Source: Gammaproteobacteria bacterium (GTDB lineage Bacteria; Pseudomonadota; Gammaproteobacteria; SZUA-152). Taken from it: a DNA stretch of 64,000 nucleotides. Shown in pieces: positions 1-64,000 of the stretch. The translations under genes were made by a program, and so were the position numbers. The notes under the pieces were generated by a model. The model worked only from the letters and a program-made list of their open reading frames with translations, ran no database searches and had not been told where the DNA came from. How positions within the stretch are numbered: the first letter of the stretch is position 1; each line of letters starts with the position of its first letter. The stretch is taken from positions 4,118-68,117 of the forward strand of contig DROS01000019.1 in assembly GCA_011321815.1 (NCBI GenBank), in the 5' to 3' direction.

Positions 1-106
1 TCAGTGTTTATGAACGTTTTTTTTCTTTTTGGCGCCATGCTCATGTACCTTTGTTGTACCTGTTGCTGTTTAGTGGTGTGGTGCATGTGATTGCTGTGCA
101 TATGTA

Positions 107-1741
107 TTGAATGGCATGTTTTTACCAAGGATAATTTTTGTTGTCGGGGTAATGCTGTTTATCGCTGTACTGAACTACGTGCAGGCGGGAATGCTGGATT
201 CGATGGAGAAGGCGTTAATGCCGGGTGAACTTTCCGCAGCTCATGCCCGGTTTGAAAATAATTGCACAGATTGCCACAAATTATTCGGACAGGAACAACA
301 AAACCGCTTATGCCTGGATTGTCATGATCATAAAAATATCGCTGGAGATATTAAAAACGGAAGGGGATATCACGGGCGTATTCCTGATGTAAAAAACAAG
401 GAATGTCGTGTTTGTCATTCAGAACACAAAGGACGGCAGTATTCCATCGTGCTACTGGATAAACAGGCTTTTGACCATCGTTTAACCGATTTTCCCCTGC
501 GTGGACGACATGGTGATGCACCCTGTCAGGCTTGCCATAAAAACAATAAAAAAACCGGTAAAGCAAAACCTTATCACCAGGCGCCGAAACAATGTGTCAA
601 GTGTCACAAACCTGATGATGCGCATGATGGACGCCTGGGAAAACAGTGCGGTAGTTGCCATACACAAATGCGCTGGCAGAATTTTCGCTTTGATCATGCG
701 ACGACCAAGTTCAAGTTAAAAGGAAAACACAAAGGTGTGGAATGCCGTTTATGTCACCCGCAAGAACGTTACAGTGGTGTGCCCGGAAAATGTGTTGCCT
801 GTCACAAAGGTGATGATAAACACAAAGGGCGCTATGGTAAAAAATGTCAGGACTGTCACTCAGTATCTGGCTGGGGAAGCCAGAAATTTGATCACAACAA
901 GGATACGGACTATCCGCTGAAGGGGCGACACATGTCGGTGACCTGCCAGCAGTGCCATCGCAGCGAAGGCTTTAAAGTCTATGTGAAGGAAAACACGAAG
1001 AAGAAAAATAAAAAATCAACTACGGATTGTTATGCCTGTCACCGTTTACAGGACGAACACAAAGGGCAATACGGGCGTAAATGTCACGCTTGCCACACGG
1101 TGAAAGCCTGGAATAAATCTACGTTTGACCATAAAAAAACAGATTTCCCGCTGAAGGGAAAACATAAAAAAGTGGCCTGCGGTGATTGTCACCCGGGTGT
1201 GCTTTATGAAGAAAATTTAAAAACGGACTGTTTTTCCTGCCATCGACAGGACGATGTACATCATGAAAAACAGGGGAAAAAATGCCAGGAATGTCACAAT
1301 GAAGAAGGTTGGCGGCATAACGTTAATTTTGATCATGATTTGGTGAAATTCCCATTATTGGGTGCCCATGTAGCACTGGCATGCGAAGAGTGCCACGATT
1401 CCGGAAGTTTTAAGGACACCAAAGCATCGTGTTTAGCGTGTCATAAGGGCAATGATGTACACGAGCGCAGTCTGGGAGCGCAATGTGATGTGTGTCATTA
1501 CGTGGGCGACTGGAAGGCCTGGGAGTTTGATCATGATAAACAGACAGATTTTGAGCTGGAAGGTAAACACAAAGGCATTGTCTGTAAGGCCTGCCACCGG
1601 GAACCTGTGAAGAACGAGATGGATATGCCCAATGATTGTCAGGATTGCCATTTGCAGGATGACGCACATGACGGAGAGTTTGGGCGTCGCTGCCAGCGTT
1701 GCCACAATACGGAATCTTTCTCTGAAATAAATATGCGGTAA
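107..1741 (+). CDS. Secreted multihaem c-type cytochrome with 21 CXXCH motifs, built from repeated c7-like triads (FDH..CxxCH / CxxCH / DxHDGxxGxxCxxCH). It has an N-terminal signal-anchor helix. The true start may be the ATG at 116.
   Basis: I counted 21 CXXCH motifs in the translation. They fall into a periodic three-haem pattern with extra conserved His, like polymerised cytochrome c7. The N-terminus MFLPRIIFVVGVMLFIAVLNYVQA is hydrophobic. Coordinate 107 is a TTG and an ATG lies at 116. Confidence 0.85.
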   Translation: MNGMFLPRIIFVVGVMLFIAVLNYVQAGMLDSMEKALMPGELSAAHARFENNCTDCHKLFGQEQQNRLCLDCHDHKNIAGDIKNGRGYHGRIPDVKNKECRVCHSEHKGRQYSIVLLDKQAFDHRLTDFPLRGRHGDAPCQACHKNNKKTGKAKPYHQAPKQCVKCHKPDDAHDGRLGKQCGSCHTQMRWQNFRFDHATTKFKLKGKHKGVECRLCHPQERYSGVPGKCVACHKGDDKHKGRYGKKCQDCHSVSGWGSQKFDHNKDTDYPLKGRHMSVTCQQCHRSEGFKVYVKENTKKKNKKSTTDCYACHRLQDEHKGQYGRKCHACHTVKAWNKSTFDHKKTDFPLKGKHKKVACGDCHPGVLYEENLKTDCFSCHRQDDVHHEKQGKKCQECHNEEGWRHNVNFDHDLVKFPLLGAHVALACEECHDSGSFKDTKASCLACHKGNDVHERSLGAQCDVCHYVGDWKAWEFDHDKQTDFELEGKHKGIVCKACHREPVKNEMDMPNDCQDCHLQDDAHDGEFGRRCQRCHNTESFSEINMR

Positions 1742-1789
1742 TTACTTGCCTGGTTGATATGCAGAATTGGAAACATTAAAGGTGACGGG

Positions 1790-4048
1790 ATGAAAATCAG
1801 GAATTGTTTAACACAGCATGTGTTGCTGCTGGTTACTTTGTGGTTGCTATTGCCTGCATTGAGCATGGCTGCGCCAAAACAGGATTTTGACCATTTTGAG
1901 ACGGGCTTTCCCTTGTCCGGCCAGCATCAGACGGTGCCTTGCGCCGCCTGTCACTTGCGTGGAGTCTTCAAGGGAACGCCATTGACCTGCAACGGTTGCC
2001 ATAATGGTTCCATTGCACCCGGCAAGCCGGATCGGCATATCGCCAACACAGAGACTTGTGATGATTGTCATACCATCTTTGCCTGGCAGGCTGCGGCTAT
2101 GGATCATTCGTCTGTGACAGGTTCATGTACGCAATGCCACAATACCCGTTTGTCTGCGCAGCATATTCAAACCCGTGCCCAGTGTGATGAATGTCATGGC
2201 ACAGTGGGTTGGTTGCCTGCGAGATTTACGCATGATGCTGTATCGAAAAATTGCAGCAATTGCCATAATGGGATAACAGCAAAGGGAAAATCCGCGAACC
2301 ACATTCAGACAGCGGAGCAGTGTGATGGCTGTCATAACACTGTGGCCTGGTTACCCGCCCGCTTTGATCACGGAAGTGCGACGGGTTCATGCAGTAGTTG
2401 CCATAATGGAACGACGGCGACCGGGAAACACAGTGCTCATGTGACAACTTCAGGCGAGTGCGAACTTTGCCATGCGACGACAGCCTGGTTGCCTGCAACC
2501 TTTAATCACAGCTCATTCAGTGGCGCCTGCAACAGCTGTCATAACGGCGTGACGGCTACCGGTAAATCCGGCCGTCATTTACAAACCACATCTGATTGTG
2601 TTGATTGCCACAGCACCAATGCCTGGTTACCGGCAAATTTCTCACATGATGGCATTACGGGAACATGCAGTTCTTGCCATGACGGTGGTATTACGTCGGG
2701 TAAATCAAGTAATCATATTCAAACCACTGGCGAATGCGACGTGTGTCACAGCACGAATGCCTGGTTACCCACCCGCTTTGATCACGGCAGTGCGACGGGT
2801 TCATGCAGTAGTTGCCACAATGGAACGACGGCGACCGGGAAACACAGTGCTCATGTGACGACTTCAGGCGAGTGTGAACTTTGCCACAGCACGAATGCCT
2901 GGTTACCCGCCCGTTTTGATCACGGCAGCGCGACGGGTTCATGCAGCAGTTGCCATAATGGAACGACGGCGACCGGGAAACACAGCGCCCATGTGACGAC
3001 TTCAGGCGAGTGTGAACTTTGCCACAGCACGAGTGCCTGGTTACCCGCCCGCTTTGATCACGGCAGTGCGACGGGTTCATGCAGTAGTTGCCATAATGGA
3101 ACGACGGCGACCGGGAAACACAGTGCTCATGTGACAACTTCAGGCGAGTGTGAACTTTGCCACACGACGACAGCCTGGTTGCCCGCAACTTTTGATCACA
3201 ACTCGTTCAATGGCGCCTGCAACAGCTGCCACAACGGTGTGACGGCTACCGGTAAATCCGGCCGTCATTTACAAACTACATCTGATTGTGTTGATTGCCA
3301 CAGCACCAATGCCTGGTTACCGGCAAATTTCTCACATGATGGTATTACCGGAAGGTGCAGCTCTTGTCATGATGGTGGTGTTGCGCTGGGCAAATCCGGC
3401 ACTCACATTCAAACCACTGGTGAGTGTGATGTCTGTCATGGTACCAATGCCTGGTTGCCTGCCCGCTTTGATCATGGCAGTGCGACAGGTTCATGCAGTA
3501 GTTGCCATAATGGAACGACGGCGACCGGGAAACACAATAACCATGTGACGACTTCCGGGGAATGTGGAGTTTGTCATACAACAACGGCGTGGTTGCCTGC
3601 AATCTTCGATCATGATTCATCAAGCGGCCTTTGTAACAGTTGCCACAATGGAGTGACGGCAACGGGCAAGGCCGATAATCATTTCATTTCATCCAGGCAA
3701 TGTGACGAATGCCATACTACACAGAGCTGGACATCGGTACGCTATAACCATGTGGCGATCGGCTACCCAGGTGGCCATAATGGTTTGTCATGCAATGGAT
3801 GTCACAAAGGAAACAGCGAATCTTCAGTCTGGGAAAATCCTGGCTACAAACCTGATTGTGCAGGTTGCCATGCGGATGACTGGGAAAGTGATGAACATAA
3901 AAAAACGAAAAATCCACGCACCATTTTTTATACCATCAGTGAATTGCGTGATTGTTCATCATCATGTCATGAGTACACGGACAACACGTTCACGACTATT
4001 AAAAAGAGACGTAACAGAGAACATAGCCCGAATGGCGGAGATTTTTAA
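1790..4048 (+). CDS. Secreted giant multihaem c-type cytochrome with about 29 CXXCH plus one CX3CH. It is made of about 14 tandem 46-aa di-haem modules. The signal peptide is MKIRNCLTQHVLLLVTLWLLLPALSMA.
   Basis: The ORF track starts at a TTG at 1754. An ATG at 1790 is preceded by AGGTGA and followed by a classic Sec signal peptide. The translation is a string of modules WLPxxF[DNS]H-x5-CxxCHNGxTAxGKxxxH[IV]xTxxxCxxCHxTxA. Confidence 0.85.
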   Translation: MKIRNCLTQHVLLLVTLWLLLPALSMAAPKQDFDHFETGFPLSGQHQTVPCAACHLRGVFKGTPLTCNGCHNGSIAPGKPDRHIANTETCDDCHTIFAWQAAAMDHSSVTGSCTQCHNTRLSAQHIQTRAQCDECHGTVGWLPARFTHDAVSKNCSNCHNGITAKGKSANHIQTAEQCDGCHNTVAWLPARFDHGSATGSCSSCHNGTTATGKHSAHVTTSGECELCHATTAWLPATFNHSSFSGACNSCHNGVTATGKSGRHLQTTSDCVDCHSTNAWLPANFSHDGITGTCSSCHDGGITSGKSSNHIQTTGECDVCHSTNAWLPTRFDHGSATGSCSSCHNGTTATGKHSAHVTTSGECELCHSTNAWLPARFDHGSATGSCSSCHNGTTATGKHSAHVTTSGECELCHSTSAWLPARFDHGSATGSCSSCHNGTTATGKHSAHVTTSGECELCHTTTAWLPATFDHNSFNGACNSCHNGVTATGKSGRHLQTTSDCVDCHSTNAWLPANFSHDGITGRCSSCHDGGVALGKSGTHIQTTGECDVCHGTNAWLPARFDHGSATGSCSSCHNGTTATGKHNNHVTTSGECGVCHTTTAWLPAIFDHDSSSGLCNSCHNGVTATGKADNHFISSRQCDECHTTQSWTSVRYNHVAIGYPGGHNGLSCNGCHKGNSESSVWENPGYKPDCAGCHADDWESDEHKKTKNPRTIFYTISELRDCSSSCHEYTDNTFTTIKKRRNREHSPNGGDF
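2348..3727. repeat. Intragenic tandem array of ten 138-bp units, each encoding one 46-aa di-haem module. There are three variants, A, B and C. Units at 2762-2899, 2900-3037 and 3038-3175 are near-identical. The 414-bp block A-B-C at 2348-2761 is duplicated at 3038-3451.
   Basis: Direct reading of the sequence. The string tggttacccgcccgctttgatcacggcagtgcgacgggttcatgcagtagttgccataatggaacgacggcgaccgggaaacacagtgctcatgtgac recurs with only a few substitutions. Confidence 0.8.
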
Positions 4049-4079
4049 GCTTGTCCAAAACTGTAAAAAATAGAATGCA

Positions 4080-6170
4080 ATGAGAGGTTTTCGGTTTTGG
4101 TGTCAGGTGATGGGAGTATACTTCGCAGTATCTTCCCAGGTCTGGGCATTGCCAAATCAATCACTGGAAAGTATTGAATATCTGACTCATCAAGGGATGG
4201 CTGCGATAGAAATTGGTTTTGCCCAACCAGTGATTTACATGTCGAATTTTCCGCTGGAATCTGGTGCAACGCTACAAATTTTTATCGGGCCGCGCACTGC
4301 TGTGGATGTCGATGTGGATAAGCTTCCTTATACCCAGGCGATGCGCGCACCAGATTCCGGTGAGATACCGCTGCGGCAAGTGACATTCCATATTAACGAA
4401 GCCGGTGAAACCTCCATTGTTGTGGATTTTAAGCGGGTGGTGAATTTTACGATATCGGCTGGTCGTCGTTTTAACACGTTGATGATTGTTTTTCCGGAAT
4501 TGAGAATCACGCAGGCGGTACCGTTGAAAAAAGCACGTACTGTGGAGATAGTTGACAGCAAAGCTTTCAGGTTGCTGGTGTCGGGGCGCAAGGCTCTCAA
4601 GCAGCATAAAAACAAAATGGCTATTCGTATTTTTACCGGGATGCTGGAATTGCCCGAAAGCCCGGAACGACAGGAGGCAATGGAATTGTTGGGAGTGGCA
4701 CGGGAACGCAACCAGCAAAAGGCACATGCCAGGGCCATGTATCAGGAATACCTGAAGCAATACCCAAAGAGTGAAGGCGCGGCACGGGTCAAACAGCGGT
4801 TACAGGATTTATTGCATGCACAGTTAAAACCCCGGGCGAAACTGAAACCCATCAAGAAATCAAAGGACAGAAAAACTACTTCACGTATCTATGGCAGCTT
4901 TGCCCAGTATTATTATCATGGTGAAAATAGCGTTGAAAATGCCGGTAGCTCGGTGGATCAATCCTTGTTATTGAATCAATTGTCTGTTAATTGGCGTATT
5001 CGTAATGCCGACTATGATATTCGCAACTTTGTTTACACCAACCAGAGTTATGACTTTTCCAGTGAGACAGGTAAGGCAGTGACTCTGGAGACGGCGTATA
5101 GTCAATTTAAAAACAGCCGCTGGGGTTTTTCGGGTCGTGCTGGTCGGCAAACCGGCTCCGGCGGTGGCGTGTTGGGTAAGTTTGACGGATTACGCGCCAG
5201 TTATGATGCTACACGAAGAATCGCTGTGAATGCTGTGGCGGGCTATCCTGTCAATATCAGTGACAAACGCAGTATTCAATCACAAAAACCTTTTTGGGGA
5301 ATCGGCTTTGAATGGGATGGTGAGGGCAAAGGTGTTGATATCCTACCTTATTATATCCAACAGAAGGTAGATGGCATTATTGACCGTGAGGCTATTGGTA
5401 GCGAATTCAGATTTTTTCATGAACAAGGGAATTTTTACGGACTTATTGACTATGATATTCATTATGCGGACCTGAATATTTATCTTTTTCGTGGCCAATA
5501 TAATTGGCGAAAAAATACGATTTTTAACCTGAATCTTGATTATCGAAACAGCCCTTTATTGTTTACCTCTCATGCCTTGATTGGGCGTACGGATGTGTCG
5601 AGCATTGGTGAGTTACTGAATGTGCATAGTGAACGCAGTATTAATGAATTAGCAGAAAGCCGTGTGGGTGATTCAAGTACATTTTCATTGGGCGTGAGCC
5701 ATACCTTAAGTACACGTTATCAACTTAATGCAGACCTGACATTTGCCAGACAGAATTTTATCATCGACGGTGTCACGCCGGGCGTTTTAATCAGTGAGAA
5801 TGACCAGCAAATTTATTTTTCCGGTCAGCTTATTGCCAACAAATGGTTTAATGATCGTGATACCAGTGTGCTGGGTATGCGTCTCTCGCAGACCGGTAGC
5901 TATGATGAACTTTCGTTATCCGCCTCTAACCGGTTACTGTTGAACAATAAATGGAAATTCGACACCCGAATGCGCGTTGATTTACGTCAAGGTAATTCAG
6001 GTGAAGATTTAACCAGATACCGTCCTTCAGTGAAATGGAATTTCCGTCACAATCAGACGATGTATTACGAAACGGAAATTGGTGTGGAATGGTGGCGTTA
6101 TGGTGGCGATTCCAATAATCCTGATTTTCGACGGTTGTTTGCTAACGTAGGTTATCGCTGGGATTTTTGA
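4080..6170 (+). CDS. Outer-membrane beta-barrel protein of 696 aa. The N-terminal ~250 aa form a periplasmic, partly helical TPR-like region. The C-terminal part is a large beta-barrel ending in the beta-signal ...NVGYRWDF. It is a candidate porin or translocon partner of the two cytochromes.
   Basis: The signal peptide is MRGFRFWCQVMGVYFAVSSQVWA. The C-terminal 450 aa are rich in alternating aromatic/hydrophilic dyads and in Asn, Tyr and Gly. The protein ends in a terminal Phe with an x-Y-x-W-x-F pattern. The gene lies immediately downstream of the cytochromes, 32 nt away. Confidence 0.6.
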   Translation: MRGFRFWCQVMGVYFAVSSQVWALPNQSLESIEYLTHQGMAAIEIGFAQPVIYMSNFPLESGATLQIFIGPRTAVDVDVDKLPYTQAMRAPDSGEIPLRQVTFHINEAGETSIVVDFKRVVNFTISAGRRFNTLMIVFPELRITQAVPLKKARTVEIVDSKAFRLLVSGRKALKQHKNKMAIRIFTGMLELPESPERQEAMELLGVARERNQQKAHARAMYQEYLKQYPKSEGAARVKQRLQDLLHAQLKPRAKLKPIKKSKDRKTTSRIYGSFAQYYYHGENSVENAGSSVDQSLLLNQLSVNWRIRNADYDIRNFVYTNQSYDFSSETGKAVTLETAYSQFKNSRWGFSGRAGRQTGSGGGVLGKFDGLRASYDATRRIAVNAVAGYPVNISDKRSIQSQKPFWGIGFEWDGEGKGVDILPYYIQQKVDGIIDREAIGSEFRFFHEQGNFYGLIDYDIHYADLNIYLFRGQYNWRKNTIFNLNLDYRNSPLLFTSHALIGRTDVSSIGELLNVHSERSINELAESRVGDSSTFSLGVSHTLSTRYQLNADLTFARQNFIIDGVTPGVLISENDQQIYFSGQLIANKWFNDRDTSVLGMRLSQTGSYDELSLSASNRLLLNNKWKFDTRMRVDLRQGNSGEDLTRYRPSVKWNFRHNQTMYYETEIGVEWWRYGGDSNNPDFRRLFANVGYRWDF

Positions 6171-7143
6171 AGTGCCCGATATTTTTGAAACTTGCATTTA
6201 CTTGGAATATGGCGATATGACATTCAGTTTTGACGGATGGTTTGTTTTTCCCAATAGCCGGAATTCGTGAAGCGAGGTGGTAACCGGTGCCTGACTGTGA
6301 GCGGGAATGAAACCCACGAGTTCTTGACCATCACAGGTTTTTTCTGCCTGGATGATGATTCCTGGCGTTTCTTCATTGTTACTTTTGTTGATGTGTAATG
6401 CGTATTGTGGAATCTCTATTTCCAGTGGCGTGCTTAATGTCTCATTTCCTGACTTCAGCAAAAATGTAGCTTTTCCTTCCATGAGGTCTTGTTCTGTCGC
6501 CGTACGCCCGGTAACAAACTTGCAACTATTCAGGTCAGGCCATTTCATTTGTATTCTCTTTGTAGATAGGGATGTGCATGAAATAATTTTTGGGTTGTTT
6601 GGATACACTGTAGATTTTTTACCAAGGGCCAACAAGCGCTGAATACCACTATTGATATGGGGGTTTATGGCTGTGCGGTTCAGTATTTGGTTTTTTATCT
6701 TATATTTTTATGTCTTCAGATATTTCATGCGTTAAATGCCATTAGTGCTGGTAATACAGGCATTATTTTCAATTTTATGTTTCCCGTCATCCTTGGGGTT
6801 GACTTTCAGCACTTGTTGGTTAGTCAGGGTTATTGCTGGAATTGTTAGGGTGATTCCTGTTGGATTGTATTTGCTATTGCGTACTCTTTTTCATCATTTT
6901 TCACTTTAACCTAAATTAATCAGGTGAACGTGCATGAAATAATCTGTGCATTCCGCCTTGTCTTTTTATTCCTGGCCGAACGATTGAAACTGCTCGGCCA
7001 GTACAAAATCCAGCGTCATATTTGTTCAAATTATTCCGTGCATGCGCCTAAAGAGTGTACAGGGTCGGACGATAACGGATTTGCTGACGGTGCAGCTTTG
7101 CACTTTGGCAATTAATTTCAAAACGCTTTGAGGGGACAGATTT

Positions 7144-7338
7144 GTGAACAAACAGGAGTATGGTCGTGCGATTGGTTCGCACCTGGGAAAACCCATTTAT
7201 GAATCTTTTAAAGATCAGGGTGTGACGTATATTTTTGATCGGGTGGCGCAGTGTGATACGGAAGGTTGTCCACTGGACCAGGTCAAACCGGGTGAGTTGC
7301 TGGTGAATCCGGGTTTGATTTACAGACAGGCATCCTGA
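7144..7338 (+). CDS. Small hypothetical protein of 64 aa with a GTG start.
   Basis: The ORF has AGGGGA seven nt upstream and a hairpin downstream. I recognise no domain. Confidence 0.25.
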   Translation: MNKQEYGRAIGSHLGKPIYESFKDQGVTYIFDRVAQCDTEGCPLDQVKPGELLVNPGLIYRQAS

Positions 7339-7363
7339 TTTTAAAAAAACAACAACAATGAAA

Positions 7364-7399
7364 GGCCGGCCACGGTTTTTTCGTGGTCGGCGGCAGCTT
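7364..7399. terminator. Hairpin (ccggccacg / gtttttt / cgtggtcgg) between two convergent genes. It could act as a terminator in either direction.
   Basis: The inverted repeat is visible in the sequence. The T-run is weak, so the call is tentative. Confidence 0.3.
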
Positions 7400-7421
7400 T
7401 TCAATCAGGTTTTTTCGTGAT

Positions 7422-8078
7422 TTACTTGGCAAGTTGCATCAGTTGATTTGCTTTTTCTTTACTCAACCACTTCCAGGGTAACGGAATCAGTCCGGGTACC
7501 TGTCGGCAGTATTCCTCATAGACTTCTCCGTAATGCGCAACCAGTTTGCGTTCCTCCATATGTGAGCCGATCACAAAATAAGCGCTGATCAGGCTGTATA
7601 CAACCAGTTGGACAAGATGCAGGTCTTGCGTCCACAAAATAACCAAAAAAAAGGAATACCAGGGATGGCGCACAAAACGGTGCAGGGTAGAGATGTGCAG
7701 GGCGTCGGGGTCAGTGCTGTCTGTGTGCCGGTTGCGCCACTGGGTGATTCCCAGAAAGACTCCGTTATCGTAGGATTTCAGTGACCAGACAAAGCCAAGT
7801 ATGGCTGCAACCATTAACCCTTTCATCAACCAGCCTGCCAGTCCCGGCCATTGCCAGACCAATGGCCCCGGATTCTGGTGCATAAACCAGAGCAGGGGGA
7901 TCAGCAGGATCACCGCGAGAATATTATATGCAAGCCGATAGGCGGGCATTAATCCGGGCCATGTGTGCTGTACCCAACGTTTGAACCACAATGATGCCAG
8001 CAGGGAATGCAGTACAAAATAGGCGATGAAGCTAATCCCCAGAGGAACCAGGGACCAGAGGATGTCGTTATCTGTCAT
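7422..8078 (-). CDS. Integral-membrane methyltransferase of the ICMT/PEMT (isoprenylcysteine carboxyl / phospholipid methyltransferase) family.
   Basis: The protein has multiple transmembrane helices. Its C-terminal motif is RHPWYSFF...EE..L...YG..Y..Y...VP..IP, typical of this family. I placed the start at an internal Met (MTDNDILW); the ORF track extends to 8150. Confidence 0.55.
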   Translation of the reverse strand: MTDNDILWSLVPLGISFIAYFVLHSLLASLWFKRWVQHTWPGLMPAYRLAYNILAVILLIPLLWFMHQNPGPLVWQWPGLAGWLMKGLMVAAILGFVWSLKSYDNGVFLGITQWRNRHTDSTDPDALHISTLHRFVRHPWYSFFLVILWTQDLHLVQLVVYSLISAYFVIGSHMEERKLVAHYGEVYEEYCRQVPGLIPLPWKWLSKEKANQLMQLAK

Positions 8079-8304
8079 AAGTGTAGATATTTGATTTTTG
8101 TGAGCAATAGTCGATACTTGGCGTGGTCGCCGCTTCAGAATGACAAGCACATATACCTGTCGCGTTCGAAGTTTGGGCCTTTAGAGGGTGCCCTGTTTAT
8201 TTTCGTGCAGCTATGAAATGACGAGGGTATGCAATAAAGCCGAAATCTCAAATGCTACGGGTATAGTATACAAACAACAGCATAACAGTATAAAGGTGAA
8301 TACA

Positions 8305-8790
8305 ATGCGTCAAATGAAAACAGTTTTTTTGGTGGGCTTTTTGAGTATGCTTGCCGCAGGGCCGGTGTTGGCAGGTGATTTGTATTTTGGCGTCAAAACA
8401 GGCCCGATGATAGTAGACAGTTCAGTAATAAAAACTGATCCCACCAATGTCGGCGTGCTGATAGGCTATGAGCTGGGCGTGGTTTTGGGCGATCTGGCTG
8501 TGGAGGGTGAGATGACGACAAGCACGAGTGATGGTGAGTTCAAAGGTGGTTTTGGTAAATTTGATCTGGATACCATCGCAGCCTATTTGGCTTTCCGCTC
8601 GGCGGGCCCAATTTATTTTAAAGCCAAGGGTGGTTTTTTGCAGGTCGATGATGGTAGTGGTTCAGATACGGGAGTGTCATATGGTATCGGTGTCGGTTTG
8701 GGGATTGGTATCGCTCAAGTGGAGCTGGAATATACCCAGACTGCTGTTGATTCCGATCTTGCATTTGTGAGCGCAGGCGTGCAATTCTGA
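8305..8790 (+). CDS. Small outer-membrane beta-barrel protein of the OmpA-like transmembrane-domain / OmpW-opacity family.
   Basis: An ATG at 8305 follows AAAGGTGA. The signal peptide is MRQMKTVFLVGFLSMLAAGPVLA. The protein is Gly/Tyr-rich with alternating strands and ends ...SAGVQF. Confidence 0.6.
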   Translation: MRQMKTVFLVGFLSMLAAGPVLAGDLYFGVKTGPMIVDSSVIKTDPTNVGVLIGYELGVVLGDLAVEGEMTTSTSDGEFKGGFGKFDLDTIAAYLAFRSAGPIYFKAKGGFLQVDDGSGSDTGVSYGIGVGLGIGIAQVELEYTQTAVDSDLAFVSAGVQF

Positions 8791-8817
8791 CCGGCGGTAA
8801 ATATTTTGGTAGACCAA

Positions 8818-8849
8818 GCCCCCGGCAATTGCCGGGGGCTTTTGTTTTT
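8818..8849. terminator. Rho-independent terminator with stem gcccccggc-aatt-gccgggggc followed by TTTTGTTTTT. It sits between the OMP gene and the convergent lysR-type gene.
   Basis: A perfect 9-bp stem and a T-run are visible in the sequence. Confidence 0.65.
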
Positions 8850-9729
8850 ATGGGCTGCTTTTATTCATCGACTGAAGCGTGTCAATCATCGCACTTGCCG
8901 CATTCGACAGGGTGCGCGCCTGATGATATACAACCCCCAGTTGACGGACCAGCTTTATCCCGCGTATTTTCAATGCAAGCAGTTCTCCGTTCAGCATGCT
9001 GCGTGGTAACACCGACCAGCCCAGCCCCACTCCTACCATCATTTTGATGGTTTCAAGATAATTTGTGGTCATGCCTGCGCCGAGTTTTCCTCCTGCCTGG
9101 ACAACACTGCGCTCCAGTAATTGCCGGGTGTAAGTGCCTGGTGAGGGCAGGATTGCCGGGTGTGCTGCGAGCTGTTGAAAACCGAGCCTGGATTTTTTGG
9201 CCAAGGGGTGCTCGCGGGCCACAACAATGTCCAGCGGGTCCGGCCAGATGAGTTCGCTTTTTAAGTCCGCAAGTGGTTCCAGGGGCAGGGTGACAATGCC
9301 CAATTCGAGATCACCCGTTTGTACCGCCCGGCAGGCCGCTTCGGAATCCATAAACTGCAAATCCAATGCCACGTCAGGGTAGGTCTTGCTGAACCGCCGA
9401 AGCACGGGCGGTAAACGATGCAGGCCAATATGGTGGCTGGTGCCAATACTCAGTTGCCCGGCTACTGTGCCAGTGAGATTGGAAATCAGCCGGCGACTGT
9501 CTTCGATTTCATGCAGGATAGCTCTGGCGCGCGGCAGTAATGCACGCCCCGCTTCGGTAAGACTGACGCGACGGGCAATACGGTCAAACAGTGCTGCGCC
9601 CAGCTCGGCCTCTAAAGTCGCCACCCGTTTGCTGACCGCAGGCTGGGTAAGATAGAGCTGCTCGGCGGCAAGCGAAAAAGACTTCAGTTCCGCAGCAACA
9701 ATGAAGGTGTGCAGGTTGGCAGTGTCCAT
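8848..9729 (-). CDS. LysR-family transcriptional regulator, divergent from leuC.
   Basis: The N-terminal HTH is LHTFIVAAELKSFSLAAEQLYLTQPAVSKRVATLE, followed by a LysR substrate-binding domain. The ORF track starts at 9747. The second Met at 9729 gives a canonical LysR N-terminus. Confidence 0.85.
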   Translation of the reverse strand: MDTANLHTFIVAAELKSFSLAAEQLYLTQPAVSKRVATLEAELGAALFDRIARRVSLTEAGRALLPRARAILHEIEDSRRLISNLTGTVAGQLSIGTSHHIGLHRLPPVLRRFSKTYPDVALDLQFMDSEAACRAVQTGDLELGIVTLPLEPLADLKSELIWPDPLDIVVAREHPLAKKSRLGFQQLAAHPAILPSPGTYTRQLLERSVVQAGGKLGAGMTTNYLETIKMMVGVGLGWSVLPRSMLNGELLALKIRGIKLVRQLGVVYHQARTLSNAASAMIDTLQSMNKSSP

Positions 9730-9745
9730 GGGAATAGTTTTATCC

Positions 9746-9760
9746 ATTCCTTTATGGAAT
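9746..9760. promoter_or_regulatory. Perfect palindrome ATTCC-TTTAT-GGAAT matching the T-N11-A pattern. It is a candidate LysR-type autoregulatory / leuC control site.
   Basis: It lies in the lysR-leuC divergent spacer just upstream of the lysR start. LysR boxes typically have the form T-N11-A. Confidence 0.35.
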
Positions 9761-9870
9761 GCAAATCAATAAAAAACAGAATTGTTGTTATTTTCCGGCT
9801 GGGCTAGAATTTCCTCCGGCAGTATTGAACGAAGAACTGAAACAAAGCGGGAAGAACTGAGGAAAAAGCA

Positions 9871-11295
9871 ATGGCTGGCAAAACCCTTTACGACAAATTG
9901 TGGGACGCGCATGTAGTGCGTACTCAGGACGACGGTACCTGTCTGCTTTATATTGACCGGCATTTGGTACACGAGGTGACTTCGCCGCAAGCCTTTGAGG
10001 GGTTGCGTTTGGCGGGCCGCAAACCGTGGCGGGTGGATGCCAACCTTGCCACACCGGATCATAACGTACCCACCACACCACCGGAAAAGGGTGGGCGGGC
10101 GCAGGGTATCGTCGATCCTGTGGCGCGTTTGCAGGTGGAAACACTGGACAATAATTGCGATGAATTTGGCATTACCGAATTCAAAATGGATGACATCCGC
10201 CAGGGCATCGTGCACGTCATCAGCCCTGAACAGGGTGCAACGTTGCCGGGCATGACCCTGGTGTGTGGTGATTCGCATACCTCTACCCATGGTGCATTGG
10301 GTGCGCTGGCGCACGGTATTGGCACTTCCGAGGTGGAGCATGTATTGGCCACGCAATGCCTGATTCAGCGCAAGTCAAAAAACATGTTGGTGAGCATTGA
10401 TGGTGCGGTAGGCCCAGGTGTGACGGCCAAAGACATCGTACTGGCCATCATCGGCAGGATCGGCACCGCAGGTGGCACCGGTTATGCCATCGAATTTGGT
10501 GGTGAAGGTATTCGTGATCTTTCCATTGAGGGCCGCATGACCGTGTGCAACATGGCCATTGAAGGTGGTGCGCGTGCGGGCATGGTGGCCGTGGATCAAA
10601 AGACGATTGATTATGTGAAGGGGCGTCCCTATGCGCCGACAGGGGGATTATGGGAGGCAGCGGTGAGCGCATGGCATGAATTGCATTCGGATGACGACGC
10701 ACAGTTTGATCATGTGGTGCGTATTAATGGTGCGGATATTCAGCCGCAGATCACCTGGGGAACATCACCGGAAATGGTGGTTCCTGTGGATGGCCGGGTG
10801 CCTGATCCGGCACAGGAAAGTGATGCGGTAAAAGCGGATGGTATGCAGGCCGCGCTGGCTTACATGGGGCTGGAAGCCAATACGCCGATTAACGAAATCA
10901 GTATTGATAAAGCCTTCATCGGTTCCTGTACCAACTCGCGTATTGAAGATTTGCGTGCGGCAGCCATGGTCGCCAAAGGACGCAAGGTGGCGGACAACGT
11001 GAAGCTGGCCATGGTGGTGCCGGGTTCCGGCTTGGTGAAAGCACAAGCGGAAAAAGAAGGTCTTGATAAGATTTTTACCGATGCCGGTTTTGAATGGCGC
11101 GAGCCGGGTTGCTCCATGTGTCTGGCCATGAATGCCGACAGACTGGAACCGGGTGAGCGTTGTGCCTCCACCTCGAACCGAAACTTTGAAGGGCGGCAGG
11201 GGCAGGGGGGACGCACGCATCTGGTGAGCCCGGCCATGGCAGCAGCGGCAGCGGTTATGGGGCATTTTGTGGATGTAAGAGGACTTGATATTTAA
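9871..11295 (+). CDS. leuC: 3-isopropylmalate dehydratase large subunit.
   Basis: This is the aconitase-family LeuC. The N-terminus is [16 protein letters not shown], the protein is 474 aa, and leuD and leuB follow. Confidence 0.95.
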
Positions 11296-11393
11296 CGCAA
11301 AGGGCGCAGAAGCGCAAAGGACGCAAAGATTTTATTGTTTTAGAGTCTTTTCTTAGCGTACTTTGCGTCTTTGCGAGCTTGCGTTTCTAACGC
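11293..11393. repeat. Intergenic palindromic element, copy a (leuC-leuD spacer). The left arm is TAACGCAAAGGGCGCAGAAGCGCAAAGGACGCAAAG. The right arm is CTTTGCGTCTTTGCGAGCTTGCGTTTCTAACGC.
   Basis: The imperfect ~34-bp inverted arms are visible in the sequence. The element belongs to the same family as copies b and c. Confidence 0.6.
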
Positions 11394-11405
11394 GGAGTTT
11401 GAACA

Positions 11406-12041
11406 ATGGAAAAATTTTCGAAAATAACAGGCATCGTGGCACCCATGGATCGTTCCAACGTGGATACCGATGCCATTATTCCCAAACAGTTTTTGAAGTC
11501 CATCAAGCGTTCGGGGTTTGGTCCCAACCTGTTTGATGAGTGGCGCTATCTTGATCATGGTGAGCCGGGTATGGATAACAGTATTCGGCCATTGAACCCG
11601 GACTTTGTGCTCAACCAGCCGCGTTATCAGGGAGCGAGCATTTTATTGGCGCGAGAGAATTTTGGCTGTGGCTCCTCGCGCGAACATGCTCCTTGGGCAT
11701 TGCTTGATTACGGCTTTCGCGTCATCATCGCGCCTGGTTACGCGGACATTTTTTTCAACAACTGTTTCAAGAACGGTATTCTGCCCATTGTGCTTGATGC
11801 ACAGGTAGTGGACAGATTATTTCAGGCTGTGGCGGCTAACGAGGGCTATGCGTTAGGTGTTGACCTTGAAGCGCAGACCATCATCACGCCGGATGGCAAG
11901 AACATTACTTTTGATGTGGAAGAATTTCGTAAACATTGTTTGTTGAACGGGCTGGATGATATTGGGCTGACTTTGCAACATGTGAACGACATTCGTGCTT
12001 ATGAGGCACGGCGTAGTGCAGAAGCGCCGTGGTTGTTTTGA
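11406..12041 (+). CDS. leuD: 3-isopropylmalate dehydratase small subunit.
   Basis: The protein is 211 aa and matches the LeuD family. It sits between leuC and leuB. Confidence 0.95.
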
Positions 12042-12051
12042 AAAGAGTATA

Positions 12052-12144
12052 TAAACGCAGAGGATACGGGGGCGCAGAGACGCAAGGTTTTTTTGAATTG
12101 CTTTCTCTGTGCCTCCGTGTCTCTGCGGTCTCTGCGTTAAATAC
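12052..12144. repeat. Intergenic palindromic element, copy b (leuD-leuB spacer). It uses CGCAGAG / CTCTGCG arms in place of CGCAAAG / CTTTGCG. Its ends are TAAACGCAG... and ...TGCGTTAAATAC.
   Basis: Visible in the sequence. The arm substitutions are compensatory and preserve pairing. Confidence 0.6.
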
Positions 12145-12157
12145 TGGAGTTGGATAA

Positions 12158-13225
12158 ATGAAAAAGATTGCAATTTTACCTGGTGATGGTATCGGCCCCG
12201 AGATTGTTGCTGAAGCAGTAAAGGTGCTGGAGTGTTTGCGTGCCGATGGTCTTGATATCGAAATGAATGAAGCTCCTGTCGGTGGTGCCGGTTACGAAGC
12301 CAGCGGCAAGCCATTACCCGATGATACGCTGGCGCTGGCCAAAGAGGCCGATGCAATTCTGCTGGGCGCGGTGGGTGGTTATCAGTGGGAATCACTGGAC
12401 ATCAGTGTACGTCCAGAAAAAGGACTGCTGGGTTTGCGGTCAGAGCTGGAGCTGTTTTCCAACCTGCGTCCTGCAATTCTTTACAAACAGTTGGCCGATG
12501 CCTCCACACTGAAGCCGGAAGTGGTTGCCGGACTGGACATTATGATCGTACGTGAACTCACCGGCGGTATTTATTTTGGTCAACCGCGTGGTGTGCGTAC
12601 TCTCGATAACGGTGAGAGACAGGGTTTTAACACGCTGGTTTATTCCGAGTCCGAGATCGAACGCATCGGACGCTCTGCTTTTGATATCGCCATGAAACGC
12701 GGCAAAAAAATCTGTTCTGTGGACAAGGCCAATGTGTTGGAATGCACGGAACTGTGGCGTGACGTGATGGAACATGTGGCCAAAGACTATCCCGAAGTGG
12801 CGTTGTCACACATGTATGTGGACAACGCGGCAATGCAGCTGGTGCGCGCCCCCAAACAATTTGATGTGATGGTCACCACCAACATGTTTGGGGATATTCT
12901 TTCTGATTGCGCCGCCATGTTGACGGGGTCTATTGGTATGCTGCCCTCGGCCTCGTTGGATGCCAATGGCAAAGGTATGTATGAACCCATTCATGGTTCG
13001 GCTCCCGATATTGCCGGGCAGAACGTGGCTAATCCACTGGCGACGATTTTATCCGTGGCGATGATGCTACGTTATTCACTGAATGAAAGTGCGATGGCAG
13101 ACCGTATTGAAAAAGCCGTTGAAAGTGTGTTGGATCAGGGGTTGCGTACGGCAGATATTTACAGTGATGGCATGCAAAAAGTGAGCACCAGTGAAATGGG
13201 CGATGCAGTCGTATCGGCTTTATAA
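12158..13225 (+). CDS. leuB: 3-isopropylmalate dehydrogenase.
   Basis: The N-terminus [17 protein letters not shown] and a length of 355 aa fit LeuB. Confidence 0.95.
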
Positions 13226-13237
13226 AGCGCGATGTTG

Positions 13238-13330
13238 TAAACGCAAAGGACGCTGAGACGCAAAGAACACAAAGTTTTTTGTTCTTTTTCTTTGCGCCCT
13301 CTGCGCCTTTGCGAACTTTGCGTTAAATAC
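13238..13330. repeat. Intergenic palindromic element, copy c (leuB-asd spacer). Its ends are TAAACGCAAAGGACGCTGAGACGCAAAG and CTTTGCGCCCTCTGCGCCTTTGCGAACTTTGCGTTAAATAC.
   Basis: Visible in the sequence. It shares termini with copies a and b. Confidence 0.6.
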
Positions 13331-13360
13331 TCAATATCAAAAAAAGCAGGTAATGGAAAA

Positions 13361-14473
13361 ATGAAAAAAGTCGGATTAATCGGTTGGCGCGGCATGGTGG
13401 GTTCAGTGCTCATGCAACGTATGCGCGATGAGAAAGATTTTGACCTCATCGAGCCGGTGTTTTTTACCACGTCACAAACCGGACAACCAGGCCCGGACAT
13501 CGGTAAAGATGTACCGTTATTAAAGGATGCAAAATCCATTAATGAGCTGCAAGCAATGGATGTCATCATTACCTGTCAGGGCGGCGGTTATACTGAAGAT
13601 ATCTATCCGCAGTTACGCAAGGCGGGGTGGGGGGGGTACTGGATTGATGCCGCTTCTACGCTGCGCATGAAAGATGATGCCATTATTGTGCTTGATCCGG
13701 TGAATCTCGATGTTATCAAAAACGGCCTGGCCAACGGCACTAAAACCTTTGTCGGTGGCAACTGCACTGTAAGCCTGATGTTAATGGCCATTGGCGGGCT
13801 GTTTGAAAATGATCTGGTGGAATGGATTTCACCCATGACTTATCAGGCGGCTTCTGGTGCTGGCGCGCAGAACATGCGGGAACTGATCCGGCAGATGGGT
13901 GCGATCAATGATTCGGTCAAAGACCTTAACGAAGACCCTGCTGCCGTAATACTGGACATCGACAAAACACTGGCCGGTTTTTTGCGTTCTGACAACTACC
14001 CCAAAGACAACTGGGGAGTGCCGTTGGCGGGCAGTCTGATCCCCTGGCTGGACTCCCCGCTGGACAGTGGTCAGACCCGCGAGGAATGGAAAGCCGAGGT
14101 GGAGACCAACAAAATTCTTGGCCGTACTGATAACGTCATTCCCGTCGACGGTATCTGTGTGCGTATTGGCGCCATGCGTTGCCACAGCCAGGCATTGACC
14201 ATCAAATTGAAGAAAGATGCACCACTGGATGAAATTTATCATATGCTGGCACAGGCAAACGATTGGGTGAAAGTCGTACCCAATGATCGTGAGGCCACGG
14301 TGAAAGATCTGACTCCTGCCGCCGTTACCGGTACGTTGACAGTACCCGTGGGGCGGTTGCGCAAACTCACCATGGGTAATGATTATCTATCTGCCTTTAC
14401 GGTGGGCGATCAGTTGTTATGGGGTGCAGCGGAACCTTTACGTCGTATGTTGCGGCTGTTGTTGGCAACATGA
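13361..14473 (+). CDS. asd: Aspartate-semialdehyde dehydrogenase.
   Basis: The N-terminus [21 protein letters not shown] matches Asd, and the protein is about 371 aa from the ATG at 13361. The ORF track starts earlier, inside the repeat element. Confidence 0.9.
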
Positions 14474-14536
14474 AGGAACGCGCACGTTTCTTAGTAAACT
14501 CGATGTTAATGGCATAAATATTGGATCATAAAAATT

Positions 14537-15571
14537 GTGAGTAAAACGTTTAATGTGGCTGTAGTGGGCGCAACCGGTCTGGTGGGTGAGGCCCTTGTAT
14601 CATTTCTGGAGGAACGTGATTTTCCTGTAGGTGATTTTTTTCCATTGGCAAGCATGCGTACAGCCGGGAAAAAGGTGGCGCTGGGCGGTAAGTATCACAC
14701 CGTGAAGGATGTGGCGGATTTTGATTTTTCACAAGCTGATATTGTCGTGTTTTGCGCGAGTGATGAGGTTTCTGCGGAATATGTACCGCGCGCTACTGCG
14801 GCGGGTTGTATGGTGGTTGATACCTCCGCACAGTTTGTGGATGACGATGATGTGCCGCTGGTGATTCCTGAAGTGAATCCACAGGCAATTACTGGTTATG
14901 TTCATCGTAAGGGGCGGCGCAATATTATTTCCAGTCCTGACAGTTCAACAATACAAATGCTGGTTGCTCTCAAACCCATTTATGATGTTGTTGGCATTGA
15001 GCGTATAAATGTGGTTAGTTATCAGGCAGTGACAGCATCAGGCAAATCCGGGATGGATGAACTTGCCAGCCAGACAATTGCCCTGTTGAATATGCAGGAC
15101 GCTAAACGTAAAATGTTCCCGCAGCAGATTGCCTTTAATGTTTTACCGCAAGTCACGGTTGCTGAAGAAAATGGTTACTTGTCCTGCGAAATGGAAATGC
15201 TGCGGGCAACGCAAAAAATTCTTGCTGATGGTGACATTTTTATCAACCCGACTACGGTGCAGGCCCCCGTGTTTTTCGGCCACTCCCAGGCAGTGCATGT
15301 GGAGACTGGCGCAAAACTGGGTGTAGACGAGGCGCGGGATCTGTTACGACAGGCCCCAGGGGTGGAGCTGCTGGATGATGATGAGCCCGGCAATTCGCCC
15401 ACGGCTGTCACACATGCGGCGGGTGAGGACGCAGTATTTGTAGGTCGTGTCCGTGAAGATATTTCTCATCCTTGTGGTTTAAATTTGTGGGTAGTTGCCG
15501 ATAATGTGCGCAAAGGGGCGGCGCTGAATTGTGTGCAAATCCTTGAGCTGTTGGTAAAAGAGGGCTTGTAA
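14537..15571 (+). CDS. usg: Asd paralogue, an aspartate-semialdehyde dehydrogenase-like protein of the USG-1 family.
   Basis: It has the NAD-binding N-terminus VAVVGATGLVGEALV and a GTG start. It sits in the asd - usg - fimV - truA position seen in pseudomonads. Confidence 0.75.
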   Translation: MSKTFNVAVVGATGLVGEALVSFLEERDFPVGDFFPLASMRTAGKKVALGGKYHTVKDVADFDFSQADIVVFCASDEVSAEYVPRATAAGCMVVDTSAQFVDDDDVPLVIPEVNPQAITGYVHRKGRRNIISSPDSSTIQMLVALKPIYDVVGIERINVVSYQAVTASGKSGMDELASQTIALLNMQDAKRKMFPQQIAFNVLPQVTVAEENGYLSCEMEMLRATQKILADGDIFINPTTVQAPVFFGHSQAVHVETGAKLGVDEARDLLRQAPGVELLDDDEPGNSPTAVTHAAGEDAVFVGRVREDISHPCGLNLWVVADNVRKGAALNCVQILELLVKEGL

Positions 15572-15708
15572 GCTATAGTTGCTTCTGATTCTTTGCTCTA
15601 ATTGCCTAATATTTCTAAACAATTCCTATAGGTTGCCGATGCTGTAGTGGGTTTCCTAGATATGGGGAATCAGCAGGCAGGCTGAATAACTAAAAAACGG
15701 GAGTAACT

Positions 15709-18291
15709 ATGAGTAAGCTATCGGCACCGGATACGCTATTTGCACCGGCAAAACGATTGGCACCGGCCATGGCCATTTTGGCAATAATGATGTTGATTCC
15801 AGCACTGGGACACGCGCTGGGGCTGGGTAACATTGTGATGAAGTCGGCACTCAACCAGCCTCTGGATGCGCAGATAGAGCTGCTGTCAGTACAGAAAGGC
15901 GATCTGAACAATCTGACAGTCAAGCTGGGTTCAGTGGAAGATTTTCAACGTGTTGGCGCTGACCGTGCTTTCTTTCTTACCAATATCAATTTCGAGGTCG
16001 TCAGCCGTAAAAATGGTACGGCCTATGTTCGGTTGACGACCACCAAAACTGTTACCGAACCGTTCCTGGATTTTGTGGTTGAGGCCCGCTGGCCGCGCGG
16101 CCGTATTCTGCGTGAATTTACTGTGCTGGTAGACCCGCCGGTATTATCGGATGAAGCCCCTGCCCCAGTACAGCAGGCCGCCGTTGCGGCCCCGGCACAA
16201 CAGGCAGCACCTGCCCGGGCCACACGTCCTGCACCGATTCGTTCCCGTGCAACAATGGCTCCGGTTTCCCATCAGCCCGGTGAGCTGACCTACGGCCCGG
16301 TGCAGTACAACGATACCCTTTATGAAATCGCCCACCAGATGCGCCCCAGTGGCGTCACTGTTGATCAGATGATGCTGGCGCTGGTGCGGAGCAATCCCAA
16401 TGCCTTTTATGGTGGCAATGTGAACCAGCTTAAGGCGGGTTATGTGTTGCGCGTTGACGATATTAATGAGTTATCTGCATTTTCGGCTGCTGAGGCGAAT
16501 GCAGAAGTCAATCGCCAGCATAGTGAATGGCGGGCGCGTAAGAGCGGCAAACTGGTGCGCCAGGCCGATGCAGTGACCGGAGGACGGGTTTCCCGTGGCG
16601 AAGGTACTGGCGCCGGCAGAGCTGGGGATCAGGCCAGTCTCAAGCTGGTTGCCCCTGGTTCCAAGGGCGCGGGCAGTGGCGCGGGCGATGAAGACGTGGA
16701 TCAACTGCGTGAGGACTTGTTGCTGGCCGCCGAGGCGCTGGACGCCAATCGCCAGGAGACGGATGAATTAAAAGCCCGCCTGGCGGAAATGGAAGAGCAA
16801 TTAGAGGCCATGCAACGACTCATCACGCTCAAAGATGATGAAATGAGGTTGTTGCAAGCGCAGGCAGGTATAGAGCCTGAGCCGGTTGAAGCGGAAGTGC
16901 CGGCTGCGGATGCTGCAACGGAAGAAGAACCGGCGGCGGAGGTTCTGGGCGAAGAAGGCGCAGAAGCAGAAGGTGCAGAAGCAGAAACGGAAGTAATTGC
17001 CGAAGAGGAGAAGGCCGCTGCACCCGCACCTGCGGCACCCGTAGCAGAGCCGGGGCTGCTGGATGACCCCATAGTATTGTACGGGGGGCTTGGTGTGTTG
17101 CTGCTCCTGATTATTGCCGCAGTGATCCAACGTCGCCGCAAGATGCAGGATGGCTTTGAGGAAAGCATTCTGAATGTGGGAGACGCGGACGGTAACGCGG
17201 GCGCAACGACAGAATCCATGAATGGCGGTGAAAGCTCCATGGTCAGTGATTTTGCCATGAGTGAAATGAGCGGCATGAGTGGTATCGAGACCGATGCGGC
17301 TGATGTTGATCCTATCTCGGAAGCCGATGTTTATCTGGCCTACGGCCGTCATCAGCAGGCTGAAGATATTCTCAGAGAGGCATTGGAAAAAGAGCCGGAC
17401 CGCCATGAGATCAAACTGAAAATGCTGGAGGTGTTTTTTGCCGCCAAGGATCGTGAATCCTTCGAACAACAGGCACAGGAATTACATGATGCGTTGGGTG
17501 ATGAGTCTGATCCTATGTGGGCCAAGGTTGTCACTATGGGGACGCAATTGTGTCCGGGCAGCGATTTGTTTGGTGGTGATTCCGCTGAAGCGTTAAAAGA
17601 AGACCTGGAAGAAGACGCAGGTACTGGTGATGATGATTTGCTGGACTTCGATTTTGATATTGATGCCGACAATATTGACACCGGTACTGCCACAGGTGAT
17701 GCAGCAACCGATGAAATGTTTGCGGAGCTGGAAGCGGCCACTGGTAGTGATGCCGTTGTAGAAGAGTCACCCGTTGCGACTAATGACGACAACAGCCTCG
17801 ATTTTGATATGGACATGGGCTCTGATGCCGCGGAAACAACAAAAGCTGCGCCAGCAGAGGGGGGTGATAACACCGCTCCTGATGACAACAGCCTGGATTT
17901 TGACGTTTCCTCCCTGGACTTCAACCTGGATGCCGATACTGATGCTGACGGTGAGACGACGGCTACAGCACCAGTGGATGATGATGGCAGCCTGGACTTT
18001 GATCTTGGGGACATTGACGAAACTGTTGTTGATGAAGCTGTCGTTGCAGAAGACTCGATCAGTGGTGTAGAAACTGATGGTGGAATCGAAAATGTAGATG
18101 AGCTTGGCGGCGAGTTAAGCGATGATGTTTTCGGTGAAGTCGATGAAATTGGCACCAAGCTGGATCTGGCCAAAGCTTATGTAGACATGGGGGACGCTGA
18201 TGGTGCACGCAGCATCCTCGAAGAAGTCATGGAAGAAGGGGATGGCACACAGAAGAAACAGGCTGAGGAATTGCTGTCGCAGATTGCCTGA
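15709..18291 (+). CDS. fimV: FimV/HubP-like polar scaffold protein with a LysM domain, a transmembrane segment, a highly acidic repeat region and the FimV C-terminal motif.
   Basis: The LysM segment is YNDTLYEIAHQM...GYVLRV. There are DDNSLDFD acidic repeats. The C-terminus is DLAKAYVDMGDADGARSILEEV. Confidence 0.85.
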   Translation: MSKLSAPDTLFAPAKRLAPAMAILAIMMLIPALGHALGLGNIVMKSALNQPLDAQIELLSVQKGDLNNLTVKLGSVEDFQRVGADRAFFLTNINFEVVSRKNGTAYVRLTTTKTVTEPFLDFVVEARWPRGRILREFTVLVDPPVLSDEAPAPVQQAAVAAPAQQAAPARATRPAPIRSRATMAPVSHQPGELTYGPVQYNDTLYEIAHQMRPSGVTVDQMMLALVRSNPNAFYGGNVNQLKAGYVLRVDDINELSAFSAAEANAEVNRQHSEWRARKSGKLVRQADAVTGGRVSRGEGTGAGRAGDQASLKLVAPGSKGAGSGAGDEDVDQLREDLLLAAEALDANRQETDELKARLAEMEEQLEAMQRLITLKDDEMRLLQAQAGIEPEPVEAEVPAADAATEEEPAAEVLGEEGAEAEGAEAETEVIAEEEKAAAPAPAAPVAEPGLLDDPIVLYGGLGVLLLLIIAAVIQRRRKMQDGFEESILNVGDADGNAGATTESMNGGESSMVSDFAMSEMSGMSGIETDAADVDPISEADVYLAYGRHQQAEDILREALEKEPDRHEIKLKMLEVFFAAKDRESFEQQAQELHDALGDESDPMWAKVVTMGTQLCPGSDLFGGDSAEALKEDLEEDAGTGDDDLLDFDFDIDADNIDTGTATGDAATDEMFAELEAATGSDAVVEESPVATNDDNSLDFDMDMGSDAAETTKAAPAEGGDNTAPDDNSLDFDVSSLDFNLDADTDADGETTATAPVDDDGSLDFDLGDIDETVVDEAVVAEDSISGVETDGGIENVDELGGELSDDVFGEVDEIGTKLDLAKAYVDMGDADGARSILEEVMEEGDGTQKKQAEELLSQIA

Positions 18292-18315
18292 ACCTGAATC
18301 GGGTAATCATAAAAA

Positions 18316-18346
18316 GGCGCAGACCGGCAGGTCTGCGCCTTTTTTG
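18316..18346 (+). terminator. Rho-independent terminator after fimV, with stem ggcgcagacc-ggca-ggtctgcgcc followed by TTTTTTG.
   Basis: A perfect 10-bp stem and a T-run are visible in the sequence. Confidence 0.75.
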
Positions 18347-18601
18347 TGCAGCGCGAGTACTTGCAGGATTCAGATTGAAATGTGAATCAAGGACTGAAAA
18401 TGCTCCAGCCAAAAACCGGAAAAACCAACACAGAGGCGCGAAGGTGCGAAGGATGCCATGTTTTTTTAAGGCTAAATTCCAAAAAGTCTTTTAGATTCGG
18501 TGCCATAGGCGTTCGCAGTAGATTCAACTGCGGTTTTTAGGTTTAAGTTTAGCTGGGGGAGTTTCACATTCAGCGTTTGATTCATATTAAAATACATCCC
18601 C

Positions 18602-19354
18602 ATGCATGCCGTCATCAAAATTGTCTGTTTTTTGATCTTTGGCACCGCTATGGCAATAGGCACTAAACCGCTGCTGCTGGCGGGGTTTGTGCTGGTGGTA
18701 TTGCTGTATGTATCCGAGCTTGTCCGTGGTGTGCCCACTCAGCTACATAATGCGTTGAAGATGCTCAAACGCCTGCGCTGGCTGTTTTTGTCGATTCTCG
18801 TGGTTTACCTGTTTTTTACGCCGGGAATATTGTTGTTACCTGATGTGTTATGGGGACCAACCCAGGAGGGTTTGGTGCAGGGGCTGTTACGTATTGCCGT
18901 GCTGGTGTTGATTGTTGCGGCGGTGAATGTGTTGATTGGGAGTACCGGGCAGGCTGAATTTTTATCCGCAGTGAGCTGGTGTTTACAACCGCTGTCATGG
19001 CTGGGTTTGTCCCACGAGCGACTGGCCGTGCGTATTTCGCTGACACTGGCGACGGTGGGCGTGTTGCGCGCAGCCTACCAGCATGAAGTGCGCGAAGAAA
19101 CTTCCGAAGCCGTTGCAGCTAAGTCTGTAGCGCCTCTGGCTTCAGAAGCAGAACCTTCTGAACCAAAGCTGATGGCCATTGCCAAAACTGCCCACCGCCT
19201 GTTTGCCAAAGTGATTGATGATGCGGAGCAGGCATCCTTGCAGGCCATCACTTTGCCTGAACAGTCGCGCCCGCCTTTGGTGCAGTGGGCTATCCCTGTA
19301 TTGCTGACGCTGTTGCTGCTGGCGGTAAAAATCATCATGACGGACGTAGGATAA
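18602..19354 (+). CDS. Hypothetical polytopic membrane protein of 250 aa, inserted between fimV and truA.
   Basis: It has four to five hydrophobic helices and no recognisable motif. Confidence 0.45.
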   Translation: MHAVIKIVCFLIFGTAMAIGTKPLLLAGFVLVVLLYVSELVRGVPTQLHNALKMLKRLRWLFLSILVVYLFFTPGILLLPDVLWGPTQEGLVQGLLRIAVLVLIVAAVNVLIGSTGQAEFLSAVSWCLQPLSWLGLSHERLAVRISLTLATVGVLRAAYQHEVREETSEAVAAKSVAPLASEAEPSEPKLMAIAKTAHRLFAKVIDDAEQASLQAITLPEQSRPPLVQWAIPVLLTLLLLAVKIIMTDVG

Positions 19355-19358
19355 AACG

Positions 19359-20141
19359 ATGCGCATTGCCATGGGTATCGAATACGACGGCAGTCATTTT
19401 TGCGGCTGGCAAGCCCAGAAGCAGGATGTGCCGACGGTGCAGGGCGTGCTGGAAGCGGGTTTGTCCCAGGTTGCTGACGCAGAGATAAAAGTGGTCTGTG
19501 CAGGCCGTACCGATGCGGGGGTGCATGCCTGTGGCCAGGTGATTCATTTTGAAACCAGCGCCGAGCGCAGTGAACGCTCCTGGGTGTACGGCGCCAATGC
19601 CAATATCGACAAGACGATTTCTGTGCAGTGGGCCAGACCGGTCGCCGGGGATTTTCACGCACGCTTTGGCGCCGTGCGCCGACGTTATCGCTATGTGATC
19701 GTCAATCGCGAAGTGCGCCCCACCTTTGCCGCCAAACGGGTAGCGTGGGATCATCGAGATCTGGATGAACAACGCATGCAACAGGCTGCACGACATTTGC
19801 TGGGTGAACACGACTTTAATGCCTATCGCGCTGTGGCCTGTCAGGCGCACAGTTCGGTGCGCACCCTGTATCAACTGGATGTGCAGCGCCAGGAAGACCT
19901 GATCATTATCGACCTCGAAGCCAATGCCTTTCTTCAGCATATGGTGCGTAATATCGCAGGGGTGTTGATGGCCATCGGTGCAGGCGAACAAACGGTGGAC
20001 TGGAGCCGGGAAGTGCTGGAGACCCGTGACCGCACCCAAGGTGGTGTGACCGCGCCGCCATACGGGCTTTATTTCATGAGCGTGGAATATCCGCCCGAGT
20101 TTGCTATTCCGCAGGTTTCACCGACCCGGTTGGTCTGGTAA
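19359..20141 (+). CDS. truA: tRNA pseudouridine(38-40) synthase.
   Basis: The N-terminus MRIAMGIEYDGSHFCGWQ matches the TruA family. Confidence 0.9.
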   Translation: MRIAMGIEYDGSHFCGWQAQKQDVPTVQGVLEAGLSQVADAEIKVVCAGRTDAGVHACGQVIHFETSAERSERSWVYGANANIDKTISVQWARPVAGDFHARFGAVRRRYRYVIVNREVRPTFAAKRVAWDHRDLDEQRMQQAARHLLGEHDFNAYRAVACQAHSSVRTLYQLDVQRQEDLIIIDLEANAFLQHMVRNIAGVLMAIGAGEQTVDWSREVLETRDRTQGGVTAPPYGLYFMSVEYPPEFAIPQVSPTRLVW

Positions 20142-20180
20142 TCTGCGCGATTCCTTCATCGTAATCAGTTTTCGTTACTT

Positions 20181-20810
20181 ATGGCCACTCGCATCAAAAT
20201 ATGCGGCATCACCCGCCCGGAAGACGCGCAACAGGCCGCGAAGTTGGGTGTTGATGCCATTGGTTTGGTATTTTATGGCCCCAGTCCACGTAATGTTGAT
20301 ATGCAGCAAGCCTGTGCTGTGGTGAATGCCCTGCCGCCATTTATTACCCCGGTGGGCCTGTTTGTGAATGCGACGGCGGACGAAGTCCAAGGCGTACTGG
20401 ATCGGGTCAATCTGGATTTGTTGCAGTTTCATGGTGATGAATCGCCTGAGTTTTGTGCCTGTTTCAATCGACCGTACATCAAGGCAATCCGCATGCGTGA
20501 GGATGTGGATTTGCAGATCGAGGCTGACCGGCATGCGCAAGCCCGGGGACTGTTGCTGGATGCTTATCATCCGGCCTTACCGGGAGGGACCGGAGAGTCA
20601 TTTGAATGGGCGCGGGTGCCGGGCGATTTGCCGGCATCAGTGATCCTCGCCGGAGGCCTGGATGCCGGTAATGTGAGTGAGGCCATTCGAACCGTGCAGC
20701 CATATGCTGTGGACGTGAGCGGTGGTGTTGAGGCGGAGAAAGGTGTCAAGGACTGGGGTAAAATGGCGGACTTTGTTGCCGCAGTGCGGATTGCCGACGC
20801 ATCGAATTAA
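20181..20810 (+). CDS. trpF: Phosphoribosylanthranilate isomerase.
   Basis: The N-terminus [11 protein letters not shown] and a length of 209 aa fit TrpF. Confidence 0.9.
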
Positions 20811-20893
20811 GGACCGTGCGCGTGCCTGAATGGGTATGTTTGCTCAAGGCCGGTGTAATAAATGCAAAGAACGCAAAGAAAAAATTATTTTGT

Positions 20894-22153
20894 ATGAAAT
20901 ACGAATCAAAGGTAGCGAATGTGTCACAGCCAGAGAATATGAAAGTGGGAGATAAACTCATCGGTCAGGCGCCGGATGATCGCGGTCATTTTGGTATTTA
21001 CGGCGGTAAATTCGTCGCCGAAACCCTGATGGTGCCGTTACAGGAATTGCAGGATGCCTATGAACAATACCTCACTGATCCCGACTTCATCGCTGAGCTG
21101 GATGCCGATTTACAAAACTATGTAGGCCGTCCCTCACCGTTGTATCTGGCCGAAGGCTGGACCCGTTACCTCGGCGGTGCGCAGATTTATCTCAAACGCG
21201 AAGACCTCAATCACACCGGTGCGCACAAGGTGAACAACACCATCGGCCAGGCACTGCTGGCCAAACGTTTGGGCAAAACCCGCATTATTGCCGAGACCGG
21301 TGCAGGCCAGCACGGTGTTGCCACAGCCACTGTTGCTGCGCGGCTGGGATTGAAATGCGTGATCTACATGGGCGCAGTAGACATCGCCCGACAGGCCATC
21401 AATGTTTATCGCATGAAGCTACTGGGTGCAGAAGTGGTGTCTGTAGACTCCGGCTCGAAGACACTCAAAGACGCGCTCAACGAAGCCATGCGGGACTGGG
21501 TGACCAATATCGATGATACTTTTTATATCATCGGCACTGTTGCAGGGCCGCACCCGTATCCGGCCATGGTGCGTGATTTTCAGGCCATTATTGGTCGTGA
21601 GGCACGGCAGCAGATTCAGCAGCAGGCCGGACGATTGCCGGATGCACTGATCGCTTGCGTGGGAGGGGGCTCCAATGCCATTGGTTTGTTTTATCCCTTT
21701 CTGGATGACAAGGAAGTGACTATCCATGGTGTCGAAGCGGCGGGTGACGGGCTGGACTCCGGCCGGCATGCCGCGCCACTGTGTGCCGGCCGCCCCGGTG
21801 TGCTGCATGGCAATCGGACCTATTTGATGGAAGATGACGATGGTCAGATCATCGAAACGCATTCCGTATCCGCCGGGCTGGATTACCCCGGGGTTGGCCC
21901 CGAGCATGCCTGGTTAAAAGACATTGGTCGTGCCGAGTACGTGGCTATCAACGATGATGAAGCCCTGCAAGCCTTTCACGACCTGACCCGTATCGAAGGT
22001 ATTATTCCTGCACTGGAGTCCAGCCATGCGCTGGCCTATGCCACCAAACTGGCACCCACCATGGACAAGGATCAAATTATTATCGTCAATCTTTCCGGTC
22101 GGGGTGACAAAGATATTCATACCGTGGCAGCGCTGGAAGGCATTGAGGTTTGA
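20894..22153 (+). CDS. trpB: Tryptophan synthase beta chain. The start is uncertain, either 20894 or 20939.
   Basis: A PLP-enzyme motif is present (HTGAHKVNN). The ORF track start at 20816 overlaps a repeat half-element. Confidence 0.9.
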
Positions 22154-22320
22154 ATTTGATTTTAAGTAATTACCCAGCCTGTTTTTTTAGAAGTGTGTAA
22201 CACTATCAGGCTGAGTGTTATAAACGCAAAGCCAGCGGATTACAAAATAACTTCTTGATTTGTATTTAAAAATTCAGACGGAGTTACGACTTTATAGTCA
22301 TTTATTTGATTGGGAAAAAC

Positions 22321-23124
22321 ATGAGCCGTATCAAAAACTGTTTCGACAAACTAAAAACGAAAAACCGCAAAGCACTCATTCCCTACGTGACAGCAGGCGA
22401 CCCTGACCCCGGCATCACCGTACCGCTGATGCACGCCATGGTTAGCGCTGGTGCGGACATTATCGAACTGGGTGTGCCATTTTCCGACCCCATGGCTGAC
22501 GGCCCGGTGATCCAACGCGCCGCCGAACGGGCCTTGGCACACCACGTCAGCCTGCGCGATGTGTTGGCCATGGTGGCCGAATTTCGCCAGCAGGATAACG
22601 CCACGCCCGTGGTACTCATGGGTTACCTCAACCCGGTGGAGGTGATGGGGTACGCAGTCTTTGCCGAAGCCGCCATACAGGCTGGCGTCGATGGCGTGCT
22701 TACCGTTGATTTGCCGCCCGAAGAAGCCGACGAATTGGTGGCTGCACTCAAATCACAACAACTCGACCCCATTTTCCTGCTGGCGCCCACCTCGGACGAC
22801 GAACGCATCAAGCTCATTTGCGCAGCCGCCAGCGGCTACGTTTATTACGTCGCAGTGAAAGGCGTCACTGGTGCAGGCAATCTCGATGTACGGGCGGTAG
22901 CGGACAAGCTGGCGCAGATTCGCAAACACACTGATTTGCCAGTGGGTGTCGGTTTTGGTATCAAGGATGCTGAATCAGCCGCCGCCATTGCCGCTGTAGC
23001 CGATGCTGTCGTGGCAGGCAGCGCCCTGGTGCAAAAAATAGAGCAGGCCGCTGCTCAACACGATAGAATCAAAACGGAAATTGCCGGGTTGCTGATGCAG
23101 ATGCGGGCGGGAATGGATGTATAA
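22321..23124 (+). CDS. trpA: Tryptophan synthase alpha chain.
   Basis: The N-terminus [12 protein letters not shown]...[11 protein letters not shown] fits TrpA. The gene follows trpB. Confidence 0.9.
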
Positions 23125-23213
23125 AAACCGTTAGATAAAATAAAAACGTACATGGCATTTTTGTACAAATTGTCCATGTACGCTCCTGACTGAATATAGA
23201 GTGTAAAAACACG

Positions 23214-24074
23214 ATGAGCTGGCTAAAAAAACTAATCCCGTCAAGAATCAGCACCCAAAGCGGCCAGAAAAAAGCTGTGCCGGAAGGTATCTGGGCCAAA
23301 TGTACAGCGTGCAGCGCAGTATTGTATCGCGCAGAACTGGAACGCAACCTGGATGTTTGTCCCAAGTGCGACCATCATATGCGCATAGGCGCGCGTCGTC
23401 GTCTGGACATTTTTCTCGATGAAGAACCGCGCGAGGAAATCGGCGCAGAAGTCGTGCCGGTTGACGCACTTAAATTTAAAGACGTTAAAAAATATAAAGA
23501 CCGCCTGACCCAGGCACAAAAAGCCACAGGAGAGACAGATGCCCTGGTGAGTATGATGGGGCAGGTACAGGGAGTGCCGCTGGTGGCAACGGCCTTCGAA
23601 TTCAAATTCATGGGCGGTTCCATGGGCTCAGTGGTGGGCGAGCGTTTTGTGCGTGCGGTGAATACCTCCCTGGAGCACAACATTCCGCTGGTGTGTTTCT
23701 CCGCCAGCGGTGGCGCACGCATGCAGGAAGCACTGTTTTCGCTGATGCAAATGGCCAAGACCAGCGCAGCCCTGGCGAAACTCAGTAAACAGGGTATTCC
23801 GTTTGTGTCCGTGCTGACTGATCCCACCATGGGCGGGGTATCGGCCAGTCTGGCCATGCTGGGTGATGTACATATTGCCGAGCCCAAAGCGCTGATTGGT
23901 TTTGCCGGACCGAAGGTCATTGAGCAGACCGTGCGCCAAACCCTGCCGGAAGGTTTTCAACGCAGCGAGTTTTTACAGGAAAAAGGCGCGGTGGACATGG
24001 TGATTGACCGACGCGACCTGCGCGACCGTATTGCCAATTTATTGGCCATCTTAACGGGACAGCCAGCGCCTTAA
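23214..24074 (+). CDS. accD: Acetyl-CoA carboxylase carboxyltransferase beta subunit.
   Basis: An N-terminal Zn ribbon is present (CTACSAVLY...CPKCDHH), followed by a carboxyltransferase domain. Confidence 0.9.
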
Positions 24075-24149
24075 AAACAGACGTCAGGAAAACCACGGCC
24101 CAGAATCAGTCTTTACTGTTTGTTATATTTACAACCCAAACAATAAATC

Positions 24150-24455
24150 ATGACCACCGCCTCAGCCCGCGCGATCCCCGACGGCATCGACTACCATTTT
24201 GCGAAAGAATCACAGACTGTTGACGCACTGATAAACTCGCTTTACGCCAGCCCTTCCAAGCTGGCTGTTGAGCACGTCAAGGCGATTAACAGCCATCTGA
24301 AAGCCGGACAGGTTCAGGCCGGACAGCTGATGATTGTCACACCCCGAACAGCCAACAATGCAGCCGTTTCGAGGCAGATCACGAAGCGTGTACCATTGGT
24401 GCGGATTTGTCGTGTGGCAAGACCACTGCGGGTGATGTTGGAAAAAACGCGGTGA
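24150..24455 (+). CDS. Hypothetical protein of 101 aa at the edge of an AT-rich insertion.
   Basis: Only the ORF supports this call. I recognise no domain. Confidence 0.25.
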   Translation: MTTASARAIPDGIDYHFAKESQTVDALINSLYASPSKLAVEHVKAINSHLKAGQVQAGQLMIVTPRTANNAAVSRQITKRVPLVRICRVARPLRVMLEKTR

Positions 24456-25009
24456 AAGAGTGTATGACACAATCTGTCAGTGTCATCTGATGGAAATGCC
24501 AGAGTTAATACTTACCGTTATTTTTTTGGGCGTGATAACAGGAATTTTAATGATTGTGCTGCTGTTTTATATTGGCCGCACCTGCATTAAAGAAATTGAC
24601 TATGAACTTTTTATCTACTAACGACATTTACCATCCTTAGCGGATTATTCTTACCCAAGCAAAGGACCGGATAGCGATTATATTATTGTTAAGTCCTGGC
24701 GAAATTTCGGTACGGAGAAATTGTCAGTCAGCCAGTCTTTTTATAATTTACCGGTAAAACGAATTAACAAGACAGTAAACATATTGACGAAGGTCGGTGC
24801 GTTTAATGTGGCGTGGTTGTATGGCTGTCGTTTTGATGGTGAAACACCCCGATTAAAGCATAAGTGGGAATCGCATTATTTCGTGCAAGTTCTTTAGAAG
24901 CTTTCGTATTGTTTTCTGGTTTGCATGAAGCGATATGTCTATACGGTATGGGTGAATTCTTCTAGAATGCAGCTTTTAGCTTGGCTGGGCAATTTTTTGG
25001 TGCTGAACG

Positions 25010-27136
25010 ATGACTAAAATAACTGATAACAGACAATCCCCTACCAATATGGATGCCCACAAAAAAACCTCAGATTGTGATTCGTTGTTGAAACTCTGGA
25101 ATTTGCGCATTCTGACCCGGTTGAATGTATTCAACCGGTTTTTTGATCGTTATGGTGGTCTGCATGACCCGGAAACGATGCATGTTTTGGGTTTGTCAGC
25201 GTTTTTACATGACGAAAATGTTGGTAAAAAAGACATATTTTCCAATCTGTCCAATACATTAAAATCACTGGAAAGTGATACGCTGACCTCTCCCCAGGAT
25301 GTTTTTTCCGTCAATATTTCAGTTCTTCAAAAATCGTTAAATCTGACACAGTGTGAGATCGATATATTGCGGTTTGTCATCGTATCGGGTTCGTCTGCGG
25401 GGTTTAATATGGTGGTCGAGACGCTTGGGGAAATGAGCAATGAACAAATCAGGAACAGCCTGTCGATAATCCTGAATGTTCCCCGCAATGAGATTGATAA
25501 TGCCATGCGCACCAATGGTACATTGATATCTTCGGGCTTGTTGCGCATCAATACCAGTGGCCACTATATGCATTCATTGCAGCAGTGCTTTGATGTCCCA
25601 CACAGTATCAAATATGCCTTGACTCAGGAGCAGAATAATCCCGGGGCAATATTACAATGTTTTTTTAAAATGGTGGATCAGTCGCACCTGTCAATTGAAG
25701 ACTTCCCTCACTTAACAGCCGATATTGATCTATTGACATGCTATTTACAGTCAGCTGAAAAGAAAAACATTCAGGGGATTAACGTATTGATATACGGTGA
25801 ACCCGGCACAGGTAAAACCGAGCTGGTGAAAACCTTAAGCCAGTACTGCGGGTTTGAGTTATACGAAATCACCATGCAGGATATGGAAGGTAATCCCATT
25901 GATGGAAAAGACCGTTTTGCTGCTTATCAGCTGACTCAGAAAATGTTGGCCAATAAAGAAAAATCAGCCATTTTGTTTGATGAAATAGAAGATGCTTTTC
26001 CTGATGTGAATTTCAGCCCGTTTGGTCATGTGACACGCCCTGATTTCAAAAAAGCCTGGGTGCATCAATTGTTGGAGGAAAATTCAATCCCTGCATTCTG
26101 GTTGTGTAACAGTGTGGTGCAATTGGATGATTCGGTGTTACGTCGTTTTGATTTTGTTCTGAATTTACGTTCTCCCACACGTAATATCCGCCGGCGTATT
26201 CTCGACAAATACCTCGGTCACCTGAATTTGAGTGAAGCATGGTTGGCGCAAATGGCGGAACATGAGCATTTGGTGCCGGCACATGCTGAGAGCGCCGCTA
26301 AAATTGCAGCTCATCTGAATGATGGAAACACAAAGGCGCTGGAGAAAAACCTGGAAAGGATTATTGGTAATAAACTACAAGTTCTGGGATTATCCCGTAA
26401 GCCCCGCACGGTTATCAGTCGTGAAACCCGCTATAGCCTTGAGTACCTGAATCCAGACCAGGATCTGGAGGCGTTAACCAGGGGGTTGCAACAAAATCAC
26501 CAGGCACGTATTTGTCTGTATGGTGCACCAGGTACCGGAAAAACAGCTTTTGCACATTATGTTGCGGAACAGCTGGACAAACCCTTGCTTAAAAAACAGG
26601 CTTCGGACATTCTCAGCAAATGGGTGGGGGAAGCAGAACAAAATATCGCTGCCATGTTTGATGAGGCTGAGGCTGACGACATGGTGTTGCTTGTTGATGA
26701 AGTGGATAGTTTTCTGCTGGATCGCGGTTCCTCTCAGAACTCATGGGAGATCACCCAGGTTAATGAATTATTGGTTCAAATGGAAAGCTTCAATGGCGTG
26801 TTTATTGCCTCTACAAATTTACTGAATCTTGTGGATGCTGCATCGTTACGCCGTTTCGATCTGAAGATAAAATTTGACTGCATGAAGCCCCAGCAGGCGT
26901 GGGCGCTGTTTCTGCAAATATTGGAAGAGCATGGCTGTACCGTTGAGGATGAAATGAAGCACTGGAAAACAGCGCTGGCGCGGTTCGATAATCTTACGCC
27001 TGGGGATTTTGCGACAGTCGTGCGCCAGTCCCGAAGCCTGAATAAAGCGATTCACCCGCGTTATTTATTGAATGCGCTGGAAAAGGAATGCAGGGCCAAG
27101 CCGGGCGCCGGAAAATCTATCGGGTTTATGGGTTGA
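25010..27136 (+). CDS. Tandem AAA+ ATPase of 708 aa with two classical AAA modules (GEPGTGKT...ILFDEIED...RRFD, then GAPGTGKT...LLVDEVD...STN...RRFD). An N-terminal domain of ~240 aa has unknown function.
   Basis: Walker A, Walker B, sensor-1 and RRFD motifs can be read twice in the translation. The gene lies in an AT-rich insertion between accD and folC. Confidence 0.75.
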   Translation: MTKITDNRQSPTNMDAHKKTSDCDSLLKLWNLRILTRLNVFNRFFDRYGGLHDPETMHVLGLSAFLHDENVGKKDIFSNLSNTLKSLESDTLTSPQDVFSVNISVLQKSLNLTQCEIDILRFVIVSGSSAGFNMVVETLGEMSNEQIRNSLSIILNVPRNEIDNAMRTNGTLISSGLLRINTSGHYMHSLQQCFDVPHSIKYALTQEQNNPGAILQCFFKMVDQSHLSIEDFPHLTADIDLLTCYLQSAEKKNIQGINVLIYGEPGTGKTELVKTLSQYCGFELYEITMQDMEGNPIDGKDRFAAYQLTQKMLANKEKSAILFDEIEDAFPDVNFSPFGHVTRPDFKKAWVHQLLEENSIPAFWLCNSVVQLDDSVLRRFDFVLNLRSPTRNIRRRILDKYLGHLNLSEAWLAQMAEHEHLVPAHAESAAKIAAHLNDGNTKALEKNLERIIGNKLQVLGLSRKPRTVISRETRYSLEYLNPDQDLEALTRGLQQNHQARICLYGAPGTGKTAFAHYVAEQLDKPLLKKQASDILSKWVGEAEQNIAAMFDEAEADDMVLLVDEVDSFLLDRGSSQNSWEITQVNELLVQMESFNGVFIASTNLLNLVDAASLRRFDLKIKFDCMKPQQAWALFLQILEEHGCTVEDEMKHWKTALARFDNLTPGDFATVVRQSRSLNKAIHPRYLLNALEKECRAKPGAGKSIGFMG

Positions 27137-27157
27137 CAATCTGTGTTTTACGTTTAG

Positions 27158-28459
27158 ATGCGCTTTAATACCCTTAAAGACTGGTTGACGTGGCAGGAGA
27201 CGCTGCACCCCGTAGAAATTGATCTTGGGCTGGAACGGGCAAGTGCTGTGCTGACGCGGCTGAAACTTAGCCAGCCTGGTTTTACATTGATTACAGTGGC
27301 TGGAACCAATGGCAAAGGCTCCAGTGTGGCGATGCTGGAAGCTGTTTTACTTGCTGCCGGTTACCGTGTCGGCAGTTACACCTCGCCACATTTGTTGCGT
27401 TACAACGAGCGCATCAAACTTGCGGGCAAACCGGTAGATGATGCCACGCTGTGCGCGTCTTTCGAGCGTATTGATCAGGCCCGTGCAGATGTCCGTTTGA
27501 CCTACTTTGAATTTGGCACCCTTGCTGCTATTGATATTCTGCACCGTGCCGGGGTGGATGTGGCTATCCTCGAAGTGGGGCTGGGTGGACGGCTGGATGC
27601 GGTGAATATACTGGATGCCGATGTGGCATTGATCACCGCCATTGGCGTGGATCATGTGGATTGGCTGGGCGGTGACCGCGAGACCATTGCCCGTGAAAAG
27701 GCGGGCATTTTGCGTGCCGGCCAGCCAGCCGTATGTGCTGATCCGCTACCGCCGGCATCGCTGTTGTCGGTGGCGGAGTCGCTGGGGACATTGTTATCGC
27801 TGTTGGGGAAGGACTTTTTTCTTGAAAGGTTTGTCGAAAGGTCTGGTGGGCAAAAGGTTGACGGCTGGCGCTGGCGCAACTCACAGCACCGTTTTGAGAA
27901 TTTACCTCTGCCCGCTTTGCCAGGTGACTTTCAGTTGAACAATGCAGCGGGTGTACTGGCGGTATTATCATGCCTGAGAGCGGACTTCCCTGTGGATGCT
28001 GCGGCTATTGCGCGAGGTTTGCGATCAGTGTCGCTGCCAGGGCGCTTTCAAATTATACCGGGTATGCCGTTGCAGATTTTTGATGTGGCCCATAATGCTC
28101 AAAGTGCGCAGGCACTCGCCAATAATCTGCTGTGTCAGGATTGCCAGGGCCGCACATTTGCCGTGCTGGGTATGTTGGCGGACAAGGATATCGATGCCGT
28201 GGTAGAACAGCTATGCTCTGTAGTGGACCATTGGTATCTGGCGCCCTTGCCAGTACCCCGTGCGGCCCCGGTGGGGCAGTTACAGGCTGCGTTGCTGGCC
28301 AGGCCAACGGAAACCGCAACCCGCAGTGTTTCAATAGACATTTTTAATGATGTTGCCGCGGCCTATCAGGCAGCACTGGCGGCCGGTGCGGCAGAGGATC
28401 GTATTGTTGTGACTGGATCGTTTTATACAGTGGCGGCGGTGCTGGGCGAGGCAGTATAA
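27158..28459 (+). CDS. folC: Bifunctional folylpolyglutamate synthase / dihydrofolate synthase.
   Basis: The P-loop reads ITVAGTNGKGSS, placing it in the Mur-ligase family. It lies in the accD-folC-dedD-cvpA-purF order. Confidence 0.9.
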   Translation: MRFNTLKDWLTWQETLHPVEIDLGLERASAVLTRLKLSQPGFTLITVAGTNGKGSSVAMLEAVLLAAGYRVGSYTSPHLLRYNERIKLAGKPVDDATLCASFERIDQARADVRLTYFEFGTLAAIDILHRAGVDVAILEVGLGGRLDAVNILDADVALITAIGVDHVDWLGGDRETIAREKAGILRAGQPAVCADPLPPASLLSVAESLGTLLSLLGKDFFLERFVERSGGQKVDGWRWRNSQHRFENLPLPALPGDFQLNNAAGVLAVLSCLRADFPVDAAAIARGLRSVSLPGRFQIIPGMPLQIFDVAHNAQSAQALANNLLCQDCQGRTFAVLGMLADKDIDAVVEQLCSVVDHWYLAPLPVPRAAPVGQLQAALLARPTETATRSVSIDIFNDVAAAYQAALAAGAAEDRIVVTGSFYTVAAVLGEAV

Positions 28460-28488
28460 TCACGCTTCATTGGGTACCGAGGCATTTT

Positions 28489-29130
28489 GTGAATATTCAA
28501 CTCAAGCAGCGATTAGTGGGTGCGGTGGTGCTGGTAGCGCTGGCGGTGATTTTTATCCCCATGTTGTTGCCGGGCAAGGGTAACCTTGGCGGTGGTATTG
28601 ACGGCAGCAATATTCCCCCTGAACCGGATTTTCGGTTCCCGCCTGTACCTGCTGCCCCCAAAGCGCCACCGGTGGCGGCGGTGCCTGTGGTGCCCCTGGG
28701 GGATAGTGATGATGTTGAGCCTCCCGCCATATCTGACAAATCTGCCCCGGTGGAAAAAACGGCGGGCCAATCTCCGCCAAAACCTCCGGTAAACGCTGTA
28801 GTGAAAACGCCGGCGAAGCCGCCGGCAAAACCGGTTTCATCGCCCGCAACAAAGGCTGCACCGGCCAAGGTCAAGCCTGTTGAATCCGGGCAGGTGAGTG
28901 GCTGGGTGGTACAGGTGGGCAGTTTCTCGGCACGTAACAATGCCCGGGCATTACGCGACAAGTTGCGCAAACAGGGATATGCCAGTTTTGTGGAACCGGT
29001 TCAGGGCGCGTCTGGCCGCGTATATCGGGTACGTGTAGGACCGGAACTCAGCAAGGCGGCAGCCGACAAGCTACGCCAGCGCCTGGCCAAAAAGCCAGGC
29101 TTGCAGGGATTGGTACAGGCCTACCCTTGA
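28489..29130 (+). CDS. dedD: DedD-like SPOR-domain cell-division protein with a GTG start.
   Basis: It has an N-terminal TM segment, a Pro/Ala-rich linker and a C-terminal SPOR domain (GWVVQVGSFSARNNARALRDKLRKQGY...YRVRVGP). Confidence 0.7.
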   Translation: MNIQLKQRLVGAVVLVALAVIFIPMLLPGKGNLGGGIDGSNIPPEPDFRFPPVPAAPKAPPVAAVPVVPLGDSDDVEPPAISDKSAPVEKTAGQSPPKPPVNAVVKTPAKPPAKPVSSPATKAAPAKVKPVESGQVSGWVVQVGSFSARNNARALRDKLRKQGYASFVEPVQGASGRVYRVRVGPELSKAAADKLRQRLAKKPGLQGLVQAYP

Positions 29131-29146
29131 GGAACCTGGTGCAATT

Positions 29147-29638
29147 ATGATTTGGGTCGACATAGTTATTCCCGGCGTCATCATCATCTCCGCGTTGTTT
29201 AGCCTGATGCGGGGGTTTGTGCGGGAGGCGCTGTCACTGTTGGGTTGGCTGGCCGCTTTTTGGATTGCGTTGACATTTGCCAGGGATTTTGCCGATTTAT
29301 TGCTGACCGGTATTTCTGCCCCCTCAGTGCGCATGGTGGTGTCATTCACCATCCTGTTTGTAGTGACACTGGTGATTGCCGCACTGGTCAATCGTCTGGC
29401 GGGCTCGTTGGTGGCGAAGACGGGGCTGACCAGCACAGATCGCATGATCGGCATGATTTTTGGTGTTGCCCGTGGCGTGGTGGTGGTGGCAGTGCTGGTG
29501 TTGCTGGCAAGCATGACGACCATTCCCCAGGACCCCTGGTGGCGGGAATCGGCACTGATTGATGTGTTTCACAAACTGGCGCTGTGGTTACGGTACACCG
29601 TAGCGCCGGAACTGACGAGTAATGTTATCCCTGGCTGA
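29147..29638 (+). CDS. cvpA: Colicin V production membrane protein.
   Basis: The four-TM CvpA family lies immediately upstream of purF. Confidence 0.85.
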   Translation: MIWVDIVIPGVIIISALFSLMRGFVREALSLLGWLAAFWIALTFARDFADLLLTGISAPSVRMVVSFTILFVVTLVIAALVNRLAGSLVAKTGLTSTDRMIGMIFGVARGVVVVAVLVLLASMTTIPQDPWWRESALIDVFHKLALWLRYTVAPELTSNVIPG

Positions 29639-29689
29639 TCCGGGCAAACAGGATCAGCAAATAATGAAAGCTTTGATGAGGTATTTTGC

Positions 29690-31201
29690 ATGTGCGGCAT
29701 AATCGGCATCGTTGGAACGGAAAACGTTAACCAGAATCTGTATGATGGATTAACGGTTTTACAGCACCGGGGGCAGGATGCGGCGGGCATTGTCACTTGC
29801 GACAAACGGCGTTTGTATCTGCGCAAGGATAACGGTCTGGTGCGTGATGTGTTTCGCACCCGGCACATGCGGGGGTTGCAAGGCAGCATGGGCATCGGCC
29901 ATGTGCGTTATCCTACGGCGGGCTGTTTTTCCTCTGCCGAGGCACAACCGTTTTATGTCAATTCACCGTTTGGTATTTCGCTGGCGCACAACGGTAATCT
30001 CACCAATGCTGCCGAGCTGAAACGCGACCTGTTCCGCGCTGATCGCCGGCATATCAATACCGATTCCGATTCCGAAGTGCTGCTCAACGTGTTTGCTCAT
30101 GAGCTGCAACACGAGGGCAAACTGACCTTGGATGCCAACGATATTTTTGAGGCAGTGGCCGCTGTGCACCGTCGTTGCAAGGGAGCGTATGCGGTGGTGG
30201 CGATGATTACCGGTTACGGTATTGTCGGTTTTCGTGACCCGCATGGTATCCGTCCCGTGGTGTTCGGTAAACGTGAAACATCACGTGGTGATGAGTATGT
30301 CATTGCCTCGGAAAGTGTTGCCGTGGATGCACTGGGTTTTGATTTGATGCGTGACATCGCGCCGGGAGAGGCGGTATTTGTTGATGTCAATGGCAAGATC
30401 AGTACGCGGCAATGTGCGAAAAAACCTGAAACCAGCCCCTGTATTTTTGAGCATGTATATTTTGCGCGGCCGGACTCCATCATTGATGGTATCTCTGTTT
30501 ACAAAGCGCGTCTGCGCATGGGTGAGACTCTGGCGAAGAAAATTTTACGGGTCTACCCGCAGCATGATATCGACGTGGTTATTCCGATTCCCGATACCAG
30601 CCGCACCTCGGCATTGCAGCTGTCTTATCAGCTGGGCACGGTATACCGTGAAGGATTTATCAAAAACCGGTACATCGGTCGTACGTTTATCATGCCAGGG
30701 CAAAAACAACGCAAAAAATCTGTGCGGCAAAAACTCAATGCCATTGAGCTGGAGTTTAAGGGTAAAAATGTATTATTGGTGGATGACTCCATTGTGCGTG
30801 GCACCACCTCAAAACAGATTATTCAAATGGCACGGGAAGCCGGCGCCAACAAGGTGTATTTTGCCTCGGCGGCGCCACCCGTGCGTTTCCCCAATGTGTA
30901 TGGTATCGACATGCCATCGGTGAATGAGCTGGTGGGGCATAACCGGGATGACAAACAGATTGCCGCAGTCATTGGTGCCGACTGGCTGGTTTACCAGGAC
31001 CTGAAAGACTTGATCGAAGCCACCCGCCATGGCAACCCGGCGGTGAAAGGTTTTGACACCTCGGTGTTTGATGGTGAATATATCACGGGGGATGTAACCC
31101 AAGACTATCTGGATTTTATCGAAGGCAAGCGCAGTGATGGCGCGCGTGAGAATACAGATGACGATGATAATGCAGTGATCGAATTACATAATACCGCTTA
31201 G
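29690..31201 (+). CDS. purF: Amidophosphoribosyltransferase.
   Basis: The N-terminus is MCGIIGIVG, indicating an Ntn-hydrolase with a PRTase domain. Confidence 0.95.
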
Positions 31202-31330
31202 CCGCAAAGGGCAATAGAGAAAAACTTGACGGAGTGGGCTGGTTTTACTAGTCTGCAATCTAACGCGCCGATTTGAGATCAGCTTGCGGGCGCGAAATAA
31301 ATACGGCTAAAGCGAGGTGATGAGTTTAAT

Positions 31331-31365
31331 AACCTGCTTTGGCAATGGCTGAGCAGGTTTTTTTA
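31331..31365 (+). terminator. Rho-independent terminator downstream of purF, with stem cctgcttt...agcagg followed by TTTTTTT.
   Basis: Visible in the sequence. Confidence 0.55.
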
Positions 31366-31418
31366 TGCCTGCATATAAATACCTGTTTGAAAATACAAGA
31401 GAAAATGCGAGGCAAACA

Positions 31419-32603
31419 ATGTCACACGATAATGGAGAACACTACGGGTTCGATACCTTGGCCGTACGGGCCGGGCATGAGCGTACTAACGAAGGTGAAC
31501 AGGGTGAAGCCATTTTTACCACTTCCAGTTATGTGTACAACAGTGCGGCACAAGCCGCAGCACGGTTTTCGGGTGACGAGCCAGGTAACATCTATTCGCG
31601 CTTTACCAATCCCACCGTACAGACCTTTGAAAAACGTCTGGCCGCACTGGAAGGTGGAGAACGTTGCGTGGCCACGGCATCCGGTATGGGCGCTATTCTG
31701 ACGACCTGTCTGGGTTTATTGAAGGCGGGTGACCATATTGTTTCATCACGCGCTATTTTTGGTTCTACAGTCGTGTTGTTTAACAACATTCTGGCACGGT
31801 TTGGCGTGGAAACCTCTTATGTGTCGTTGACAGATCTATCCGCGTGGGAGGCGGCCATACGCCCCGAAACCAAATTCCTGTTTTTGGAAACCCCCTCAAA
31901 CCCGATGACAGAAATTGCCGATATCCAGGCGTTGGCAGACCTGGCTCATGCCCATGGCTGTCAGCTGGTGGTGGATAATTGTTTTTGCACACCCGCGTTA
32001 CAAAAACCGCTGGCACTGGGTGCGGATATTGTTATCCATTCAGCCACCAAGTATCTGGATGGTCAGGGGCGTTGTATTGGTGGCGCCATTGTCGGTACTG
32101 AGGAGTGTGTGAGTGGGGATATCCACGGTGTAGTGCGTACCGGTGGCACTTGCATGAGCCCGTTTAATGCCTGGGTGTTTTTAAAGGGACTGGAAACGTT
32201 ACGCATCCGCATGGAGGCACACAGCCGTAATGCACAGATATTGGCGGAATGGCTGGAGCAACAGCCGGCTGTTGCCCGGGTGAATTACCCCGGCCTGGCA
32301 TCACATCCCCAGCACGAACTGGCTGCGCAGCAACAAAATGGTTTTGGCGGCGTATTGTCTTTTGTCGTGAAAGGTGGCCAGAAGGCAGCGTGGCGCGTTA
32401 TTGATAACACCCGTCTGATCTCAATCACTGCAAATTTGGGTGACACCAAGAGCACGATTACTCACCCGGCCACCACCACGCATGGTCGTATTACCCCGGA
32501 ACTGCGTGCTGAAGCTGGCATTGGTGATGGGCTGGTGCGTATAGCGGTAGGTCTGGAGGAAATCGAGGATATCCAGGCAGACCTGGAACACGGTTTGAGG
32601 TAA
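31419..32603 (+). CDS. metZ: O-succinylhomoserine sulfhydrylase / cystathionine gamma-synthase-family PLP enzyme.
   Basis: This is the Cys/Met-metabolism PLP family (SATKYLDGQG). The ATG at 31419 is internal to the ORF-track ORF. Confidence 0.8.
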   Translation: MSHDNGEHYGFDTLAVRAGHERTNEGEQGEAIFTTSSYVYNSAAQAAARFSGDEPGNIYSRFTNPTVQTFEKRLAALEGGERCVATASGMGAILTTCLGLLKAGDHIVSSRAIFGSTVVLFNNILARFGVETSYVSLTDLSAWEAAIRPETKFLFLETPSNPMTEIADIQALADLAHAHGCQLVVDNCFCTPALQKPLALGADIVIHSATKYLDGQGRCIGGAIVGTEECVSGDIHGVVRTGGTCMSPFNAWVFLKGLETLRIRMEAHSRNAQILAEWLEQQPAVARVNYPGLASHPQHELAAQQQNGFGGVLSFVVKGGQKAAWRVIDNTRLISITANLGDTKSTITHPATTTHGRITPELRAEAGIGDGLVRIAVGLEEIEDIQADLEHGLR

Positions 32604-32630
32604 GGAACCGCATTGTTAACAGAACACTGG

Positions 32631-33851
32631 CTAATGCGTAGTAATGCGTGATTTGATTGCCTGCGCCATATCTGTATTGCCAATCTCTTTGTACAGTGTA
32701 GCGAGTTCAGTTAAAACGATATCTAATACAGGCTGTGTTTCACTTTTTCCATCATCGAGTATTTCGGCGGCTTTTTTATACAAGGGCAAAGCCTGCGCAA
32801 AAAGCGCGATTTTCCGCTGTGTGGTATCTGCCAGGGCGGCAGAATTATTATTGGTTGGTATGATATTGGACTCGAAAGATGTCTGATCCTGCTCTTCGAT
32901 ACGTGCCTGGGCGTGATAAATATTGGCCAGGGTATACATCAGCAATGCCAATTGCGGGTCTGATGAGCCCAGTATATGTTGCGCAATATTCAAGGCTTCT
33001 TCATAGGCATGGCTGGCAGGGCTGTATTCACCTTGTTCGAGATAGCTTGTGCCCAGACTGATGAGTGTCTGGGCAACCTCTTCATGTTGGACGCCAAAAA
33101 CAGATTTTTTGAAAACAAGCATACGTTGCAGGATGTTTATGGCTTTGTTGTGTTTTCCTTGTGCACGGTAAATGCCACTCAGATTGCTGAGTGCATTGCC
33201 GACATAAGGATGTGTAGGCCCCACACTTGCCGACCATAAGCTGATTGCCTGCTGGTAAAAAGTTGCTGCCTGTTCATATTTATGTTGGCTTTCGTACAGC
33301 ACCGCCAGATTGTAAGTTGATTGTGCAATTGCGGGATCATCTGCATGGAAGGCATTTTTGCGAATATTCAAGGCCTGTTGATGATACTTTTCAGATAGCT
33401 CGGGGCGTTGTAATTCAAAATAAACATTGCCGAGATTTGTCATGATCACCGCAAGATCGGGGTGATTTTGGCTGAGTTGCTCTTCAAGTATACGCAATGC
33501 TTCCTGTAAACGGTCTTCCGCTTTGTGCAGGTGTCCTAATGTTTGGTTGATAATGCCGAGTTTTAATAATGCATCAGCAGTATTTACATCATTTGGGCCA
33601 AAGTTCTTGTTGGCAATATCGTGAGCACGCTGGGCGGCAAAAAGCGCATTCTGGTAATCACCTTCTTCATAATAACGGATGAAATAGCTGGTCAGGTCGA
33701 TCCAAATGGTTTCAGCCAGCTCTGTTGTTTCATGGAAAGAACGAATGTTTGTTTCTTGTTCTGTTGTTGAATTAAGTGTCGGGTTGACAGAAGCAAAGAG
33801 AATGCCTGGTGCAAGCAGAAAAAAAATAAAATAAAATGTACACTGTTTCAT
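32631..33851 (-). CDS. Secreted tetratricopeptide-repeat protein.
   Basis: The signal peptide is MKQCTFYFIFFLLAPGILFASV. Repeated TPR units follow (A..Y..A..Y..G..). Confidence 0.7.
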   Translation of the reverse strand: MKQCTFYFIFFLLAPGILFASVNPTLNSTTEQETNIRSFHETTELAETIWIDLTSYFIRYYEEGDYQNALFAAQRAHDIANKNFGPNDVNTADALLKLGIINQTLGHLHKAEDRLQEALRILEEQLSQNHPDLAVIMTNLGNVYFELQRPELSEKYHQQALNIRKNAFHADDPAIAQSTYNLAVLYESQHKYEQAATFYQQAISLWSASVGPTHPYVGNALSNLSGIYRAQGKHNKAINILQRMLVFKKSVFGVQHEEVAQTLISLGTSYLEQGEYSPASHAYEEALNIAQHILGSSDPQLALLMYTLANIYHAQARIEEQDQTSFESNIIPTNNNSAALADTTQRKIALFAQALPLYKKAAEILDDGKSETQPVLDIVLTELATLYKEIGNTDMAQAIKSRITTH

Positions 33852-34301
33852 CCGCAGGTGAATGAGAGCCGGGCGTGCATATTTTTCCCAAGGGTTATAC
33901 ATTTTACTGTGCCTTTGTATCCCGGGTATAACATGTTTCGTGATTGTTAATCCGGTCAGTTTGAACGATGCCGTAAAAATGCATCGCTTATCCTGCATAT
34001 CGGCCAACGCAAGGAGCGCTTTAGCACAGCCTCTATGGCGAATGGTTGAGAGAGCGCATTAACTTTTTGATAAGGAACGTGCACGTTTCTAATACACATC
34101 ATTTCGCCTCGCCATGAAGAAAATATGGTGCACACTTATAACCTCAATCCCAAACGCTGCGGGTATATGTGGCCACTTTTAAAGCGGGAAATTATTTTTT
34201 CTGTTTATCAACAGGATAGGATGGCTATTCAGCAGGTGACAAAAATCAGGCAGGCATCTGTGTTTTGAGGTTCAATGTTCTGCGGTAGATTACGAGGTCG
34301 T

Positions 34302-37300
34302 TTATTGCGGCTTACCCGTTTCAGTGGATATTTTTTGAAGTTTGGCAAGGCTGGTTTCTGTGCGCAGCACGAGACCGTTGGCATTCTGTTGTTTGGCAAT
34401 GGCCAGGGATTCATTGAAATATTGTTCTGCAAGGCTGTGATTGTCAGCGCCGTTTTCCATGGCAAAATCACCCTTGATACGCAGTAGCTCCGCAGTAAAA
34501 AACCCCTCGCCAGTAAAAGCCGTTTCGCGCAGCGCAGACTCGATAGTCAGACGGGCTTTATCGGTTTTTCCTGCATCACGCAAAAGCTCTGCCAGAAGGG
34601 CCTGAAAATAAGAGCGGGCGAGTCGGTTACCGGATTTTTCGTAATCGCGCAGCGCTTGTTGAAACCGTTCACAAATACTGTCGGCCGGTTGTTCTGTTGA
34701 TTCCGCCCAAGCCTTCAGCATACGGCCTGTCGCTGCCCAGAATGAAAAACCATAGGTTTCACTCAGTGCTATTTGTGCATCAGCATAGCGGTAAGTCGCT
34801 TTATGGTCACCACAAAGCTGGGACAGGGTACCCATGAAATGCAGGGCATAGGCCTGACTGAATGGGTGTGCAAGGCGTTTGGCCAAATCCAGCGCGGCCT
34901 GGCCGCGCGTCAGTGCCTGGTCTGTTTTCCCAAGCAACCATAAAACGCATGCAGCATTGGCAAGAGAAGCCACCTGTGCATTCTGGCTATAGGCCACCAG
35001 TGTTGCCTGTGGGTGAGCCTGCCCGGTTTGCGGTTCGATGTGACGTTCAAGATTTTCCAATGCCTCGGAAAAATTACCTTTCCAAAAAAGCGTGGTGCCT
35101 ATGGCGCGTTTTGCTTCCAGTAAAAACTCCGGAATGTTGGATTGTGCAGCATATTGCTGTAGCTCATCGGCAAGCTTGTGTGCTTTTTCCAGCTCTGCGC
35201 GGACAATATAAAATTCCCACAAGCCACATAATACGGGAAACACAATACTGGTGTCCGTGATGTTTTGGCACAGGCTGTAAGCACGGGCATAGGCTTTTTC
35301 CACCTCGGGTGCGGCATAGCCTTTGCTCATCATGCTGGCCAGCCCCAGGGTGGTTTGCAAGGCCAGCTCGTGCCTATTTAACCCGGGTGATTCGGGCATT
35401 TTTTTAATCAGGGCGAGGCCCTTTTTGAGATGTTCGATGGCTTCAATATTGGCAGAGTGTTGAATCGCGGAATTGCCTGCGGATAACCAGTAATACAATG
35501 CATCTCCATTGTTTCCGGCTTCAGTATAATGATGGGCAAGAATCTCCGGGTTATCGGTAACAAGCTGTGGGAATTTTTCCTTGATAAGTGTGGAAATACG
35601 TTGGTGGTATTTTTGACGGGTACGCTTTAATAATGATTGATAAGCGGCTTCCCGTACCAGGGCATGCTGAAAGCGGTAATGTGCTTTGGGTGGCTTGCCG
35701 TTCTGGACAAATAATTCGGCATTGATAAGCCGGCTCATACTGGATTGCAGGTTGGGCTCACTTTGCAAAGCAGCGGCGAGCAATAGTTCGTAGGTGAATT
35801 CACGTCCCAGTGTGGCGCTTAATTGTGCCAGCTCTTTGTCATCACCGAGGTTGTCCAGGCGTGACATGAGCGAATCCTGTAGTGTGCTGGGGATTTCCAG
35901 TTGGGACATATGGTGTCCAAGCTCAAAATGATCCTCTTTTTCCACCAGCAGCGAAGACCGTAGCACGGCATTGGTCAGTTCCTCGACAAAAAAGGGAATG
36001 CCGTCTGTTTTGTTGGTGATTTCGGCAAACACTTCCAAGGGGAGCGTTTTCCCCCGGCATAGCTGCCTGATCATACTGCCTGATTGTTTTTGGGTAAGGC
36101 GATTGAGCGTAATCTGTGTCAGGCAGGTGCGATTTTTCCAGGGGGGAGCGAAGTCGTTGCGGAAGGTGATAAGGGTAAAAATGTTGCTTAGCCCAGGCTG
36201 ATCAACGAGTAATGACAACAGCTCAATAGTGGAAGGGTCTATCCATTGCAAATCCTCCACGACCAGCAACACAAAACGTTGTTGGGCGACAGCCTGTAAA
36301 ATATCAATGAGCACATCAAAGGTTTGCTGCTTTTTTTGCTGCGGAGTGGAGTTTGTTCCGGCAGCGTCGGCAATTGTTTTTCCTGGAAGGGAAATTGATA
36401 ACAGTTCAGCTAAAACAGGGGTAACTGTTTTGGGTTCCATACCCAGAGTAGCGATGGTTTTTTCGATACGCGAAATCTGTTTTTGCGGGGGATCATCTTC
36501 GGTCAGGCCGATAATGCGCCTTGCCATGTCCATAATGGGATAAAGAAAGCTGTTTTTATAGTAGAGGGCGCCATAGCAATCCAGAAAAAGACAATTTTCA
36601 TTTTCCACTTTTTCGCAAACCATCTGCACCATGCGTGTTTTTCCCAGTCCGGGTTCACCGCTGAGCAGAACAACCTGCCCAACCCCTTTGCGTGCCTGAT
36701 TGAGTCTTTCTATTAACAGACCGGTTTCCTGATCCCGTCCGATAAGCATGGCATGGGCAGGGCGTTTGGTTTTGATAAATCGGTTTTTGTTGCCACGGAT
36801 CTGTTGTACGTGAAAAAGGTTGAAAGGGTGGGAGAAGCCTTTCAACATGTGGGTACCCAGTGTTTGACATTCAAAACGCTGACCTAATAACTGATGTGTG
36901 CTGCCACTGATCACCACCGTGTTTTCACTGGCGTAGCCCTGAAGTCGTGCAGCAATATTGGGCGTTTCGCCCAAGGCCATTGAACGTGTGTCGCCACCGC
37001 CGATTTCACCGATAACCACCAGGCCGGTGTGAATGCCAATACGGACGGCAAGTTGTATGTCACCGCTTTGTTGTGTGGAGTAAACCTGTTTCGGGACATG
37101 TTTGACCATTTCCAGCGCGGCGAAGGTGGCGCGCTGTGCATCGTCTTCATGTGCGTGGGGGTAACCAAAATAAACCAGTATCCCATCACCGAGGTATTGC
37201 GCAACATAACCACCATAATCATTGACAATGTCATTGCAGGTGTTGCGGTAGTCGCGCATGATATCGCGCAGTTCTTCCGGGTCAATGCGCTCAGAAAGCG

Positions 37301-37562
37301 CAGAGGAATCGACGATGTCGCAAAACAATACGGTGAGTTGGCGACGTTCTGCATCTTGCTGCCTGAGTGTCTGTGTTGATGTAGTGTGATGATGGTCAGT
37401 CTTTTGTGTTTTGCTCAGGCGGGTGGCACATTGTCCACAGAACTCGAAATCAAATGGATTGCTAAAGCTGCAATTGGGACAAATGGTATTCAGCGGCGTG
37501 GCGCACTGCCCACAAAAGTGCATACCCTCTGGATTATTGAACCCACATTTTTCGCAGAGCAT
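34302..37562 (-). CDS. Multidomain signalling protein. It has an N-terminal double zinc ribbon, a class III adenylate/guanylate cyclase domain, a STAND/NB-ARC-like AAA ATPase and C-terminal TPR repeats.
   Basis: The zinc ribbon reads CEKCGFNNPEGMHFCGQC...CPNCSF...CGQC. The cyclase motifs are LTVLFCDIVDSSALSE and RIGIHTGLVVIGEIG. The P-loop is LLSGEPGLGKTRM. A long TPR region follows. An internal ATG at 37562 has an AGGAAA RBS. Confidence 0.8.
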   Translation of the reverse strand: MLCEKCGFNNPEGMHFCGQCATPLNTICPNCSFSNPFDFEFCGQCATRLSKTQKTDHHHTTSTQTLRQQDAERRQLTVLFCDIVDSSALSERIDPEELRDIMRDYRNTCNDIVNDYGGYVAQYLGDGILVYFGYPHAHEDDAQRATFAALEMVKHVPKQVYSTQQSGDIQLAVRIGIHTGLVVIGEIGGGDTRSMALGETPNIAARLQGYASENTVVISGSTHQLLGQRFECQTLGTHMLKGFSHPFNLFHVQQIRGNKNRFIKTKRPAHAMLIGRDQETGLLIERLNQARKGVGQVVLLSGEPGLGKTRMVQMVCEKVENENCLFLDCYGALYYKNSFLYPIMDMARRIIGLTEDDPPQKQISRIEKTIATLGMEPKTVTPVLAELLSISLPGKTIADAAGTNSTPQQKKQQTFDVLIDILQAVAQQRFVLLVVEDLQWIDPSTIELLSLLVDQPGLSNIFTLITFRNDFAPPWKNRTCLTQITLNRLTQKQSGSMIRQLCRGKTLPLEVFAEITNKTDGIPFFVEELTNAVLRSSLLVEKEDHFELGHHMSQLEIPSTLQDSLMSRLDNLGDDKELAQLSATLGREFTYELLLAAALQSEPNLQSSMSRLINAELFVQNGKPPKAHYRFQHALVREAAYQSLLKRTRQKYHQRISTLIKEKFPQLVTDNPEILAHHYTEAGNNGDALYYWLSAGNSAIQHSANIEAIEHLKKGLALIKKMPESPGLNRHELALQTTLGLASMMSKGYAAPEVEKAYARAYSLCQNITDTSIVFPVLCGLWEFYIVRAELEKAHKLADELQQYAAQSNIPEFLLEAKRAIGTTLFWKGNFSEALENLERHIEPQTGQAHPQATLVAYSQNAQVASLANAACVLWLLGKTDQALTRGQAALDLAKRLAHPFSQAYALHFMGTLSQLCGDHKATYRYADAQIALSETYGFSFWAATGRMLKAWAESTEQPADSICERFQQALRDYEKSGNRLARSYFQALLAELLRDAGKTDKARLTIESALRETAFTGEGFFTAELLRIKGDFAMENGADNHSLAEQYFNESLAIAKQQNANGLVLRTETSLAKLQKISTETGKPQ

Positions 37563-37661
37563 GGCAGAATTTTCCTGGTTTGCCGGTATATGCGGAAGGA
37601 GGATACCCATCCCCTCTGTGTTCAGCAAGGCGAGTGGATAAAGAATAAAACAGGAGAAAAC

Positions 37662-38897
37662 ATGAGTTTGGCCCGTAAGCACCTTTTACAAATTTATCAA
37701 GCCGCATTAGCGGCCGTACAGGGGGGCGATTGCACGCAACGGGCGTTGTCGGGCTATGATCCGGGTGGGCCGGTTGCGGTGATTGCCATGGGCAAGGCAG
37801 CGTCGAGCATGATGCAGGGTGCAATGGTGATACTGGGGGACGCTTTTGATGAAGGGCTGTTGATCACCAAGGAAGGGCATTGTGATACGTCGCTACAAGG
37901 CATAGAAAATATCCGGTGCCTGGAATCAGCACACCCTGTGCCGGATCAACGCAGTTTGTATGCCGGCCAAACCCTGTTGGAATTTATAGCTGCACAATCG
38001 GTGCAACATGATTTTATCTTTTTGATTTCCGGTGGTACCTCTTCGCTGGTGGAGATATTGCCGGATGGGTTATGTCTGGAGGATTTGCGTAAAGTAAACC
38101 AATGGTTGCTAGGTAGTGGTTTGAATATCACCGCGATGAATTGTGTGCGCAAATCGCTGTCGTGTATCAAGGGGGGACGCCTGGCGCAGCGGCTTGTGGG
38201 ACGTCACGTAAACTGCCTGATGATTTCCGATGTGCCGGATAATTCACCGCACGTGATTGGCTCGGGTTTTTTGAGCCCGGATAACAGTGACAGATCACAA
38301 CCTGACGATATACCGGAGTGGATTAAAAAATTGCCCAAGGCCCCACCTGCGCCTTTGTTGGGCGATACTTGTTTCGATACGATTGATGTGCGTGTCATTG
38401 CAAAACTTGAAGATGCTATGCAGGCCGCAAAAAAAGAGGCAGTGGCTTTGGGGTATGAGGTTTATTTACATGAGGCGTTAATCACAGGTGATGCACAGCT
38501 TGCAGGGCAGCAGTTGGCCCATGCCTTGTGCAATGGCGAATCCGGTTTGCATATCTGGGGCGGGGAAACAACAGTGTGTTTGCCAGACAACCCTGGATAT
38601 GGTGGCCGCAATCAGCAGTTAGCATTGGCAGCCGCAGTAGAATTGAGCGGCATGGAAGAATGTTATTTTTTAGCCGCAGGCACTGATGGTAGTGATGGGC
38701 CGACAGAAGCTGCCGGTGCTTTGGTGGGCGGGGATACTCTTCAACGCGGGGCACAGGCCGGGTTTGATGTGCAACAAGCACTGGCCGCGGCAAATGCGGG
38801 TGGGTTCTTGCAGGCCAGCGATGACTTGGTCATCACCGGGCCCACAGGCACCAATGTGATGGATTTGATTCTGGCCATCAAATTGCCGACGGCATGA
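37662..38897 (+). CDS. Glycerate kinase of the MOFRL / glycerate-2-kinase (TtuD-like) family.
   Basis: The motif DFIFLISGGTSSLVE is present. The ATG at 37662 is preceded by AGGAGA. The ORF-track ORF extends upstream, antisense to the neighbouring gene. Confidence 0.75.
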   Translation: MSLARKHLLQIYQAALAAVQGGDCTQRALSGYDPGGPVAVIAMGKAASSMMQGAMVILGDAFDEGLLITKEGHCDTSLQGIENIRCLESAHPVPDQRSLYAGQTLLEFIAAQSVQHDFIFLISGGTSSLVEILPDGLCLEDLRKVNQWLLGSGLNITAMNCVRKSLSCIKGGRLAQRLVGRHVNCLMISDVPDNSPHVIGSGFLSPDNSDRSQPDDIPEWIKKLPKAPPAPLLGDTCFDTIDVRVIAKLEDAMQAAKKEAVALGYEVYLHEALITGDAQLAGQQLAHALCNGESGLHIWGGETTVCLPDNPGYGGRNQQLALAAAVELSGMEECYFLAAGTDGSDGPTEAAGALVGGDTLQRGAQAGFDVQQALAAANAGGFLQASDDLVITGPTGTNVMDLILAIKLPTA

Positions 38898-38912
38898 GTT
38901 CAGCAGAAAATA

Positions 38913-39869
38913 ATGACTGATATCGTATTGCCTTATGGACATCCTGTGGTGCGCGATCTCGCCTGGGTGATGGCCTCCCCCGGTTTATTGCAGGCGGCTC
39001 CGGAAGGGCAGGCCTTGGTGACAGATGACTGGTGTCGGCATGTTTACACAACACATGAAAATCATCTGCGCCAGCTGGATGAAAATCCTGCGCCTTTGTT
39101 AGATGCATTATCGAAATGTAAAAGTCATCGTCTGGGTATCTATTTTGAGTGCCTTTTACATTACTGGTTGAAAACTGTTTTATGCGTGCAACAATTGAAA
39201 CATAATGTCCCCGTTTTCCAATTGCAGGAAACGGGCGGCAAGCGTACTCTGGGAGAGTTTGATTTTTTATTTCGGGCGGCTGAACAAAAATCGGTGCAAC
39301 ACTGGGAGGCCACGGTAAAATTCTATTTGCAAAAAACAGACGATAACGGTCAGTCTTACTGGGTTGGGCCGGGTAACCGGGATCGTTTTGATATAAAGCT
39401 GGATCGTTTGTTTCGGCATCAACTTAAGTTGCCAGATTTTCCTGAAGCGCAAGCGTGTTTGATGCGTATGGGGGCAGGACCGGCCCGGTCCGCTGCCTTT
39501 ATCAAGGGTTATCTGTTTTACCCACTTGATGAAACCGGAGCGTTTTTTCCGGAACAGGTTGATGCCGTTACGCTGGCGCCCTACGGGCTGTCTGCCAGTC
39601 ATCACAAAGGCTGGTGGCTGCACTGGAAAAAAATGCCAGTGCCCGTCACAACGGTTGACCCACGTTGGGTGGTTTTGCCCAAACTTCGCTGGTTGTCGCC
39701 GGTGTGTCATGAACCAGCGGAAGCAACGTTGATGGATATAAATGCGTTGATGGAACATTGTGAAACACACTTCCGTTACCAGGACAGCCCGTTGCTGGTG
39801 GCGGAGTTAAGTTGGCAATCCCCCGTCTGGCTGGAGGTGTCACGCGGGTTTGTATTGGCATCTAGCTGA
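38913..39869 (+). CDS. DUF1853-like hypothetical protein with a possible PD-(D/E)xK-type core (GEFDFLF...HWEATVKFY).
   Basis: The translation has a D...E.K arrangement. The family assignment is from memory. Confidence 0.45.
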   Translation: MTDIVLPYGHPVVRDLAWVMASPGLLQAAPEGQALVTDDWCRHVYTTHENHLRQLDENPAPLLDALSKCKSHRLGIYFECLLHYWLKTVLCVQQLKHNVPVFQLQETGGKRTLGEFDFLFRAAEQKSVQHWEATVKFYLQKTDDNGQSYWVGPGNRDRFDIKLDRLFRHQLKLPDFPEAQACLMRMGAGPARSAAFIKGYLFYPLDETGAFFPEQVDAVTLAPYGLSASHHKGWWLHWKKMPVPVTTVDPRWVVLPKLRWLSPVCHEPAEATLMDINALMEHCETHFRYQDSPLLVAELSWQSPVWLEVSRGFVLASS

Positions 39870-40072
39870 AATATTTAAAGAAAATTGACTATTTTCCGAT
39901 AGTTTTAAACGAATGCGTGATGTGTTTCACAAAAACAGTGTGTATCCAGTCACGGGGGCGTGTGCTTGAGTAGACGACACACATACTGTGGCCAGGAGTG
40001 CGTGGTAAACAATGTGGCAGGGGACCGAAATCACGAGTTACCCGCCTGGAATTATGCAACAGGGGGCAGAAA

Positions 40073-40258
40073 ATGAAGTTTTTATCCAGATTGGACCCGA
40101 TGACGGTGTTACTGTTGGTCGTGATATTTGGCGTGGTGATCACCATGTCGGCCCAGGTTGCGAGCCAACCGCCAGCCAGCAAAGCAACAACAGCACAGGT
40201 TATACCGGCTGACCCGGCAGATCAGGCAGCCGCCAAAAATCACCCGGGCGAATCCTGA
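40073..40258 (+). CDS. Small secreted or membrane protein of 61 aa.
   Basis: The ATG follows AGGGGG. The sequence MKFLSRLDPMTVLLLVVIFGVVITMSA is hydrophobic and is followed by a Pro/Ala/Gln-rich tail. Confidence 0.3.
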   Translation: MKFLSRLDPMTVLLLVVIFGVVITMSAQVASQPPASKATTAQVIPADPADQAAAKNHPGES

Positions 40259-40978
40259 TTACCTGTTTGAACGGGTTGCAATTAATGGTTGCAGCCAACG
40301 TCGATAGAGCGCATCCGCTGCGTTGTGCAGTTGCTTGACGCGGTTCCCAAGGTTTTCCATTATTTCGTTTTGGCTTTGTACGCTCGTTGCAGGGTCTGTG
40401 AGTTCATCTTTATAAAGCGTGGTCCACTCGCGCACCATGGCCCCGGTCATTTCAATATGGCATTGCAGCGCCAGGGTGTTACCGATTACAAATCCCTGAT
40501 GGGCGCACAACTCACTGCGGAGAATCGCTGTTGCGCCATCTGGCACGGAAAAAGTTTCGCCATGCCAATGAAACAGCATGCTGTTATCAATGAAGTTCTG
40601 TAACCAGTCATCAGTGTGCGGGCCGGGAATTTTCTGCGCGGGCAACCAGCCAATTTCTTTTACCGGGTTTGCTGTAATGCTGCCACCCAATGCCTTGCTA
40701 ATGAGTTGTCCGCCCAGACAATGTCCGAGCACGGGTAAATTGGCATCGACCGCTTTTTGTATGAGCGCCAGCTCCTGCGGAATCCATTCAATGTCATCAT
40801 TAACGCTCATGGGGCCACCCATGAAAACCAAAGCACTGACATCATCGACCTGTGTCGGGGGTGTCTCTCCGGCATCAATGCGCACCAGCTCAAAAGGGAT
40901 GTTATAGTTTTCCAGCAAAGTGGCAAAATAACCGGGGCCTTCACAGGCAATATGAACAAAGATGCGTATGGGTTTCAT
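40259..40978 (-). CDS. Class I glutamine amidotransferase-like protein.
   Basis: The catalytic Cys lies in the HCLGGQL context. The fold is GATase1. Confidence 0.8.
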   Translation of the reverse strand: MKPIRIFVHIACEGPGYFATLLENYNIPFELVRIDAGETPPTQVDDVSALVFMGGPMSVNDDIEWIPQELALIQKAVDANLPVLGHCLGGQLISKALGGSITANPVKEIGWLPAQKIPGPHTDDWLQNFIDNSMLFHWHGETFSVPDGATAILRSELCAHQGFVIGNTLALQCHIEMTGAMVREWTTLYKDELTDPATSVQSQNEIMENLGNRVKQLHNAADALYRRWLQPLIATRSNR

Positions 40979-41675
40979 GATAGATAAACGACCTGAGTGG
41001 GGTATTCAGATTGTGGGCATATGGCTACTGATGACTTTGTCAGCCTTTGCTGGTGTGGCAGAACCGCAGGATGAGCGCAAACCCGCACGCCAAATTGTAT
41101 TGCAAGGCATTCTTGGCAGCAAGGCCTTGTTGCTGGTGGATGGTCAGCGACAAATGATGTCGGTCAAAGATGCAGCAAAGCAGGGCGTGCGTGTACTGCG
41201 TATTGCGGAGGAGCAGGTGGATGTTGAAGTCGATGGCAAGCGTCGTCGTTTGCGCCTGGGGGGCAGTCGCTCAGTGACGGGCAGATACAAAGTGCGCCAA
41301 AATGCTGAGGTGATTATTTCCAAAAACAATCATGGCATGTATTCCACAGTGGGCAGTATCAATGGTTTACCGGTTTCGTTTTTGGTGGATACAGGGGCCA
41401 CCTCCGTTGCCATGAGTGCGCAACATGCCAAACGGCTGGCCATTGATTTTCGGATGACCGGCGAACCGACGTTTGTGGGGACTGCGTCGGGAGTGAGTAA
41501 AGCGTATCGGGTTACATTGGACAAGGTGACTGTTGGAGGCATCACCCAGCACAATGTGAAAGCGGTGGTTATTGATGGTAATTACCCGATGCAGGTTCTG
41601 TTGGGAATGTCATTTTTGGGGCAACTGGAAATTCAGCGTGATGGCAACCTCATGCGCTTGAAAAAGAAATTTTAA
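40962..41675 (+). CDS. Retropepsin-like (clan AA) aspartic protease with an N-terminal TM segment.
   Basis: The motif is FLVDTGATSVAMS (D-T-G-A). An N-terminal hydrophobic helix is present. The start may be at 40977. Confidence 0.7.
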   Translation: MRMGFMIDKRPEWGIQIVGIWLLMTLSAFAGVAEPQDERKPARQIVLQGILGSKALLLVDGQRQMMSVKDAAKQGVRVLRIAEEQVDVEVDGKRRRLRLGGSRSVTGRYKVRQNAEVIISKNNHGMYSTVGSINGLPVSFLVDTGATSVAMSAQHAKRLAIDFRMTGEPTFVGTASGVSKAYRVTLDKVTVGGITQHNVKAVVIDGNYPMQVLLGMSFLGQLEIQRDGNLMRLKKKF

Positions 41676-41676
41676 G

Positions 41677-42468
41677 CTATGTTGTCATGTTCTTTTCAAT
41701 TAATGCGTAGGCTGAATGATTATGAATGGACTCAAAGTTTTCTGATTCCACTATGTAGGCGGTAATGCGTGAATCCTGGTTTATATGCGCGGCGATATCA
41801 CGCACCATGTCTTCCACAAATTTCGGGTTGTCGTAGGCGCGCTCGGTAACGTATTTCTCATCCGGGCGTTTTAACAGGCCGTACAGTTCGCAGGAGGCAA
41901 TGGATTCCACGGCGTCAATGATGTCTTCAATCCAGACAAATTCTCGTGTTCTGATGGTGACGGTAACGTGTGAACGTTGATTGTGCGCGCCACGGTCAGA
42001 AATTTTCTTTGAGCAGGGGCACAGGCTGGTGACCGGTACGACGACTTTGAGTGTGGTTTCATGCTGGCTACCGCTGCTGGCACCCAAAAAAGTCACATCG
42101 TAATCCAGCAGGCTTTGCACGCCGGATACCGGTGCTGTTTTGTTGACGAAGTAGGGGAAGTTCATTTCGATGTGGCCGGATTCGGCTTCCAGGCGTTCGG
42201 TCATTTCCGCCAGCATGTCTTCGAAAGATTCCACTGAAATTTCGCGTTCGTGCTGGTTGAGTATTTCCACAAAACGTGACATGTGTGTGCCTTTGAAATT
42301 GTGCGGCAGATTCACGTACATGTTGAAGTTGGCGATGGTGTGTTGTTCGCCGCCGGAGCGATCACGAATCCGCACAGGGTGACGGATGTCTTTGATGCCT
42401 ACTTTGTTAATCGGCAGATGACGGGTGTCTTCTGAGTTTTGCACGTCAGCGATAGGGAGAGTGGTCAC
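41677..42468 (-). CDS. folE2: GTP cyclohydrolase I type 2 (FolE2/MptA family).
   Basis: The N-terminus ...[19 protein letters not shown] and a length of 263 aa fit FolE2. The start is a GTG. Confidence 0.85.
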
Positions 42469-42514
42469 AATCTGTTCCTTTGTTTATCAATGTTGGGGGC
42501 GGGTTTCGCTTTCG

Positions 42515-42895
42515 TTACTCTTCTTCATACCGCACACAGGCGCGCTCGGTTTCCCACAGGGTAATGGCTTTGACACGAATCCGCTTATCGTTAAGTGCCG
42601 CCGACAGGCCGCTAAAAATAAACGCGGCGATGTTTTCTGCGGTGGGATTGATTTTGTCAAAGGGTTTAATTTCATTGAGGTAACGATGGTCAAGCACGCC
42701 GGTTAATTCGCGCACCTGCCGGCGTATTGCTTTGAAATCAATGGCCATGCCCACGTTGTCCAACTGGCTGGCTTCCACTTCGGCCTCTACTTTCCAGTTA
42801 TGTCCGTGCATGCGTGAGCAGGCACCGGGGTAATCGCGCAGGGTGTGGGCGGAGGCAAAATCGCTGATAACTTTGAGAGTGTACTTCGCAGGCAT
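42515..42895 (-). CDS. queD: 6-carboxy-5,6,7,8-tetrahydropterin synthase / 6-pyruvoyl-tetrahydropterin synthase family.
   Basis: The motif CSRMHGHNWKVE (Cx3HGH) and a length of 126 aa fit QueD. Confidence 0.85.
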   Translation of the reverse strand: MPAKYTLKVISDFASAHTLRDYPGACSRMHGHNWKVEAEVEASQLDNVGMAIDFKAIRRQVRELTGVLDHRYLNEIKPFDKINPTAENIAAFIFSGLSAALNDKRIRVKAITLWETERACVRYEEE

Positions 42896-42973
42896 GGGTT
42901 CGGTGAGGGCTGGTGTGAGTGATGGGGTGTTTTTAAATAAAAAGCGTAAACAAAATATAAGTTGAGTAAAATA

Positions 42974-44908
42974 CTAAGTTATCGCGCATTGTTTGGCAAC
43001 AGGGGGTTGCGCATTGGCGTGTGCGAGTACGTTGGCAATGGCGGTTTCGATGCCTTTGGCATCCAGGCCGCATTGGCCAAGCAATGCGCTGTGCTCACCG
43101 TGTTCGACAAAACGGTCTGGCAGTCCCAGGTTGTGTATGGCCACTGTGACACCATGGGCGGCCAGGCATTCGTTTACGCCACTGCCGGCGCCGCCGGCCA
43201 CGACATTTTCTTCCACGGTGATAATCAATGTGTGTTGTTCGGCCATTTCCAGTATCAGGTTTTCGTCCAGGGGTTTGACAAAGCGCATGTTGATCACAGT
43301 GGCTCCCAGTGCCTCTCCGGCCGAAACCGCCGGGGCCACCATGCTGCCAAAGGCGAGGATGGCTATGCGGGTGCCGCTGAGCCGTACTTCGGCTTTGCCC
43401 ACTGGCAGGGTTTCAAGGTCTTGTGCGGGTTGTCTGCCAGGGCCGAAGCCGCGTGGATAACGCACGGCGCTGGGGCCGTTGTGCTGGTAGCCGGTGCTGA
43501 GCATTTGGCGGCATTCGGTCTCGTCTGCCGGCGCCATCACCATCAGATTGGGCACGCAGCGCAGGTAACTGAGATCGAAGCTGCCTGCATGGGTGGGGCC
43601 GTCGGCGCCTACCAGCCCGGCGCGGTCGATGGCGAACATGACGGGCAGATTCTGGATGGCAACGTCATGGATCAGCTGATCATAGGCGCGCTGTAAAAAG
43701 GTGGAATAAATGGCGACCACCGGCTTGAGGCCATCGCAGGCCATGCCGGCGGCCAGGGTGACCGCGTGCTGTTCGGCAATACCCACGTCAAAATACTGTG
43801 CGGGATATTGTTCGGAAAAGGCCACCATGCCGGAGCCTTCGCGCATGGCAGGGGTGATGCCCATGAGCTTTTTGTCTTGCGCGGCCATATCACAGAGCCA
43901 GTCGCCAAACACCTGTGTGTAAGTGGGGCCGACTTTTTTGTTGGCAGAGGCGTTGCCTGTGGTAAGTGATTCACCTGTGTCCGGGTCGTAGCTGCCCACT
44001 CCGTGGAAGGCGCAGGGGTCTTCTTCCGCAGGGGTGAAACCCTTGCCTTTTTTGGTGACGATGTGCAGGAACTGGGGGCCATCGAGGGATTTGAGGTTGC
44101 CCAGGGTTTTTACCAGGGAGTCTATGTCGTGGCCGTCGATGGGGCCGATGTAATTGAAACCCAGTTCTTCAAACAGCGTGCCGGGGATCACCATGCCTTT
44201 GGCATGTTCCTCGACACGCTGGGCCAATTCCCACATGTTGGGAATCTGGCTTAATACCTTTTTTGAGCCTGCGCGGGCGGTGAGGTAAAGCTTGCCGGAG
44301 AGGATACGCGCCAGATAGTTGGACAGTCCGCCTACGTTGGGTGAGATGGACATGTCGTTGTCGTTAAGGATTACCAGCAGGTTGGCATCCAGTGAACCGG
44401 CGTGGTTCAGTGCTTCAAAGGCCATGCCCGCTGTCATGGCGCCATCGCCGATGATGGCGACCACTTTTTTGTCGGCTTCGTCTTCATCAGCGGACTGTTG
44501 CGCAGCGATGGCCATGCCCAGCGCGGCGCTGATGGAGGTGCTGGAATGGCCTACGCCGAAGGTGTCATAAGGGCTTTCGCTGCGTTTGGGAAAACCGGCT
44601 ATACCATTCTGTTGACGTATGCTGCGCATTTGATCACGGCGACCGGTGAGGATCTTGTGCGGGTAACTTTGGTGGCCCACGTCCCATACCAGTTTGTCTT
44701 GCGGAGTGTTGAAGACGTAATGCAGGGCGACGGTGAGTTCCACGGTGCCCAGGCCGGAGGAGAGGTGCCCTCCGGTCTGGCCTACGGTTTGAATCAGAAA
44801 GGCGCGCAGTTCGTCAGCCAGTTCTTCGAGCTGGTTGGCGTCCAGTGAGCGGACGTCGTCGGGGTTGTTGATGCTCTCCAGCAGTGGAAAAGCGTGTGTT
44901 TTGGGCAT
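42974..44908 (-). CDS. dxs: 1-deoxy-D-xylulose-5-phosphate synthase.
   Basis: A TPP-binding motif ([18 protein letters not shown]) and a transketolase-like domain are present. The xseB-ispA-dxs operon order fits. The start is an internal ATG at 44908. Confidence 0.95.
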
Positions 44909-45023
44909 GGGCTGTGTTGCAATTTTTTCGCAGAGCGGGACTGCCCACCGTTTCAGACTATGAATGGTGTGCAATGGTGGGGGGTGCCCATCCTGCGAGT
45001 TTTAAAAAAGGGAGGTGATTATA

Positions 45024-45920
45024 TCAGCTTTGCCGGTGAATGATGTAGCCGGCGATATCGCGCAGTGGTTGAGCAGCCTCACCCCAGTGGGACAGGCTGT
45101 GGAGGGCTTCCTGATGCAGTTCATCAGCGTGGCGTTTGGCTTCGGCCATGCCCAGCAAGGCGGGATAGGTGGCTTTATGGCGGGCTTCGTCAGACCCCTG
45201 GGGTTTGCCCAGAGTTTGTGTGTCACCTTCTATGTCGAGGATATCATCGCGGATCTGAAAGGCCAGCCCCATGCACTTGGCGAAGTGGTCGAGTTTTTCC
45301 CGTTGCACATCTTCTATATCAGGCTGGCTCAATGCGCCCAGTTGGACGCTGGCGCGGATCAGCGCTCCGGTTTTGTGAATGTGCATGTTTTCCAGTTCGA
45401 TGAAGCTCATGGTTTGGCCTGCACCTTCGGCGGCGAGATCCATGGCCTGACCTCCTGCCATGCCCCGTGAACCGCTGGCCAGGGCCAGGGTTTCCACCAT
45501 TTTCAGGCGAAGTCTGGCATCGTCTACCATGCCCGGGTCGTGGGCGAGAATGTAGAACGCCAGGGATTGCAAAGCATCGCCAGTGAGGATCGCTGTGGCT
45601 TCGTCAAACCGGATGTGGCAGGTGGGCTTGCCGCGGCGCAGTTCGTCGTTGTCCATGGCGGGCAGGTCGTCATGAATCAGTGAATAGACGTGAATCAGTT
45701 CCAACGCACAGGCCGGGCCATCCAGGGTGGCGGGGGTAACGCCGAGCATTTGTCCAGTAAGGTATACCAGTAACGGGCGTATCCGCTTGCCGCCATCGAG
45801 GCTGGCGTAACGCATGGCTTCGTGCAGTAATGCCGGGTTTACGCTCGTGGCGGGCAGCCAGTGTTGTAGCGCCTTTTCAGTGCGGGCTTGACAGGTATCG
45901 AGCAGGGGAGTCAGTGACAT
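45024..45920 (-). CDS. ispA: Farnesyl-diphosphate synthase (geranyltranstransferase).
   Basis: The DDxxD motifs are LIHDDLPAMDND and FQIRDDILD. Confidence 0.9.
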   Translation of the reverse strand: MSLTPLLDTCQARTEKALQHWLPATSVNPALLHEAMRYASLDGGKRIRPLLVYLTGQMLGVTPATLDGPACALELIHVYSLIHDDLPAMDNDELRRGKPTCHIRFDEATAILTGDALQSLAFYILAHDPGMVDDARLRLKMVETLALASGSRGMAGGQAMDLAAEGAGQTMSFIELENMHIHKTGALIRASVQLGALSQPDIEDVQREKLDHFAKCMGLAFQIRDDILDIEGDTQTLGKPQGSDEARHKATYPALLGMAEAKRHADELHQEALHSLSHWGEAAQPLRDIAGYIIHRQS

Positions 45921-45976
45921 GGGGCTGGAGCAGGTAAAAGGGCAAGGCGTAAAGAGGAAAGAGGAGTGGATGGCAT

Positions 45977-46213
45977 CTATTCCCCCCCGCTCTTGAAATC
46001 TTCCGGCTCACCGTCTTTTTTCAGCAGAATTTCCACTTTTTGTTCTGCTTCGGCCAGTGCGGTCTGGCAGCTGCGGGTGAGTTCGATGCCGCGTTCAAAG
46101 TCTTTCAACGAATCTTCCAGTGAGGATTCGCCATTTTCCATGCGCTCCACCAGGGTTTCGAGTTCTTTCAGTGCTGTTTCAAAATCCGGTGTTTTTTGCT
46201 TTTTTGGGGCCAT
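45977..46213 (-). CDS. xseB: Exodeoxyribonuclease VII small subunit.
   Basis: It is a 78-aa helical protein, [16 protein letters not shown], located upstream of ispA. Confidence 0.85.
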
Positions 46214-46386
46214 ATGTTTTTCCGTTTTTTACGGGTGGCCGGTACGTTAACGCAGGGTCTCCGGCCGGGTCAATTCTGCCTGGGTTAAATGTGATGAAAA
46301 AAACGGTTTTTCAGTTTGGTTTCAGCTTGAGGGCGTAGCTTATCTGTCAACAAGGGCAACATCGACAAACGGACAGGAGAACGGAG

Positions 46387-47019
46387 ATGAATACTTCCAT
46401 TACAAAATTTGAGCACAATGCCACCAGCGTTCAGCAGGTTCAGCCGAAAATGCTCAAGGTGTGGGACCCGTTGGTGCGCATATTTCATTGGTCATTGGTG
46501 AGCGCCTTTTTTATCGCTTATTTCACCGAGGATGATTTGCTGGATCTGCACGTTTATGCCGGTTATCTGATTGGTGGGTTGTTGGTTTTCCGCTTGATCT
46601 GGGGTTTCGTGGGTAGCCGCCATGCGCGGTTTTCTGATTTTGTGAAACGCCCCCGCGAAGTGTGGGCTTACCTGAAATCCATTATCGCCCAGCATCCACG
46701 ACGCTATCTGGGACACAACCCTGCCGGTGGCGCCATGGTGATTGCTTTGCTGTCATCGTTGGTGCTGGTGACGATAAGCGGTATCGCCCTTTATGGCGCA
46801 GATGAATCTGCCGGACCATTGGCTGCCAGTCTGACCGGGATGAGTGAATTTTGGATTGGTGTGTTGGAAGACGTGCATGAGTTTTTTGCCAACGCCACGT
46901 TGACACTGGTGTTCTTCCATGTGCTGGGTGTGTTGATAGCGAGTTTTCAGCACAAGGAAAATCTTGTGAAGTCCATGGTGGATGGCCGTAAATCGGCTGA
47001 CGAAGAAGGTGTGGCATGA
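46387..47019 (+). CDS. Cytochrome b561-family membrane dihaem b-type cytochrome.
   Basis: It has four TM helices with conserved His (IFHWSL..., FFHVLGV). It is the first gene of a six-gene module. Confidence 0.8.
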   Translation: MNTSITKFEHNATSVQQVQPKMLKVWDPLVRIFHWSLVSAFFIAYFTEDDLLDLHVYAGYLIGGLLVFRLIWGFVGSRHARFSDFVKRPREVWAYLKSIIAQHPRRYLGHNPAGGAMVIALLSSLVLVTISGIALYGADESAGPLAASLTGMSEFWIGVLEDVHEFFANATLTLVFFHVLGVLIASFQHKENLVKSMVDGRKSADEEGVA

Positions 47020-47429
47020 AAACGGGGTGTGAAGTATTGCGCAAGGGTTTGCTCATTTTGTCTGTCACCGTGCCACTGGCCGGCCAGGCGTCTGTGGTGG
47101 ATGAGCGGCAGGCCGCCTATCGGGCCAGTGGGGCAGGGCCATTCAGTGCGCAAAAAGGCGGGCAGTTATGGCAGCGGGAAGTGGTGAGCACGAAAGACGG
47201 TCGTGCCCGCAGTTGTACCACGTGTCATGGCAATGATTTGCGCAGCACTGGCAAACACACCAAAACCGGCAAGGTCATCGAGCCGCTTAGTCCGGCAGTC
47301 AATGCTGAACGTCTGAGCAGCGCCAAAAAAATCCGCAAATGGTTTAAACGTAATTGCAAATGGACCTGGGGGCGTGAATGCACGCCGCAGGAAAAAGGCG
47401 ATCTGTTGAGCTTTATTCGTCATCAATAA
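47016..47429 (+). CDS. DUF1924-type periplasmic monohaem c-type cytochrome.
   Basis: It has a signal peptide and a single CTTCHG motif. Its start overlaps the upstream stop (ATGA). Confidence 0.65.
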   Translation: MKTGCEVLRKGLLILSVTVPLAGQASVVDERQAAYRASGAGPFSAQKGGQLWQREVVSTKDGRARSCTTCHGNDLRSTGKHTKTGKVIEPLSPAVNAERLSSAKKIRKWFKRNCKWTWGRECTPQEKGDLLSFIRHQ

Positions 47430-47453
47430 TGTTGAAATGCAAAGGTCATTATC

Positions 47454-48035
47454 ATGAATAACAGTAAAAACAAAACCTGGAGTATTGTATTGAGCATGGG
47501 TCTCGTATTGGGGCTCATCGGTGTCAGCGGGCTGGTGCTCAGTGATGACGATGATGAGTACGAAGGCAACGGCCGATGGCGTCAGTCCCGACTGGATGTG
47601 GCGCCGGTGAACAATGCCTTTTATAAAGAAGAGTGTGGTTCCTGTCATTTTCCCTATCAGCCAGGTCTGTTACCAGCCCGTTCCTGGCAAAAGTTGATGG
47701 GTGGATTAGAAGATCATTTTTCTGAAAATGCGGAACTGGATGCTGCTGACGCCCGGCAACTCACGGCCTATCTCACAGCAAACGCGGCAGATACGTCTAA
47801 CTACAAGCGGTCGCGGGGTATCAGCCGTTCATTGGCTAAAGATGATGTTCCATTGCGCATCAGTACCACACGTTATTTCAAGCGCAAGCATCACGAGCTT
47901 TCTGCACGCATGGTGAAAAACAATCCCGAGGTGCGTTCATTCAGTAATTGCCAGCTTTGTCATACACGAGCGGCGCAAGGCGCCTATAATGAACATCAGG
48001 TGAAAGTGCCGGGTTATGCCGGATGGGATGATTGA
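47454..48035 (+). CDS. Dihaem cytochrome c (DHC family).
   Basis: It has a signal peptide and two CXXCH motifs (CGSCHF, CQLCHT). Confidence 0.7.
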   Translation: MNNSKNKTWSIVLSMGLVLGLIGVSGLVLSDDDDEYEGNGRWRQSRLDVAPVNNAFYKEECGSCHFPYQPGLLPARSWQKLMGGLEDHFSENAELDAADARQLTAYLTANAADTSNYKRSRGISRSLAKDDVPLRISTTRYFKRKHHELSARMVKNNPEVRSFSNCQLCHTRAAQGAYNEHQVKVPGYAGWDD

Positions 48036-48197
48036 GCCTGCTTGTTTCGAGGTTGTGGTAAAAATGAGCCCGGTGCACACAGGATATGTGCTGGTGTTAA
48101 CGCAGAGGTACAGAGGACACGGAGAAAGTCATTTGAGTAATGCCTGTTATTACCGTAGGTTTAACGGATTAACTCAAACTGTAAAGAAGGTGTTTGG

Positions 48198-48500
48198 ATG
48201 AGGCGTCTATCAATTGTGTTGCTGTTGTTGTCCGGCCTGTTTGTGTTGACACCCGGATTGAGCGACGAAGATCACCAGCAGGCCCGGCGCTTGAAAGAGC
48301 TGGGTGAGATTTTGCCACTGGAGCAGATTATTGAGATCGCCAGGGCAAAACAACCTGGCCGGGTGATTGAAGTTGAATTGAAAAATAAAAGTGGGCGTCA
48401 TGTTTACGAGGTGGAGTTGTTGGATATGCGCGGTGGCGTCTGGGAACTCTATTTTGATGCGGCAACCGGTGAACTGATTAAACGTGAGCAGGAGGATTGA
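48198..48500 (+). CDS. Secreted PepSY-domain protein.
   Basis: It has a signal peptide and a ~60-aa PepSY-like fold. It lies upstream of and overlaps the response-regulator gene. Confidence 0.6.
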   Translation: MRRLSIVLLLLSGLFVLTPGLSDEDHQQARRLKELGEILPLEQIIEIARAKQPGRVIEVELKNKSGRHVYEVELLDMRGGVWELYFDAATGELIKREQED

Positions 48501-49177
48501 TGAGACTATTGCTGGTTGAAGATGACGAATCCCTGGCCGCAGGTCTCAAACAGGATTTGTCCCGTGCCGGTTTTGCCGTGGACGTAGCGCATGATGGCAT
48601 TGATGGGGAATTTATGGGTAATGAGGTGGATTATGATGCGGTGATTCTTGATCTGGGTCTGCCCAAAAAGCCGGGGCTTGATGTATTGGCCGATTGGCGC
48701 AAACAACAAAATACGGTGCCAGTGATTGTGCTTACCGCGCGGGATGCCTGGAATGAACGAGTCGATGGATTGCGCGCCGGTGCCGATGATTATCTGGGTA
48801 AGCCTTTTCATGTGGAAGAATTGTTGGCCCGTATTGATGCCATGATTCGCCGTCGTGATGGGCGTGCCGGTGGCTCACTGGAAATAGCGGGCCTGGTGCT
48901 GGACGAGGAGCGTCAACAGGTGACGGATGCCACAGGCACCCGCCATCCATTGACGGGCACAGAATTTCGCTTACTGCGCTATTTCATGAACCATCCCGAT
49001 AAGGTGTTATCCAAAAATAAACTCACAGAACATGTTTACGAAGATGATGCGGATCGTGACAGTAATGTCATTGAGGTTTATGTGCGGCGTCTGCGCGATA
49101 AACTGGGCAATGAACAGATTCGTACCCAGCGTGGGCAGGGTTATGTTTTTACCGGTAATAATAGGGGCAGCATTTGA
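48497..49177 (+). CDS. OmpR-family response regulator with a REC domain and a winged-helix domain.
   Basis: The REC region reads LLVEDDESL...DAVILDLGLP. The C-terminus is ...IRTQRGQGYVF. Confidence 0.9.
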   Translation: MMRLLLVEDDESLAAGLKQDLSRAGFAVDVAHDGIDGEFMGNEVDYDAVILDLGLPKKPGLDVLADWRKQQNTVPVIVLTARDAWNERVDGLRAGADDYLGKPFHVEELLARIDAMIRRRDGRAGGSLEIAGLVLDEERQQVTDATGTRHPLTGTEFRLLRYFMNHPDKVLSKNKLTEHVYEDDADRDSNVIEVYVRRLRDKLGNEQIRTQRGQGYVFTGNNRGSI

Positions 49178-50523
49178 ATTCAGTACAACAACGTTTGCAG
49201 CTGGGGCTGATCGCCAACATAGTGCTGTTGATGTTGTTGTTATGGTGGCTGGTGGCTGGCGCTATTGAAAAATTTGGAGAGGAGTTTGTGCAATCCCGGC
49301 TGGAGCATGATGCTGATCGTTTATTATCGGCCTTGCAGGTGGATGAAAGCGGTGTGTTGCAGCTAACGCCGGATCGTATGACAAACCTCTACAAGCAACC
49401 CTTTTCCGGCCATTATTTTGTGGTGTTGAATGATAACAAAACACTTTATTCCCGTTCATTGTGGGATGAGTCCCTGGCTGTATCACGTTTGCCCAAAGGC
49501 GTGGTGCGTCAATGGAATACGCAGGGTCCGCTGGGGCAGACATTGTTGGTATGGGCGGGTGGATTTCAGAAGCAGGGACAGCGTTTCACACTTGCTGTTG
49601 CAGAGGACTTGACGCCATTGTCAGAAAGTCTGGTGCGGTTCAATTGGTATTTTGCCGGCCTGTCGTTACTGACATTGATGTTGCTGCTGGGTGTACAGCA
49701 TTACGTTGTACGCCGATCCTTTCGACCGTTAGAGCATATTTTGTACGAGATTAAAAACCTGCAACAGGGTGCAGTGGGTGAATTGAGTGAGGATGTGCCC
49801 GCTGAGGTGCGACCGTTGGTGCGCGAAGTTAATCATCTGTTGCGCCTGCTGGGTGAAAGGCTGCAACGTTCACGCAATGCCCTGGGCAATCTGGCTCATG
49901 CCCTTAAAGGCCCATTAAGCCTGCTGACCCGGCTTGGGCAACAGGAAAGCATGCGTGCATTGCCCGACTTGTCGGCCAGTCTGAAACAACAGACCGATAA
50001 CATCCGTCAGCTTATGGACCGTGAACTGAAACGTGCCCGGCTCATGGGGCAGGGTGCGCCGGGTGTGCGTTTTGCGCCACAGGAAGAAATGCCAGTACTG
50101 GTGGATGTATTGCAACGCATGTTTACTGCGGTGGACGGACAGAAAAAATCCCTGGATATCCATTGGCAGGCACCGGATGTGGTTTTTGTTTTTGATCGTG
50201 ACGACATGCTGGAATTGATCGGCAATTTGCTGGATAACGCCTGCAAGTGGGCAAAACATCAAGTGCGCTGTGAATTGCGGGGTGACGAATACCATTTACA
50301 GTTAGCGGTGGAAGATGATGGCCCGGGATGCAGCGATGAGGAAATCAAACAATTGACGGCGCGAGGGGTGCGCATTGATGAAGCGGCACCCGGTCATGGG
50401 TTGGGTTTGGCGATTGTGCGTGATGTGGTGGAGATTTATGGCGGTACGTTAACGCTGGGGCGGTCTTCGACGCTGGGTGGGTTGCGGGTTTCCGTGTGTC
50501 TGGAAAAGCACACAGCGAAGTAA
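49174..50523 (+). CDS. Sensor histidine kinase with two TM segments and a periplasmic loop, followed by HAMP, HisKA and HATPase domains.
   Basis: H-box, N, G1 and G2 motifs are present. It is translationally coupled to the regulator gene. Confidence 0.85.
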   Translation: MNSVQQRLQLGLIANIVLLMLLLWWLVAGAIEKFGEEFVQSRLEHDADRLLSALQVDESGVLQLTPDRMTNLYKQPFSGHYFVVLNDNKTLYSRSLWDESLAVSRLPKGVVRQWNTQGPLGQTLLVWAGGFQKQGQRFTLAVAEDLTPLSESLVRFNWYFAGLSLLTLMLLLGVQHYVVRRSFRPLEHILYEIKNLQQGAVGELSEDVPAEVRPLVREVNHLLRLLGERLQRSRNALGNLAHALKGPLSLLTRLGQQESMRALPDLSASLKQQTDNIRQLMDRELKRARLMGQGAPGVRFAPQEEMPVLVDVLQRMFTAVDGQKKSLDIHWQAPDVVFVFDRDDMLELIGNLLDNACKWAKHQVRCELRGDEYHLQLAVEDDGPGCSDEEIKQLTARGVRIDEAAPGHGLGLAIVRDVVEIYGGTLTLGRSSTLGGLRVSVCLEKHTAK

Positions 50524-50559
50524 ATGGCCTGGGGTAAATGGCAGTGGTTCGGGTTTGAC

Positions 50560-51714
50560 CTAACCCGCTGCTGCTTCACCGGTGCTATCGCGGTACATGC
50601 AAGCACCACTGCCATTACGTTTTGCGGTGTACATGGCAGCATCGGCACGGCCAATCAAGGTGTCAACATCGGTACCATGGTCTGGATAAAGCGTGATGCC
50701 AATGCTTGCACCAACGTTGATTTTTTCACCATTGCTATCCATGACAATGGGTTCCACGAAGGCAGACATTATTTTTTCCAGGACAATTTCGGGTGATTCC
50801 CGGGCAACGGTTGGCAGAACAAAGGCAAATTCATCGCCACCAAGCCGGGCGACGGTATCGCTGTCCCGCAAGGTTTTCTGGATGCGGTCTGCCACGGTTT
50901 TGAGCACATAATCCCCGGACAAATGGCCCCGTTGATCATTGATTTCCTTGAACCCGTTGAGATCCATCATTGCCACTGCAAACTGGGTTCTGTTGCGTGT
51001 GGCCAGTTTGATGGCCTGCTCCAGCCGGTCATGGAACAGGATGCGATTGGGTAAACCGGTGAGCGCGTCATGCAGAGCAGCATGTTTGAGCTGGTCATTG
51101 GTGTTGGCCAGCTCGGCATTCTTTGTTTCCAGCTCTGTTAATAATTCCTTCAGTTGCAGAGTGCGTTGCTGTACCTCTTTTTCCAGGTTTTTGACATAGT
51201 TTCTGGCCTGTTCGCCCAGGTTCCATTTTTTCACCAGGCTTAACGCCATTTGTTGCACGGCGATGGCATCGAACGGTTTGCGCAGGAACAGCAGCTTGTC
51301 GCTGCTGCCCAGTTTTTCGACGATGTCATCCCAGGTGTAATCAGAATAAGCGGTGCATAACACCATTTCGATATAAGGGTGCTTGAGCCAGATGCGGCTA
51401 ATGGTTTCGATGCCATCCCAACCGGGTGGCATGCGCACATCCATAAAAATCAGTGCATAGGGCTGTCCCTCCTGTGCAGCTTTGTCCACCATGGCCAGGG
51501 CCTCCTGGCCTTGTAATGCAGAATCAACTTTATATTTGAGAATGTCGTCCAGGGTTTCGTTTTTGGGTGAATCCTCGGCATCGCCAAATAATTCGGCTTC
51601 CAGGTCATCCAGTGCGGCGTGGTCTTCATTTTCTTCATGGACCAAAACCTTACGAAAGTCCTCATGGATGGATTCATTGTCGTCAACAATCAAAATGCGT
51701 GTGTTGTGTTCCAT
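50560..51714 (-). CDS. Response regulator with a REC domain, a coiled coil and a GGDEF diguanylate cyclase domain.
   Basis: The N-terminal REC reads ILIVDDNE...FMDVRMP. A RLGGDEFAF motif is present. Confidence 0.85.
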   Translation of the reverse strand: MEHNTRILIVDDNESIHEDFRKVLVHEENEDHAALDDLEAELFGDAEDSPKNETLDDILKYKVDSALQGQEALAMVDKAAQEGQPYALIFMDVRMPPGWDGIETISRIWLKHPYIEMVLCTAYSDYTWDDIVEKLGSSDKLLFLRKPFDAIAVQQMALSLVKKWNLGEQARNYVKNLEKEVQQRTLQLKELLTELETKNAELANTNDQLKHAALHDALTGLPNRILFHDRLEQAIKLATRNRTQFAVAMMDLNGFKEINDQRGHLSGDYVLKTVADRIQKTLRDSDTVARLGGDEFAFVLPTVARESPEIVLEKIMSAFVEPIVMDSNGEKINVGASIGITLYPDHGTDVDTLIGRADAAMYTAKRNGSGACMYRDSTGEAAAG

Positions 51715-51741
51715 TATGACCTCTTGGAAATGCCTTTGTGT

Positions 51742-54249
51742 TTAAGCGGCTTTGTTTATAGGTAAGGTAACGGTAAAACAGGCGCCTTTCTGAATACCTT
51801 CGCTGTCAACTTTTAGCGCCCCTTTCATTTCGGTCATGGCATTGGCGCAGGTATGCAGGCCAAAGCCGTGCCCGGTTTCCTTTGTGGTAAAGCCATGATT
51901 AAATATTTTTGTGAGCTGTTCTTCGTTTATTCCACAACCATTGTCTTTTATTTTCAGGTAAACGGCAGTGTCGTTGGCCATGCCGGTTTCAATTTTCAGC
52001 TCTTTGGGACGATTGAACTGGTCATTGTCGCTCATGGCTTCTTTGGCATTTTTGATCAGGTTGGTGATGACTTGCAGCAGCTTGGATTTTTGTCCGATAC
52101 ATGTCGGGGTGTTGGCAAATTGTGTATCCAGTTTGACCCCCCATTTTTTGAGTGAGGCATTCTGGATTTTCAAGGCATCTTCCACCAGTTCCGGCAGGTT
52201 GAGTTTTTCGTTGTGGAAACCGGATTTGGCATAGGTTTGCTGAGTGCTGATGACTTCTTTCATCATCGTGGTTTTGGCAATCAGTTCTTTGGATTCTTTT
52301 TGGATGCTGTTGATTTCAGCACTCAGCACCTTGCCCATTTTGATGAAATATTCGGGCAGTTTTTTACCGCGCGCATCCTGGGTGAGAAAATTTTCCATGT
52401 CATCATGGTTTTCCAACAGCATGTCACTGGCCTTTAACAGACCGGTGACCTTGCTGTTGCCCGAGATACGATGAATTTCTTCACCGGCCAGATTGACGCT
52501 GTTGAGAATATTGCCAATGTTGTGCAACACGCCAGTGGCCATGTCGGCCATACCGGATTTGTGTGCGGCGTCCACCAGCTGGTTTTGAACATCAGCGAGT
52601 TTCGTTTCGGTCTGCTTGCGGGAGGTGATGTCACGCACAATGCAGACAAGCAAGTGTTTGGAGCCCAGGTTCATACGGGATACCACAAACTCCATGGGAA
52701 ACGTGGAACCATCGGAACGCACCCCACGATATTCTTTGGGCTGATGGTTATTGCCTGTTTTGGTCCGGCCAGCCGATTGTACTTCTATGCCGATAAACCC
52801 GGGGGCGTCTTCCGAATCGTGTTCGTCGATGAGCAGGACGCTGTTGATGCCAATGGAATCTTTTTCTTTCATGGCAAAAATATGTTCTGCCGCCGGGTTC
52901 ATGGATTCTATCCGGCCATCTTCGTTGAGTACCAGAATACCTTCGCCAATGTTATCGAGAATGGCGCGGATTTTGGTTTCGCTTTGTTCGAGGTCTCTGG
53001 TGCGGTCCTGAACGCGGGTTTCCAATTCATCCAGCATCTTTTGTTCGTTCATCGCAGCTTCGCGCAGATGATCCACCATGATGTTGAACGAGGCACCCAG
53101 CTGCCCGATTTCGTCCTTACTGGTTATCATTACCTCGGCGTTGAGATCACCTTCGGCCACCCGGCCCGCCGCGCTCATCAGGCGCCGGATCGGTGGCACT
53201 ATGCTGCGGGTGAAGTTGATCGCCAGCAGTGTGCCGGTGAGTAGCGTGAGAGTCATGAGAATAATGGCCGAGATGCGAATTTGGTACAGCGCGCCGGTTA
53301 ATTCCTCGGCATTGTCGAATGCGGCATCAAGCAGTCTGTCCGCAGTACCCTCGAAAATGGTTTGCAATTGATCTGTGACGGGTTGTACTTGGGTGCGCAG
53401 CATGTGAGTGTCAGCCCGCCAGGCGCCAGTTTCAAATATTTCCAATACTGCCGGAAGCCTTGCAAGATAAATGGCACGTGCTTCATTCATCTCTTCTATT
53501 TCCCCGAAACCGATGTTGACCTCCAGCTGGTTCAGTTTTTCCATCAGGGTGTTGATGTGTTCGTTGAAATTATTAAAGTTAATCAGGACTTCCTTGTTCT
53601 GGGTCGTAATGTAGAGATTGAATACTCCCATCATCCTCACCCAGTTGTAACGCAGCTCTTGCAGAATGAGCAAAGCCTGGGCAGTCTGAGGATCATTGGG
53701 ATTGATGTCGTCGCTGGTCAGCAGAATATTAATGTCGCCCAGAAAACGGATAGCCTGTGGGTTCAGTGTTTCCCCCGCCAGCAGTAGGCCACGGTTGTTT
53801 TGGTGATTGTCATACAGCGTGAACAGTTCTTTTGCATGCGCACGAAATTGCTGAAGCAGACCCTGGGAGGTTTCCAGTGTACTGTCGAGTCCCAGGGTCT
53901 GGAAAATATCATGCTGACGGGCGCCATCCAGGTGGTCGGCGATATTATCGGTAATCCGTTTGAATTCTGCCTTGCGCTCCGGTTCGCCTGTTAACAGGTA
54001 ACCGTTTAACAAGGCAATGGCTTGATTAAGGTTTTGTGACAGGCGCTGAAAATAATTGGCAGCGGGTTGGCGTTTTTCGAGCGCGGATGCTGCGGTGTAT
54101 TTGACGCTGTCGAGTTTAAACAGGGTAATGCCCATACCTACCGCCATGATCAGGATCAAACCACTGAAGCCGATGCCAATTTTCAGGCGGAGACTCCAAT
54201 TACGGGGGTGCGCGCCGGCAGTAGTGGATGATGTGTCTGGAGGGCTCAT
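51742..54249 (-). CDS. Membrane sensor histidine kinase with a ~290-aa periplasmic domain, followed by HAMP, PAS and kinase core. It has no receiver domain and is co-operonic with the REC-GGDEF gene.
   Basis: It has two TM segments. The HAMP region reads EGDLNAEV...IGQLG. A PAS domain is present. The H-box is ATGVLHNIGNILNSV. The C-terminus is a GHGFGL HATPase. Confidence 0.85.
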   Translation of the reverse strand: MSPPDTSSTTAGAHPRNWSLRLKIGIGFSGLILIMAVGMGITLFKLDSVKYTAASALEKRQPAANYFQRLSQNLNQAIALLNGYLLTGEPERKAEFKRITDNIADHLDGARQHDIFQTLGLDSTLETSQGLLQQFRAHAKELFTLYDNHQNNRGLLLAGETLNPQAIRFLGDINILLTSDDINPNDPQTAQALLILQELRYNWVRMMGVFNLYITTQNKEVLINFNNFNEHINTLMEKLNQLEVNIGFGEIEEMNEARAIYLARLPAVLEIFETGAWRADTHMLRTQVQPVTDQLQTIFEGTADRLLDAAFDNAEELTGALYQIRISAIILMTLTLLTGTLLAINFTRSIVPPIRRLMSAAGRVAEGDLNAEVMITSKDEIGQLGASFNIMVDHLREAAMNEQKMLDELETRVQDRTRDLEQSETKIRAILDNIGEGILVLNEDGRIESMNPAAEHIFAMKEKDSIGINSVLLIDEHDSEDAPGFIGIEVQSAGRTKTGNNHQPKEYRGVRSDGSTFPMEFVVSRMNLGSKHLLVCIVRDITSRKQTETKLADVQNQLVDAAHKSGMADMATGVLHNIGNILNSVNLAGEEIHRISGNSKVTGLLKASDMLLENHDDMENFLTQDARGKKLPEYFIKMGKVLSAEINSIQKESKELIAKTTMMKEVISTQQTYAKSGFHNEKLNLPELVEDALKIQNASLKKWGVKLDTQFANTPTCIGQKSKLLQVITNLIKNAKEAMSDNDQFNRPKELKIETGMANDTAVYLKIKDNGCGINEEQLTKIFNHGFTTKETGHGFGLHTCANAMTEMKGALKVDSEGIQKGACFTVTLPINKAA

Positions 54250-54373
54250 GTGTTTGTGCTAATGGGGGGTTGCATCCGGGCCTGTTGAATCTAACTACTT
54301 CAATCTTATGTTGATATCGGCAACCCTCGGATGGTCTTTAGTGATCCCGGGTGGTAAAAAATATCACCTGTGA

Positions 54374-56350
<1,977 letters not shown>

Positions 56351-56372
56351 TAGCCTCAGATCGAACGGTTAT

Positions 56373-56401
56373 GTAGGTTGGGGTGAGGAACGAACCCCAA
56401 C
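56373..56401. repeat. REP-type palindromic unit, the left flank of the RAYT gene: GTAGGTTGGGGTGAGGAACGAACCCCAAC.
   Basis: It forms an inverted pair, with one mismatch, with 56983-57011. Confidence 0.65.
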
Positions 56402-56441
56402 AAGGCAATGTTCCGCATAACCCATCAGAGAGGATAAAGAA

Positions 56442-56975
56442 TTGCAATATCGACGGACTGATATCGCGGGTGGAACCTATTTTTTCACCGTAAATTTGGC
56501 AGAACGGAAACGCACATTATTGATCGATCAGGTAAACGTATTACGTAAGGCGATTAAGAAGGTCAAACAAAAACATCCATTTGTCATTGATGCCATGGTT
56601 GTGCTTCCTGATCATTTACATATGTTATGGACTTTGCCGCAGGGGGATCATGATTACCCGACACGCTTAATGTTGATTAAGGCAGGTTTTTCTCGATTGA
56701 TTGAAAAGGGCGAGTATCGTAATGCCAGTCGGCAGGCAAAAGGCGAGCGAGGAATTTGGCAACGACGATATTGGGAGCACCTGATTCGGGATGAGCGGGA
56801 TTACGCCAATCATGTGGATTACATTCATTATAATCCGGTGAAGCATGGGCATGTGGAACAGGCGTCAACCTGGCAGTATTCGAGTATTCATCGTTACATC
56901 CGGGCTGGGTTGATAGAGCGAGATTGGGGTGGAGGCAAGGGTGTGCCCGAAAGTGGCGGATTTGGTGAGCGATGA
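56442..56975 (+). mobile_element. REP-associated tyrosine transposase (RAYT; IS200/IS605 TnpA-like).
   Basis: The HUH motif is PDHLHML, the catalytic Tyr region is YIHYNPVKHG, and the protein is ~177 aa. It is flanked by inverted REP sequences and inserted between parE and parC. Confidence 0.8.
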
Positions 56976-56982
56976 TGAATCT

Positions 56983-57011
56983 GTTGGGGTTCGTACCTCA
57001 CCCCAACCTAC
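56983..57011. repeat. REP-type palindromic unit, the right flank of the RAYT gene: GTTGGGGTTCGTACCTCACCCCAACCTAC.
   Basis: It is the reverse complement of the left-flank REP unit. Confidence 0.65.
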
Positions 57012-57294
57012 GGGCTGGATAACGCTTATTGTGCCGATGTAATGCTTATTGTTGAGCAGAGTGATTTTGAGGTGGGAAATCCCGTTTCAAAAACCGGATG
57101 CAAAGGAAGTGTTTTGCCAAAGCCAAGTATTTATTTTCACAAAAGTAATAAGAAAGAATTGTCGAGAAAGGAAGAAATTGAGCTTCTTGAATATAATATA
57201 AATCGTATGAGAGATTCATATAATTTCAAATACAACAAACCAGCAAAAGAAGAACAATAGTGTGCAGCTGCATGCTCAAACAAAAGACCAAACA

Positions 57295-59568
57295 ATGACA
57301 GAAACAACCGAACTAAACTATGAAGGCGTAGAACAACAACCTCTCAGTGCCTTCACTGAGAACGCCTATCTCAATTACTCCATGTACGTGATTATGGACC
57401 GCGCCCTGCCGCATATTGGCGATGGCCTGAAACCTGTGCAACGGCGCATCGTTTACGCCATGTCTGAGCTGGGTTTGAAGGCGGGTGCGAAGTACAAAAA
57501 ATCTGCGCGTACTGTGGGTGACGTATTGGGTAAGTTCCATCCTCACGGTGACTCGGCTTGTTACGAGGCCATGGTGTTGATGGCGCAGCCGTTTTCTTAT
57601 CGGTATCCGCTGGTGGATGGGCAGGGCAACTGGGGTGCGCCGGATGACCCCAAATCGTTCGCAGCAATGCGTTACACGGAGTCGCGGCTGGCGAAGTATT
57701 CGGCGTTGTTGCTCAGCGAGGTGGGGCTGGGTACGGTGGATTGGGTGCCGAATTTCGATGCGACCTTGGAAGAGCCGTCGGTATTACCGGCGCGGGTACC
57801 GAATCTGTTGCTGAATGGTACCACCGGTATTGCCGTGGGCATGGCGACGGATATCCCGCCACACAATCTGCGTGAGGTGGTGAATGCCTGTGTGCATCTG
57901 CTGGATGCCCCCAAGGCCACGGTGGCGGAATTGTGTGAGCATGTGCAGGGGCCGGATTATCCCACCGATGCAGAGATCATCACCCCGCGCAATGAACTGA
58001 TTGCCATGTACGAGAAGGGCGGTGGCTCGGTGCGTATGCGTGCGGTGTGGGAGAAGGAGGATGGTGCAGTGGTGGTGACGGCGCTGCCACATCAGGTTTC
58101 CGGCAATAAAGTACTGGAACAGATCGCGGCGCAGATGAATGCAAAGAAGTTGCCTATGGTGGAGGATTTACGGGATGAATCCGATCATGAAAATCCCACG
58201 CGTTTGGTGATTGTGCCGCGTTCCAATCGCATTGATCTTAATGAGCTGATGGCGCATTTGTTTGCGACCACGGATCTTGAGCGCACCTACCGCGTTAACA
58301 TGAACATCATCGGCCTTGATGGCAGGCCGCAGGTGAAGGACCTGCGTACCTTGCTCAAGGAGTGGCTGGTATTTCGTACCGATACAGTACGCCGTCGGCT
58401 GGAATATCGTCTGGAAAAAGTGAAACGCCGTTTGCATCTGTTGGATGGCTTGCTGATCGCGTTTCTCAATCTTGATGAAGTGATTCGCATTGTCCGCACC
58501 GAGGATGAACCCAAGGCGGTATTGATAAAGCGTTTCAAACTCACTGACGAGCAAGCCGAGTATATTCTTGATACCAAACTGCGTCAGTTGGCACGTCTGG
58601 AAGAAATGAAAATCCGTGCCGAGCAGGAGGAATTGGCGGCGGAGCGTGACAAACTGGAAAAAACACTGGGCTCGAAAGCACGTTTGAAAACATTGGTGCG
58701 CAAGGAGTTGATTGCCGATGCAGAAGAATATGGCGATGAGCGGCGTTCTCCCATTGTTGAACGTGGTGCGGCGCAGGCGCTGGATGAAACGGCACTGATC
58801 AGTGCTGAGCCGATCACTATTGTATTGTCCGAGAAGGGCTGGATTCGGGCGGCCAAAGGCCATGAAGTGGATGCCAGCGGTCTTAATTACAAGGCTGGTG
58901 ATGGTTTTAAAGCGGCGGCTTATGGACGCAGTAACCAGCAGGCGGTGTTTTTGGATGCCAGCGGGCGTTCGTACTCCATTGCTGCGCATACTTTGCCTTC
59001 GGCACGCGGACAGGGTGAGCCGCTTACCGGTCGTGTGACGCCGCCGGATGCGGCCGGTTTTGTTGATGTACTTGCAGGCAAGGGCAGTGATCTGTATTTG
59101 CTGGCCAGTGATGCGGGGTATGGTTTTGTCACCCGACTGGAAAATATGTACGCCAAAAATAAATCAGGCAAGGCGTTGTTGAAACTGCCCAAGGGTGCGC
59201 AGGTATTGCGGGCCTGTGCAGTCAACGATGTGGCCAGTGATCGTATTGTGGCGGTAACTACCGAGGGACGTATGTTAATCGTTGCTCTGCGAGAGTTGCC
59301 GGAAATGGCCAAAGGAAAAGGCAATAAGATTATAGGCATTCCTCCTGCGCGGGTTGCGAGCCGTGAAGAATATGTGGTGGGGGTGGCGGTTATTTCTGTG
59401 GGTGATAGTTTGACAATTTATTCCGGTAAACGTCATTTGACACTTAAACCCAAGGACATCGAACACTACGAGGGTGAGCGTGGCCGCCGTGGTTCCAAGT
59501 TGCCACGTGGTTTCCAGCGGGTGGACAACATTTCTGCCAGTCGTTCAGCAAATACTGGAAGTGGGTGA
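57295..59568 (+). CDS. parC: DNA topoisomerase IV subunit A.
   Basis: The N-terminus ...[20 protein letters not shown] has the active Tyr region. It is ~757 aa from the ATG at 57295. Confidence 0.9.
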
Positions 59569-59581
59569 TTGAAAAACAGTT

Positions 59582-61447
59582 ATGACAATTGATTTACTGC
59601 GATGGTGGGACCGCTTGCCTTATGTGGGTGCAAAGGGCGAAGTGGTAGCGCCGCGTGTTATTCCATTAAAACTGGATGTGCCGGTGATGCGTGTGCGCCA
59701 TCGGCATACGCAGGAGAAACTACAGCCACCGCCGGACAGCTGGAAAGAGCTGAACAAGTATCCCACAGAATTGTTGCGCGAAATTGATCGTTATTTACAG
59801 CGCGTCAATACAGAGAAAATGCGTAACAGTAAGCGTATGGCCTGGATCGGCCATGCTTTACAGTATGCCTGCCCGGCCATGCGAAAAATCTATTCCGAAC
59901 ATTACAAGTCCGAGGCGTTGCCGGAATCACATGACCGGCGCGAAGGGCTGGTGGCTGCTGCTAATGTGTGCAGCCAGTTGGCTGTGGGTTATAAACGCCA
60001 ACTGAATGAGGATTTTGCTTTACCCGATATCCGCTATGCCCGGGTGCGCCCCCGGGTGCGCCATTATGCCTTGCGCGTTTTGGAGTTATTGCGCATGGAA
60101 CAGCGTTTGCGTGCCATGCGCTATCAAAATTTATCGGAAAAAAACTGGCAGGACTGCAATCAGGTATTTTTTGCGCTTTCTCAGTGTGAGGATGTTGACG
60201 AACAACAGTTATCGCTAAACTGTTTGCAGGTGTTGCTGGATAGTTCCGCCAATGAGGGGGTGCGCCGGGCTCCGGCGATGACGTCATTAAGCCAGGTTTA
60301 CCTTTATATTCAGTTTAATGGTTTGTTTAACATCAATGCTTTGTTATGCCAGAAGTTGCATGTGGTGGATGCGCAAATTGCGAGTATCATCGACTCGATT
60401 ACTGTGATTCCGGATCATGGAAAAGAGTTGGGGCACGGAAAATTACTGGTTTATCATGGGCAGGATTGTCCGCCGTATTTTAAGCGCCAGGATGAGGTGC
60501 AACGGAAAAAACAGCTGGCATGGTTAGCTGCGCGTGGCGAATTCTCCGCGGGCGAGGCACTTTCATCAGAATATAAACTGAGAGCTTTCATCATTGATGT
60601 TGCGCCGTTGGATGCGATGTTGATGAAAGAGCACCAGAAATTTCTGGTACGGTTTGAGTCGCAGGATTTCATTGAGGATGTAAAAGCAAAAGGGGCAAAA
60701 AATAAATACAATACCGTTGCCGATCAGGATGATTTGGCCAATTTGTTGACCATTGACGCCATGTGTGATGGTTTGCAACTGAAGCAGCGCAAAGAAGAAA
60801 GAGAATATATTCTTGGCCAGAAAGTATTGTATGTGTACAACGGATTTATGTCGGTTTACAAATTGCTGGTGGATATGGCCACAGAAAAAGAGAATGAGAA
60901 TCCTGATCTGGCAATTGATAATGATTTGCGTGATGCTTTGGCCGGGCGTTCGGCATTGATCGCTGCTGATTTGCAGGATAATGAATTTGGTCAGTGGTTT
61001 GTGGTCGACAGAAGTGAAGGTGGGGTTCACATTAAAACACGCGAGAGTGAATTTACTACGGCTTTGTTTATTGGCCAGTTGGTGGCGTTTGCCTATTCGC
61101 GCGAAGGGCTTGCCAAACCGACGCTGGGTTATGTGGTGCGTCTGCGCCGGAATGTTCGTAAAGAAATTGAAGTGACTGTTCGCATTTTGTCGAAAGCAGC
61201 CGTGGCCACGGCCGTGCAAAGTGAGTTTTTGATTAAAAATGACATGGCCTTACCTGCCATTGTGCTCGAAGGTGATGCTACAGTCGGGCGGCGCTTGATG
61301 TTACACCACAGTCACCGCCTGTCATCGGGCACCTTGGTAAAGACTGAACTGGATCAGCAGAAAACAGAAATTGTTTCCGGGATGCTGAAAATTCAGCGAG
61401 AGTTTGTCATTTATTCGCTGGAGCCCCCAGATGGTGTGTCTGTTTAA
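59582..61447 (+). CDS. Hypothetical protein of 621 aa with unknown function.
   Basis: I recognise no motifs. It is tightly linked to parC, with a 13-nt gap, and convergent with an EAL-domain gene. Confidence 0.55.
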   Translation: MTIDLLRWWDRLPYVGAKGEVVAPRVIPLKLDVPVMRVRHRHTQEKLQPPPDSWKELNKYPTELLREIDRYLQRVNTEKMRNSKRMAWIGHALQYACPAMRKIYSEHYKSEALPESHDRREGLVAAANVCSQLAVGYKRQLNEDFALPDIRYARVRPRVRHYALRVLELLRMEQRLRAMRYQNLSEKNWQDCNQVFFALSQCEDVDEQQLSLNCLQVLLDSSANEGVRRAPAMTSLSQVYLYIQFNGLFNINALLCQKLHVVDAQIASIIDSITVIPDHGKELGHGKLLVYHGQDCPPYFKRQDEVQRKKQLAWLAARGEFSAGEALSSEYKLRAFIIDVAPLDAMLMKEHQKFLVRFESQDFIEDVKAKGAKNKYNTVADQDDLANLLTIDAMCDGLQLKQRKEEREYILGQKVLYVYNGFMSVYKLLVDMATEKENENPDLAIDNDLRDALAGRSALIAADLQDNEFGQWFVVDRSEGGVHIKTRESEFTTALFIGQLVAFAYSREGLAKPTLGYVVRLRRNVRKEIEVTVRILSKAAVATAVQSEFLIKNDMALPAIVLEGDATVGRRLMLHHSHRLSSGTLVKTELDQQKTEIVSGMLKIQREFVIYSLEPPDGVSV

Positions 61448-63522
61448 TCATTGCTGGAAAAATCATAATTCAGCGATGTTTCCGGTTGTTGTAAATAAAA
61501 CCCCTGGATAAAGTTTACGCCATGCTGCCATAACACCGCCAGACAGGCAGGGTCCTGCACATGCTCGGCAATGGTCAGTATATTGTTGGCACGTCCGGCT
61601 TCGGCAACCTGCTGAATGATTTTCTGACTTTCTTCACTGGCTGCATTGTTGATGTGGCCACCATCAATTTTCAGGTATTTCAGCCTCAGGTGTTTCAGGT
61701 AGGCAAGATCATCTGATTCTTTGCCGGCATGGTCCAGCGCCATGTTGCAATGTAGCTGCCGGAGTCCATCAGAGAAGGTTTTCGCGGCCTTGATATTTTC
61801 CATGGCAGTTTGTTCGCTGATTTCAAATACCAGACTGTCGCCGTGTAAACGTGCGGCTTGCAATAATTTGCTGATCCACACCAGCAGGCTGGGGTCGCGC
61901 AATGAATCGGCAGATATTTTGATGAAGAACTGAATCTCTTTGCCGATTTTACGTTTGTCCAAAATGGCTTTGGCGGCATTTTTGATCACCCATTTATCAA
62001 TTTCTTTCATGAGCCCTTCCTGCTCGGCGGCTTTAAGAAAGTCGCCGGGCATAATGATGGAGTTATCCTGATCTTTTAAGCGCAGCAAAACTTCATAGCG
62101 TTCGCCGGGTTCGGCATGCAGACTGACAATGGGCTGATATTGCAGCATGAAACGATTGTTTTTAAGAGCGAGTTCCAGCAGCGTGATAATACGTTTGTCG
62201 GCTTCCAGGCTGGCCAGGGCGTCTTCTTCGGAAAATATATGTACCTGATCGCCACCTTTTTCTTTGGCGGCATTGCAAGCTATTTCTGTTTGGGTAATGG
62301 CTTTTTTTGCATCACTTGTGGTTTCGGTAATGGTTGAGAGGCCAATGCTGAAGGTCGTGGTGACAGCCTTTTCCTCTACCTCAAATATTTTTTCAGACAG
62401 CCCTTCGCATAATTTTTTTGCCAGACTTTCAGCCTGTTTTTGTCGTTGGCCGGAAAGAATGACGGAAAAAATGGTGCCGGCATAACGGGCAATGTGAATA
62501 TTGTCTTCGGGGAGAATCTCCTGAATATATTGGGCAATGTCAGACAATACCAGGTCACTTTCAGCGATGCCAAGCGTGTCTTTGATGTTTTTGAAGTTGT
62601 CAGGCTCGATGTACAGCAGCGCAAATTTTTCTTCGCTTTTGCTGGCGCTGTTAATGGCATCCTGTACCTGCTCCATGAAATATTGGCTGTTGTACAGCCC
62701 GGTCAGCAAATCCTGTTGGCGCAGTTGCTCTATTTCCTTCTCCAACTCTTTGTTATCACTCTTGCGGTGAATCATCACCTGGGTGCAGGCTTCACCATCA
62801 ATGCTTGCGCGTGAAAACTCCATGGTGGCGGCAAATACTTCACCATCTTCACGCACGGCCTGATATTCGAGTGCGCCTTCCGGTGGCTGATTGTTGTTGA
62901 TGCCGCGCAATACGTCTTTGAAGCTTTGTTGTTCGTCCGGGGTGATGAGATCCATGATGGGTATGCTTCTCAGGTCTTCTATATCCTCATAACCAAAAAT
63001 ATCCTGATAGCTTTGGTTGGCATAGATGTGCATGCCTTCATGAATGTAAGCGATGGGGTCACGAGAGCTGTCAATCAACACACGGTTACGCTTCTCGCTT
63101 TCGTTATAGAGACTTTTGCAGCGGCGATGTTCACGACGCTCGCGGAGATTACTTATCTCCCTTTCTATGATCAGCAGTAAATGTTCCTGCCCGCCATTGG
63201 AAACAACATTGGCGGCGCCGGCCTTCAGCAGTTCAATGGTGGTGGCAGTGTCAAGTTCTCGGCCAAAAACAATGCCGGGAATATCATTGCCGCTTTTTTT
63301 GACGATGGAAAGCGCTTGCATGACAGGGGCCGTGTCGGCCTGCTGGGCGGCGAGCAGCAGATCCCAGGGTTGGCCTTCCAGTGCTTCTTGCAGGTCTTCG
63401 GTATCTTCGATGTGTTTGTAACGAATGGCGTAACCCGCATTTCTTAATGCACTGGCCAGCGCTTCTGCCTCGTTGGCAGACTCTTCCAGAATGAGAGGGC
63501 GGATGACATTTCCATTATCCAA
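61444..63522 (-). CDS. Signal-transduction protein with a degenerate REC, a PAS domain, a GGDEF domain with a degenerate signature (RYAGTIF) and an EAL c-di-GMP phosphodiesterase domain.
   Basis: The EAL motif is ...YEVLLRL. An inactive GGDEF signature is present. The TTG start at 63522 follows AGGAG. Confidence 0.8.
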   Translation of the reverse strand: MDNGNVIRPLILEESANEAEALASALRNAGYAIRYKHIEDTEDLQEALEGQPWDLLLAAQQADTAPVMQALSIVKKSGNDIPGIVFGRELDTATTIELLKAGAANVVSNGGQEHLLLIIEREISNLRERREHRRCKSLYNESEKRNRVLIDSSRDPIAYIHEGMHIYANQSYQDIFGYEDIEDLRSIPIMDLITPDEQQSFKDVLRGINNNQPPEGALEYQAVREDGEVFAATMEFSRASIDGEACTQVMIHRKSDNKELEKEIEQLRQQDLLTGLYNSQYFMEQVQDAINSASKSEEKFALLYIEPDNFKNIKDTLGIAESDLVLSDIAQYIQEILPEDNIHIARYAGTIFSVILSGQRQKQAESLAKKLCEGLSEKIFEVEEKAVTTTFSIGLSTITETTSDAKKAITQTEIACNAAKEKGGDQVHIFSEEDALASLEADKRIITLLELALKNNRFMLQYQPIVSLHAEPGERYEVLLRLKDQDNSIIMPGDFLKAAEQEGLMKEIDKWVIKNAAKAILDKRKIGKEIQFFIKISADSLRDPSLLVWISKLLQAARLHGDSLVFEISEQTAMENIKAAKTFSDGLRQLHCNMALDHAGKESDDLAYLKHLRLKYLKIDGGHINNAASEESQKIIQQVAEAGRANNILTIAEHVQDPACLAVLWQHGVNFIQGFYLQQPETSLNYDFSSND

Positions 63523-63609
63523 AAGCGGCTCCTAAAATGATGAGTGTTATCGGGGTGGCAGAATGAACCCGGGGTATTTGGGGCCGGGTCATAATGTGAA
63601 AAAACGTTG

Positions 63610-64000
63610 TCAGATCAGTGTCCATACGGTGTCGAATTCATCATCTGTTTCAGCATTGATTGATGGTTTTGTCGTTTCCTGGACATTTTCGAGTACGGTA
63701 AATTCAAACTGAGAGAATACACCAGTGGATTCCAGTTGTTTAGTAAGTTTAATGAGTGTGCGACGCCCATGGACGTTGGCAATCAATTGGTCATCGGTTT
63801 GGTGCCAGGCATGTGTAATCAATGTGGCCGGCTGGTCAATACCTGATAAGCGGGGTAATACCAGGCTGCGTTGGTATTTTTCCACGGCGTTATTTTTGGC
63901 AATACTGGATAGTGCGACGGCGTCGGCACAGGGGGCCAGTTTCTGAATACCAAGCTCAAGCCCGTTTTTCCAGTTTTTTATGCGGCGGATAATACCAATA
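63610..64000 (-). CDS. 3' part of a gene that runs off the window edge. The product is a hypothetical protein, and the N-terminus lies outside the window.
   Basis: The reading frame is open from 64000 down to the stop at 63610. Confidence 0.35.
   Translation of the reverse strand, partial: IGIIRRIKNWKNGLELGIQKLAPCADAVALSSIAKNNAVEKYQRSLVLPRLSGIDQPATLITHAWHQTDDQLIANVHGRRTLIKLTKQLESTGVFSQFEFTVLENVQETTKPSINAETDDEFDTVWTLI

Follow-up and report, generated by a model that had tools for sequence, protein, structure and literature searches.

The first 6.2 kb of the 64,000-nt window analysed here (contig DROS01000019.1; the host is an uncultured gammaproteobacterium with Ectothiorhodospiraceae-like MAGs as its nearest named relatives) carry four genes on the + strand, in the order: a gene for an inner-membrane protein (IMP), of which only the 3' end is present (3..110; the last 35 codons and the stop, cut by the window edge); cytA (ORF1; 107..1741; 544 aa), encoding a 21-haem cytochrome of the PCC3 'periplasmic' type; cytB (ORF2; 1754..4048; 764 aa), encoding a 30-haem cytochrome of the PCC3 'extracellular' type; and the gene for a PCC3 outer-membrane barrel protein (ORF3; 4080..6170; 696 aa). 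An earlier sequence-only reading had described the three complete ORFs as tightly spaced and uniformly oriented, and this is what we find: the stop codon of the IMP gene (108-110) overlaps the start of cytA or lies directly against it, cytA and cytB are 12-48 nt apart, and 31 nt separate cytB from the barrel gene. The locus is flanked by LysR-leuCDB and other housekeeping genes, has an only modestly lower GC3, and showed no tRNA or mobility genes. The downstream stretch at 6.2-7.1 kb, described as AT-rich and gene-poor, is indeed AT-rich (GC 0.39-0.43) but holds a 145-aa ORF on the minus strand that is conserved in sister contigs. Similarly, the suggestion that the cluster belongs to an accessory island continuing upstream was right as to the continuation, which is the IMP gene; a recent accessory island was rejected, as the synteny is kept among relatives down to ca. 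74% barrel identity.

Followed upstream through the sister contig L001, whose DNA is 96-97% identical to the window, the cluster continues and its fourth PCC3 gene is that of the IMP. The frame-3 translation of the window start reads SVYERFFSFWRHAHVPLLYLLLFSGVVHVIAVHMY* and matches the C-terminus of the L001 protein; positions 3-110 encode its fifth transmembrane segment (TM5) with the second WX3HX13H motif (WRHAHVPLLYLLLFSGVVH). The full-length IMP (L001:5067-5969) has 300 aa and five hydrophobic segments that are predicted to span the membrane, a topology with which the helices of the AF2 model agree. It carries the WX3HX13H motif twice (W102-H120 and W275-H293), one SGXXG motif (SGVIG143), and a basic helical insert of ca. 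110 aa between TM4 and TM5. The ferric-reductase domain PF01794 gave no match in this protein, and its fold weakly resembles those of SpNOX, NOX5, and CybB. From the paired histidines on TM3 and TM5 we infer that the IMP binds haem b at two sites: H106/H279 and H120/H293 would hold one haem near each face of the membrane.

The product of cytA, for which ATG 116 is the probable start, begins with a signal peptide or anchor. It contains exactly 21 CXXCH motifs spaced in seven groups of three, and it matches Pfam Cytochrome_C7 (3e-27) over 10 stretches; motif count, spacing, and Pfam match together bear out the c7-like triads noted earlier. The protein is rich in Lys, His, Asp, and Gly, uses 25.9 aa per haem, and divides into seven tri-haem modules of 67-87 aa. 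Homologues with 21 haems (rarely 22-24) occupy the same position in at least 48 loci.

In cytB, 29 CXXCH motifs and one CX3CH (CSSSCH, residue 734) make 30 haem sites. By our own estimate a random protein of this size would hold ca. 0.001 haem motifs, so that the motifs of cytA and cytB lie far beyond chance; ORF3 has no CXXCH at all. The likely true start is ATG 1790, with AAAGGTGA just before it, and a Sec signal peptide is predicted, while no lipobox or known secretion signal was found. The protein spends 25.5 aa per haem and is dominated by Thr (12.3%), Ser (10.9%), Gly (10.1%), and Ala (8.1%). Its haems recur every 23 aa within a repeat of 46 aa: self-identity is 0.60 at an offset of 46 residues versus 0.23 at 23, and reaches 0.66 at 230. 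At the DNA level, TRF reports a 138-nt period with 6.1 copies (2345-3186), belonging to a tandem array on the + strand at 2345..3321 whose 138-nt unit encodes one di-haem unit of 46 aa and which has a 276-nt higher-order repeat. Motif count, self-identity, and TRF thus agree with the ca. 30 haems and 46-aa di-haem repeats of the first reading. The array is the expandable part of cytB; an indel within it whose length is not a multiple of three (window 3044-3074, compared with L001) breaks the gene in two in the L001 assembly. Behind the array, residues 640-764 (3671..4045) form a conserved C-terminal cap that reads CAGCH...HKK...YTISELRDCSSSCH (the conserved CX3CH site)...GGDF-COOH. This cap is present in the extracellular-type cytochromes of 71 loci, always at the extreme C-terminus and at any haem count; most of those shown end in F or W. 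Homologues in the position of cytB have 14-90 haems (median 28).

The barrel protein starts with a signal peptide (residues 1-23), ends in an outer-membrane-type C-terminus (...GYRWDF), and was modelled by AF2 with a mean pLDDT of 84.7. The model comprises an N-terminal β-rich domain (residues 29-138; 4164..4493; delimited by AF2 strands), a TPR-like helical, presumably periplasmic, domain (residues 161-249; 4560..4826), and a β-barrel of ca. 22 strands (residues 267-696; 4878..6167), confirming the extra N-terminal TPR-like region seen earlier. A helical insert (residues 496-527) comes after strand 13 and hence on the extracellular side. In many lineages the β-domain is a separate gene of ca. 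150 aa between the extracellular cytochrome and the barrel, and BLAST matches to the query 's147' fall either on such a separate ORF or on the N-terminus of the barrel ORF.

The sequence-only reading considered this composition unusual and the haem counts far higher than in PCC3-type clusters. Neither holds: 21 plus 30 haems, two cytochromes of different architecture, and a large barrel are the published pattern of PCC3, as described by He, Barco, Emerson & Roden (2017, PMC5566968) and known from Sideroxydans lithotrophicus ES-1 (Slit_1446-1449), Leptothrix cholodnii SP-6, and the Riftia endosymbiont. Median haem numbers in PCC3 are 21 for the periplasmic and 34 for the extracellular cytochromes, the latter being rich in Thr, Ser, Gly, and Ala (PMC5566968); Hoover et al. 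(2023, PMC9900912) give 21, 24, or 27 and 10-35, respectively. The order in ES-1 (IMP, cyt_p, cyt_e, porin; PMC11429942) equals that in the window, which supports the assignment, and the four genes (IMP, periplasmic cytochrome, extracellular cytochrome, barrel) are co-directional as PCC3 clusters are. Component by component the likeness continues. A PCC3 IMP has ca. 300 aa and five TM segments, with SGXXG in TM4 and one WX3HX13H each in TM3 and TM5, and so has ours (the full protein taken from L001). A PCC3 periplasmic cytochrome has ca. 21 haems (21, 24, or 27), a low number of residues per haem, and repeats of ca. 66 aa, and cytA conforms to the shared layout of 21 haems in seven repeats of ca. 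66-87 aa (26 aa per haem). In both cases the second cytochrome is of low complexity, rich in Thr, Ser, Ala, and Gly, with short haem repeats (a period of ca. 23 aa, ca. 26 aa per haem) and a large, variable haem number, and the large barrel is likewise shared. We see no essential difference, except that the host here is an uncultured gammaproteobacterium and that the β-domain is fused to the barrel instead of being a separate gene. The match to the ES-1 and L. cholodnii clusters was made with their published descriptions. Betaproteobacterial clusters, including Burkholderiaceae, were compared directly, with identities of 36-37% (IMP), 39-41% (periplasmic cytochrome), 28-46% (extracellular cytochrome), and 28% (barrel); a Burkholderiaceae MAG in which all components are homologous has a 24-haem periplasmic cytochrome, the count reported for L. 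cholodnii.

Homologues were drawn from match lists of the closest 120 relatives, and the survey was based on 51 loci, each representing a species and extending at least 5 kb upstream of the barrel homologue. A multihaem cytochrome lies upstream on the same strand in all 51, two cytochromes in 48, and an ORF with the IMP motifs in 45; the first cytochrome has 21 haems in nearly all loci. The hosts belong to Gammaproteobacteria, Alphaproteobacteria, Nitrospinaceae, Nitrospirota, Omnitrophota, Binatia, and Desulfuromonadales. The original proposal of a candidate trans-envelope electron-transfer module is supported, and so is the association of the barrel with the cytochromes (51/51).

Two further genes, absent from the published definition of PCC3, are conserved beside it. 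Both lie outside the window, and their presence in the host is deduced from the 96-97%-identical contig. The first is divergent and next to the IMP gene; its product, FerFAD, is by predicted domains and topology a membrane-anchored, cytoplasm-facing flavoprotein with 2x[4Fe-4S] and an FNR/TrxR-like part. FerFAD occurs in 39 of the 47 loci with an IMP, in four different arrangements, and reciprocally PCC3 genes are present in 43 of the 49 FerFAD-seeded metagenome loci with enough flank. It was not found within 2.6-4.8 kb upstream of the IMP in L016, L018, L052, and L054, nor within 9 kb in L086. With a median identity of 61%, FerFAD is better conserved than the PCC3 proteins (33-44%). The second gene encodes a secreted ankyrin/Sel1 protein that accompanies PCC3 in both search directions and may serve as a periplasmic scaffold or chaperone. 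The link between FerFAD and PCC3 seems not to have been reported before, and the co-occurrence suggests that PCC3 is connected to cytoplasmic NAD(P)H in a manner resembling NOX or Hmc/Tmc systems. As in NOX/FRE and MsrQ-Fre, the IMP has two putative bis-His haem-b sites on TM3 and TM5, whose histidines are spaced by 13 residues, and would be partnered by an NAD(P)H flavoprotein of the cytoplasm; NOX/FRE proteins have six TM segments, however, versus five in the IMP, and the flavoprotein is here separate, membrane-anchored, and Fe-S-containing. Hmc/Tmc of sulfate reducers follow the inner-membrane logic that we presume for our locus (a periplasmic multihaem cytochrome c, a membrane haem-b protein, and a cytoplasm-facing Fe-S protein), but their cytoplasmic partner is HdrD-like and not an FNR/TrxR-like flavoprotein with a ferredoxin domain, and only our locus has an outer-membrane module. 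Scores with the HmcA and TmcA models were far below their cut-offs, and there is no sequence relationship.

We think it highly probable that positions 3-6170 make up the distal portion of a PCC3-type operon of four genes, which would most likely act as a continuous trans-envelope haem wire with a probable cytoplasmic partner. The assignment draws directly on the genes present, the number of their haem sites, the anatomy of the repeats, the folds of the domains, and the co-occurrence of the genes; the localisation of the cytochromes, their assembly into a complex, and electron flow through PCC3 are what these data lead us to expect. In such a wire, the IMP would carry electrons across the cytoplasmic membrane as a di-haem-b protein, probably fed or drained on the cytoplasmic side by FerFAD. 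The chain of seven c7-type modules in cytA would span the periplasm; the barrel of ca. 22 strands, kept in place by the TPR and β-domains on its periplasmic side, would let a cytochrome cross the outer membrane; and cytB, with its conserved end caps and expandable di-haem array, would carry the wire on to the cell surface or past it, a location that is based on literature predictions for its homologues.

As to direction, thermodynamics and the NAD(P)H-type partner incline us slightly to outward flow, in which reducing equivalents from the cytoplasm would reach an acceptor outside the cell. The opposite direction is possible, if the more doubtful of the two: the same PCC3 would oxidise Fe(II), minerals, or another solid donor outside the cell, and the electrons would pass through the IMP to the quinone pool, FerFAD being irrelevant, regulatory, or biogenetic. 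The quinone route is needed here since Fe(II) to NAD(P)+ is, by our own reasoning, strongly uphill. Inward flow is the original model of He et al. (2017, PMC5566968). It agrees with the presence of PCC3 in known Fe(II) oxidisers, with Sideroxydans CL21, whose cells up-regulated the IMP gene belonging to one of the PCC3 copies when oxidising iron, and with the many survey hosts from lithoautotroph-type lineages of redox interfaces. Yet most PCC3 hosts are not known Fe(II) oxidisers, both PCC3 clusters of ES-1 are down-regulated on Fe(II) (PMC8788666), and a quinone-only model leaves the two-way linkage to an NAD(P)H/Fe-S flavoprotein unexplained. On magnetite, the ES-1 PCC3 proteins were scarce or undetected (PMC8788666, PMC11429942); this and the down-regulation on Fe(II) also weigh against the haem-wire reading as a whole.

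A capacitor function, raised for PCC3 by Hoover et al. (PMC9900912), would make the cytochromes an electron store of the periplasm or envelope, or a periplasmic wire, with none of them exposed and the barrel an anchor or unrelated channel. The 51 closely spaced haems could indeed hold many electrons, and cytB has neither lipobox nor recognised secretion signal; still, we hold this improbable, given that in every testable locus the cytochromes come with a barrel homologue, whose gene is invariably the last. Moreover, the second cytochrome varies widely in haem number while its end caps are conserved, which suits an external wire of extendable reach more than a store inside a periplasm whose width is fixed.

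It is very unlikely that the locus belongs to the MtrCAB/MtoAB/PioAB family as a divergent member. The concept is shared, namely an outer-membrane barrel that ensheathes a multihaem cytochrome of the periplasm, which may touch an outer cytochrome, and cytB matches domain II/IV of MtrC/MtrF (PF22113; 48.7 bits, cut-off 30). Those systems, however, consist of decahaem cytochromes (DmsE/MtrA and MtrC families), an MtrB of 26 strands, a lipoprotein MtrC exported by T2SS, and the quinol dehydrogenase CymA. Against the DmsE/MtrA model (TIGR03508, cut-off 192 bits) cytA and cytB score 25.6 and 80.7 bits; and the barrel, of ca. 22 strands, was rejected as an MtrB/PioB member. For the outer decahaem lipoproteins MtrC and OmcA the picture is mixed, the PF22113 match of cytB pointing towards them and its 30 haems, missing lipobox, and other repeat architecture pointing away. 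The resemblance to MtrAB and PioAB drawn in the first reading is thus one of functional analogy only. The idea that the cytochromes merely adjoin a generic TPR-porin of the PgaA/BcsC/AlgK-AlgE type, exporting exopolysaccharides or adhesins, can practically be discarded, as the barrel gave no match to the PgaA, BcsC, or AlgE HMMs, no synthase or polysaccharide partner genes were found nearby, it has ca. 22 strands instead of 16-18, and its homologues have cytochrome neighbours in 51 of 51 loci; this outcome, on which the first reading had made its case depend, supports the porin-cytochrome interpretation.

The Geobacter Pcc/Ext systems are equally distant, with no homology to their GSU2203-type decahaem, ExtN, or OmaB/OmcB-type cytochromes: the NCBIfam GSU2203 model scores 15 and 50 bits (cut-off 325) and ExtN 22.9 (cut-off 200). 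With the polymeric c7 cytochromes of Geobacter (dodecahaem GSU1996, 'nanowire_3heme') cytA stays below the cut-off of TIGR04257 (14.9 versus 40 bits), and it differs from them in having seven modules instead of four and in sitting in a porin/IMP operon. Both are nonetheless built from tandem c7-like tri-haem modules, which in cytA would form a linear haem chain.

The locus at the edge of the window is a typical PCC3 (porin-cytochrome c) cluster, cut by that edge, and thus belongs to an already known, predicted kind of system. PCC3 was described by He et al. 2017 (PMC5566968) as a four-protein cluster consisting of a porin, two multihaem cytochromes, and an inner-membrane protein (IMP). In that description the 'periplasmic' cytochrome has a median of 21 haems; the 'extracellular' one is Thr/Ser/Ala/Gly-rich, consists of repeats, and has a median haem number of 34 and a maximum of 85; and the IMP, about 300 aa long, has five TM helices, of which TM3 and TM5 each carry WX3HX13H and TM4 carries SGXXG. 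A supplementary figure of the same paper shows, for the Riftia symbiont, a 21-haem protein made up of seven repeats of ~66 aa and a 39-haem protein whose period is ~23 aa, both at 26 aa per haem. Hoover et al. 2023 (PMC9900912) count 21, 24 or 27 haems in the periplasmic subunit, against 10-35 in the extracellular one. In Sideroxydans lithotrophicus ES-1 the gene order is IMP, cyt_p, cyt_e, porin (PMC11429942). The window genes follow the ES-1 order, and their products, compared by description, fit all published PCC3 descriptors (composition, repeats, and haem counts). The fourth gene is truncated: window positions 3-110 (frame 3) encode SVYERFFSFWRHAHVPLLYLLLFSGVVHVIAVHMY*. On the sister metagenome contig L001, whose DNA is 96-97% identical to that of the window, these residues end a 300-aa ORF situated immediately before the 21-haem gene. 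This ORF has five hydrophobic segments together with W102-H120, SGVIG143, and W275-H293, i.e. all PCC3 IMP hallmarks, and its AlphaFold2 helices are consistent with a five-segment topology.

The three-gene module proposed by the sequence-only reading was recovered exactly, with all genes on the forward strand: ORF1 (107-1741; 544 aa, 21 CXXCH), ORF2 (1754-4048; 764 aa, 29 CXXCH plus one CX3CH), and ORF3 (4080-6170; 696 aa, devoid of CXXCH). The junctions are short or overlapping, in keeping with the tight spacing that it had noted. Its description of the two cytochromes was also accurate. The c7-like triads of ORF1 appear as seven groups of three haem sites in modules of 67-87 aa, with Pfam Cytochrome_C7 matching over ten stretches (3e-27). 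ORF2 is composed of 23-aa units with one haem each, of two alternating types, giving the 46-aa di-haem repeat (self-identity 0.60 at offset 46 vs 0.23 at offset 23), on which a higher-order duplication of 230 aa is superimposed (self-identity 0.66). Both proteins have ~26 residues per haem and hydrophobic, signal-like N-termini, and neither has a lipobox; ORF1 is rich in Lys/His/Asp/Gly and ORF2 in Thr/Ser/Gly/Ala. Judged from sequence, the true start of ORF2 is probably the ATG at 1790, which is preceded by a AAAGGTGA motif. Neither cytochrome matched a PDB sequence in phmmer searches at E ≤ 1e-3.

A barrel-alignment scan of one genome per GTDB species returned 288 relatives, of which the best 80 were retained; cytochrome linkage was examined wherever no less than 5 kb of sequence precedes the barrel, which was the case at 51 loci. 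At every one of them a multihaem cytochrome is encoded upstream on the same strand, so that the barrel does belong with the cytochromes as had been supposed; two cytochromes are present at 48 loci and an ORF with IMP motifs at 45. The first cytochrome has 21 haems in nearly all loci, and the second has 13-90. Complete second cytochromes (n=50) have a median of 28 haems (IQR 20-37.5) at 25.8 aa per haem, so the 30 haems in the window are typical. Two earlier claims, namely an unusual composition and haem counts that are far higher, are therefore withdrawn, the window matching the published PCC3 pattern in genes, order, and haem numbers; the reading as a candidate extracellular electron-transfer conduit holds as such. 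Among the best 80 of 288, most hosts are MAGs of Gammaproteobacteria (Ectothiorhodospiraceae, Sedimenticolaceae, Chromatiales, Thiohalomonadales, Steroidobacteraceae, and Methylomonas), the others being Alphaproteobacteria, Nitrospinaceae, Nitrospirota, Leptospirillia, Omnitrophota, Binatia, and Desulfuromonadales. Relatives of the 21-haem protein number more than 4,100. This protein also led to two betaproteobacterial loci in which every component is homologous to the window cluster. In the locus of a Burkholderiaceae MAG the first cytochrome has 24 haems, the count reported for Leptothrix cholodnii.

The second cytochrome retains its N-terminal ~90 residues in 66 loci and its C-terminal ~125 residues in 71. 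The C-terminal cap (residues 640-764, window 3671-4045) is conserved across phyla, its non-canonical CX3CH haem site included, and forms the very end of the chain in proteins with 14 haems as in those with 90. Its elements are, in order, CAGCH, HKK, YT[VI]SELRDC-x-G-S-CH (containing the CX3CH site), and a final G-G-[FW], whose terminal aromatic residue resembles the C-terminal signal of outer-membrane proteins. Because both caps are conserved whatever the haem count, we regard the protein as an expandable di-haem array between two conserved end-pieces; the array is a tandem repeat at the DNA level too (138-nt period by TRF). A possible role of the C-terminal cap is docking to the barrel. In L001 (7592-9969) a length difference in the array that is not a multiple of three, relative to window 3044-3074, splits the cytochrome into two overlapping ORFs, most likely through an assembly error in the 138-nt repeats; a pseudogene is possible. 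The largest second cytochromes carry 90 haem motifs in 2,155 aa (L027:3440-9904, an Omnitrophota MAG), 74 (L032:2583-8066), and 63 (L037:3814-8556), the first exceeding the 85-haem record given by He et al. 2017 (PMC5566968).

HMM searches with ORF3 gave only weak TPR, YbgF, and BamD matches, at residues ~160-240. Its AlphaFold2 model (alignment of 24 homologues, mean pLDDT 84.7) comprises an N-terminal signal helix, a β-rich domain (residues 29-138, window 4164-4493), five TPR-like helices (residues 161-249), and a barrel (residues 267-696) with 23 DSSP strand segments. We read these as 22 strands, since the barrel has to begin and end in the periplasm and one strand shows a kink; the helical insert after strand 13 therefore falls on the extracellular side. 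The C-terminus, GYRWDF, is a typical outer-membrane β-signal. As modelled, ORF3 is predicted to be a large barrel of generic fold, not a member of MtrB/PioB and not recognisably PgaA or BcsC. MtrB-like, PgaA/BcsC-like, and Geobacter Pcc-like identities were ruled out by HMM and fold tests. The family amounts to 2,937 clusters at 50% identity with E ≤ 1e-3 (1,246 at E ≤ 1e-30), and tblastn of the barrel against plasmids gave no match. The β-domain, fused here, is a separate gene of ~150 aa in many lineages (L032:8053-8493 and about 40 other loci), which points to fission or fusion; other homologues, of ~800 aa, have a SPOR peptidoglycan-binding domain (PF05036) in its place. Seven PCC3 barrel/IMP proteins (P0036, P0049, P0053, P0056, P0182, P0199, and P0223) bear, in NCBI, the label of the Nostocales cyanobacterium Kaarinaea lacus. 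Since they are 40-60% identical to gammaproteobacterial ones and their contigs are short, bacterial contamination of that assembly is their probable source.

Just after the barrel, on the reverse strand, lies a small conserved hypothetical gene (6198-6635; 145 aa) that is kept in sister contigs and has no family match. It is followed by ~0.8 kb of AT-rich non-coding DNA (6640-7420, GC 0.39) with no ORF, Rfam match, or clear terminator, and then, in order, by genes for a membrane protein, a small OMP, a LysR regulator, leuCDB, asd, a FimV/HubP-like protein, trpB, purF, dxs, parE, and parC. These flanks (LysR-leuCDB downstream, HIT and FerFAD genes upstream) are kept in relatives with only 74-75% barrel identity. 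Scans of the window for tRNAs and Rfam families were empty, there are no mobility genes around the locus, and in window 1-8300 no promoter or terminator scored higher than in shuffled sequence. The three genes have a GC3 of 0.44-0.49, only modestly below the 0.52-0.68 of the housekeeping neighbours. With the synteny with LysR-leuCDB and the upstream genes conserved, and with neither mobility genes nor tRNAs, the notion of an accessory island is rejected. A recent island is not supported; an old acquisition of the locus is possible.

Clustering the ORFs of all loci brought out two further families, FerFAD and Ank, represented upstream of the window at L001:3586-4917 (reverse strand) and L001:285-3173 (forward strand), respectively. 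Behind one N-terminal TM helix and a basic stretch, FerFAD (~440 aa) carries a ferredoxin domain (2x[4Fe-4S]) and then a flavoprotein domain of TrxR/YpdA/FNR-like type, with no CxxC outside the Fe-S domain; because the basic stretch follows the TM helix, its bulk should face the cytoplasm (positive-inside rule). Ank proteins (510-960 aa) have a signal peptide, Sel1 repeats, and many ankyrin repeats. FerFAD is present in 39 of the 47 species-representative loci with IMP, where it is mostly divergent and directly upstream of the IMP gene (31 loci, gap typically about 250-300 bp), otherwise co-directional upstream (2), downstream of the barrel (5), or in another layout (1); four of the eight loci that lack it have less than 0.7 kb of upstream sequence. 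The Burkholderiaceae locus also carries it. With a median identity of 61%, FerFAD is the most conserved protein of the neighbourhood (21-haem protein 44%, IMP 36%, barrel 33%). In the reciprocal test, a FerFAD-alignment scan of metagenome contigs gave 575 relatives; among the best 80, PCC3 genes were found at 43 of the 49 loci whose relevant side extends over 2 kb or more. Where both flanks are good (n=32), PCC3 genes occur at 29 and Ank at 25. FerFAD and Ank hence accompany PCC3 across phyla in both search directions (loci L005-L084, L085, and L087-L166). The HIT-family gene beside FerFAD was rejected as a partner, being conserved in the closest relatives only (3 loci). FerFAD and Ank are mentioned neither by He et al. 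2017 (PMC5566968) nor in the Gallionellaceae pangenome text on PCC3 (PMC9900912), one Table 1 entry of which may correspond to the FerFAD family. In the PCC3 literature searched neither protein is described, and none of the papers searched brings PCC3 or multihaem/porin/EET together with ankyrin.

PCC3 is still called functionally unverified in the 2025-2026 literature. The parts list, haem-site counts, folds, and gene linkage were observed, whereas all electron flow is inferred. In the original model PCC3 is a four-gene conduit that may oxidise Fe(II) and feed the quinone pool; this is possible, but gets no help from ES-1, in which PCC3 was down-regulated on Fe(II) (PMC8788666) and its proteins were scarce or undetected on magnetite (PMC11429942). 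In the most likely mechanism, the IMP would bind two haems b, one close to either face of the membrane, through its His pairs H106/H279 and H120/H293. Fold matches of the IMP include E. coli cytochrome b561 CybB, Dcytb, bacterial NOX, and cytochrome b6, all too weak to choose between FRD, cytochrome b561, and other di-haem bundles. The 21-haem c7 polymer, argued to be long enough to span the periplasm (PMC5566968, PMC9900912), would bridge it; the barrel would let a cytochrome cross the outer membrane, and the repeat cytochrome would carry the wire further outward. The FerFAD linkage suggests that the cytoplasmic end meets NAD(P)(H) via FAD and two Fe-S clusters, for which the closest analogies are the two-component logic of MsrQ-Fre/NOX and, in sulfate reducers, the Hmc/Tmc complexes. 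As a tentative and on balance doubtful reading, PCC3 might be the outer portion of a module of six genes that FerFAD connects to cytoplasmic NAD(P)H, with quinones bypassed. The inner-membrane step would then be a two-component NOX- or Hmc/Tmc-like device, in which FerFAD would oxidise NAD(P)H and pass electrons to the di-haem-b IMP, and the Ank solenoid would scaffold the periplasmic wire. The six-gene module would thereby join cytoplasmic pyridine nucleotides directly to extracellular acceptors, or to low-potential donors. Electron transfer from NAD(P)H to an extracellular acceptor is downhill, and that from Fe(II) to NAD(P)+ uphill.

Proteins of PCC3 clusters rank among the richest in haem known, and the clusters occur widely at redox interfaces; nine years after they were described, their function is still a proposed one. 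The window cluster, one more typical member in an uncultured gammaproteobacterium, is not itself a discovery; the association of FerFAD and Ank with PCC3 is a by-product that may matter. If they are true partners, they hint at the way in which metabolism connects to PCC3 and probably at the direction that electrons take, and the use of PCC3 genes as 'iron-oxidation markers' in metagenomes would need a new interpretation. The six-gene module, if true, would be widespread, given the more than 1,200 clusters at 50% identity of the barrel family at E ≤ 1e-30.

A few other features deserve mention. In the Burkholderiaceae MAG (L085:17294-21668), genes for CcmF, a CcmG-like redoxin, and CcmH/CcmI directly follow the PCC3 cluster and resemble a maturation set dedicated to cytochrome c. 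Elsewhere in the window, the genes with haem motifs are just two adjacent small ORFs at 47001-48032 (forward strand; 142 and 199 aa between stop codons) with one and two CXXCH, which by their motifs look like small c-type cytochromes. Aspartate-semialdehyde dehydrogenase paralogues of the gamma and asd_B types lie side by side at 13292-15571 (forward strand). Finally, the region 32631-37682 (reverse strand) looks like a signalling or defence-like module: it encodes a 1,126-aa protein that unites adenylate/guanylate cyclase and STAND-type AAA ATPase domains with a double zinc ribbon and TPRs, adjoining a 458-aa TPR_12 protein.

Follow-up and report, generated by a model that had tools for sequence, protein, structure and literature searches.

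Organization of the Locus

The stretch of DNA analysed here (the window, 64 kb in length) opens with an operon of four genes. All four lie on the forward strand, in the order inner-membrane protein, 21-haem cytochrome, 752-amino acid (aa) cytochrome and beta-barrel protein, and the intergenic gaps measure 31–48 nt (Table 1). Scans for promoters and terminators inside the operon gave no informative signal and no convincing internal terminator. Over the entire window, Rfam and tRNA scans gave no hits.

Table 1. Features of the four-gene operon, in window coordinates.
Feature	Position	Strand	Basis
Predicted PCC3 inner-membrane protein gene (300 aa), 3' end; the remainder lies upstream of the window (L001, 7419–8321)	1..110	+	Motifs and hydropathy
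Partner cytochrome, 21 CXXCH; predicted PCC3 "periplasmic MHC"	107..1741	+	ORF, motif and profile analysis
Multihaem cytochrome, 752 aa, 29 CXXCH and 1 CX3CH; predicted PCC3 "extracellular MHC"	1790..4048	+	ORF, motif and profile analysis
Signal-peptide-like N-terminus, residues 1–27 (MKIRNCLTQHVLLLVTLWLLLPALSMA, followed by AP), no lipobox	1790..1870	+	Sequence reading; cleavage site inferred
N-terminal cap (residues 28–98, three CXXCH) and shortened 42-aa module (residues 99–140, two CXXCH, 19-residue spacing)	1871..2209	+	Conserved in orthologues L005–L007 and in the family consensus
Eleven canonical 46-aa di-haem W-L-P modules, residues 141–646	2210..3727	+	Sequence, repeat and module alignment
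C-terminal cap, residues 647–752: Y-P-G-G-H, CNGCH, CAGCH, CSSSCH (CX3CH); three predicted haems, conserved	3728..4045	+	Sequence and homologue alignment
Predicted outer-membrane beta-barrel protein, 696 aa; PCC3 "porin"	4080..6170	+	Profile search, AlphaFold2, Foldseek

The first gene encodes a protein with five hydrophobic peaks in a hydropathy scan (residues 34–50, 70–86, 103–119, 130–147 and 280–297). The third segment carries WLSVH-x13-H (W102, H106, H120), the fourth SGVMG (S143–G147) and the fifth WRHAH-x13-H (W275, H279, H293). A 242-aa membrane protein encoded at 7422–8150 on the reverse strand was also considered for the inner-membrane role. It was rejected because it has no HX13H motifs and the appearance of a methyltransferase-type membrane protein; the true component is the upstream gene that the start of the window cuts.

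For the partner cytochrome, the gene caller places the start at position 152, which gives 529 aa and 25.2 aa per haem. This protein matches Cytochrome_C7 with 94.7 bits. The fourth gene encodes a signal peptide, a beta-sandwich (residues 29–138), a TPR-like helical domain (161–246) and then about 22–23 predicted strands (267–695) ending in YRWDF. Its AlphaFold2 model has a pLDDT of 83 and a pTM of 0.69, and Foldseek matches the model to outer-membrane porins and ushers with E-values down to 5e-11.

A Haem-Dense Repeat Cytochrome

The third gene encodes a real, extremely haem-dense repeat cytochrome. Its ATG, at 1790, is preceded by AAAGGTGA at ribosome-binding-site spacing, and its stop codon occupies 4046–4048. 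The protein contains 29 CXXCH motifs and one CSSSCH at residue 722, where about 0.5 CXXCH motifs would be expected by chance from its own Cys and His content (arithmetic from composition). A sequence-only reading of the locus had claimed about 29 haems, and the count bears this out, with one conserved CX3CH in addition. The interval from one CXXCH to the next is exactly 23 residues in 25 of 28 cases. The composition is rich in small residues (T 12.7%, S 11.3%, G 10.2%, A 8.3%).

Haem density can be expressed in several ways. Inside the module array there is one haem per 23 aa. Over the whole precursor the figure is 25.9 aa per CXXCH, and over the 725-aa mature protein, with 30 haems counted, it is 24.2 aa per haem. 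The claim that this is one of the densest packings that can be encoded is true in general; within the family, for which 22–39 aa per haem has been published and whose neighbouring member here has 25.2, the packing is ordinary.

The N-terminus resembles a signal peptide. Cleavage is likely between SMA and AP, as read by eye, and AlphaFold2 models residues 5–24 as a helix. The N-terminal sequence contains no lipobox, as had been stated.

The Module Array

Each 46-aa module consists of two 23-aa half-units of the form H-x6-CXXCH. Sixteen positions are invariant in all 11 canonical modules: W1, L2, P3, F6, H8, C15, C18, H19, G21, G26, K27, H31, C38, C41, H42 and T44. Every module has F-[DNS]-H placed 7 residues before CXXCH. 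The alignment confirms that a module supplies two CXXCH and two further conserved His. The earlier count of about 14 modules captured a real di-haem array and was slightly generous, because there are 12 modules (11 canonical and one shortened) plus two caps. In the C-terminal cap, C722 is kept in at least 90% of 90 homologues, and the family consensus at that site is C-x4-CH.

The repeats are also visible in the DNA. Tandem Repeats Finder reports periods of 138 nt and 276 nt in the gene. The modules fall into classes, with class A starting at residues 187, 325, 371, 417 and 555, class B at 233 and 463, and class C at 279 and 509. Class A copies share 83–97% DNA identity, and the modules starting at 325, 371 and 417 share 93–95%. 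Judged from these repeats, the array is unusually regular and looks to be the product of recent module amplification. Since the repeats are near-identical and were assembled from short metagenome reads, the true copy number may be one or two modules higher or lower. An identical protein occurs on ENA contig k127_428594, which is no independent confirmation because it may derive from the same reads.

Haem Ligands and Structural Models

In 25 consecutive haem motifs, a His lies exactly 7 residues before the first Cys. This His is conserved in 75 of 78 to 90 of 90 aligned homologues (from the set of 90), and all-bis-His ligation is therefore plausible. The ligand set is complete: 31 His qualify as candidate distal ligands against 30 haem motifs, and the mature chain has a single Met, so that no motif obviously lacks a sixth ligand. 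Motifs without a distal ligand would have counted against the sequence-only reading.

AlphaFold2 models the protein, in haem-free form, with moderate confidence (pLDDT 68.5, pTM 0.29). The model is nearly all coil, with helices of only 4 residues at each CXXC and no globular domain. Profile searches likewise show no non-cytochrome domain, in line with the original description. A sequence search of the full-length protein against the PDB returned 0 matches. Foldseek of the model against the PDB also returned 0 matches, which is weak evidence because the model is haem-free, almost all coil and has a pTM of only 0.29.

Family Membership

Profile matches place the protein, with its predicted bis-His ligation, in the cytochrome c7/c3 superfamily. 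It scores 115.9 bits against Cytochrome_C7 (PF14522; gathering score 24.8), 70.7 bits against PF14537 (cut-off 25) and 50.6 bits against PF02085 (cut-off 22.9). A profile of MtrC/MtrF domains II/IV matches with 48.3 bits, above its cut-off of 30. The match to the MtrA/DmsE decahaem family (TIGR03508) is weak, at 80.5 against a curated cut-off of 192.2, and that to nanowire_3heme (TIGR04257) reaches 26.7 against a curated cut-off of 40.

A comparison with the Paired_CXXCH_1 family (PF09699) had been proposed. Both have two CXXCH about 20 residues apart, and a two-module fragment aligns from C15 to H42. This fragment scores 19.7 bits (E = 6.8e-4), where the gathering score is 20.6; with the full-length protein no match appears even at E <= 10. 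Many homologues carry faint precomputed matches to the same family. Membership is rejected as a borderline resemblance below threshold, and the clear family is Cytochrome_C7.

The repeated N-G-T and N-G-S tripeptides had been taken as a hint of location. Those of the N-G-T type belong to a family-wide turn, CH-x-G-x-x-A-x-G-K. Bacterial PglB sequons carry an acidic residue at position -2, which is absent here. The tripeptides are thus uninformative about location, and their N-glycosylation is rejected.

TIGR04257 is the NCBIfam family of the dodecahaem GSU1996 of Geobacter sulfurreducens. GSU1996 was reportedly described by Pokkuluri et al. in 2011 as one chain of repeated c7-type domains with an elongated chain of haems, and proposed as a wire. 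The two proteins share c7-like repeats, an F-x-H...CXXCH signature and about 24–27 aa per haem. They differ in their unit, which is di-haem and 46 aa long here (in effect two 23-aa halves that each bring a distal His) and tri-haem and about 70–80 aa long in GSU1996. Unlike GSU1996, the 752-aa cytochrome has neither an H-x-x-H pair nor a His-Met haem, and its predicted location is outer rather than periplasmic.

A Porin–Cytochrome Cluster

The PCC3 porin–cytochrome cluster was described from genomes by He et al. in 2017 (PMC5566968). Its genes encode an inner-membrane protein, an outer-membrane porin and two multihaem cytochromes, one predicted to be periplasmic and the other extracellular. The inner-membrane protein has about 300 aa and five transmembrane helices, with SGXXG on the fourth and WX3HX13H on the third and fifth. 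The cytochromes have 22–39 aa per haem and haem-bearing internal repeats, are rich in Thr, Ser, Ala and Gly, and have been proposed to act as wires (PMC5566968).

By gene order, motifs and the published description of the PCC3 proteins, the present locus can be assigned to PCC3. It has the same four-gene content, the same inner-membrane motifs and cytochromes of the same density, repeats and composition; its fourth product is a predicted beta-barrel in both AlphaFold2 and Foldseek. The idea of a haem wire, put forward from the sequence, agrees with the published interpretation of PCC3 cytochromes (PMC5566968).

Examples of the PCC3 "extracellular MHC" include Slit_1448 and Slit_0868 of Sideroxydans lithotrophicus ES-1 and the proteins of Leptothrix cholodnii SP-6 and the Riftia pachyptila endosymbiont. 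The four genes here are ordered as in Slit_1446–1449 of ES-1. In the Riftia endosymbiont, 39 haems and 23/46-aa repeats are found in the extracellular cytochrome, and 21 haems and 7 repeats of 66 aa in the periplasmic one. The present partner likewise carries 21 haems, as 7 repeats of roughly 66 aa each. A porin of about 22 strands is another shared feature. The locus differs from the known examples in its host, an uncultured vent gammaproteobacterium of another lineage.

The MtrCAB and MtoAB systems share the principle proposed for this locus, in which a haem wire is ensheathed by a beta-barrel and joined by an outer cytochrome. The 752-aa cytochrome differs in its haem number (30 against 10), and it lacks a lipoprotein anchor and MtrC-like flanking beta-barrel domains. 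The barrel protein differs in its additional N-terminal beta-sandwich and TPR-like domains.

Related Loci and Length Variation

The synteny of the four genes extends well beyond this genome. Most of 80 related loci, drawn from Gammaproteobacteria, Betaproteobacteria and other groups, keep this gene order, and the porin gene follows directly after the cytochrome gene in 40 of 52 complete loci. In a genome scan, the nearest hosts are metagenome-assembled genomes of Chromatiales/Ectothiorhodospiraceae. Relatives occur in Dechloromonas, Sedimenticola, Methylococcaceae, Piscinibacter and clam-symbiont genomes; ES-1 was not returned in this single scan. The databases hold thousands of homologues of the 752-aa cytochrome, and the best relatives outside its own clade are just 43–46% identical.

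Gain and loss of modules can be seen directly in the orthologues. Those from three other assemblies are built alike and vary by whole modules only. At 69–87% identity, the orthologues carry 23, 25, 25 and 29 haems, with exact 46- or 92-aa indels within the module array. Over the wider set of loci, this subunit ranges from 4 to 80 haems, with at least 103 in one truncated locus (L059), and from 25.2 to 47 aa per haem across 52 loci. The partner cytochrome, by contrast, has 21 haems in 49 and 24 haems in 18 of 71 related loci. This difference argues for an outer, unconstrained position of the variable subunit. The label "extracellular" draws on the predictors used in the literature and on this argument from length variation, and the export signal is of Sec type only.

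The inner-membrane protein also has companions. In 59 of 67 loci its gene is paired with that of a membrane-anchored protein, the bulk of which is predicted to be cytoplasmic. This partner joins a 2x[4Fe-4S] ferredoxin domain to an oxidoreductase domain of the FAD/NAD(P)H type, which is similar to YpdA and thioredoxin reductase; on L001 the gene of this FeS-flavoprotein occupies 5938–7269. In 34 of the 67 loci there is, in addition, a periplasmic Sel1/ankyrin-repeat protein. Neither ferredoxin nor FAD is mentioned in the main text of He et al. (PMC5566968), and no reported link between PCC3 and ankyrin proteins turned up in a literature search.

Proposed Mechanism

The best explanation, to which we give a probability of roughly 0.75, is that an uncultured hydrothermal-vent gammaproteobacterium has a PCC3-type complex, to which this gene contributes the outer multihaem cytochrome of variable length. 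The precursor would be exported by Sec, and about 30 c-type haems would be attached in the periplasm. Each 23-residue half-module (His, six residues, CXXCH) would give one haem and both of its axial His ligands. The 12 modules and two caps would thus add up to an unbroken string of low-spin bis-His haems, enclosed by hardly any protein, presumably linear and roughly 25–30 nm long.

One conserved end of this chain would dock at or through the 22–23-strand outer-membrane barrel encoded by the next gene downstream. There it would exchange electrons with the 21-haem cytochrome encoded immediately upstream, which in turn would be linked to the predicted di-haem-b inner-membrane protein. The complex would thus carry electrons, in one direction or the other, between the cell interior and an insoluble or extracellular partner that would be its physiological substrate.

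A broader version is tentative and rather unlikely. In this version PCC3 would be larger than described and wired otherwise: a split NOX/FRE-type module would pass electrons from cytoplasmic NAD(P)H across the inner membrane to the 21- and 30-haem wires. This would amount to quinone-independent trans-envelope export, its reach tuned by rapid gain and loss of 46-aa di-haem modules. The idea of a larger cluster stems from the FeS/FAD protein paired with the inner-membrane gene and from the Sel1/ankyrin-repeat protein, and that of the wiring also from the ferric-reductase-like character of the di-haem-b membrane protein.

Alternative Explanations

The protein may instead stay within the periplasm and store or conduct electrons there as a "capacitor", with the barrel serving another purpose or the entry of substrate. 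Such a role has already been suggested in the literature. In ES-1, both PCC3 clusters are down-regulated on Fe(II), a point against the explanation preferred above. The extracellular cytochrome ranks at the 0th percentile under all conditions tabulated in PMC11429942, a second such point, which also fits a store of this kind. So do the Sec signal peptide without a lipobox and the lack of recognised secretion-system genes, type II included, in an N-terminal reading of the unannotated ORFs of the 64-kb window. Length speaks against it. Homologues of 58 to at least 103 haems would measure about 50–90 nm if linear, far exceeding the width of the periplasm. The length per haem behind this estimate is extrapolated from the structures of MtrA and GSU1996. 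The near-constant size of the partner and the barrel gene lying immediately next in most complete loci also point outward, and the periplasmic store is accordingly judged unlikely.

It is much harder to defend a self-polymerising extracellular filament of the OmcS/OmcE/OmcZ type, which comes close to the "filament-like" soluble cytochrome of the sequence-only reading. The protein is indeed haem-dense, secreted and not a lipoprotein, and among matches of the 46-column module profile to the PDB the best is OmcE (7tfs, E = 0.067), ahead of cytochrome c7 (E = 0.15), both non-significant. In the comparison with nanowire cytochromes that had been suggested, neither the PDB sequence and profile searches nor Foldseek gave a significant match to the solved subunits of the OmcS, OmcE or OmcZ filaments. 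The likeness, closely packed c-type haems for extracellular long-range electron transfer, is a functional analogy only. These filaments are homopolymers of 4–8-haem subunits, and in OmcS a His ligand is shared between neighbouring subunits. The 752-aa cytochrome has its length encoded in one chain, which changes by modules added within it, and needs no ligand from a neighbouring subunit because a candidate distal His is available in the chain for every haem motif. The genomic context is equally unfavourable, to a free soluble protein as well as to a filament, since the operon places the gene between a 21-haem cytochrome and an outer-membrane beta-barrel. This conserved position therefore makes a subunit of a porin–cytochrome complex the better model.

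Just as improbable is that the array is partly an artefact of mis-assembled 138-nt repeats or, at the extreme, a decaying gene without a functional protein. Class A modules are near-identical in DNA, and the data are short-read metagenome assemblies. The reading frame, however, is intact over 2.26 kb with all module Cys and His preserved, the orthologues from other assemblies vary by whole modules alone, and homologues are numbered in thousands. Only the exact module number is at risk, and the nature of the protein is safe.

Significance

PCC3 clusters are widespread in Proteobacteria of iron-rich and sulfidic habitats, and their cytochromes are among the most haem-rich proteins known. To these the locus contributes another example, a very regular one, whose host is a gammaproteobacterium of hydrothermal vents. 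It leaves current concepts unchanged, because haem density, repeats and wire hypothesis had all appeared in print in 2017 (PMC5566968).

For design and structural work, the protein offers a clear minimal unit (His, six residues and CXXCH in every 23 residues), a complete set of distal ligands, and close orthologues set apart by whole modules alone. Should the wire and the outer location prove true, the number of modules would be a simple genetic dial for the electrical reach of the cell.

The haem array

The ORF is intact and runs for 752 codons from an ATG that has AAAGGTGA just upstream. CXXCH occurs 29 times in its product, and a further motif, CSSSCH (CX3CH), lies at residue 722; there are 61 cysteines, 67 histidines and, in the mature chain, a single methionine. 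By its sequence, the N-terminus looks like a Sec signal peptide, probably cleaved after S-M-A and before A, and has no lipobox.

Successive CXXCH motifs are spaced exactly 23 residues apart in 25 of 28 intervals. Residues 141-646 consist of eleven 46-residue modules placed head-to-tail, with sixteen positions invariant across the 11 copies and the consensus W-L-P-A-x-F-[DSN]-H-x6-C-x-x-C-H-[ND]-G-x-T-A-x-G-K-x3-H-x-x-T-x3-C-x-x-C-H-x-T-x-A. The sequence-only reading had described such an array correctly overall, but with about 14 modules; there are 12 modules and two caps (see table).

Tandem Repeats Finder reports periods of 138 and 276 nt in the gene. Several ORFs of 85-165 aa lie in other frames over window 2226-3662, on the minus strand (for instance 2691-3188) and in the other plus frames. 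These were rejected as genes, being repetitive themselves and by-products of the 138-nt DNA repeat.

A histidine stands exactly 7 residues ahead of the first cysteine in all 25 motifs from C90 to C638. When 90 homologues are aligned with the protein, between 75/78 and 90/90 of the occupied rows share each of these histidines. Further candidate ligands are H35 and H46 in the N-terminal cap and H654, H663, H703 and H745 in the C-terminal cap, giving 31 candidate sixth ligands for 30 haem motifs. This arrangement indicates that the real repeat is a 23-residue, one-haem unit, which from the sequence is His-x6-CXXCH-x11 and alternates between two versions. Haem I of cytochromes c3 and c7 has as ligand a histidine located 7-8 residues before the CXXCH of that haem. 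The F-D-H of the module aligns on F-D-H17 of Desulfuromonas c7, in a profile alignment that is non-significant. Probably, both axial ligands of each haem are supplied by its own 23-residue unit.

The gene cluster

An identical protein is present on a hydrothermal-vent metagenome contig in ENA (PRJNA290104), which gave 8.2 kb more sequence 5' of the window. The cytochrome gene is the third in a tight co-directional set of four, with gaps of 48 and 31 nt on either side; the next gene after the set lies on the opposite strand.

Features of the cytochrome and its surroundings (L001, the same locus on the ENA contig)
Feature	Position	Strand	Remark
Sel1/ankyrin protein gene	L001 2736-5525	+	upstream of window; adjoins FeS-flavoprotein gene
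FeS-flavoprotein gene	L001 5938-7269	-	~0.95-2.3 kb upstream of window start
Gene 1, 300-aa membrane protein	last 110 nt at window start		rest upstream of window
Gene 2, cytochrome with 21 CXXCH	window 107-1741	+	c7-like triplets
Gene 3, this cytochrome	window 1790-4048	+	
N-terminal cap, three-haem	residues 28-98		
Shortened 42-residue module	residues 99-140		directly before 11-module array
C-terminal cap, three-haem	residues 647-752		after 11-module array
Gene 4, 696-aa protein	window 4080-6170	+	C-terminal end YRWDF
Three small adjacent ORFs	window 46387-48035	+	

Of the five hydrophobic segments of the membrane protein, the third and fifth carry W-x3-H-x13-H and the fourth S-G-x-x-G. The 21-haem cytochrome, at 25.2 aa per haem, equals its larger neighbour in haem density. 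In the AlphaFold2 model of the 696-aa protein (pLDDT 83, pTM 0.69), the signal peptide is followed by a beta-sandwich and a helical domain of TPR-like (YbgF/CpoB-like) type, both within residues 29-246, and then by a barrel of ~22-23 strands; the fold matches are outer-membrane porins and ushers. A possible role of the N-terminal domains is to anchor the complex to the cell wall or to hold on to the periplasmic cytochrome. Some barrel homologues have a SPOR domain in their place or in addition. Exopolysaccharide exporters with TPR-plus-barrel proteins have a similar layout.

These are exactly the four components and membrane-protein motifs by which He et al. 2017 defined the porin-cytochrome cluster PCC3 (PMC5566968), and on this sequence evidence the locus is identified as a PCC3 cluster. 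PCC3 cytochromes are rich in Thr, Ser, Ala and Gly, have repeats with a haem site in each, and contain 22-39 residues per haem (median 26), the median number of haems being 34 for the extracellular and 21 for the periplasmic ones; a molecular-wire interpretation was proposed with them (PMC5566968). A supplementary figure there shows, for the Riftia symbiont, an extracellular cytochrome with 39 haems, whose repeats recur every 23-24 and 46-47 residues, and a periplasmic partner built of seven 66-residue repeats with 21 haems; the L. cholodnii porin is shown with 22 strands (PMC5566968). In S. lithotrophicus ES-1, gene order is identical to that in the window: Slit_1446 (membrane protein), 1447 (24 haems), 1448 (28 haems) and 1449 (porin). 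On Fe(II) the PCC3 clusters of ES-1 are down-regulated, and in the table of PMC11429942 the outer cytochrome ranks at the 0th percentile under all conditions.

Two further genes accompany the cluster. A ~435-445-aa protein, with homologues in the related loci L002-L084, is divergently paired with the inner-membrane protein gene in 59/67 loci. It has an N-terminal membrane anchor, a basic stretch, a 2x[4Fe-4S] ferredoxin domain and a YpdA/thioredoxin reductase-like FAD/NAD(P)H oxidoreductase domain, and might serve the predicted di-haem-b membrane protein as an electron partner on the cytoplasmic side. Neither ferredoxin nor FAD is mentioned in the main text of He et al. 2017 (PMC5566968). The second, present in 34/67 loci, encodes 660-940 aa that include a signal peptide, >12 ankyrin repeats and Sel1 repeats; its product may act in the periplasm as a scaffold for the giant cytochromes, or as their chaperone. 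A literature search found no report of a PCC3-ankyrin link.

Elsewhere in the window, one of the three small ORFs encodes a membrane protein of 210 aa; the products of the other two, of 137 and 193 aa, have one and two CXXCH, respectively. The three possibly form a small respiratory module of their own, with no relation to PCC3.

Family and length variation

A word-indexed search, in which 8,000 candidates were scored, found at least 3,398 proteins matching the cytochrome at E <= 1e-5. For the best 120 of these, the medians are 36 CXXCH and 29.7 aa per haem (minimum 24.9). Eighty genomic loci were fetched with an alignment of three membrane-protein sequences. Since the closest, at 82-86% identity, are metagenome-assembled genomes labelled Gammaproteobacteria, Ectothiorhodospiraceae and Chromatiales, the host is placed there.

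Of 71 loci, 49 have a first cytochrome of 21 haems and 18 one of 24, which suggests a fixed-length, periplasm-spanning ruler. For the second, complete genes give 4 to 80 haems, and a barrel gene follows in 40/52 cases. The three closest orthologues (69-87% identity) have 23, 25 and 25 haems; compared with this cytochrome, their layout differs solely by gaps, each exactly 46 or 92 residues long and located within the array. In the gene from the window, five class A modules share 83-97% DNA identity among themselves, pointing to recent amplification. Together, the whole-module indels and these near-identical copies indicate that the di-haem module is the unit of length evolution.

Among longer homologues, L077 has 66 CXXCH (9976-15258) and L057 has 80 (12582-18932). 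L059, from the soil Proteobacteria MAG CTSoil_122, has 103 in 2,673 aa (12623-20642, open at the locus end), more than the record of 85 haems given in He et al. 2017 (PMC5566968).

Structure and function

AlphaFold2, run with a 91-sequence alignment, gave a cytochrome model of mean pLDDT 68.5 and pTM 0.29. It contains a 4-residue helix at each CXXC, essentially no other secondary structure and no globular domain. No solved structure represents this architecture. In MtrA and GSU1996, each haem takes up 0.8-1 nm of length; at that spacing, 30 haems would span ~25-30 nm. Published ColabFold models of PCC3 cytochromes were described as long and mostly linear (PMC9900912).

The most likely reading, with a probability of about 0.75, is that the protein is the outer multihaem wire of the PCC3 conduit. 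That it is instead a purely periplasmic store or wire is unlikely, and that it polymerises with itself into an OmcS-like filament is considerably more so. Just as improbable is a repeat inflated by assembly, or decaying, and this would touch the module number only.

The cytochrome is real and striking, and belongs to a published, computationally defined family, for which the haem density, repeats and wire hypothesis are already in print. What is new is the strict 23-residue His-x6-CXXCH unit with a near-universal distal histidine, the whole-module indels between close orthologues, and the two extra conserved neighbours of PCC3. By way of argument rather than demonstration, a fixed inner and a freely variable outer cytochrome fit a periplasm-spanning ruler and an unconstrained external wire.

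Follow-up and report, generated by a model that had tools for sequence, protein, structure and literature searches.

Near the beginning of the window, the 64-kb stretch of DNA that was analysed as a whole, the + strand carries at 1790..4048 a gene for a large multihaem cytochrome c. The gene starts with an ATG at 1790 downstream of an SD-like AAGGTGA, and its 752-amino-acid product has a Sec-type signal peptide ending in SMA/AP and 29 CXXCH motifs, or 25.9 amino acids per haem; Pfam Cytochrome_C7 (PF14522) matched it with 116 bits over nine stretches (gathering cut-off 24.8). This cytochrome occupies the 'extracellular MHC' position of its cluster. The 'periplasmic MHC' position is taken by a second multihaem cytochrome c, encoded upstream on the same strand (152..1741, 529 amino acids) and matching HHI92241.1 ('cytochrome C') exactly. 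It has 21 CXXCH motifs, which were counted in the longer reading 107..1741, where the additional N-terminal stretch is free of cysteine, and it matched Cytochrome_C7 with 94.7 bits. Downstream, at 4080..6170 (+), lies the gene for a predicted outer-membrane beta-barrel protein of 696 amino acids, whose C terminus reads GYRWDF with Phe as the last residue. Its AlphaFold2 model (mean pLDDT 86.5, barrel blocks mostly >90) predicts an N-terminal beta domain, TPR helices (~161-247) and a barrel of about 22 strands (267-695); weak Pfam TPR matches were also obtained, and a Foldseek search of the model against the PDB returned porins, ushers and AlgE at E~1e-10. The inner-membrane protein was read from contig L001, which is identical to the window, at 5129-6031; it has 300 amino acids, an SGVMG motif and two W-x3-H-x13-H motifs (WLSVH-x13-H and WRHAH-x13-H). 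The four genes stand on one strand in the order inner-membrane protein, 152-1741, 1790-4048 and 4080-6170, with gaps of 31-48 nt, and the same order was found in L006 and in L010-L028. Rfam gave no RNA family within the 64-kb window.

A cluster of the PCC3 type

By gene content, motifs and the number of amino acids per haem, set against the published description, gene 1790..4048 can be placed in a PCC3-type cluster as its large multihaem cytochrome. The four-gene content, and the presence of a 21-haem cytochrome together with a larger, haem-dense one, are as in PCC3 (He et al. 2017; Hoover et al. 2023). According to PMC5566968, the PCC3 inner-membrane protein has ~300 amino acids, an SGXXG motif and two WX3HX13H motifs, the periplasmic cytochrome has about 21 haem motifs (21-27 reported), and the founding clusters are those of Sideroxydans lithotrophicus ES-1 and Leptothrix cholodnii SP-6. 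For the large cytochrome, PMC5566968 and PMC10734462 give 22-39 amino acids per haem, repeats each with a haem site, and haem numbers that range from 10 to 35 among Gallionellaceae and reach 85 in other bacteria. The 25.9 amino acids per haem found here are close to the median of 26 in the literature, and the low-complexity, repeat-built sequence is a further likeness to the published cytochromes. The published hosts include hydrothermal-vent Gammaproteobacteria (PMC5566968, PMC10734462); the host in our case differs from published PCC3 in being an uncultured vent gammaproteobacterial lineage. Another difference is the N-terminal beta domain and TPR region of the barrel protein.

No protein named as from Sideroxydans or Leptothrix was among the best 120 homologue matches of the inner-membrane protein, and no listed family match was named as from ES-1 or SP-6. 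The family matches include proteins of Pelomonas, Burkholderiaceae, Rhodocyclales and Kaarinaea, and most homologues are metagenomic. Near-identical internal repeats are common in the family: internal 46-amino-acid windows with an identity of at least 42/46 occurred in 18 of the 120 best family matches, including one from the isolate genome of Pelomonas sp. APW6. For the 752-amino-acid cytochrome itself, a phmmer search against PDB sequences gave no match at E<=0.001, and the AlphaFold2 model of the haem-free protein (40-sequence alignment) was unusable, with a mean pLDDT of 52.6 and a pTM of 0.26.

Anatomy of the repeat array

Gene 1790..4048 contains 11 in-frame units of 138 nt at 2210..3727 (+), each encoding 46 amino acids and two haem sites. 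As seen from the identity matrix and the unit translations, the repeats encode two-haem modules in three flavours, A, B and C, arranged in the order X-A1-B1-C1-A2-A3-A4-B2-C2-A5-B3, with starts at 2210 (X), 2348 (A1), 2486 (B1), 2624 (C1), 2762 (A2), 2900 (A3), 3038 (A4), 3176 (B2), 3314 (C2), 3452 (A5) and 3590 (B3). Each unit follows the pattern W-L-P-x-x-F-x-H-x6-CxxCH-x10-H-x6-CxxCH-x4, that is, two CXXCH motifs and two other conserved His, and the CXXCH spacing through the array is exactly 23 amino acids. TRF detected an array of 138-nt period, with 6.1 copies and a score of 853, at 2345-3186, and another of 276-nt period at 2747-3321.

An earlier, sequence-only reading had described 2762-2899, 2900-3037 and 3038-3175 as near-identical tandem units. 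These units, A2, A3 and A4 (2762..3175, +), indeed differ from each other at 7-10 positions per 138 nt (93-95% identity), with 6 synonymous and 2 non-synonymous codon differences between A2 and A3 and the same numbers between A3 and A4; the tandem units are real, but the array is bigger than had been noted. A1 (2348-2485) and A4 (3038-3175) are 97% identical (134/138), whereas after codon shuffling of the gene (five copies) the most similar in-frame 138-nt windows agreed at 59-61 of 138 positions. The non-repeat tail of the gene was merely 25-33% identical to any unit. The longest exact repeat within the gene is 86 nt.

The same reading had 2348-2761 echoed at 3038-3451. The two stretches do align ungapped, with 374 of 414 positions identical (90.3%), but the likeness is not uniform. 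The tract 2348..2669 (+), which comprises A1, B1 and the first third of C1, holds 86-nt and 65-nt exact repeats and was recently copied or converted; it is 94.4% identical (304/322) to its partner tract 3038..3359 (+), comprising A4, B2 and the first third of C2. At about position 2670 the identity drops, and 2670-2761 shares 70 of 92 positions (76%) with 3360-3451. The 414-bp block is thus a mosaic in which a recent A-B tract is joined to an older C unit. A plain duplication of an ABC block was considered and rejected, given this drop in identity and since C1 and C2 diverge by 39% at third codon positions, against 6.5% for A1 and A4 and 15% for B1 and B2; the split between C1 and C2 is old.

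The 165-amino-acid antisense ORF at 2691..3188 (-), which had been taken for an artefact of the periodicity, is not a gene and is a by-product of the run of A units. It is limited by stops in C1 (2693) and B2 (3209), and its frame is free of stops in every A unit. Of the substitutions between the window and L006 within this stretch, 10 are synonymous and 1 is non-synonymous when read in the sense frame; in the antisense frame the numbers are 1 and 10, respectively.

Orthologues, strains and the number of units

The exact sequence of the 752-amino-acid cytochrome was absent from the protein collection searched, and close relatives were therefore reached through neighbouring genes. A whole-protein homologue search returned mainly longer, repeat-rich, paralogue-like proteins of 35-49% identity, which were of no use for orthology. 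JGI metagenome contigs gave no match with the barrel protein or with a degenerate 42-nt A-unit pattern, and a genome-contig search with the barrel protein found one distant locus alone, L010, in which the gene order is kept and the orthologue has 378 amino acids and 13 haems. The other syntenic orthologues have 526 amino acids and 19 haems, 614 and 23 (three lineages, eleven contigs), 669 and 25, and 752 and 29, respectively. Module number thus differs among orthologues, by whole units, as the orthologue comparison suggested in the sequence-only reading had foreseen; for instance, the difference between 752 and 614 amino acids is exactly 3 x 46.

Three sister lineages, with 84-87% nucleotide identity, all have 8 units instead of 11. 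Units A1-A4 are 92-97% identical among themselves, whereas their identity with A units of the outgroups is 79-87%, and at third codon positions the corresponding values are 76-93% among themselves and 57-76% to the orthologous A units of the sister lineages. No unit in the window resembles the sister-lineage unit B0, and C1 is about as close to the outgroup unit C0 as to Cc. Third-position divergence is 6.5-24% within A1-A4; for strains the value is 1.4-4.7% and for lineages, at the species level, 24-38%. The 8 units of the sister lineages and the mutual likeness of A1-A4, third positions included, therefore make the expansion lineage-specific, in agreement with the recent intragenic expansion proposed from the sequence alone, and the window lineage gained three modules after its split from the 23-haem relatives.

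Two strains, ~98% identical, are fully resolved: that of the window and L001, which may share a read set, and that of L006/L007, which represent an independent sample, strain and assembly and reproduce the 11-unit layout. A2 and A4 differ by one base each between the two, which indicates that unit-specific variants are kept by position. In contrast to these single differences, the strains differ at 8 positions in A1 and 6 in A3; A1 of L006 has four private variants that are not in A1 of the window, and the latter matches A4 over 86 nt. Gene conversion between A units has acted as well. Over the whole gene, 36 synonymous and 10 non-synonymous differences separate the strains, and all copies are in frame and, by this ratio, under purifying selection. 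The product is therefore likely to be functional and to hold a longer chain of predicted bis-His haems.

Several other explanations of the array were considered. The units might be old, and alike through protein-level constraint on haem-binding modules, in line with the CXXCH, distal His and WLP anchors being nearly invariant in the family, but the likeness of A1-A4 is equally strong at third codon positions, where it exceeds that to the orthologous A units of the sister lineages, and these lineages are without the three units; we give this explanation almost no weight. An assembly artefact, either a spurious duplication or a collapse that hides extra, perfectly identical copies, is very improbable in our view, even though the copy number of 11 is read from assemblies and the region is prone to assembly trouble, as had been foreseen. 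Five related contigs, L002, L005, L008 and L009 among them, have their start within an A-type unit, scaffold L003 has a 100-N gap, contig L004 is one unit short, and the window and L001 may not be independent. However, L006/L007, from a separate sample, strain and assembly, have the same 11 units with position-conserved variants; the longest exact repeat, 86 nt, falls short of k=127, the value suggested by the MEGAHIT-style label 'k127' in the name of L001; and the Logan contig starts fall where unitigs of k=31 (an inferred value) must end, past a 49-nt exact repeat of A4 and A5. The suggestion that the true copy number is higher than assembled found no positive sign in its favour.

The sequence-only reading had also held it likely that the haem number varies between strains; this found no support, both resolved strains having 11 units. 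It seems unlikely, though less so than the two explanations above, that the unit number is polymorphic in populations, in which alleles for 27 and 29 haems would occur side by side at a contingency-like locus that tunes the reach of the conduit on short time scales. Such a polymorphism would agree with MAG contig L004, which is short by exactly 138 nt (window 2896-3033) and has 10 units, one of them a hybrid that is marked as A3 at position 36 but ends at its 3' side like A4, as expected of a product of unequal crossing-over; moreover, L003, from the same strain, breaks exactly there, as a mixed population could cause, and the units evidently undergo gene conversion. On the other hand, L003, L004 and L005 have 0 differences in about 3.7 kb of comparable bases and are therefore probably from the same population; L003 holds A2, A3 and both ends of A4, that is, at least three tandem A units and at least 11 units in all; and the crossover in L004 lies within a 53-nt tract identical in A3 and A4, through which a short-k assembly graph can take a shortcut. 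Because these three sequences are base-for-base identical elsewhere, L004 carries less weight as a strain polymorphism, and since the scaffold of an indistinguishable strain has its N-gap at the very spot of the L004 deletion, the 10-unit form is probably an assembly collapse. Furthermore, each of the three sister lineages has kept 8 units in spite of a mutual divergence of 4-15%, and this constancy, together with that of the resolved strains, suggests that the unit number is usually stable.

Proposed growth of the haem chain and its meaning

We favour, with a probability of about 0.8, a modular PCC3-type 'haem wire' that had 8 units ancestrally and was brought by lineage-specific recombination to 11 units and 29 haems. 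The core of the cytochrome is a run of 23-amino-acid, one-haem segments with the distal His before CXXCH, laid out at the DNA level as 138-nt, two-haem units. The ancestor common with the sister lineages would have had 8 units, X-B0-C0-A-B-C-A-B, and 23 haems. Misaligned homologous recombination between units, the presumed mechanism, could then have driven the changes: B0 may have been replaced by a fresh A-B copy and two extra A units may have been placed before the old A, the order of events being one of parsimony, with X-A1-B1-C1-A2-A3-A4-B2-C2-A5-B3, 11 units and 29 haems, as the outcome. Gene conversion between A units is still erasing or spreading variants, and each added unit would presumably lengthen the conductive path, or add to charge storage, by two haems. 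A 'tunable wire length' can reasonably be inferred, as has already been proposed in the PCC3 literature.

Growth of multihaem cytochromes by module duplication and concatenation is described in PMC11492766. Like the GSU1996-type 'nanowire' cytochromes of Geobacter, the cytochrome studied here is long, putatively wire-like and presumably grown from a small haem module, and both match Pfam Cytochrome_C7. However, its unit is a di-haem module of 46 amino acids (2 x 23), whereas that of the GSU1996 type is a tri-haem c7 domain of ~75 amino acids; its genomic context is a porin cluster; and TIGR04257 (nanowire_3heme) scored 26.7 bits on it, under the cut-off of 40. The MtrCAB and MtoAB conduits are similar in concept, with a haem chain through an outer-membrane barrel and an outer cytochrome, and the Pfam MtrC/MtrF domain II/IV model scored 48.4 bits, above its cut-off of 30. 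The DmsE/MtrA decahaem model (TIGR03508) gave 80.5 bits, under its cut-off of 192.2, and unlike those conduits the present system has 29 and 21 haems instead of 10, no lipoprotein signal and a barrel of another family. In the streptococcal alpha C protein and the staphylococcal Aap/SasG proteins, in-frame DNA repeats of >100 nt gain and lose units by homologous recombination, so that these surface-exposed proteins vary in length, and the copy number differs among isolates and during infection. The array in gene 1790..4048 has near-identical, large in-frame DNA repeats like theirs, but the repeated unit is a redox module here and a spacer there.

For PCC3, internal repeats and a haem number that varies have been published before, and this locus is a clean and fairly ordinary example. 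The accessible portions of the PCC3 papers report haem counts and protein repeats, and neither repeats that are near-identical in DNA, nor a comparison of orthologues unit by unit, nor gene conversion was found in them; nor was documentation found there of how the haem number changes, for which the locus provides a resolved example. Short-read assemblies break or collapse in such genes, and haem counts from MAGs can therefore err by whole modules. If module turnover on a population scale were true, the length or charge capacity of the conduit would be heritable and quick to adjust, and a contingency-like locus would act on an electron-transfer protein and not on an antigen or an adhesin. In iron-oxidising and other lithotrophic bacteria, PCC3 cytochromes are candidates for conduits that carry electrons over long range. 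The unit of change in the present case is one 46-amino-acid di-haem module, with a lineage-specific gain of three modules dated and gene conversion visible, and the orthologues with 13 to 29 haems in a conserved operon form a natural series on haem number versus conduction distance or charge storage.

The large cytochrome and its surroundings

The window represents an unremarkable part of the chromosome of an uncultured gammaproteobacterium sampled in hydrothermal-vent metagenomes, and its genes include leuCDB, asd, purF, dxs and parE/parC. Proteins encoded nearby correspond to those of a TPA MAG record, HHI922xx (85.7-kb contig). The large cytochrome gene lies within a four-gene same-strand cluster, which encodes an inner-membrane protein of 300 aa with the motifs SGVMG and two W-x3-H-x13-H (same strand, immediately before the window begins, with its sequence taken from the identical contig L001), a 21-haem cytochrome (152-1741, +), the 29-haem large cytochrome (1790-4048, +; both haem numbers by CXXCH count), and a barrel protein of 696 aa (4080-6170, +). 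The AlphaFold2 model of the latter (pLDDT 86.5) predicts an N-terminal beta domain, TPR helices and, confidently, a ~22-strand barrel, and this predicted barrel resembles outer-membrane barrels in the PDB. Passages of He et al. 2017 (PMC5566968) define the putative porin-cytochrome complex PCC3 by features seen in the window cluster, and they describe a periplasmic cytochrome with a median of 21 haems, a large cytochrome with ~26 residues per haem, cytochromes made of repeats with one haem site each, and haem numbers that vary greatly among genomes. A passage of Hoover et al. 2023 (PMC10734462) gives 10-35 haems for the large cytochrome of Gallionellaceae, with longer reach or charge storage as its proposed function. 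The large cytochrome belongs to this already known class of PCC3-type multihaem cytochromes.

The 21-haem cytochrome has a length of 517-547 aa within its 90%-identity cluster of close relatives, and of 529 aa in the window strain versus 526 aa in L006, a contig of a second, ~98% identical strain, a difference that points to a small in-frame indel; its gene contains weaker internal repeats (family D3 at 819, 1056 and 1257). A LysR-family regulator (8848-9747, -) is found downstream of the cluster in most fetched syntenic loci extending that far. It matched NF041036 (multiheme cytochrome-associated LysR family transcriptional regulator) with 103.6 bits, below the cut-off of 210, and adjoins leuC, so it could equally go with the leu genes. 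Elsewhere in the window, two distinct aspartate-semialdehyde dehydrogenase genes are adjacent (13292-14473 and 14537-15571, +), one of the gamma-proteobacterial type (TIGR01745, 617 bits) and one of the asd_B type (TIGR01296, 343 bits). A 708-aa AAA ATPase (25010-27136, +) has as its best NCBIfam match the anti-phage ATPase IteA, at 119.8 bits far under the cut-off of 510. A protein of 1126 aa (34302-37682, -) with a double zinc ribbon, an adenylate/guanylate cyclase domain, an AAA_16 ATPase domain and TPR repeats adjoins a TPR_12-rich protein of 458 aa (32631-34007, -), a STAND-like signalling architecture.

An array of eleven di-haem units

The coding start of the large cytochrome is the ATG at 1790, which gene callers also chose on related contigs, and not the TTG of the raw ORF. 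The protein has 752 aa and 29 CXXCH motifs and is assigned to Cytochrome_C7 by Pfam (116 bits). In the consensus of its 46-aa unit, WLPxxFxH-x6-CxxCH-x10-H-x6-CxxCH-x4, both 23-aa segments carry a single haem-attachment site and an extra conserved histidine, a sequence pattern that would suit bis-His ligated haems. The CXXCH spacing is exactly 23 residues across the entire array, both in the window gene and in its orthologues.

The sequence-only reading had described three near-identical 138-bp repeats and a duplicated 414-bp A-B-C block. The repeats are indeed located at 2762, 2900 and 3038 (+; units A2, A3 and A4), differing from each other at 7-10 of 138 positions, and TRF reported a 138-nt period at 2345-3186 (score 853) and a 276-nt period at 2747-3321. 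The array is longer than was described, however, with eleven units from 2210 to 3727 (+) in the order X-A1-B1-C1-A2-A3-A4-B2-C2-A5-B3. A1 (2348) differs from A4 at a mere 4 positions, and the longest exact repeat within the gene is 86 nt. When codon-shuffled copies of the gene were used as a chance control, the best match between two in-frame windows reached at most 61 of 138 positions, compared with 134 of 138 in the real gene. The block duplication is real in that 374 of 414 positions are identical between 2348-2761 and 3038-3451, but it is not uniform: identity is 94.4% until ~2669 and 76% downstream.

As had been proposed, the antisense ORF at 2691-3188 is an artefact of the run of repeats. 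Its frame has no stop codon in A-type units and is bounded by stops in B2 (3209) and C1 (2693), and between-strain substitutions there are 10 synonymous and 1 non-synonymous in the sense frame versus 1 and 10 in the antisense frame.

History of the expansion and unit number among strains

Relatives were found via the non-repetitive neighbouring genes, and the same operon is present in all orthologous loci of the size series. The orthologues are all conserved in their first 140 residues and in their C-terminal tail and differ in the count of 46-aa units, from 378 aa and 13 CXXCH motifs (L010, with a barrel protein 40% identical to the window's) through 526 aa and 19 (L025/L026), 614 aa and 23 (L011-L021, eleven contigs of three lineages) and 669 aa and 25 (L023/L024) to 752 aa and 29 (window, L001 and the second strain, L006/L007). 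Comparison of module number among orthologues, as had been suggested, was positive among related lineages (13-29 haems). In a further lineage, whose barrel protein shares 73% identity with that of the window, the cytochrome orthologue at L027 4633-6000, identical in L028, stops early (…WLPTTP*) after 15 CXXCH motifs, with a 135-nt gap before the barrel gene and what is left of the conserved C-terminus (…RKHRINGGGF) lying in a different frame. Apparently, an internal deletion combined with a frameshift has cost the gene several units and most of its tail, and the truncated sequence is the same in one JGI contig and one Logan contig.

The three 23-haem lineages, with 85-96% mutual identity and 84-87% identity to the window in flanking sequence, all have the order X-B0-C0-A-B-C-A-B. 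The earlier proposal of a recent intragenic expansion was largely right: window A1-A4 are 92-97% identical to each other, versus 79-87% to either A unit of any outgroup, and no window unit resembles B0. Third-codon-position divergence was 6.5-24% among A1-A4, 15% for B1-B2, 39% for C1-C2 and 33-37% for A1-A4 against A5, while it was 1.4-4.7% between the two strains of the window lineage and 24-38% between the window and the 23-haem lineages. The additional A units and the A1-B1 copy therefore date, by origin or by homogenisation, from after the divergence of the 23-haem lineages, and for the most part from before the two strains separated. C1 itself is old and probably corresponds to C0, in line with the fall in identity near 2669. 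In the simplest history, a copy of A-B would have taken the place of B0 and two A units would have been inserted, leaving the array three units and six haems longer overall, presumably by misaligned homologous recombination between units. Gene conversion between units is also visible: A1 of L006 retains four private variants missing from window A1, which instead is identical to A4 across 86 nt, and between-strain differences number 8 in A1 and 6 in A3, compared with a single one in each of A2 and A4. Purifying selection acts on the copies, with 36 synonymous versus 10 non-synonymous differences between strains and mostly synonymous differences among paralogous units.

The haem number had also been expected to vary between strains, and it had been suggested that the true copy number may exceed that in the window. 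The window/L001 and L006/L007, from two independent samples and strains, have the same 11-unit layout, with unit-specific variants keeping their position in both, so the layout is no assembly accident. One MAG contig, L004, is short by exactly 138 nt and has a hybrid unit that is A3 at the 5' side and A4 at the 3' side, of the form expected from unequal crossing-over. Yet at every other comparable base L003, L004 and L005 do not differ, L003 contains A2, A3 and both ends of A4, and the switch in L004 falls within a 53-nt tract common to A3 and A4; thus the 10-unit form is probably an assembly shortcut, and strain-level polymorphism of unit number is unproven. The region is, as predicted, prone to assembly trouble, since short-read contigs start inside A-type units (L002, L005, L008 and L009) and scaffold L003 is interrupted within A4 by a gap of 100 N. 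For the window gene itself, collapse of non-identical copies is unlikely, because L001 bears a MEGAHIT-style 'k127' label and the longest exact repeat is 86 nt, and an underestimated copy number is not supported; perfectly identical extra copies may be hidden in the array. The Logan contigs L002, L005 and L008 all begin 81-83 nt before the end of A5, where a k=31 unitig would be expected to pick up again past the exact 49-nt repeat of A4 and A5, a reproducible break that cuts the gene short in Logan-derived data.

Expansion across the cytochrome family

The best 120 family matches are mostly of 800-1300 aa with 25-49 haems, and 18 of them contain internal 46-aa windows at >=42/46 identity, so recent intragenic expansion is habitual in this family. 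Independent recent expansions with differing super-unit sizes occur across it, as shown by a 153-aa period in Pelomonas sp. APW6, whose genome is from an isolate (96% identity over 305 aa), and a 160-aa period in another member (98% identity over 410 aa); such longer-period, near-perfect protein repeats were seen in P0065 (Pelomonas sp. APW6), P0068 and P0001 (Kaarinaea lacus). Extracellular multihaem cytochromes have been described as the least conserved in haem number and size, and GSU1996 is thought to have grown via duplication and concatenation of c7 modules (PMC11492766). The gain here is modest: a history of a PCC3-type cytochrome resolved module by module, together with a caution for haem counts derived from MAGs. 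With two haems per unit, each added unit could provide a longer path or more charge storage.

Follow-up and report, generated by a model that had tools for sequence, protein, structure and literature searches.

[quoted passage not shown] The question is whether this protein exports or displays a giant cytochrome on the cell surface, as proposed in a preliminary description, or houses it within the outer membrane.

The four genes lie on the same strand (Table 1) with gaps of 5, 48 and 31 nt, the barrel gene closing a cluster that begins with an inner-membrane dihaem-b-like protein and continues with a 21-haem cytochrome and a 29/30-haem repeat cytochrome; a promoter and terminator scan was uninformative as to the operon boundary. 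The remaining 35 amino acids of the inner-membrane protein (SVYERFFSFWRHAHVPLLYLLLFSGVVHVIAVHMY, followed by the stop codon) contain the second WX3HX13H motif (WRHAH-x13-H), and this fragment aligns with the 3' end of a complete gene in a syntenic, 87%-identical locus (L001), the 300-aa product of which has five hydrophobic segments, with WX3HX13H on the third and fifth and SGVMG on the fourth. On the basis of gene order, haem counts and this inner-membrane protein, the cluster is classified as a PCC3-type porin-cytochrome cluster, a type already described from genomes.

Table 1. Positions in the window of the cluster genes and of the parts of the barrel protein (aa, residues of the barrel protein unless a gene product length is given).
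Feature	Position	Strand	Basis or detail
PCC3 inner-membrane protein gene, 3' end only (cut by window edge)	3..110	+	frame-3 translation
Periplasmic-type multihaem cytochrome, 541 aa, 21 CxxCH	116..1741	+	Pfam Cytochrome_C7, E=3e-27
Large Thr/Ser/Gly/Ala-rich repeat cytochrome, 752 aa	1790..4048	+	29 CxxCH plus one CX4CH
PCC3-type outer-membrane barrel with periplasmic N-terminal module	4080..6170	+	696 aa, ATG start, ends GYRWDF, then stop
Signal peptide, aa 1-23 (...SSQVWA/LP), without lipobox	4080..4148	+	sequence
Predicted periplasmic beta-sandwich, aa 29-138, no assigned family	4164..4493	+	AlphaFold2 models
CpoB/YbgF-like TPR domain, aa 161-249, five helices, about 2.5 repeats	4560..4826	+	sequence profiles, AlphaFold2
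Lys-rich low-confidence linker, about aa 250-266 (HAQLKPRAKLKPIKKSKDRKTTSRI = aa 246-270)	4827..4877	+	sequence, model
Predicted beta-barrel, about 22 strands, aa 267-696; C-terminal signal GYRWDF	4878..6167	+	DSSP, pLDDT mostly >90
Helical, conserved insert of 38 residues in the strand 13-14 loop, aa 492-529	5553..5666	+	DSSP

The cluster agrees with those of the PCC3 papers (He et al. 2017, PMC5566968, and a survey of Gallionellaceae, PMC9900912) in gene order and in the features of the gene products given below. Published examples are Slit_0867-0870 and Slit_1446-1449 of Sideroxydans lithotrophicus ES-1, the latter in a gene order identical to that of the window's cluster (PMC11429942). The PCC3 inner-membrane protein is described as having about 300 aa and five transmembrane segments, with SGXXG on the fourth and WX3HX13H on the third and fifth, which the L001 orthologue matches; the periplasmic cytochrome has a published median of 21 haems, the same number as here, and that of the Riftia symbiont has its 21 haems in 7 repeats of approximately 66 aa, comparable to the 7 x 3 arrangement in the window; the extracellular cytochrome is Thr/Ser/Ala/Gly-rich and repetitive with a median of 34 haems, versus 29 plus one CX4CH; and the PCC3 porin of Leptothrix cholodnii is predicted to have 22 strands, close to the count for the window's barrel (all PMC5566968). 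The papers term the barrel only a 'porin', already interpret it as a trans-outer-membrane housing (PMC5566968), and describe a function in extracellular electron transfer as unverified (PMC8788666, PMC11429942); in S. lithotrophicus, the PCC3 clusters showed no Fe(II) induction (PMC8788666) and proteomics did not detect the extracellular cytochrome (PMC11429942). The host here is an uncultured gammaproteobacterium and not a named iron oxidiser. The best 80 of 297 relatives in a genome scan were exclusively metagenome-assembled genomes with no named isolate among them, protein searches with the barrel returned no named isolate either, and a tblastn search of plasmids with the barrel gave no match.

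The 21-haem cytochrome consists of seven repeats of three haems (25.8 aa per haem), and its equivalent has exactly 21 motifs in 35 of 45 related loci. The repeat cytochrome (41.6% Thr, Ser, Ala and Gly; 25 aa per haem; haem spacing of exactly 23 aa), the gene of which contains 138-bp tandem DNA repeats at 2345-3321, is represented in relatives by proteins with conserved N- and C-terminal modules and a variable middle, bearing 9-89 haems. It has a Sec-type signal peptide without a lipobox, and lipoboxes are absent from the neighbouring cytochromes both here and in 43 of 45 relatives. Both cytochromes gave sub-threshold to moderate matches to the DmsE/MtrA-family and MtrC-domain models of Pfam and NCBIfam. 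The repeat cytochrome corresponds to the 'extracellular' multihaem cytochrome of PCC3 nomenclature, a location that is itself a prediction (PMC5566968).

The association of the barrel with such cytochromes was evaluated in homologous loci of species-representative genomes, the upstream count being restricted to loci with at least 5 kb upstream. An ORF with at least seven haem motifs is located directly upstream on the same strand in 45 of 46 loci, two such ORFs in 43 of 46, and a multihaem ORF downstream of the barrel homologue in 0 of 57, an asymmetry that rejects a chance neighbourhood. An inner-membrane-protein ORF of the PCC3 definition precedes the 21-haem gene in 35 of 41 related loci, and nearly all homologous loci retain the four-gene order. 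One homologue (L038) has no cytochrome within 10 kb. The possibility, allowed for in the preliminary description, that homologues never neighbour cytochromes is clearly contradicted; the barrel is a dedicated partner of giant cytochromes. The conserved cluster of four genes includes neither dedicated secretion genes nor haem lyase genes.

The open reading frame of the barrel protein proved to have the length and C-terminal end first ascribed to it, and 21 homologues of at least 67% identity are within 20 aa of its length. In the AlphaFold2 model (pLDDT 87.6 for the whole protein and 90.0 for the N-terminal part; pTM 0.60, so that the model does not predict how periplasmic module and barrel are placed with respect to each other), the signal peptide is followed by the beta-sandwich, the CpoB/YbgF-like TPR domain, the flexible Lys-rich linker and a barrel of about 22 strands. 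The signal-peptide region is modelled as a helix at aa 2-18, after which pLDDT is low (aa 19-25), and pLDDT falls below 50 at aa 249-261, within the Lys-rich linker that had been noted ahead of the C-terminal barrel and is found there. For the barrel, DSSP lists 23 strands, of which 642-647 and 650-656 may form one kinked strand, giving 22 since the N- and C-termini are both expected to be periplasmic. The modelled loops on the presumed outward side are mostly of 2-6 residues, with one of 14. The helical insert (helices at 496-500, 509-515 and 518-527 in the model; conservation 0.55 versus a barrel mean of 0.50) should, by strand parity, either face outward or be folded into the lumen.

The TPR-like helical character attributed to residues ~150-250 was borne out by sequence matches as well as by the model. 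Pfam TPR_6 (E=6e-4) and TPR_16 (E=1.3e-3) match aa 169-231, and NCBIfam YbgF (E=1.3e-7) and CpoB (E=6e-6) match the TPR region, all with scores below the curated cut-offs; CpoB in the PDB (6g5s) is matched by the single sequence (E=1.5e-4) and by the family profile (E=4.6e-7), the Xanthomonas YbgF TPR (2xev) superposes on the five helices with an rmsd of 1.2-1.3 A over 84-87 aligned columns, and BamD structures are matched also. The module is genuine, but the N-terminal residues are not helical throughout, the first ~135 being modelled as a beta-sandwich that the preliminary description does not have, and there are only about 2.5 repeats. Of 57 family members, 32 have a TPR_6 match at E of 0.01 or less, and the best 150 of 2759 family representatives all match over the length from the TPR domain through the barrel. 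Conservation within the protein is highest in the TPR domain, with invariant E202, A217, R236, Q239 and R240. No TPR is mentioned in the PCC3 and porin-cytochrome literature covered by a full-text search, and the domain architecture is apparently unreported.

Neither CpoB nor BamD has a barrel; both are TPR proteins that are either soluble or lipoproteins. The C-terminal TPR of CpoB/YbgF, and BamD, are the closest match to aa 161-249 in both sequence and structure, but CpoB/YbgF has an N-terminal coiled coil and no membrane domain, and only the TPR fold is common to it and the barrel protein. Scores are far below the family cut-offs for YbgF/CpoB (TIGR02795/PRK10803; 32.3 bits versus 90.1, and 26.3 versus 383) and for BamD (17 bits versus 81), which indicates a shared fold class and not orthology. 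One family member (P0355) is annotated as BamD by NCBI. It is highly improbable that this is simply a diffusion porin or a CpoB/BamD-like envelope-maintenance protein that happens to be located beside cytochrome genes: CpoB/YbgF and BamD as nearest TPR relatives, the P0355 annotation and the cytochrome-free L038 locus would fit such a protein, but it is contradicted by the near-universal directional synteny described above and by the same shortfall of the CpoB and BamD scores, and the lack of a barrel in CpoB and BamD counts against it too.

The module preceding the TPR domain differs among relatives. A SPOR (peptidoglycan-binding) domain, which scores above the Pfam cut-off and is N-terminal to the TPR in many homologues, occupies the position of the beta-sandwich in 44 of the best 80 of 297 relatives; the median haem number of the outer cytochrome is similar in SPOR-type (25) and non-SPOR (26) loci. 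The beta-sandwich itself has a weak Foldseek match to the PilQ B2/AMIN domain (4aqz, E=0.022, TM 0.46), the Pfam AMIN-like match (E=0.16) is found in one of ten members, and an hhalign comparison of its profile with the single sequence of the E. coli AmiC AMIN domain was negative (probability 0.3%). The PCC3 barrel shares with PilQ secretin AMIN domains and SPOR proteins a periplasmic N-terminal domain ahead of an outer-membrane pore, but the pore of PilQ is a secretin, whereas the PCC3 barrel is monomeric and the AMIN likeness of its beta-sandwich is not confirmed by sequence. Neither SPOR nor a beta-sandwich is mentioned in the available text of the PCC3 papers. The alternation of beta-sandwich and SPOR in this position points to peptidoglycan tethering or scaffolding and not to a hallmark of exporters.

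TPR-barrel exporters have long TPR superhelices, barrels of 14-18 strands, and operons for polysaccharide synthases or surface lipoproteins. PgaA, BcsC, PelB, AlgK/AlgE and Slam share with the PCC3 barrel the plan of a periplasmic TPR followed by a C-terminal barrel in one polypeptide, and the preliminary description had taken this plan as typical of export and assembly machines and not of MtrB-like sheaths. In PgaA/BcsC/PelB-type exporters the barrel has 16-18 strands and the neighbours are synthases or glycosyltransferases, whereas the PCC3 barrel has about 2.5 TPR repeats of the CpoB/YbgF/BamD kind, approximately 22 strands and cytochrome neighbours. Slam has a DUF560 14-strand barrel after its N-terminal TPR, with a lipoprotein substrate encoded next door; the PCC3 barrel, in contrast, has no DUF560, about 22 strands, and cytochrome neighbours without a lipobox. 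Neither the protein nor its family members have a Pfam or NCBIfam match to BCSC_C, DUF560 or any barrel family; a PDB sequence search with the family profile gave no match outside the TPR, PgaA, BcsC, Slam and MtrB being absent; and Foldseek of the barrel against the PDB found only generic porins and ushers (TM 0.2-0.5), with AlgE 47th. Homology to PgaA, BcsC or Slam was rejected, as no link was found with Pfam, NCBIfam, the PDB profile or Foldseek. Thus, of the original interpretation, a genuine TPR domain and a dedicated cytochrome partner stand, and the exporter kinship does not, there being no family, PDB or specific fold match, a short TPR, and ~22 strands.

In a sharpened version of the original idea, the barrel would be primarily a translocon, closer to ushers than to PgaA, BcsC or Slam, its TPR capturing the repeat cytochrome and threading or displaying it, with housing secondary or absent. 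The outer cytochrome is a non-lipoprotein encoded in a four-gene cluster without dedicated secretion genes; conserved ends around a middle that varies from 9 to 89 haems would suit a slender, linear substrate that docks by one fixed end; no part of the barrel protein is more conserved than the TPR; and the usher barrels FimD and PapC are among the Foldseek matches. These usher matches, however, are no better than those to generic porins (TM 0.2-0.36, rmsd 7-16 A), the lack of homology extends to every exporter family, a TPR of only ~2.5 repeats is of the CpoB/BamD type, SPOR in most relatives suggests anchoring over substrate handling, and the extracellular site of the cytochrome is itself only predicted (PMC5566968). 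A translocon of this kind is rather unlikely.

The TPR domain could instead be an NrfG-like maturation or holding chaperone fused to the barrel, handing haem-loaded cytochromes to the outer-membrane complex. The family profile weakly matches E. coli NrfG (2e2e, E=0.008), and in other electroactive Gammaproteobacteria, TPR proteins with a partial NrfG domain are found together with genes for cytochrome maturation (bioRxiv 10.1101/2022.05.06.490989). The NrfG match is far weaker than that to CpoB, however, and extends over aa 81-205, in part beyond the TPR, and the cluster lacks haem lyase genes. Haem is attached at the inner membrane, distant from a domain tethered to the outer membrane, which also counts against a chaperone, and this function is quite improbable.

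With somewhat better than an even chance, the barrel is the outer-membrane subunit of a PCC3 conduit and houses a cytochrome, its periplasmic module serving as a cell-wall tether and cytochrome dock. The modelled barrel is wide with very short loops and would therefore need a filler; most likely, it sheathes a thin haem wire across the outer membrane, in the manner of MtrB around MtrA. The wire would join the 21-haem cytochrome, the length of which would suffice to cross the periplasm, to the outer Thr/Ser/Gly-rich cytochrome. The periplasmic module would act as a scaffold instead of marking an exporter: the first domain, which varies (beta-sandwich here, SPOR in the majority of relatives), may tie the barrel to peptidoglycan, and the invariant TPR groove may hold a conserved partner beneath the barrel mouth, the likeliest being the 21-haem cytochrome, itself conserved, or a conserved end of the outer cytochrome. 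We infer both the cytochrome in the lumen and the partner of the TPR. During assembly, the same TPR might in addition steer the outer cytochrome into the lumen, so that a sheath and a threading device are not necessarily exclusive.

Taken to its limit, that combination would make PCC3 barrels wall-anchored, usher-like threading sheaths, in which the conduit would be held on peptidoglycan (septal or polar) by SPOR or, here, by a beta-sandwich that may be AMIN-like, and the TPR would capture a conserved end of the repeat cytochrome and pass the thin haem wire into and through the 22 strands of the barrel, where the wire would stay lodged as an envelope-spanning conductor in register with the cell wall. 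This elaboration is distinctly unlikely; if true, it would represent a principle of assembly and anchoring that is not known from conduits of the MtrCAB type.

PCC3 clusters are widespread, the barrel family alone having approximately 2,760 representatives at 50% identity, and include genes for some of the largest multihaem cytochromes known. The highly conserved CpoB-like TPR, always present in the 'porin', and the SPOR domain that usually accompanies it offer handles on a likely cytochrome dock and a likely cell-wall link, and on the question of how a cytochrome that has 30 to 89 haems and is not a lipoprotein crosses the outer membrane. The TPR motif E-LLG-ARE-N together with the barrel is a cleaner marker for PCC3 clusters in metagenomes, and the CpoB-like TPR explains misannotations of the barrel such as 'BamD' and 'TolA-binding protein'.

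The logic of MtrCAB, MtoAB and PioAB is shared by the PCC3 cluster, in that a barrel accompanies periplasmic and outer multihaem cytochromes and is presumed to insulate a haem wire. Homology to MtrB was nevertheless rejected, as there was no match to MtrB_PioB at E of 0.1 or less in Pfam and NCBIfam and none to MtrB at E of 10 or less with the PDB profile. MtrB, which sheathes MtrA, has 26 strands and lacks a periplasmic domain; its partner MtrC is a lipoprotein. The PCC3 barrel, in contrast, has about 22 strands and a 240-aa periplasmic module, and its cytochromes are two to three times larger than those of MtrCAB-type conduits, the outer one not being a lipoprotein.

The barrel gene is exactly one open reading frame, which starts with ATG and encodes a protein ending in GYRWDF, annotated 'hypothetical protein' of uncultured Gammaproteobacteria (cluster mate HHI92243.1). 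Two AlphaFold2 models computed from family alignments, one of the whole protein (pLDDT 87.6, pTM 0.60) and one of the N-terminal 240 aa (pLDDT 90.0), give its predicted layout (see the table). The preliminary description had placed helical, TPR-like residues at ~150-250, followed by a Lys-rich linker and a barrel running to GYRWDF; profile matches and models agree on the helices for aa ~160-250, and the linker and barrel lie as described, but the N-terminal beta-sandwich was overlooked and the TPR is short, with ~2.5 repeats.

Features of the cytochrome cluster, the barrel protein and the rest of the window
Feature	Window position (strand)	Residues	Remark
Inner-membrane protein gene, last 35 codons	3-110 (+)		cut by window edge
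First cytochrome	116-1741 (+)		21 CxxCH motifs, as 7 x 3 repeats
Second (outer) cytochrome	1790-4048 (+)		29 CxxCH and one CX4CH
138-bp tandem DNA repeats in second cytochrome gene	2345-3321
Barrel protein	4080-6170 (+)	1-696
Signal peptide		1-23	AlphaFold2 models
Beta-sandwich		29-138	AlphaFold2 models
TPR-like helices, five		161-249	AlphaFold2 models
Lys-rich linker, low confidence		250-266	AlphaFold2 models
Barrel		267-696	AlphaFold2 models
Helical insert of barrel	5553-5666	492-529
LysR-family regulator	8848-9747 (-)
Aspartate-semialdehyde dehydrogenase paralogues, adjoining	13292-14473 and 14537-15571 (+)		gamma-type and B-type
Low-GC stretch	24001-27136		0.43 vs about 0.50
1126-aa ORF	34302-37682 (-)

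With the single sequence, matches to the TPR are sub-threshold in Pfam (TPR_6, E=6e-4, and TPR_16; aa 169-231) and NCBIfam (YbgF, E=1.3e-7, also CpoB and BamD; aa 158-242), and these are mutually consistent with each other and with the PDB match (CpoB 6g5s, E=1.5e-4). A profile from 69 family members improves the CpoB match to E=4.6e-7; every other PDB match at E<0.1 is also a TPR protein, and non-TPR proteins match more weakly (TodX and CsgC, E ~0.5 or more). TPR_6 is detected at E<=0.01 in 32 of 57 family members. When the model is superposed on the TPR of Xanthomonas YbgF, the five helices fit with an rmsd of 1.2-1.3 A over 84-87 aligned columns, and they also match BamD and PilF. Conservation of the protein peaks in the TPR segment aa 181-240 (column identity 0.66-0.73, compared with 0.50 in the barrel and 0.41 in the beta-sandwich), where E202, A217, R236, Q239 and R240 are invariant. 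By profile and by predicted fold, the TPR domain is real.

Across its family, the barrel protein carries this conserved CpoB-like TPR together with a variable, often SPOR, N-terminal domain. Exhaustive HMM search found 2,759 representatives (50% identity) at E<=1e-3 and 1,287 at E<=1e-30; the best 150 of the 2,759 all align from the TPR (profile position <=173) to the C-terminus, and the stretch N-terminal to the TPR differs among homologues. SPOR scores above the Pfam threshold in many homologues (up to 39.9 bits; cut-off 21), and 44 of 80 loci (the best 80 of 297 relatives) have a SPOR-like segment directly before the TPR, with the same cytochrome neighbours as the other loci. Additional TPRs occur in a few homologues, which are up to ~1,080 aa long. 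The beta-sandwich has a weak structural likeness to the PilQ B2/AMIN domain (E=0.022, TM 0.46), AMIN sequence tests being marginal or negative, and its top Foldseek match, a chain of the Campylobacter flagellar periplasmic scaffold, has E=3e-5 but an rmsd of 22 A. Public annotations of two family members (P0355, P0119) as 'outer membrane protein assembly factor BamD' or 'TolA-binding protein' look like misannotations caused by the TPR. Four paralogous TPR-barrel proteins (P0036, P0049, P0053 and P0056, 40-57% identical to the window's barrel protein) are filed at NCBI under Kaarinaea lacus, by taxonomy a Nostocales cyanobacterium, and probably stem from an associated bacterium whose contigs contaminate the culture assembly.

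The barrel part matches no Pfam or NCBIfam model. DSSP assigns 23 barrel strands to the model, but the count would be 22 with 642-647 and 650-656 read as one kinked strand, because both barrel termini must be periplasmic. Apart from a single long one, the loops on the presumed outward side are short, with 2-6 residues in all but one (14 residues). The long loop holds the conserved 38-residue helical insert (near-invariant P492, L494, A499 and A525), which may constrict the lumen, plug it or dock the outer cytochrome.

The intergenic gaps of the cluster measure 5 to 48 nt, and it therefore reads as one operon; a consensus promoter and terminator scan of it yielded nothing informative. Translated, the first 110 nt of the window end in FWRHAHVPLLYLLLFSGVVHVIAVHMY and a stop codon; this tail contains the C-terminal (second) WX3HX13H of an inner-membrane protein, and the cluster therefore has four genes, not three. 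The tail aligns to the 3' end of an uncut 300-aa gene in the MAG L001, in which the barrel is 87% identical to the window's; the product of this gene has five hydrophobic segments, two WX3HX13H motifs (residues 102 and 275) and SGVMG at 143. The second cytochrome has 30 haem motifs at a spacing of exactly 23 aa (25 aa per haem; T+S+A+G 41.6%), and neither cytochrome is a lipoprotein. The wider neighbourhood is ordinary chromosomal (leuC, asd, a FimV-like gene, dxs, parC). The LysR-family regulator between the cluster and leuC matches NCBIfam 'multiheme cytochrome-associated LysR' below threshold (103.6 bits; cut-off 210), and an ORF of comparable size occupies the equivalent place in L001. The low-GC stretch, perhaps a piece of a defence or mobile island, encodes a 708-aa AAA ATPase that partly resembles IteA, an anti-phage ATPase (far below cut-off; E=1.5e-34), and the 1126-aa ORF matches, at 612 bits (cut-off 706; E=1.9e-183), a TOMM-system kinase/cyclase fusion protein.

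Two giant cytochromes and a dihaem-b-like membrane protein are inherited together with the barrel, which is their dedicated partner. A genome scan, one genome per species, gave 297 relatives, and CxxCH motifs were counted in the stop-to-stop ORFs that flank each barrel gene, with the downstream flank as internal control. Among the best 80 of the 297, a same-strand ORF with at least 7 haem motifs lies upstream in 45 of the 46 loci having at least 5 kb upstream (two such ORFs in 43) and downstream in none of the 57 having at least 5 kb downstream, which bears out the expectation that the barrel family neighbours multihaem cytochromes. In the same best 80, a motif-bearing inner-membrane protein is found upstream in 35 of 41 loci, 35 of 45 loci show exactly 21 motifs in the first cytochrome, and the second has 9 to 89, a range that is possibly in part assembly collapse in MAGs. 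The second cytochrome is conserved over ~100 aa at its N-terminus and ~130 aa at its C-terminus (45-49% identity; terminal in 37-38 of 45 loci) and has a repeat core that grows and shrinks between loci; the haem range, the conserved ends and the 138-bp repeats suggest length change by repeat expansion. The sole clear exception among the loci compared is L038 (CP070738.1, 10001-12916; 971 aa, SPOR-type), which alone among homologues with full 10-kb flanks (best 80 of 297) has no multihaem cytochrome nearby; its barrel may be an orphan or the partner of cytochromes encoded elsewhere. Two complete clusters with outer cytochromes of unlike size occur in each of two genomes (L007 and L080 in MAG Ww183; L009 and L047 in UBA6920), and two clusters are likewise reported for Sideroxydans ES-1 and CL21.

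The preliminary description had proposed a translocon of the PgaA/BcsC/Slam type for the giant cytochrome. Its cytochrome partnership and TPR hold, but the exporter analogy fails on every testable feature, Pfam, NCBIfam, PDB profile and Foldseek comparisons showing no kinship. With 22 strands and minimal loops, the barrel would leak if nothing filled it, and the simplest filler of its lumen would be a haem wire, as in MtrAB of MtrCAB. SPOR domains bind peptidoglycan; most likely, therefore, the putative conduit is tied to the cell wall by the N-terminal module. The invariance of the TPR groove suggests a conserved protein partner, the best candidates for which would be the conserved 21-haem cytochrome or one of the outer cytochrome's conserved ends. 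The barrel may also be a route for threading the thin wire outward, since a lipobox is missing from the outer cytochrome and secretion genes from the conserved cluster.

In gene order, haem counts, composition and motifs, the cluster matches the porin-cytochrome type PCC3. As proposed by He et al. 2017 (PMC5566968), PCC3 comprises a porin, two cytochromes and a ~300-aa inner-membrane protein; the 'periplasmic' cytochrome has a median of 21 haems, the 'extracellular' one a median of 34 and a repetitive, Thr/Ser/Ala/Gly-rich sequence, and the inner-membrane protein five TM helices, with WX3HX13H on TM3 and TM5 and SGXXG on TM4. The genes stand in the same order as Slit_1446-1449 of S. lithotrophicus (PMC11429942), from inner-membrane protein through periplasmic and then extracellular cytochrome to porin, and the PCC3 clusters of this species show no induction by Fe(II) (PMC8788666). 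The searchable full-text literature makes no mention of a TPR on the PCC3 porin, nor do the available parts of the PCC3 literature mention SPOR or a beta-sandwich there. The window cluster is an addition to known PCC3, a type defined from genomes alone, and because the system is already known and its TPR unmentioned in that literature, the new element is an insight into domain architecture with testable consequences.
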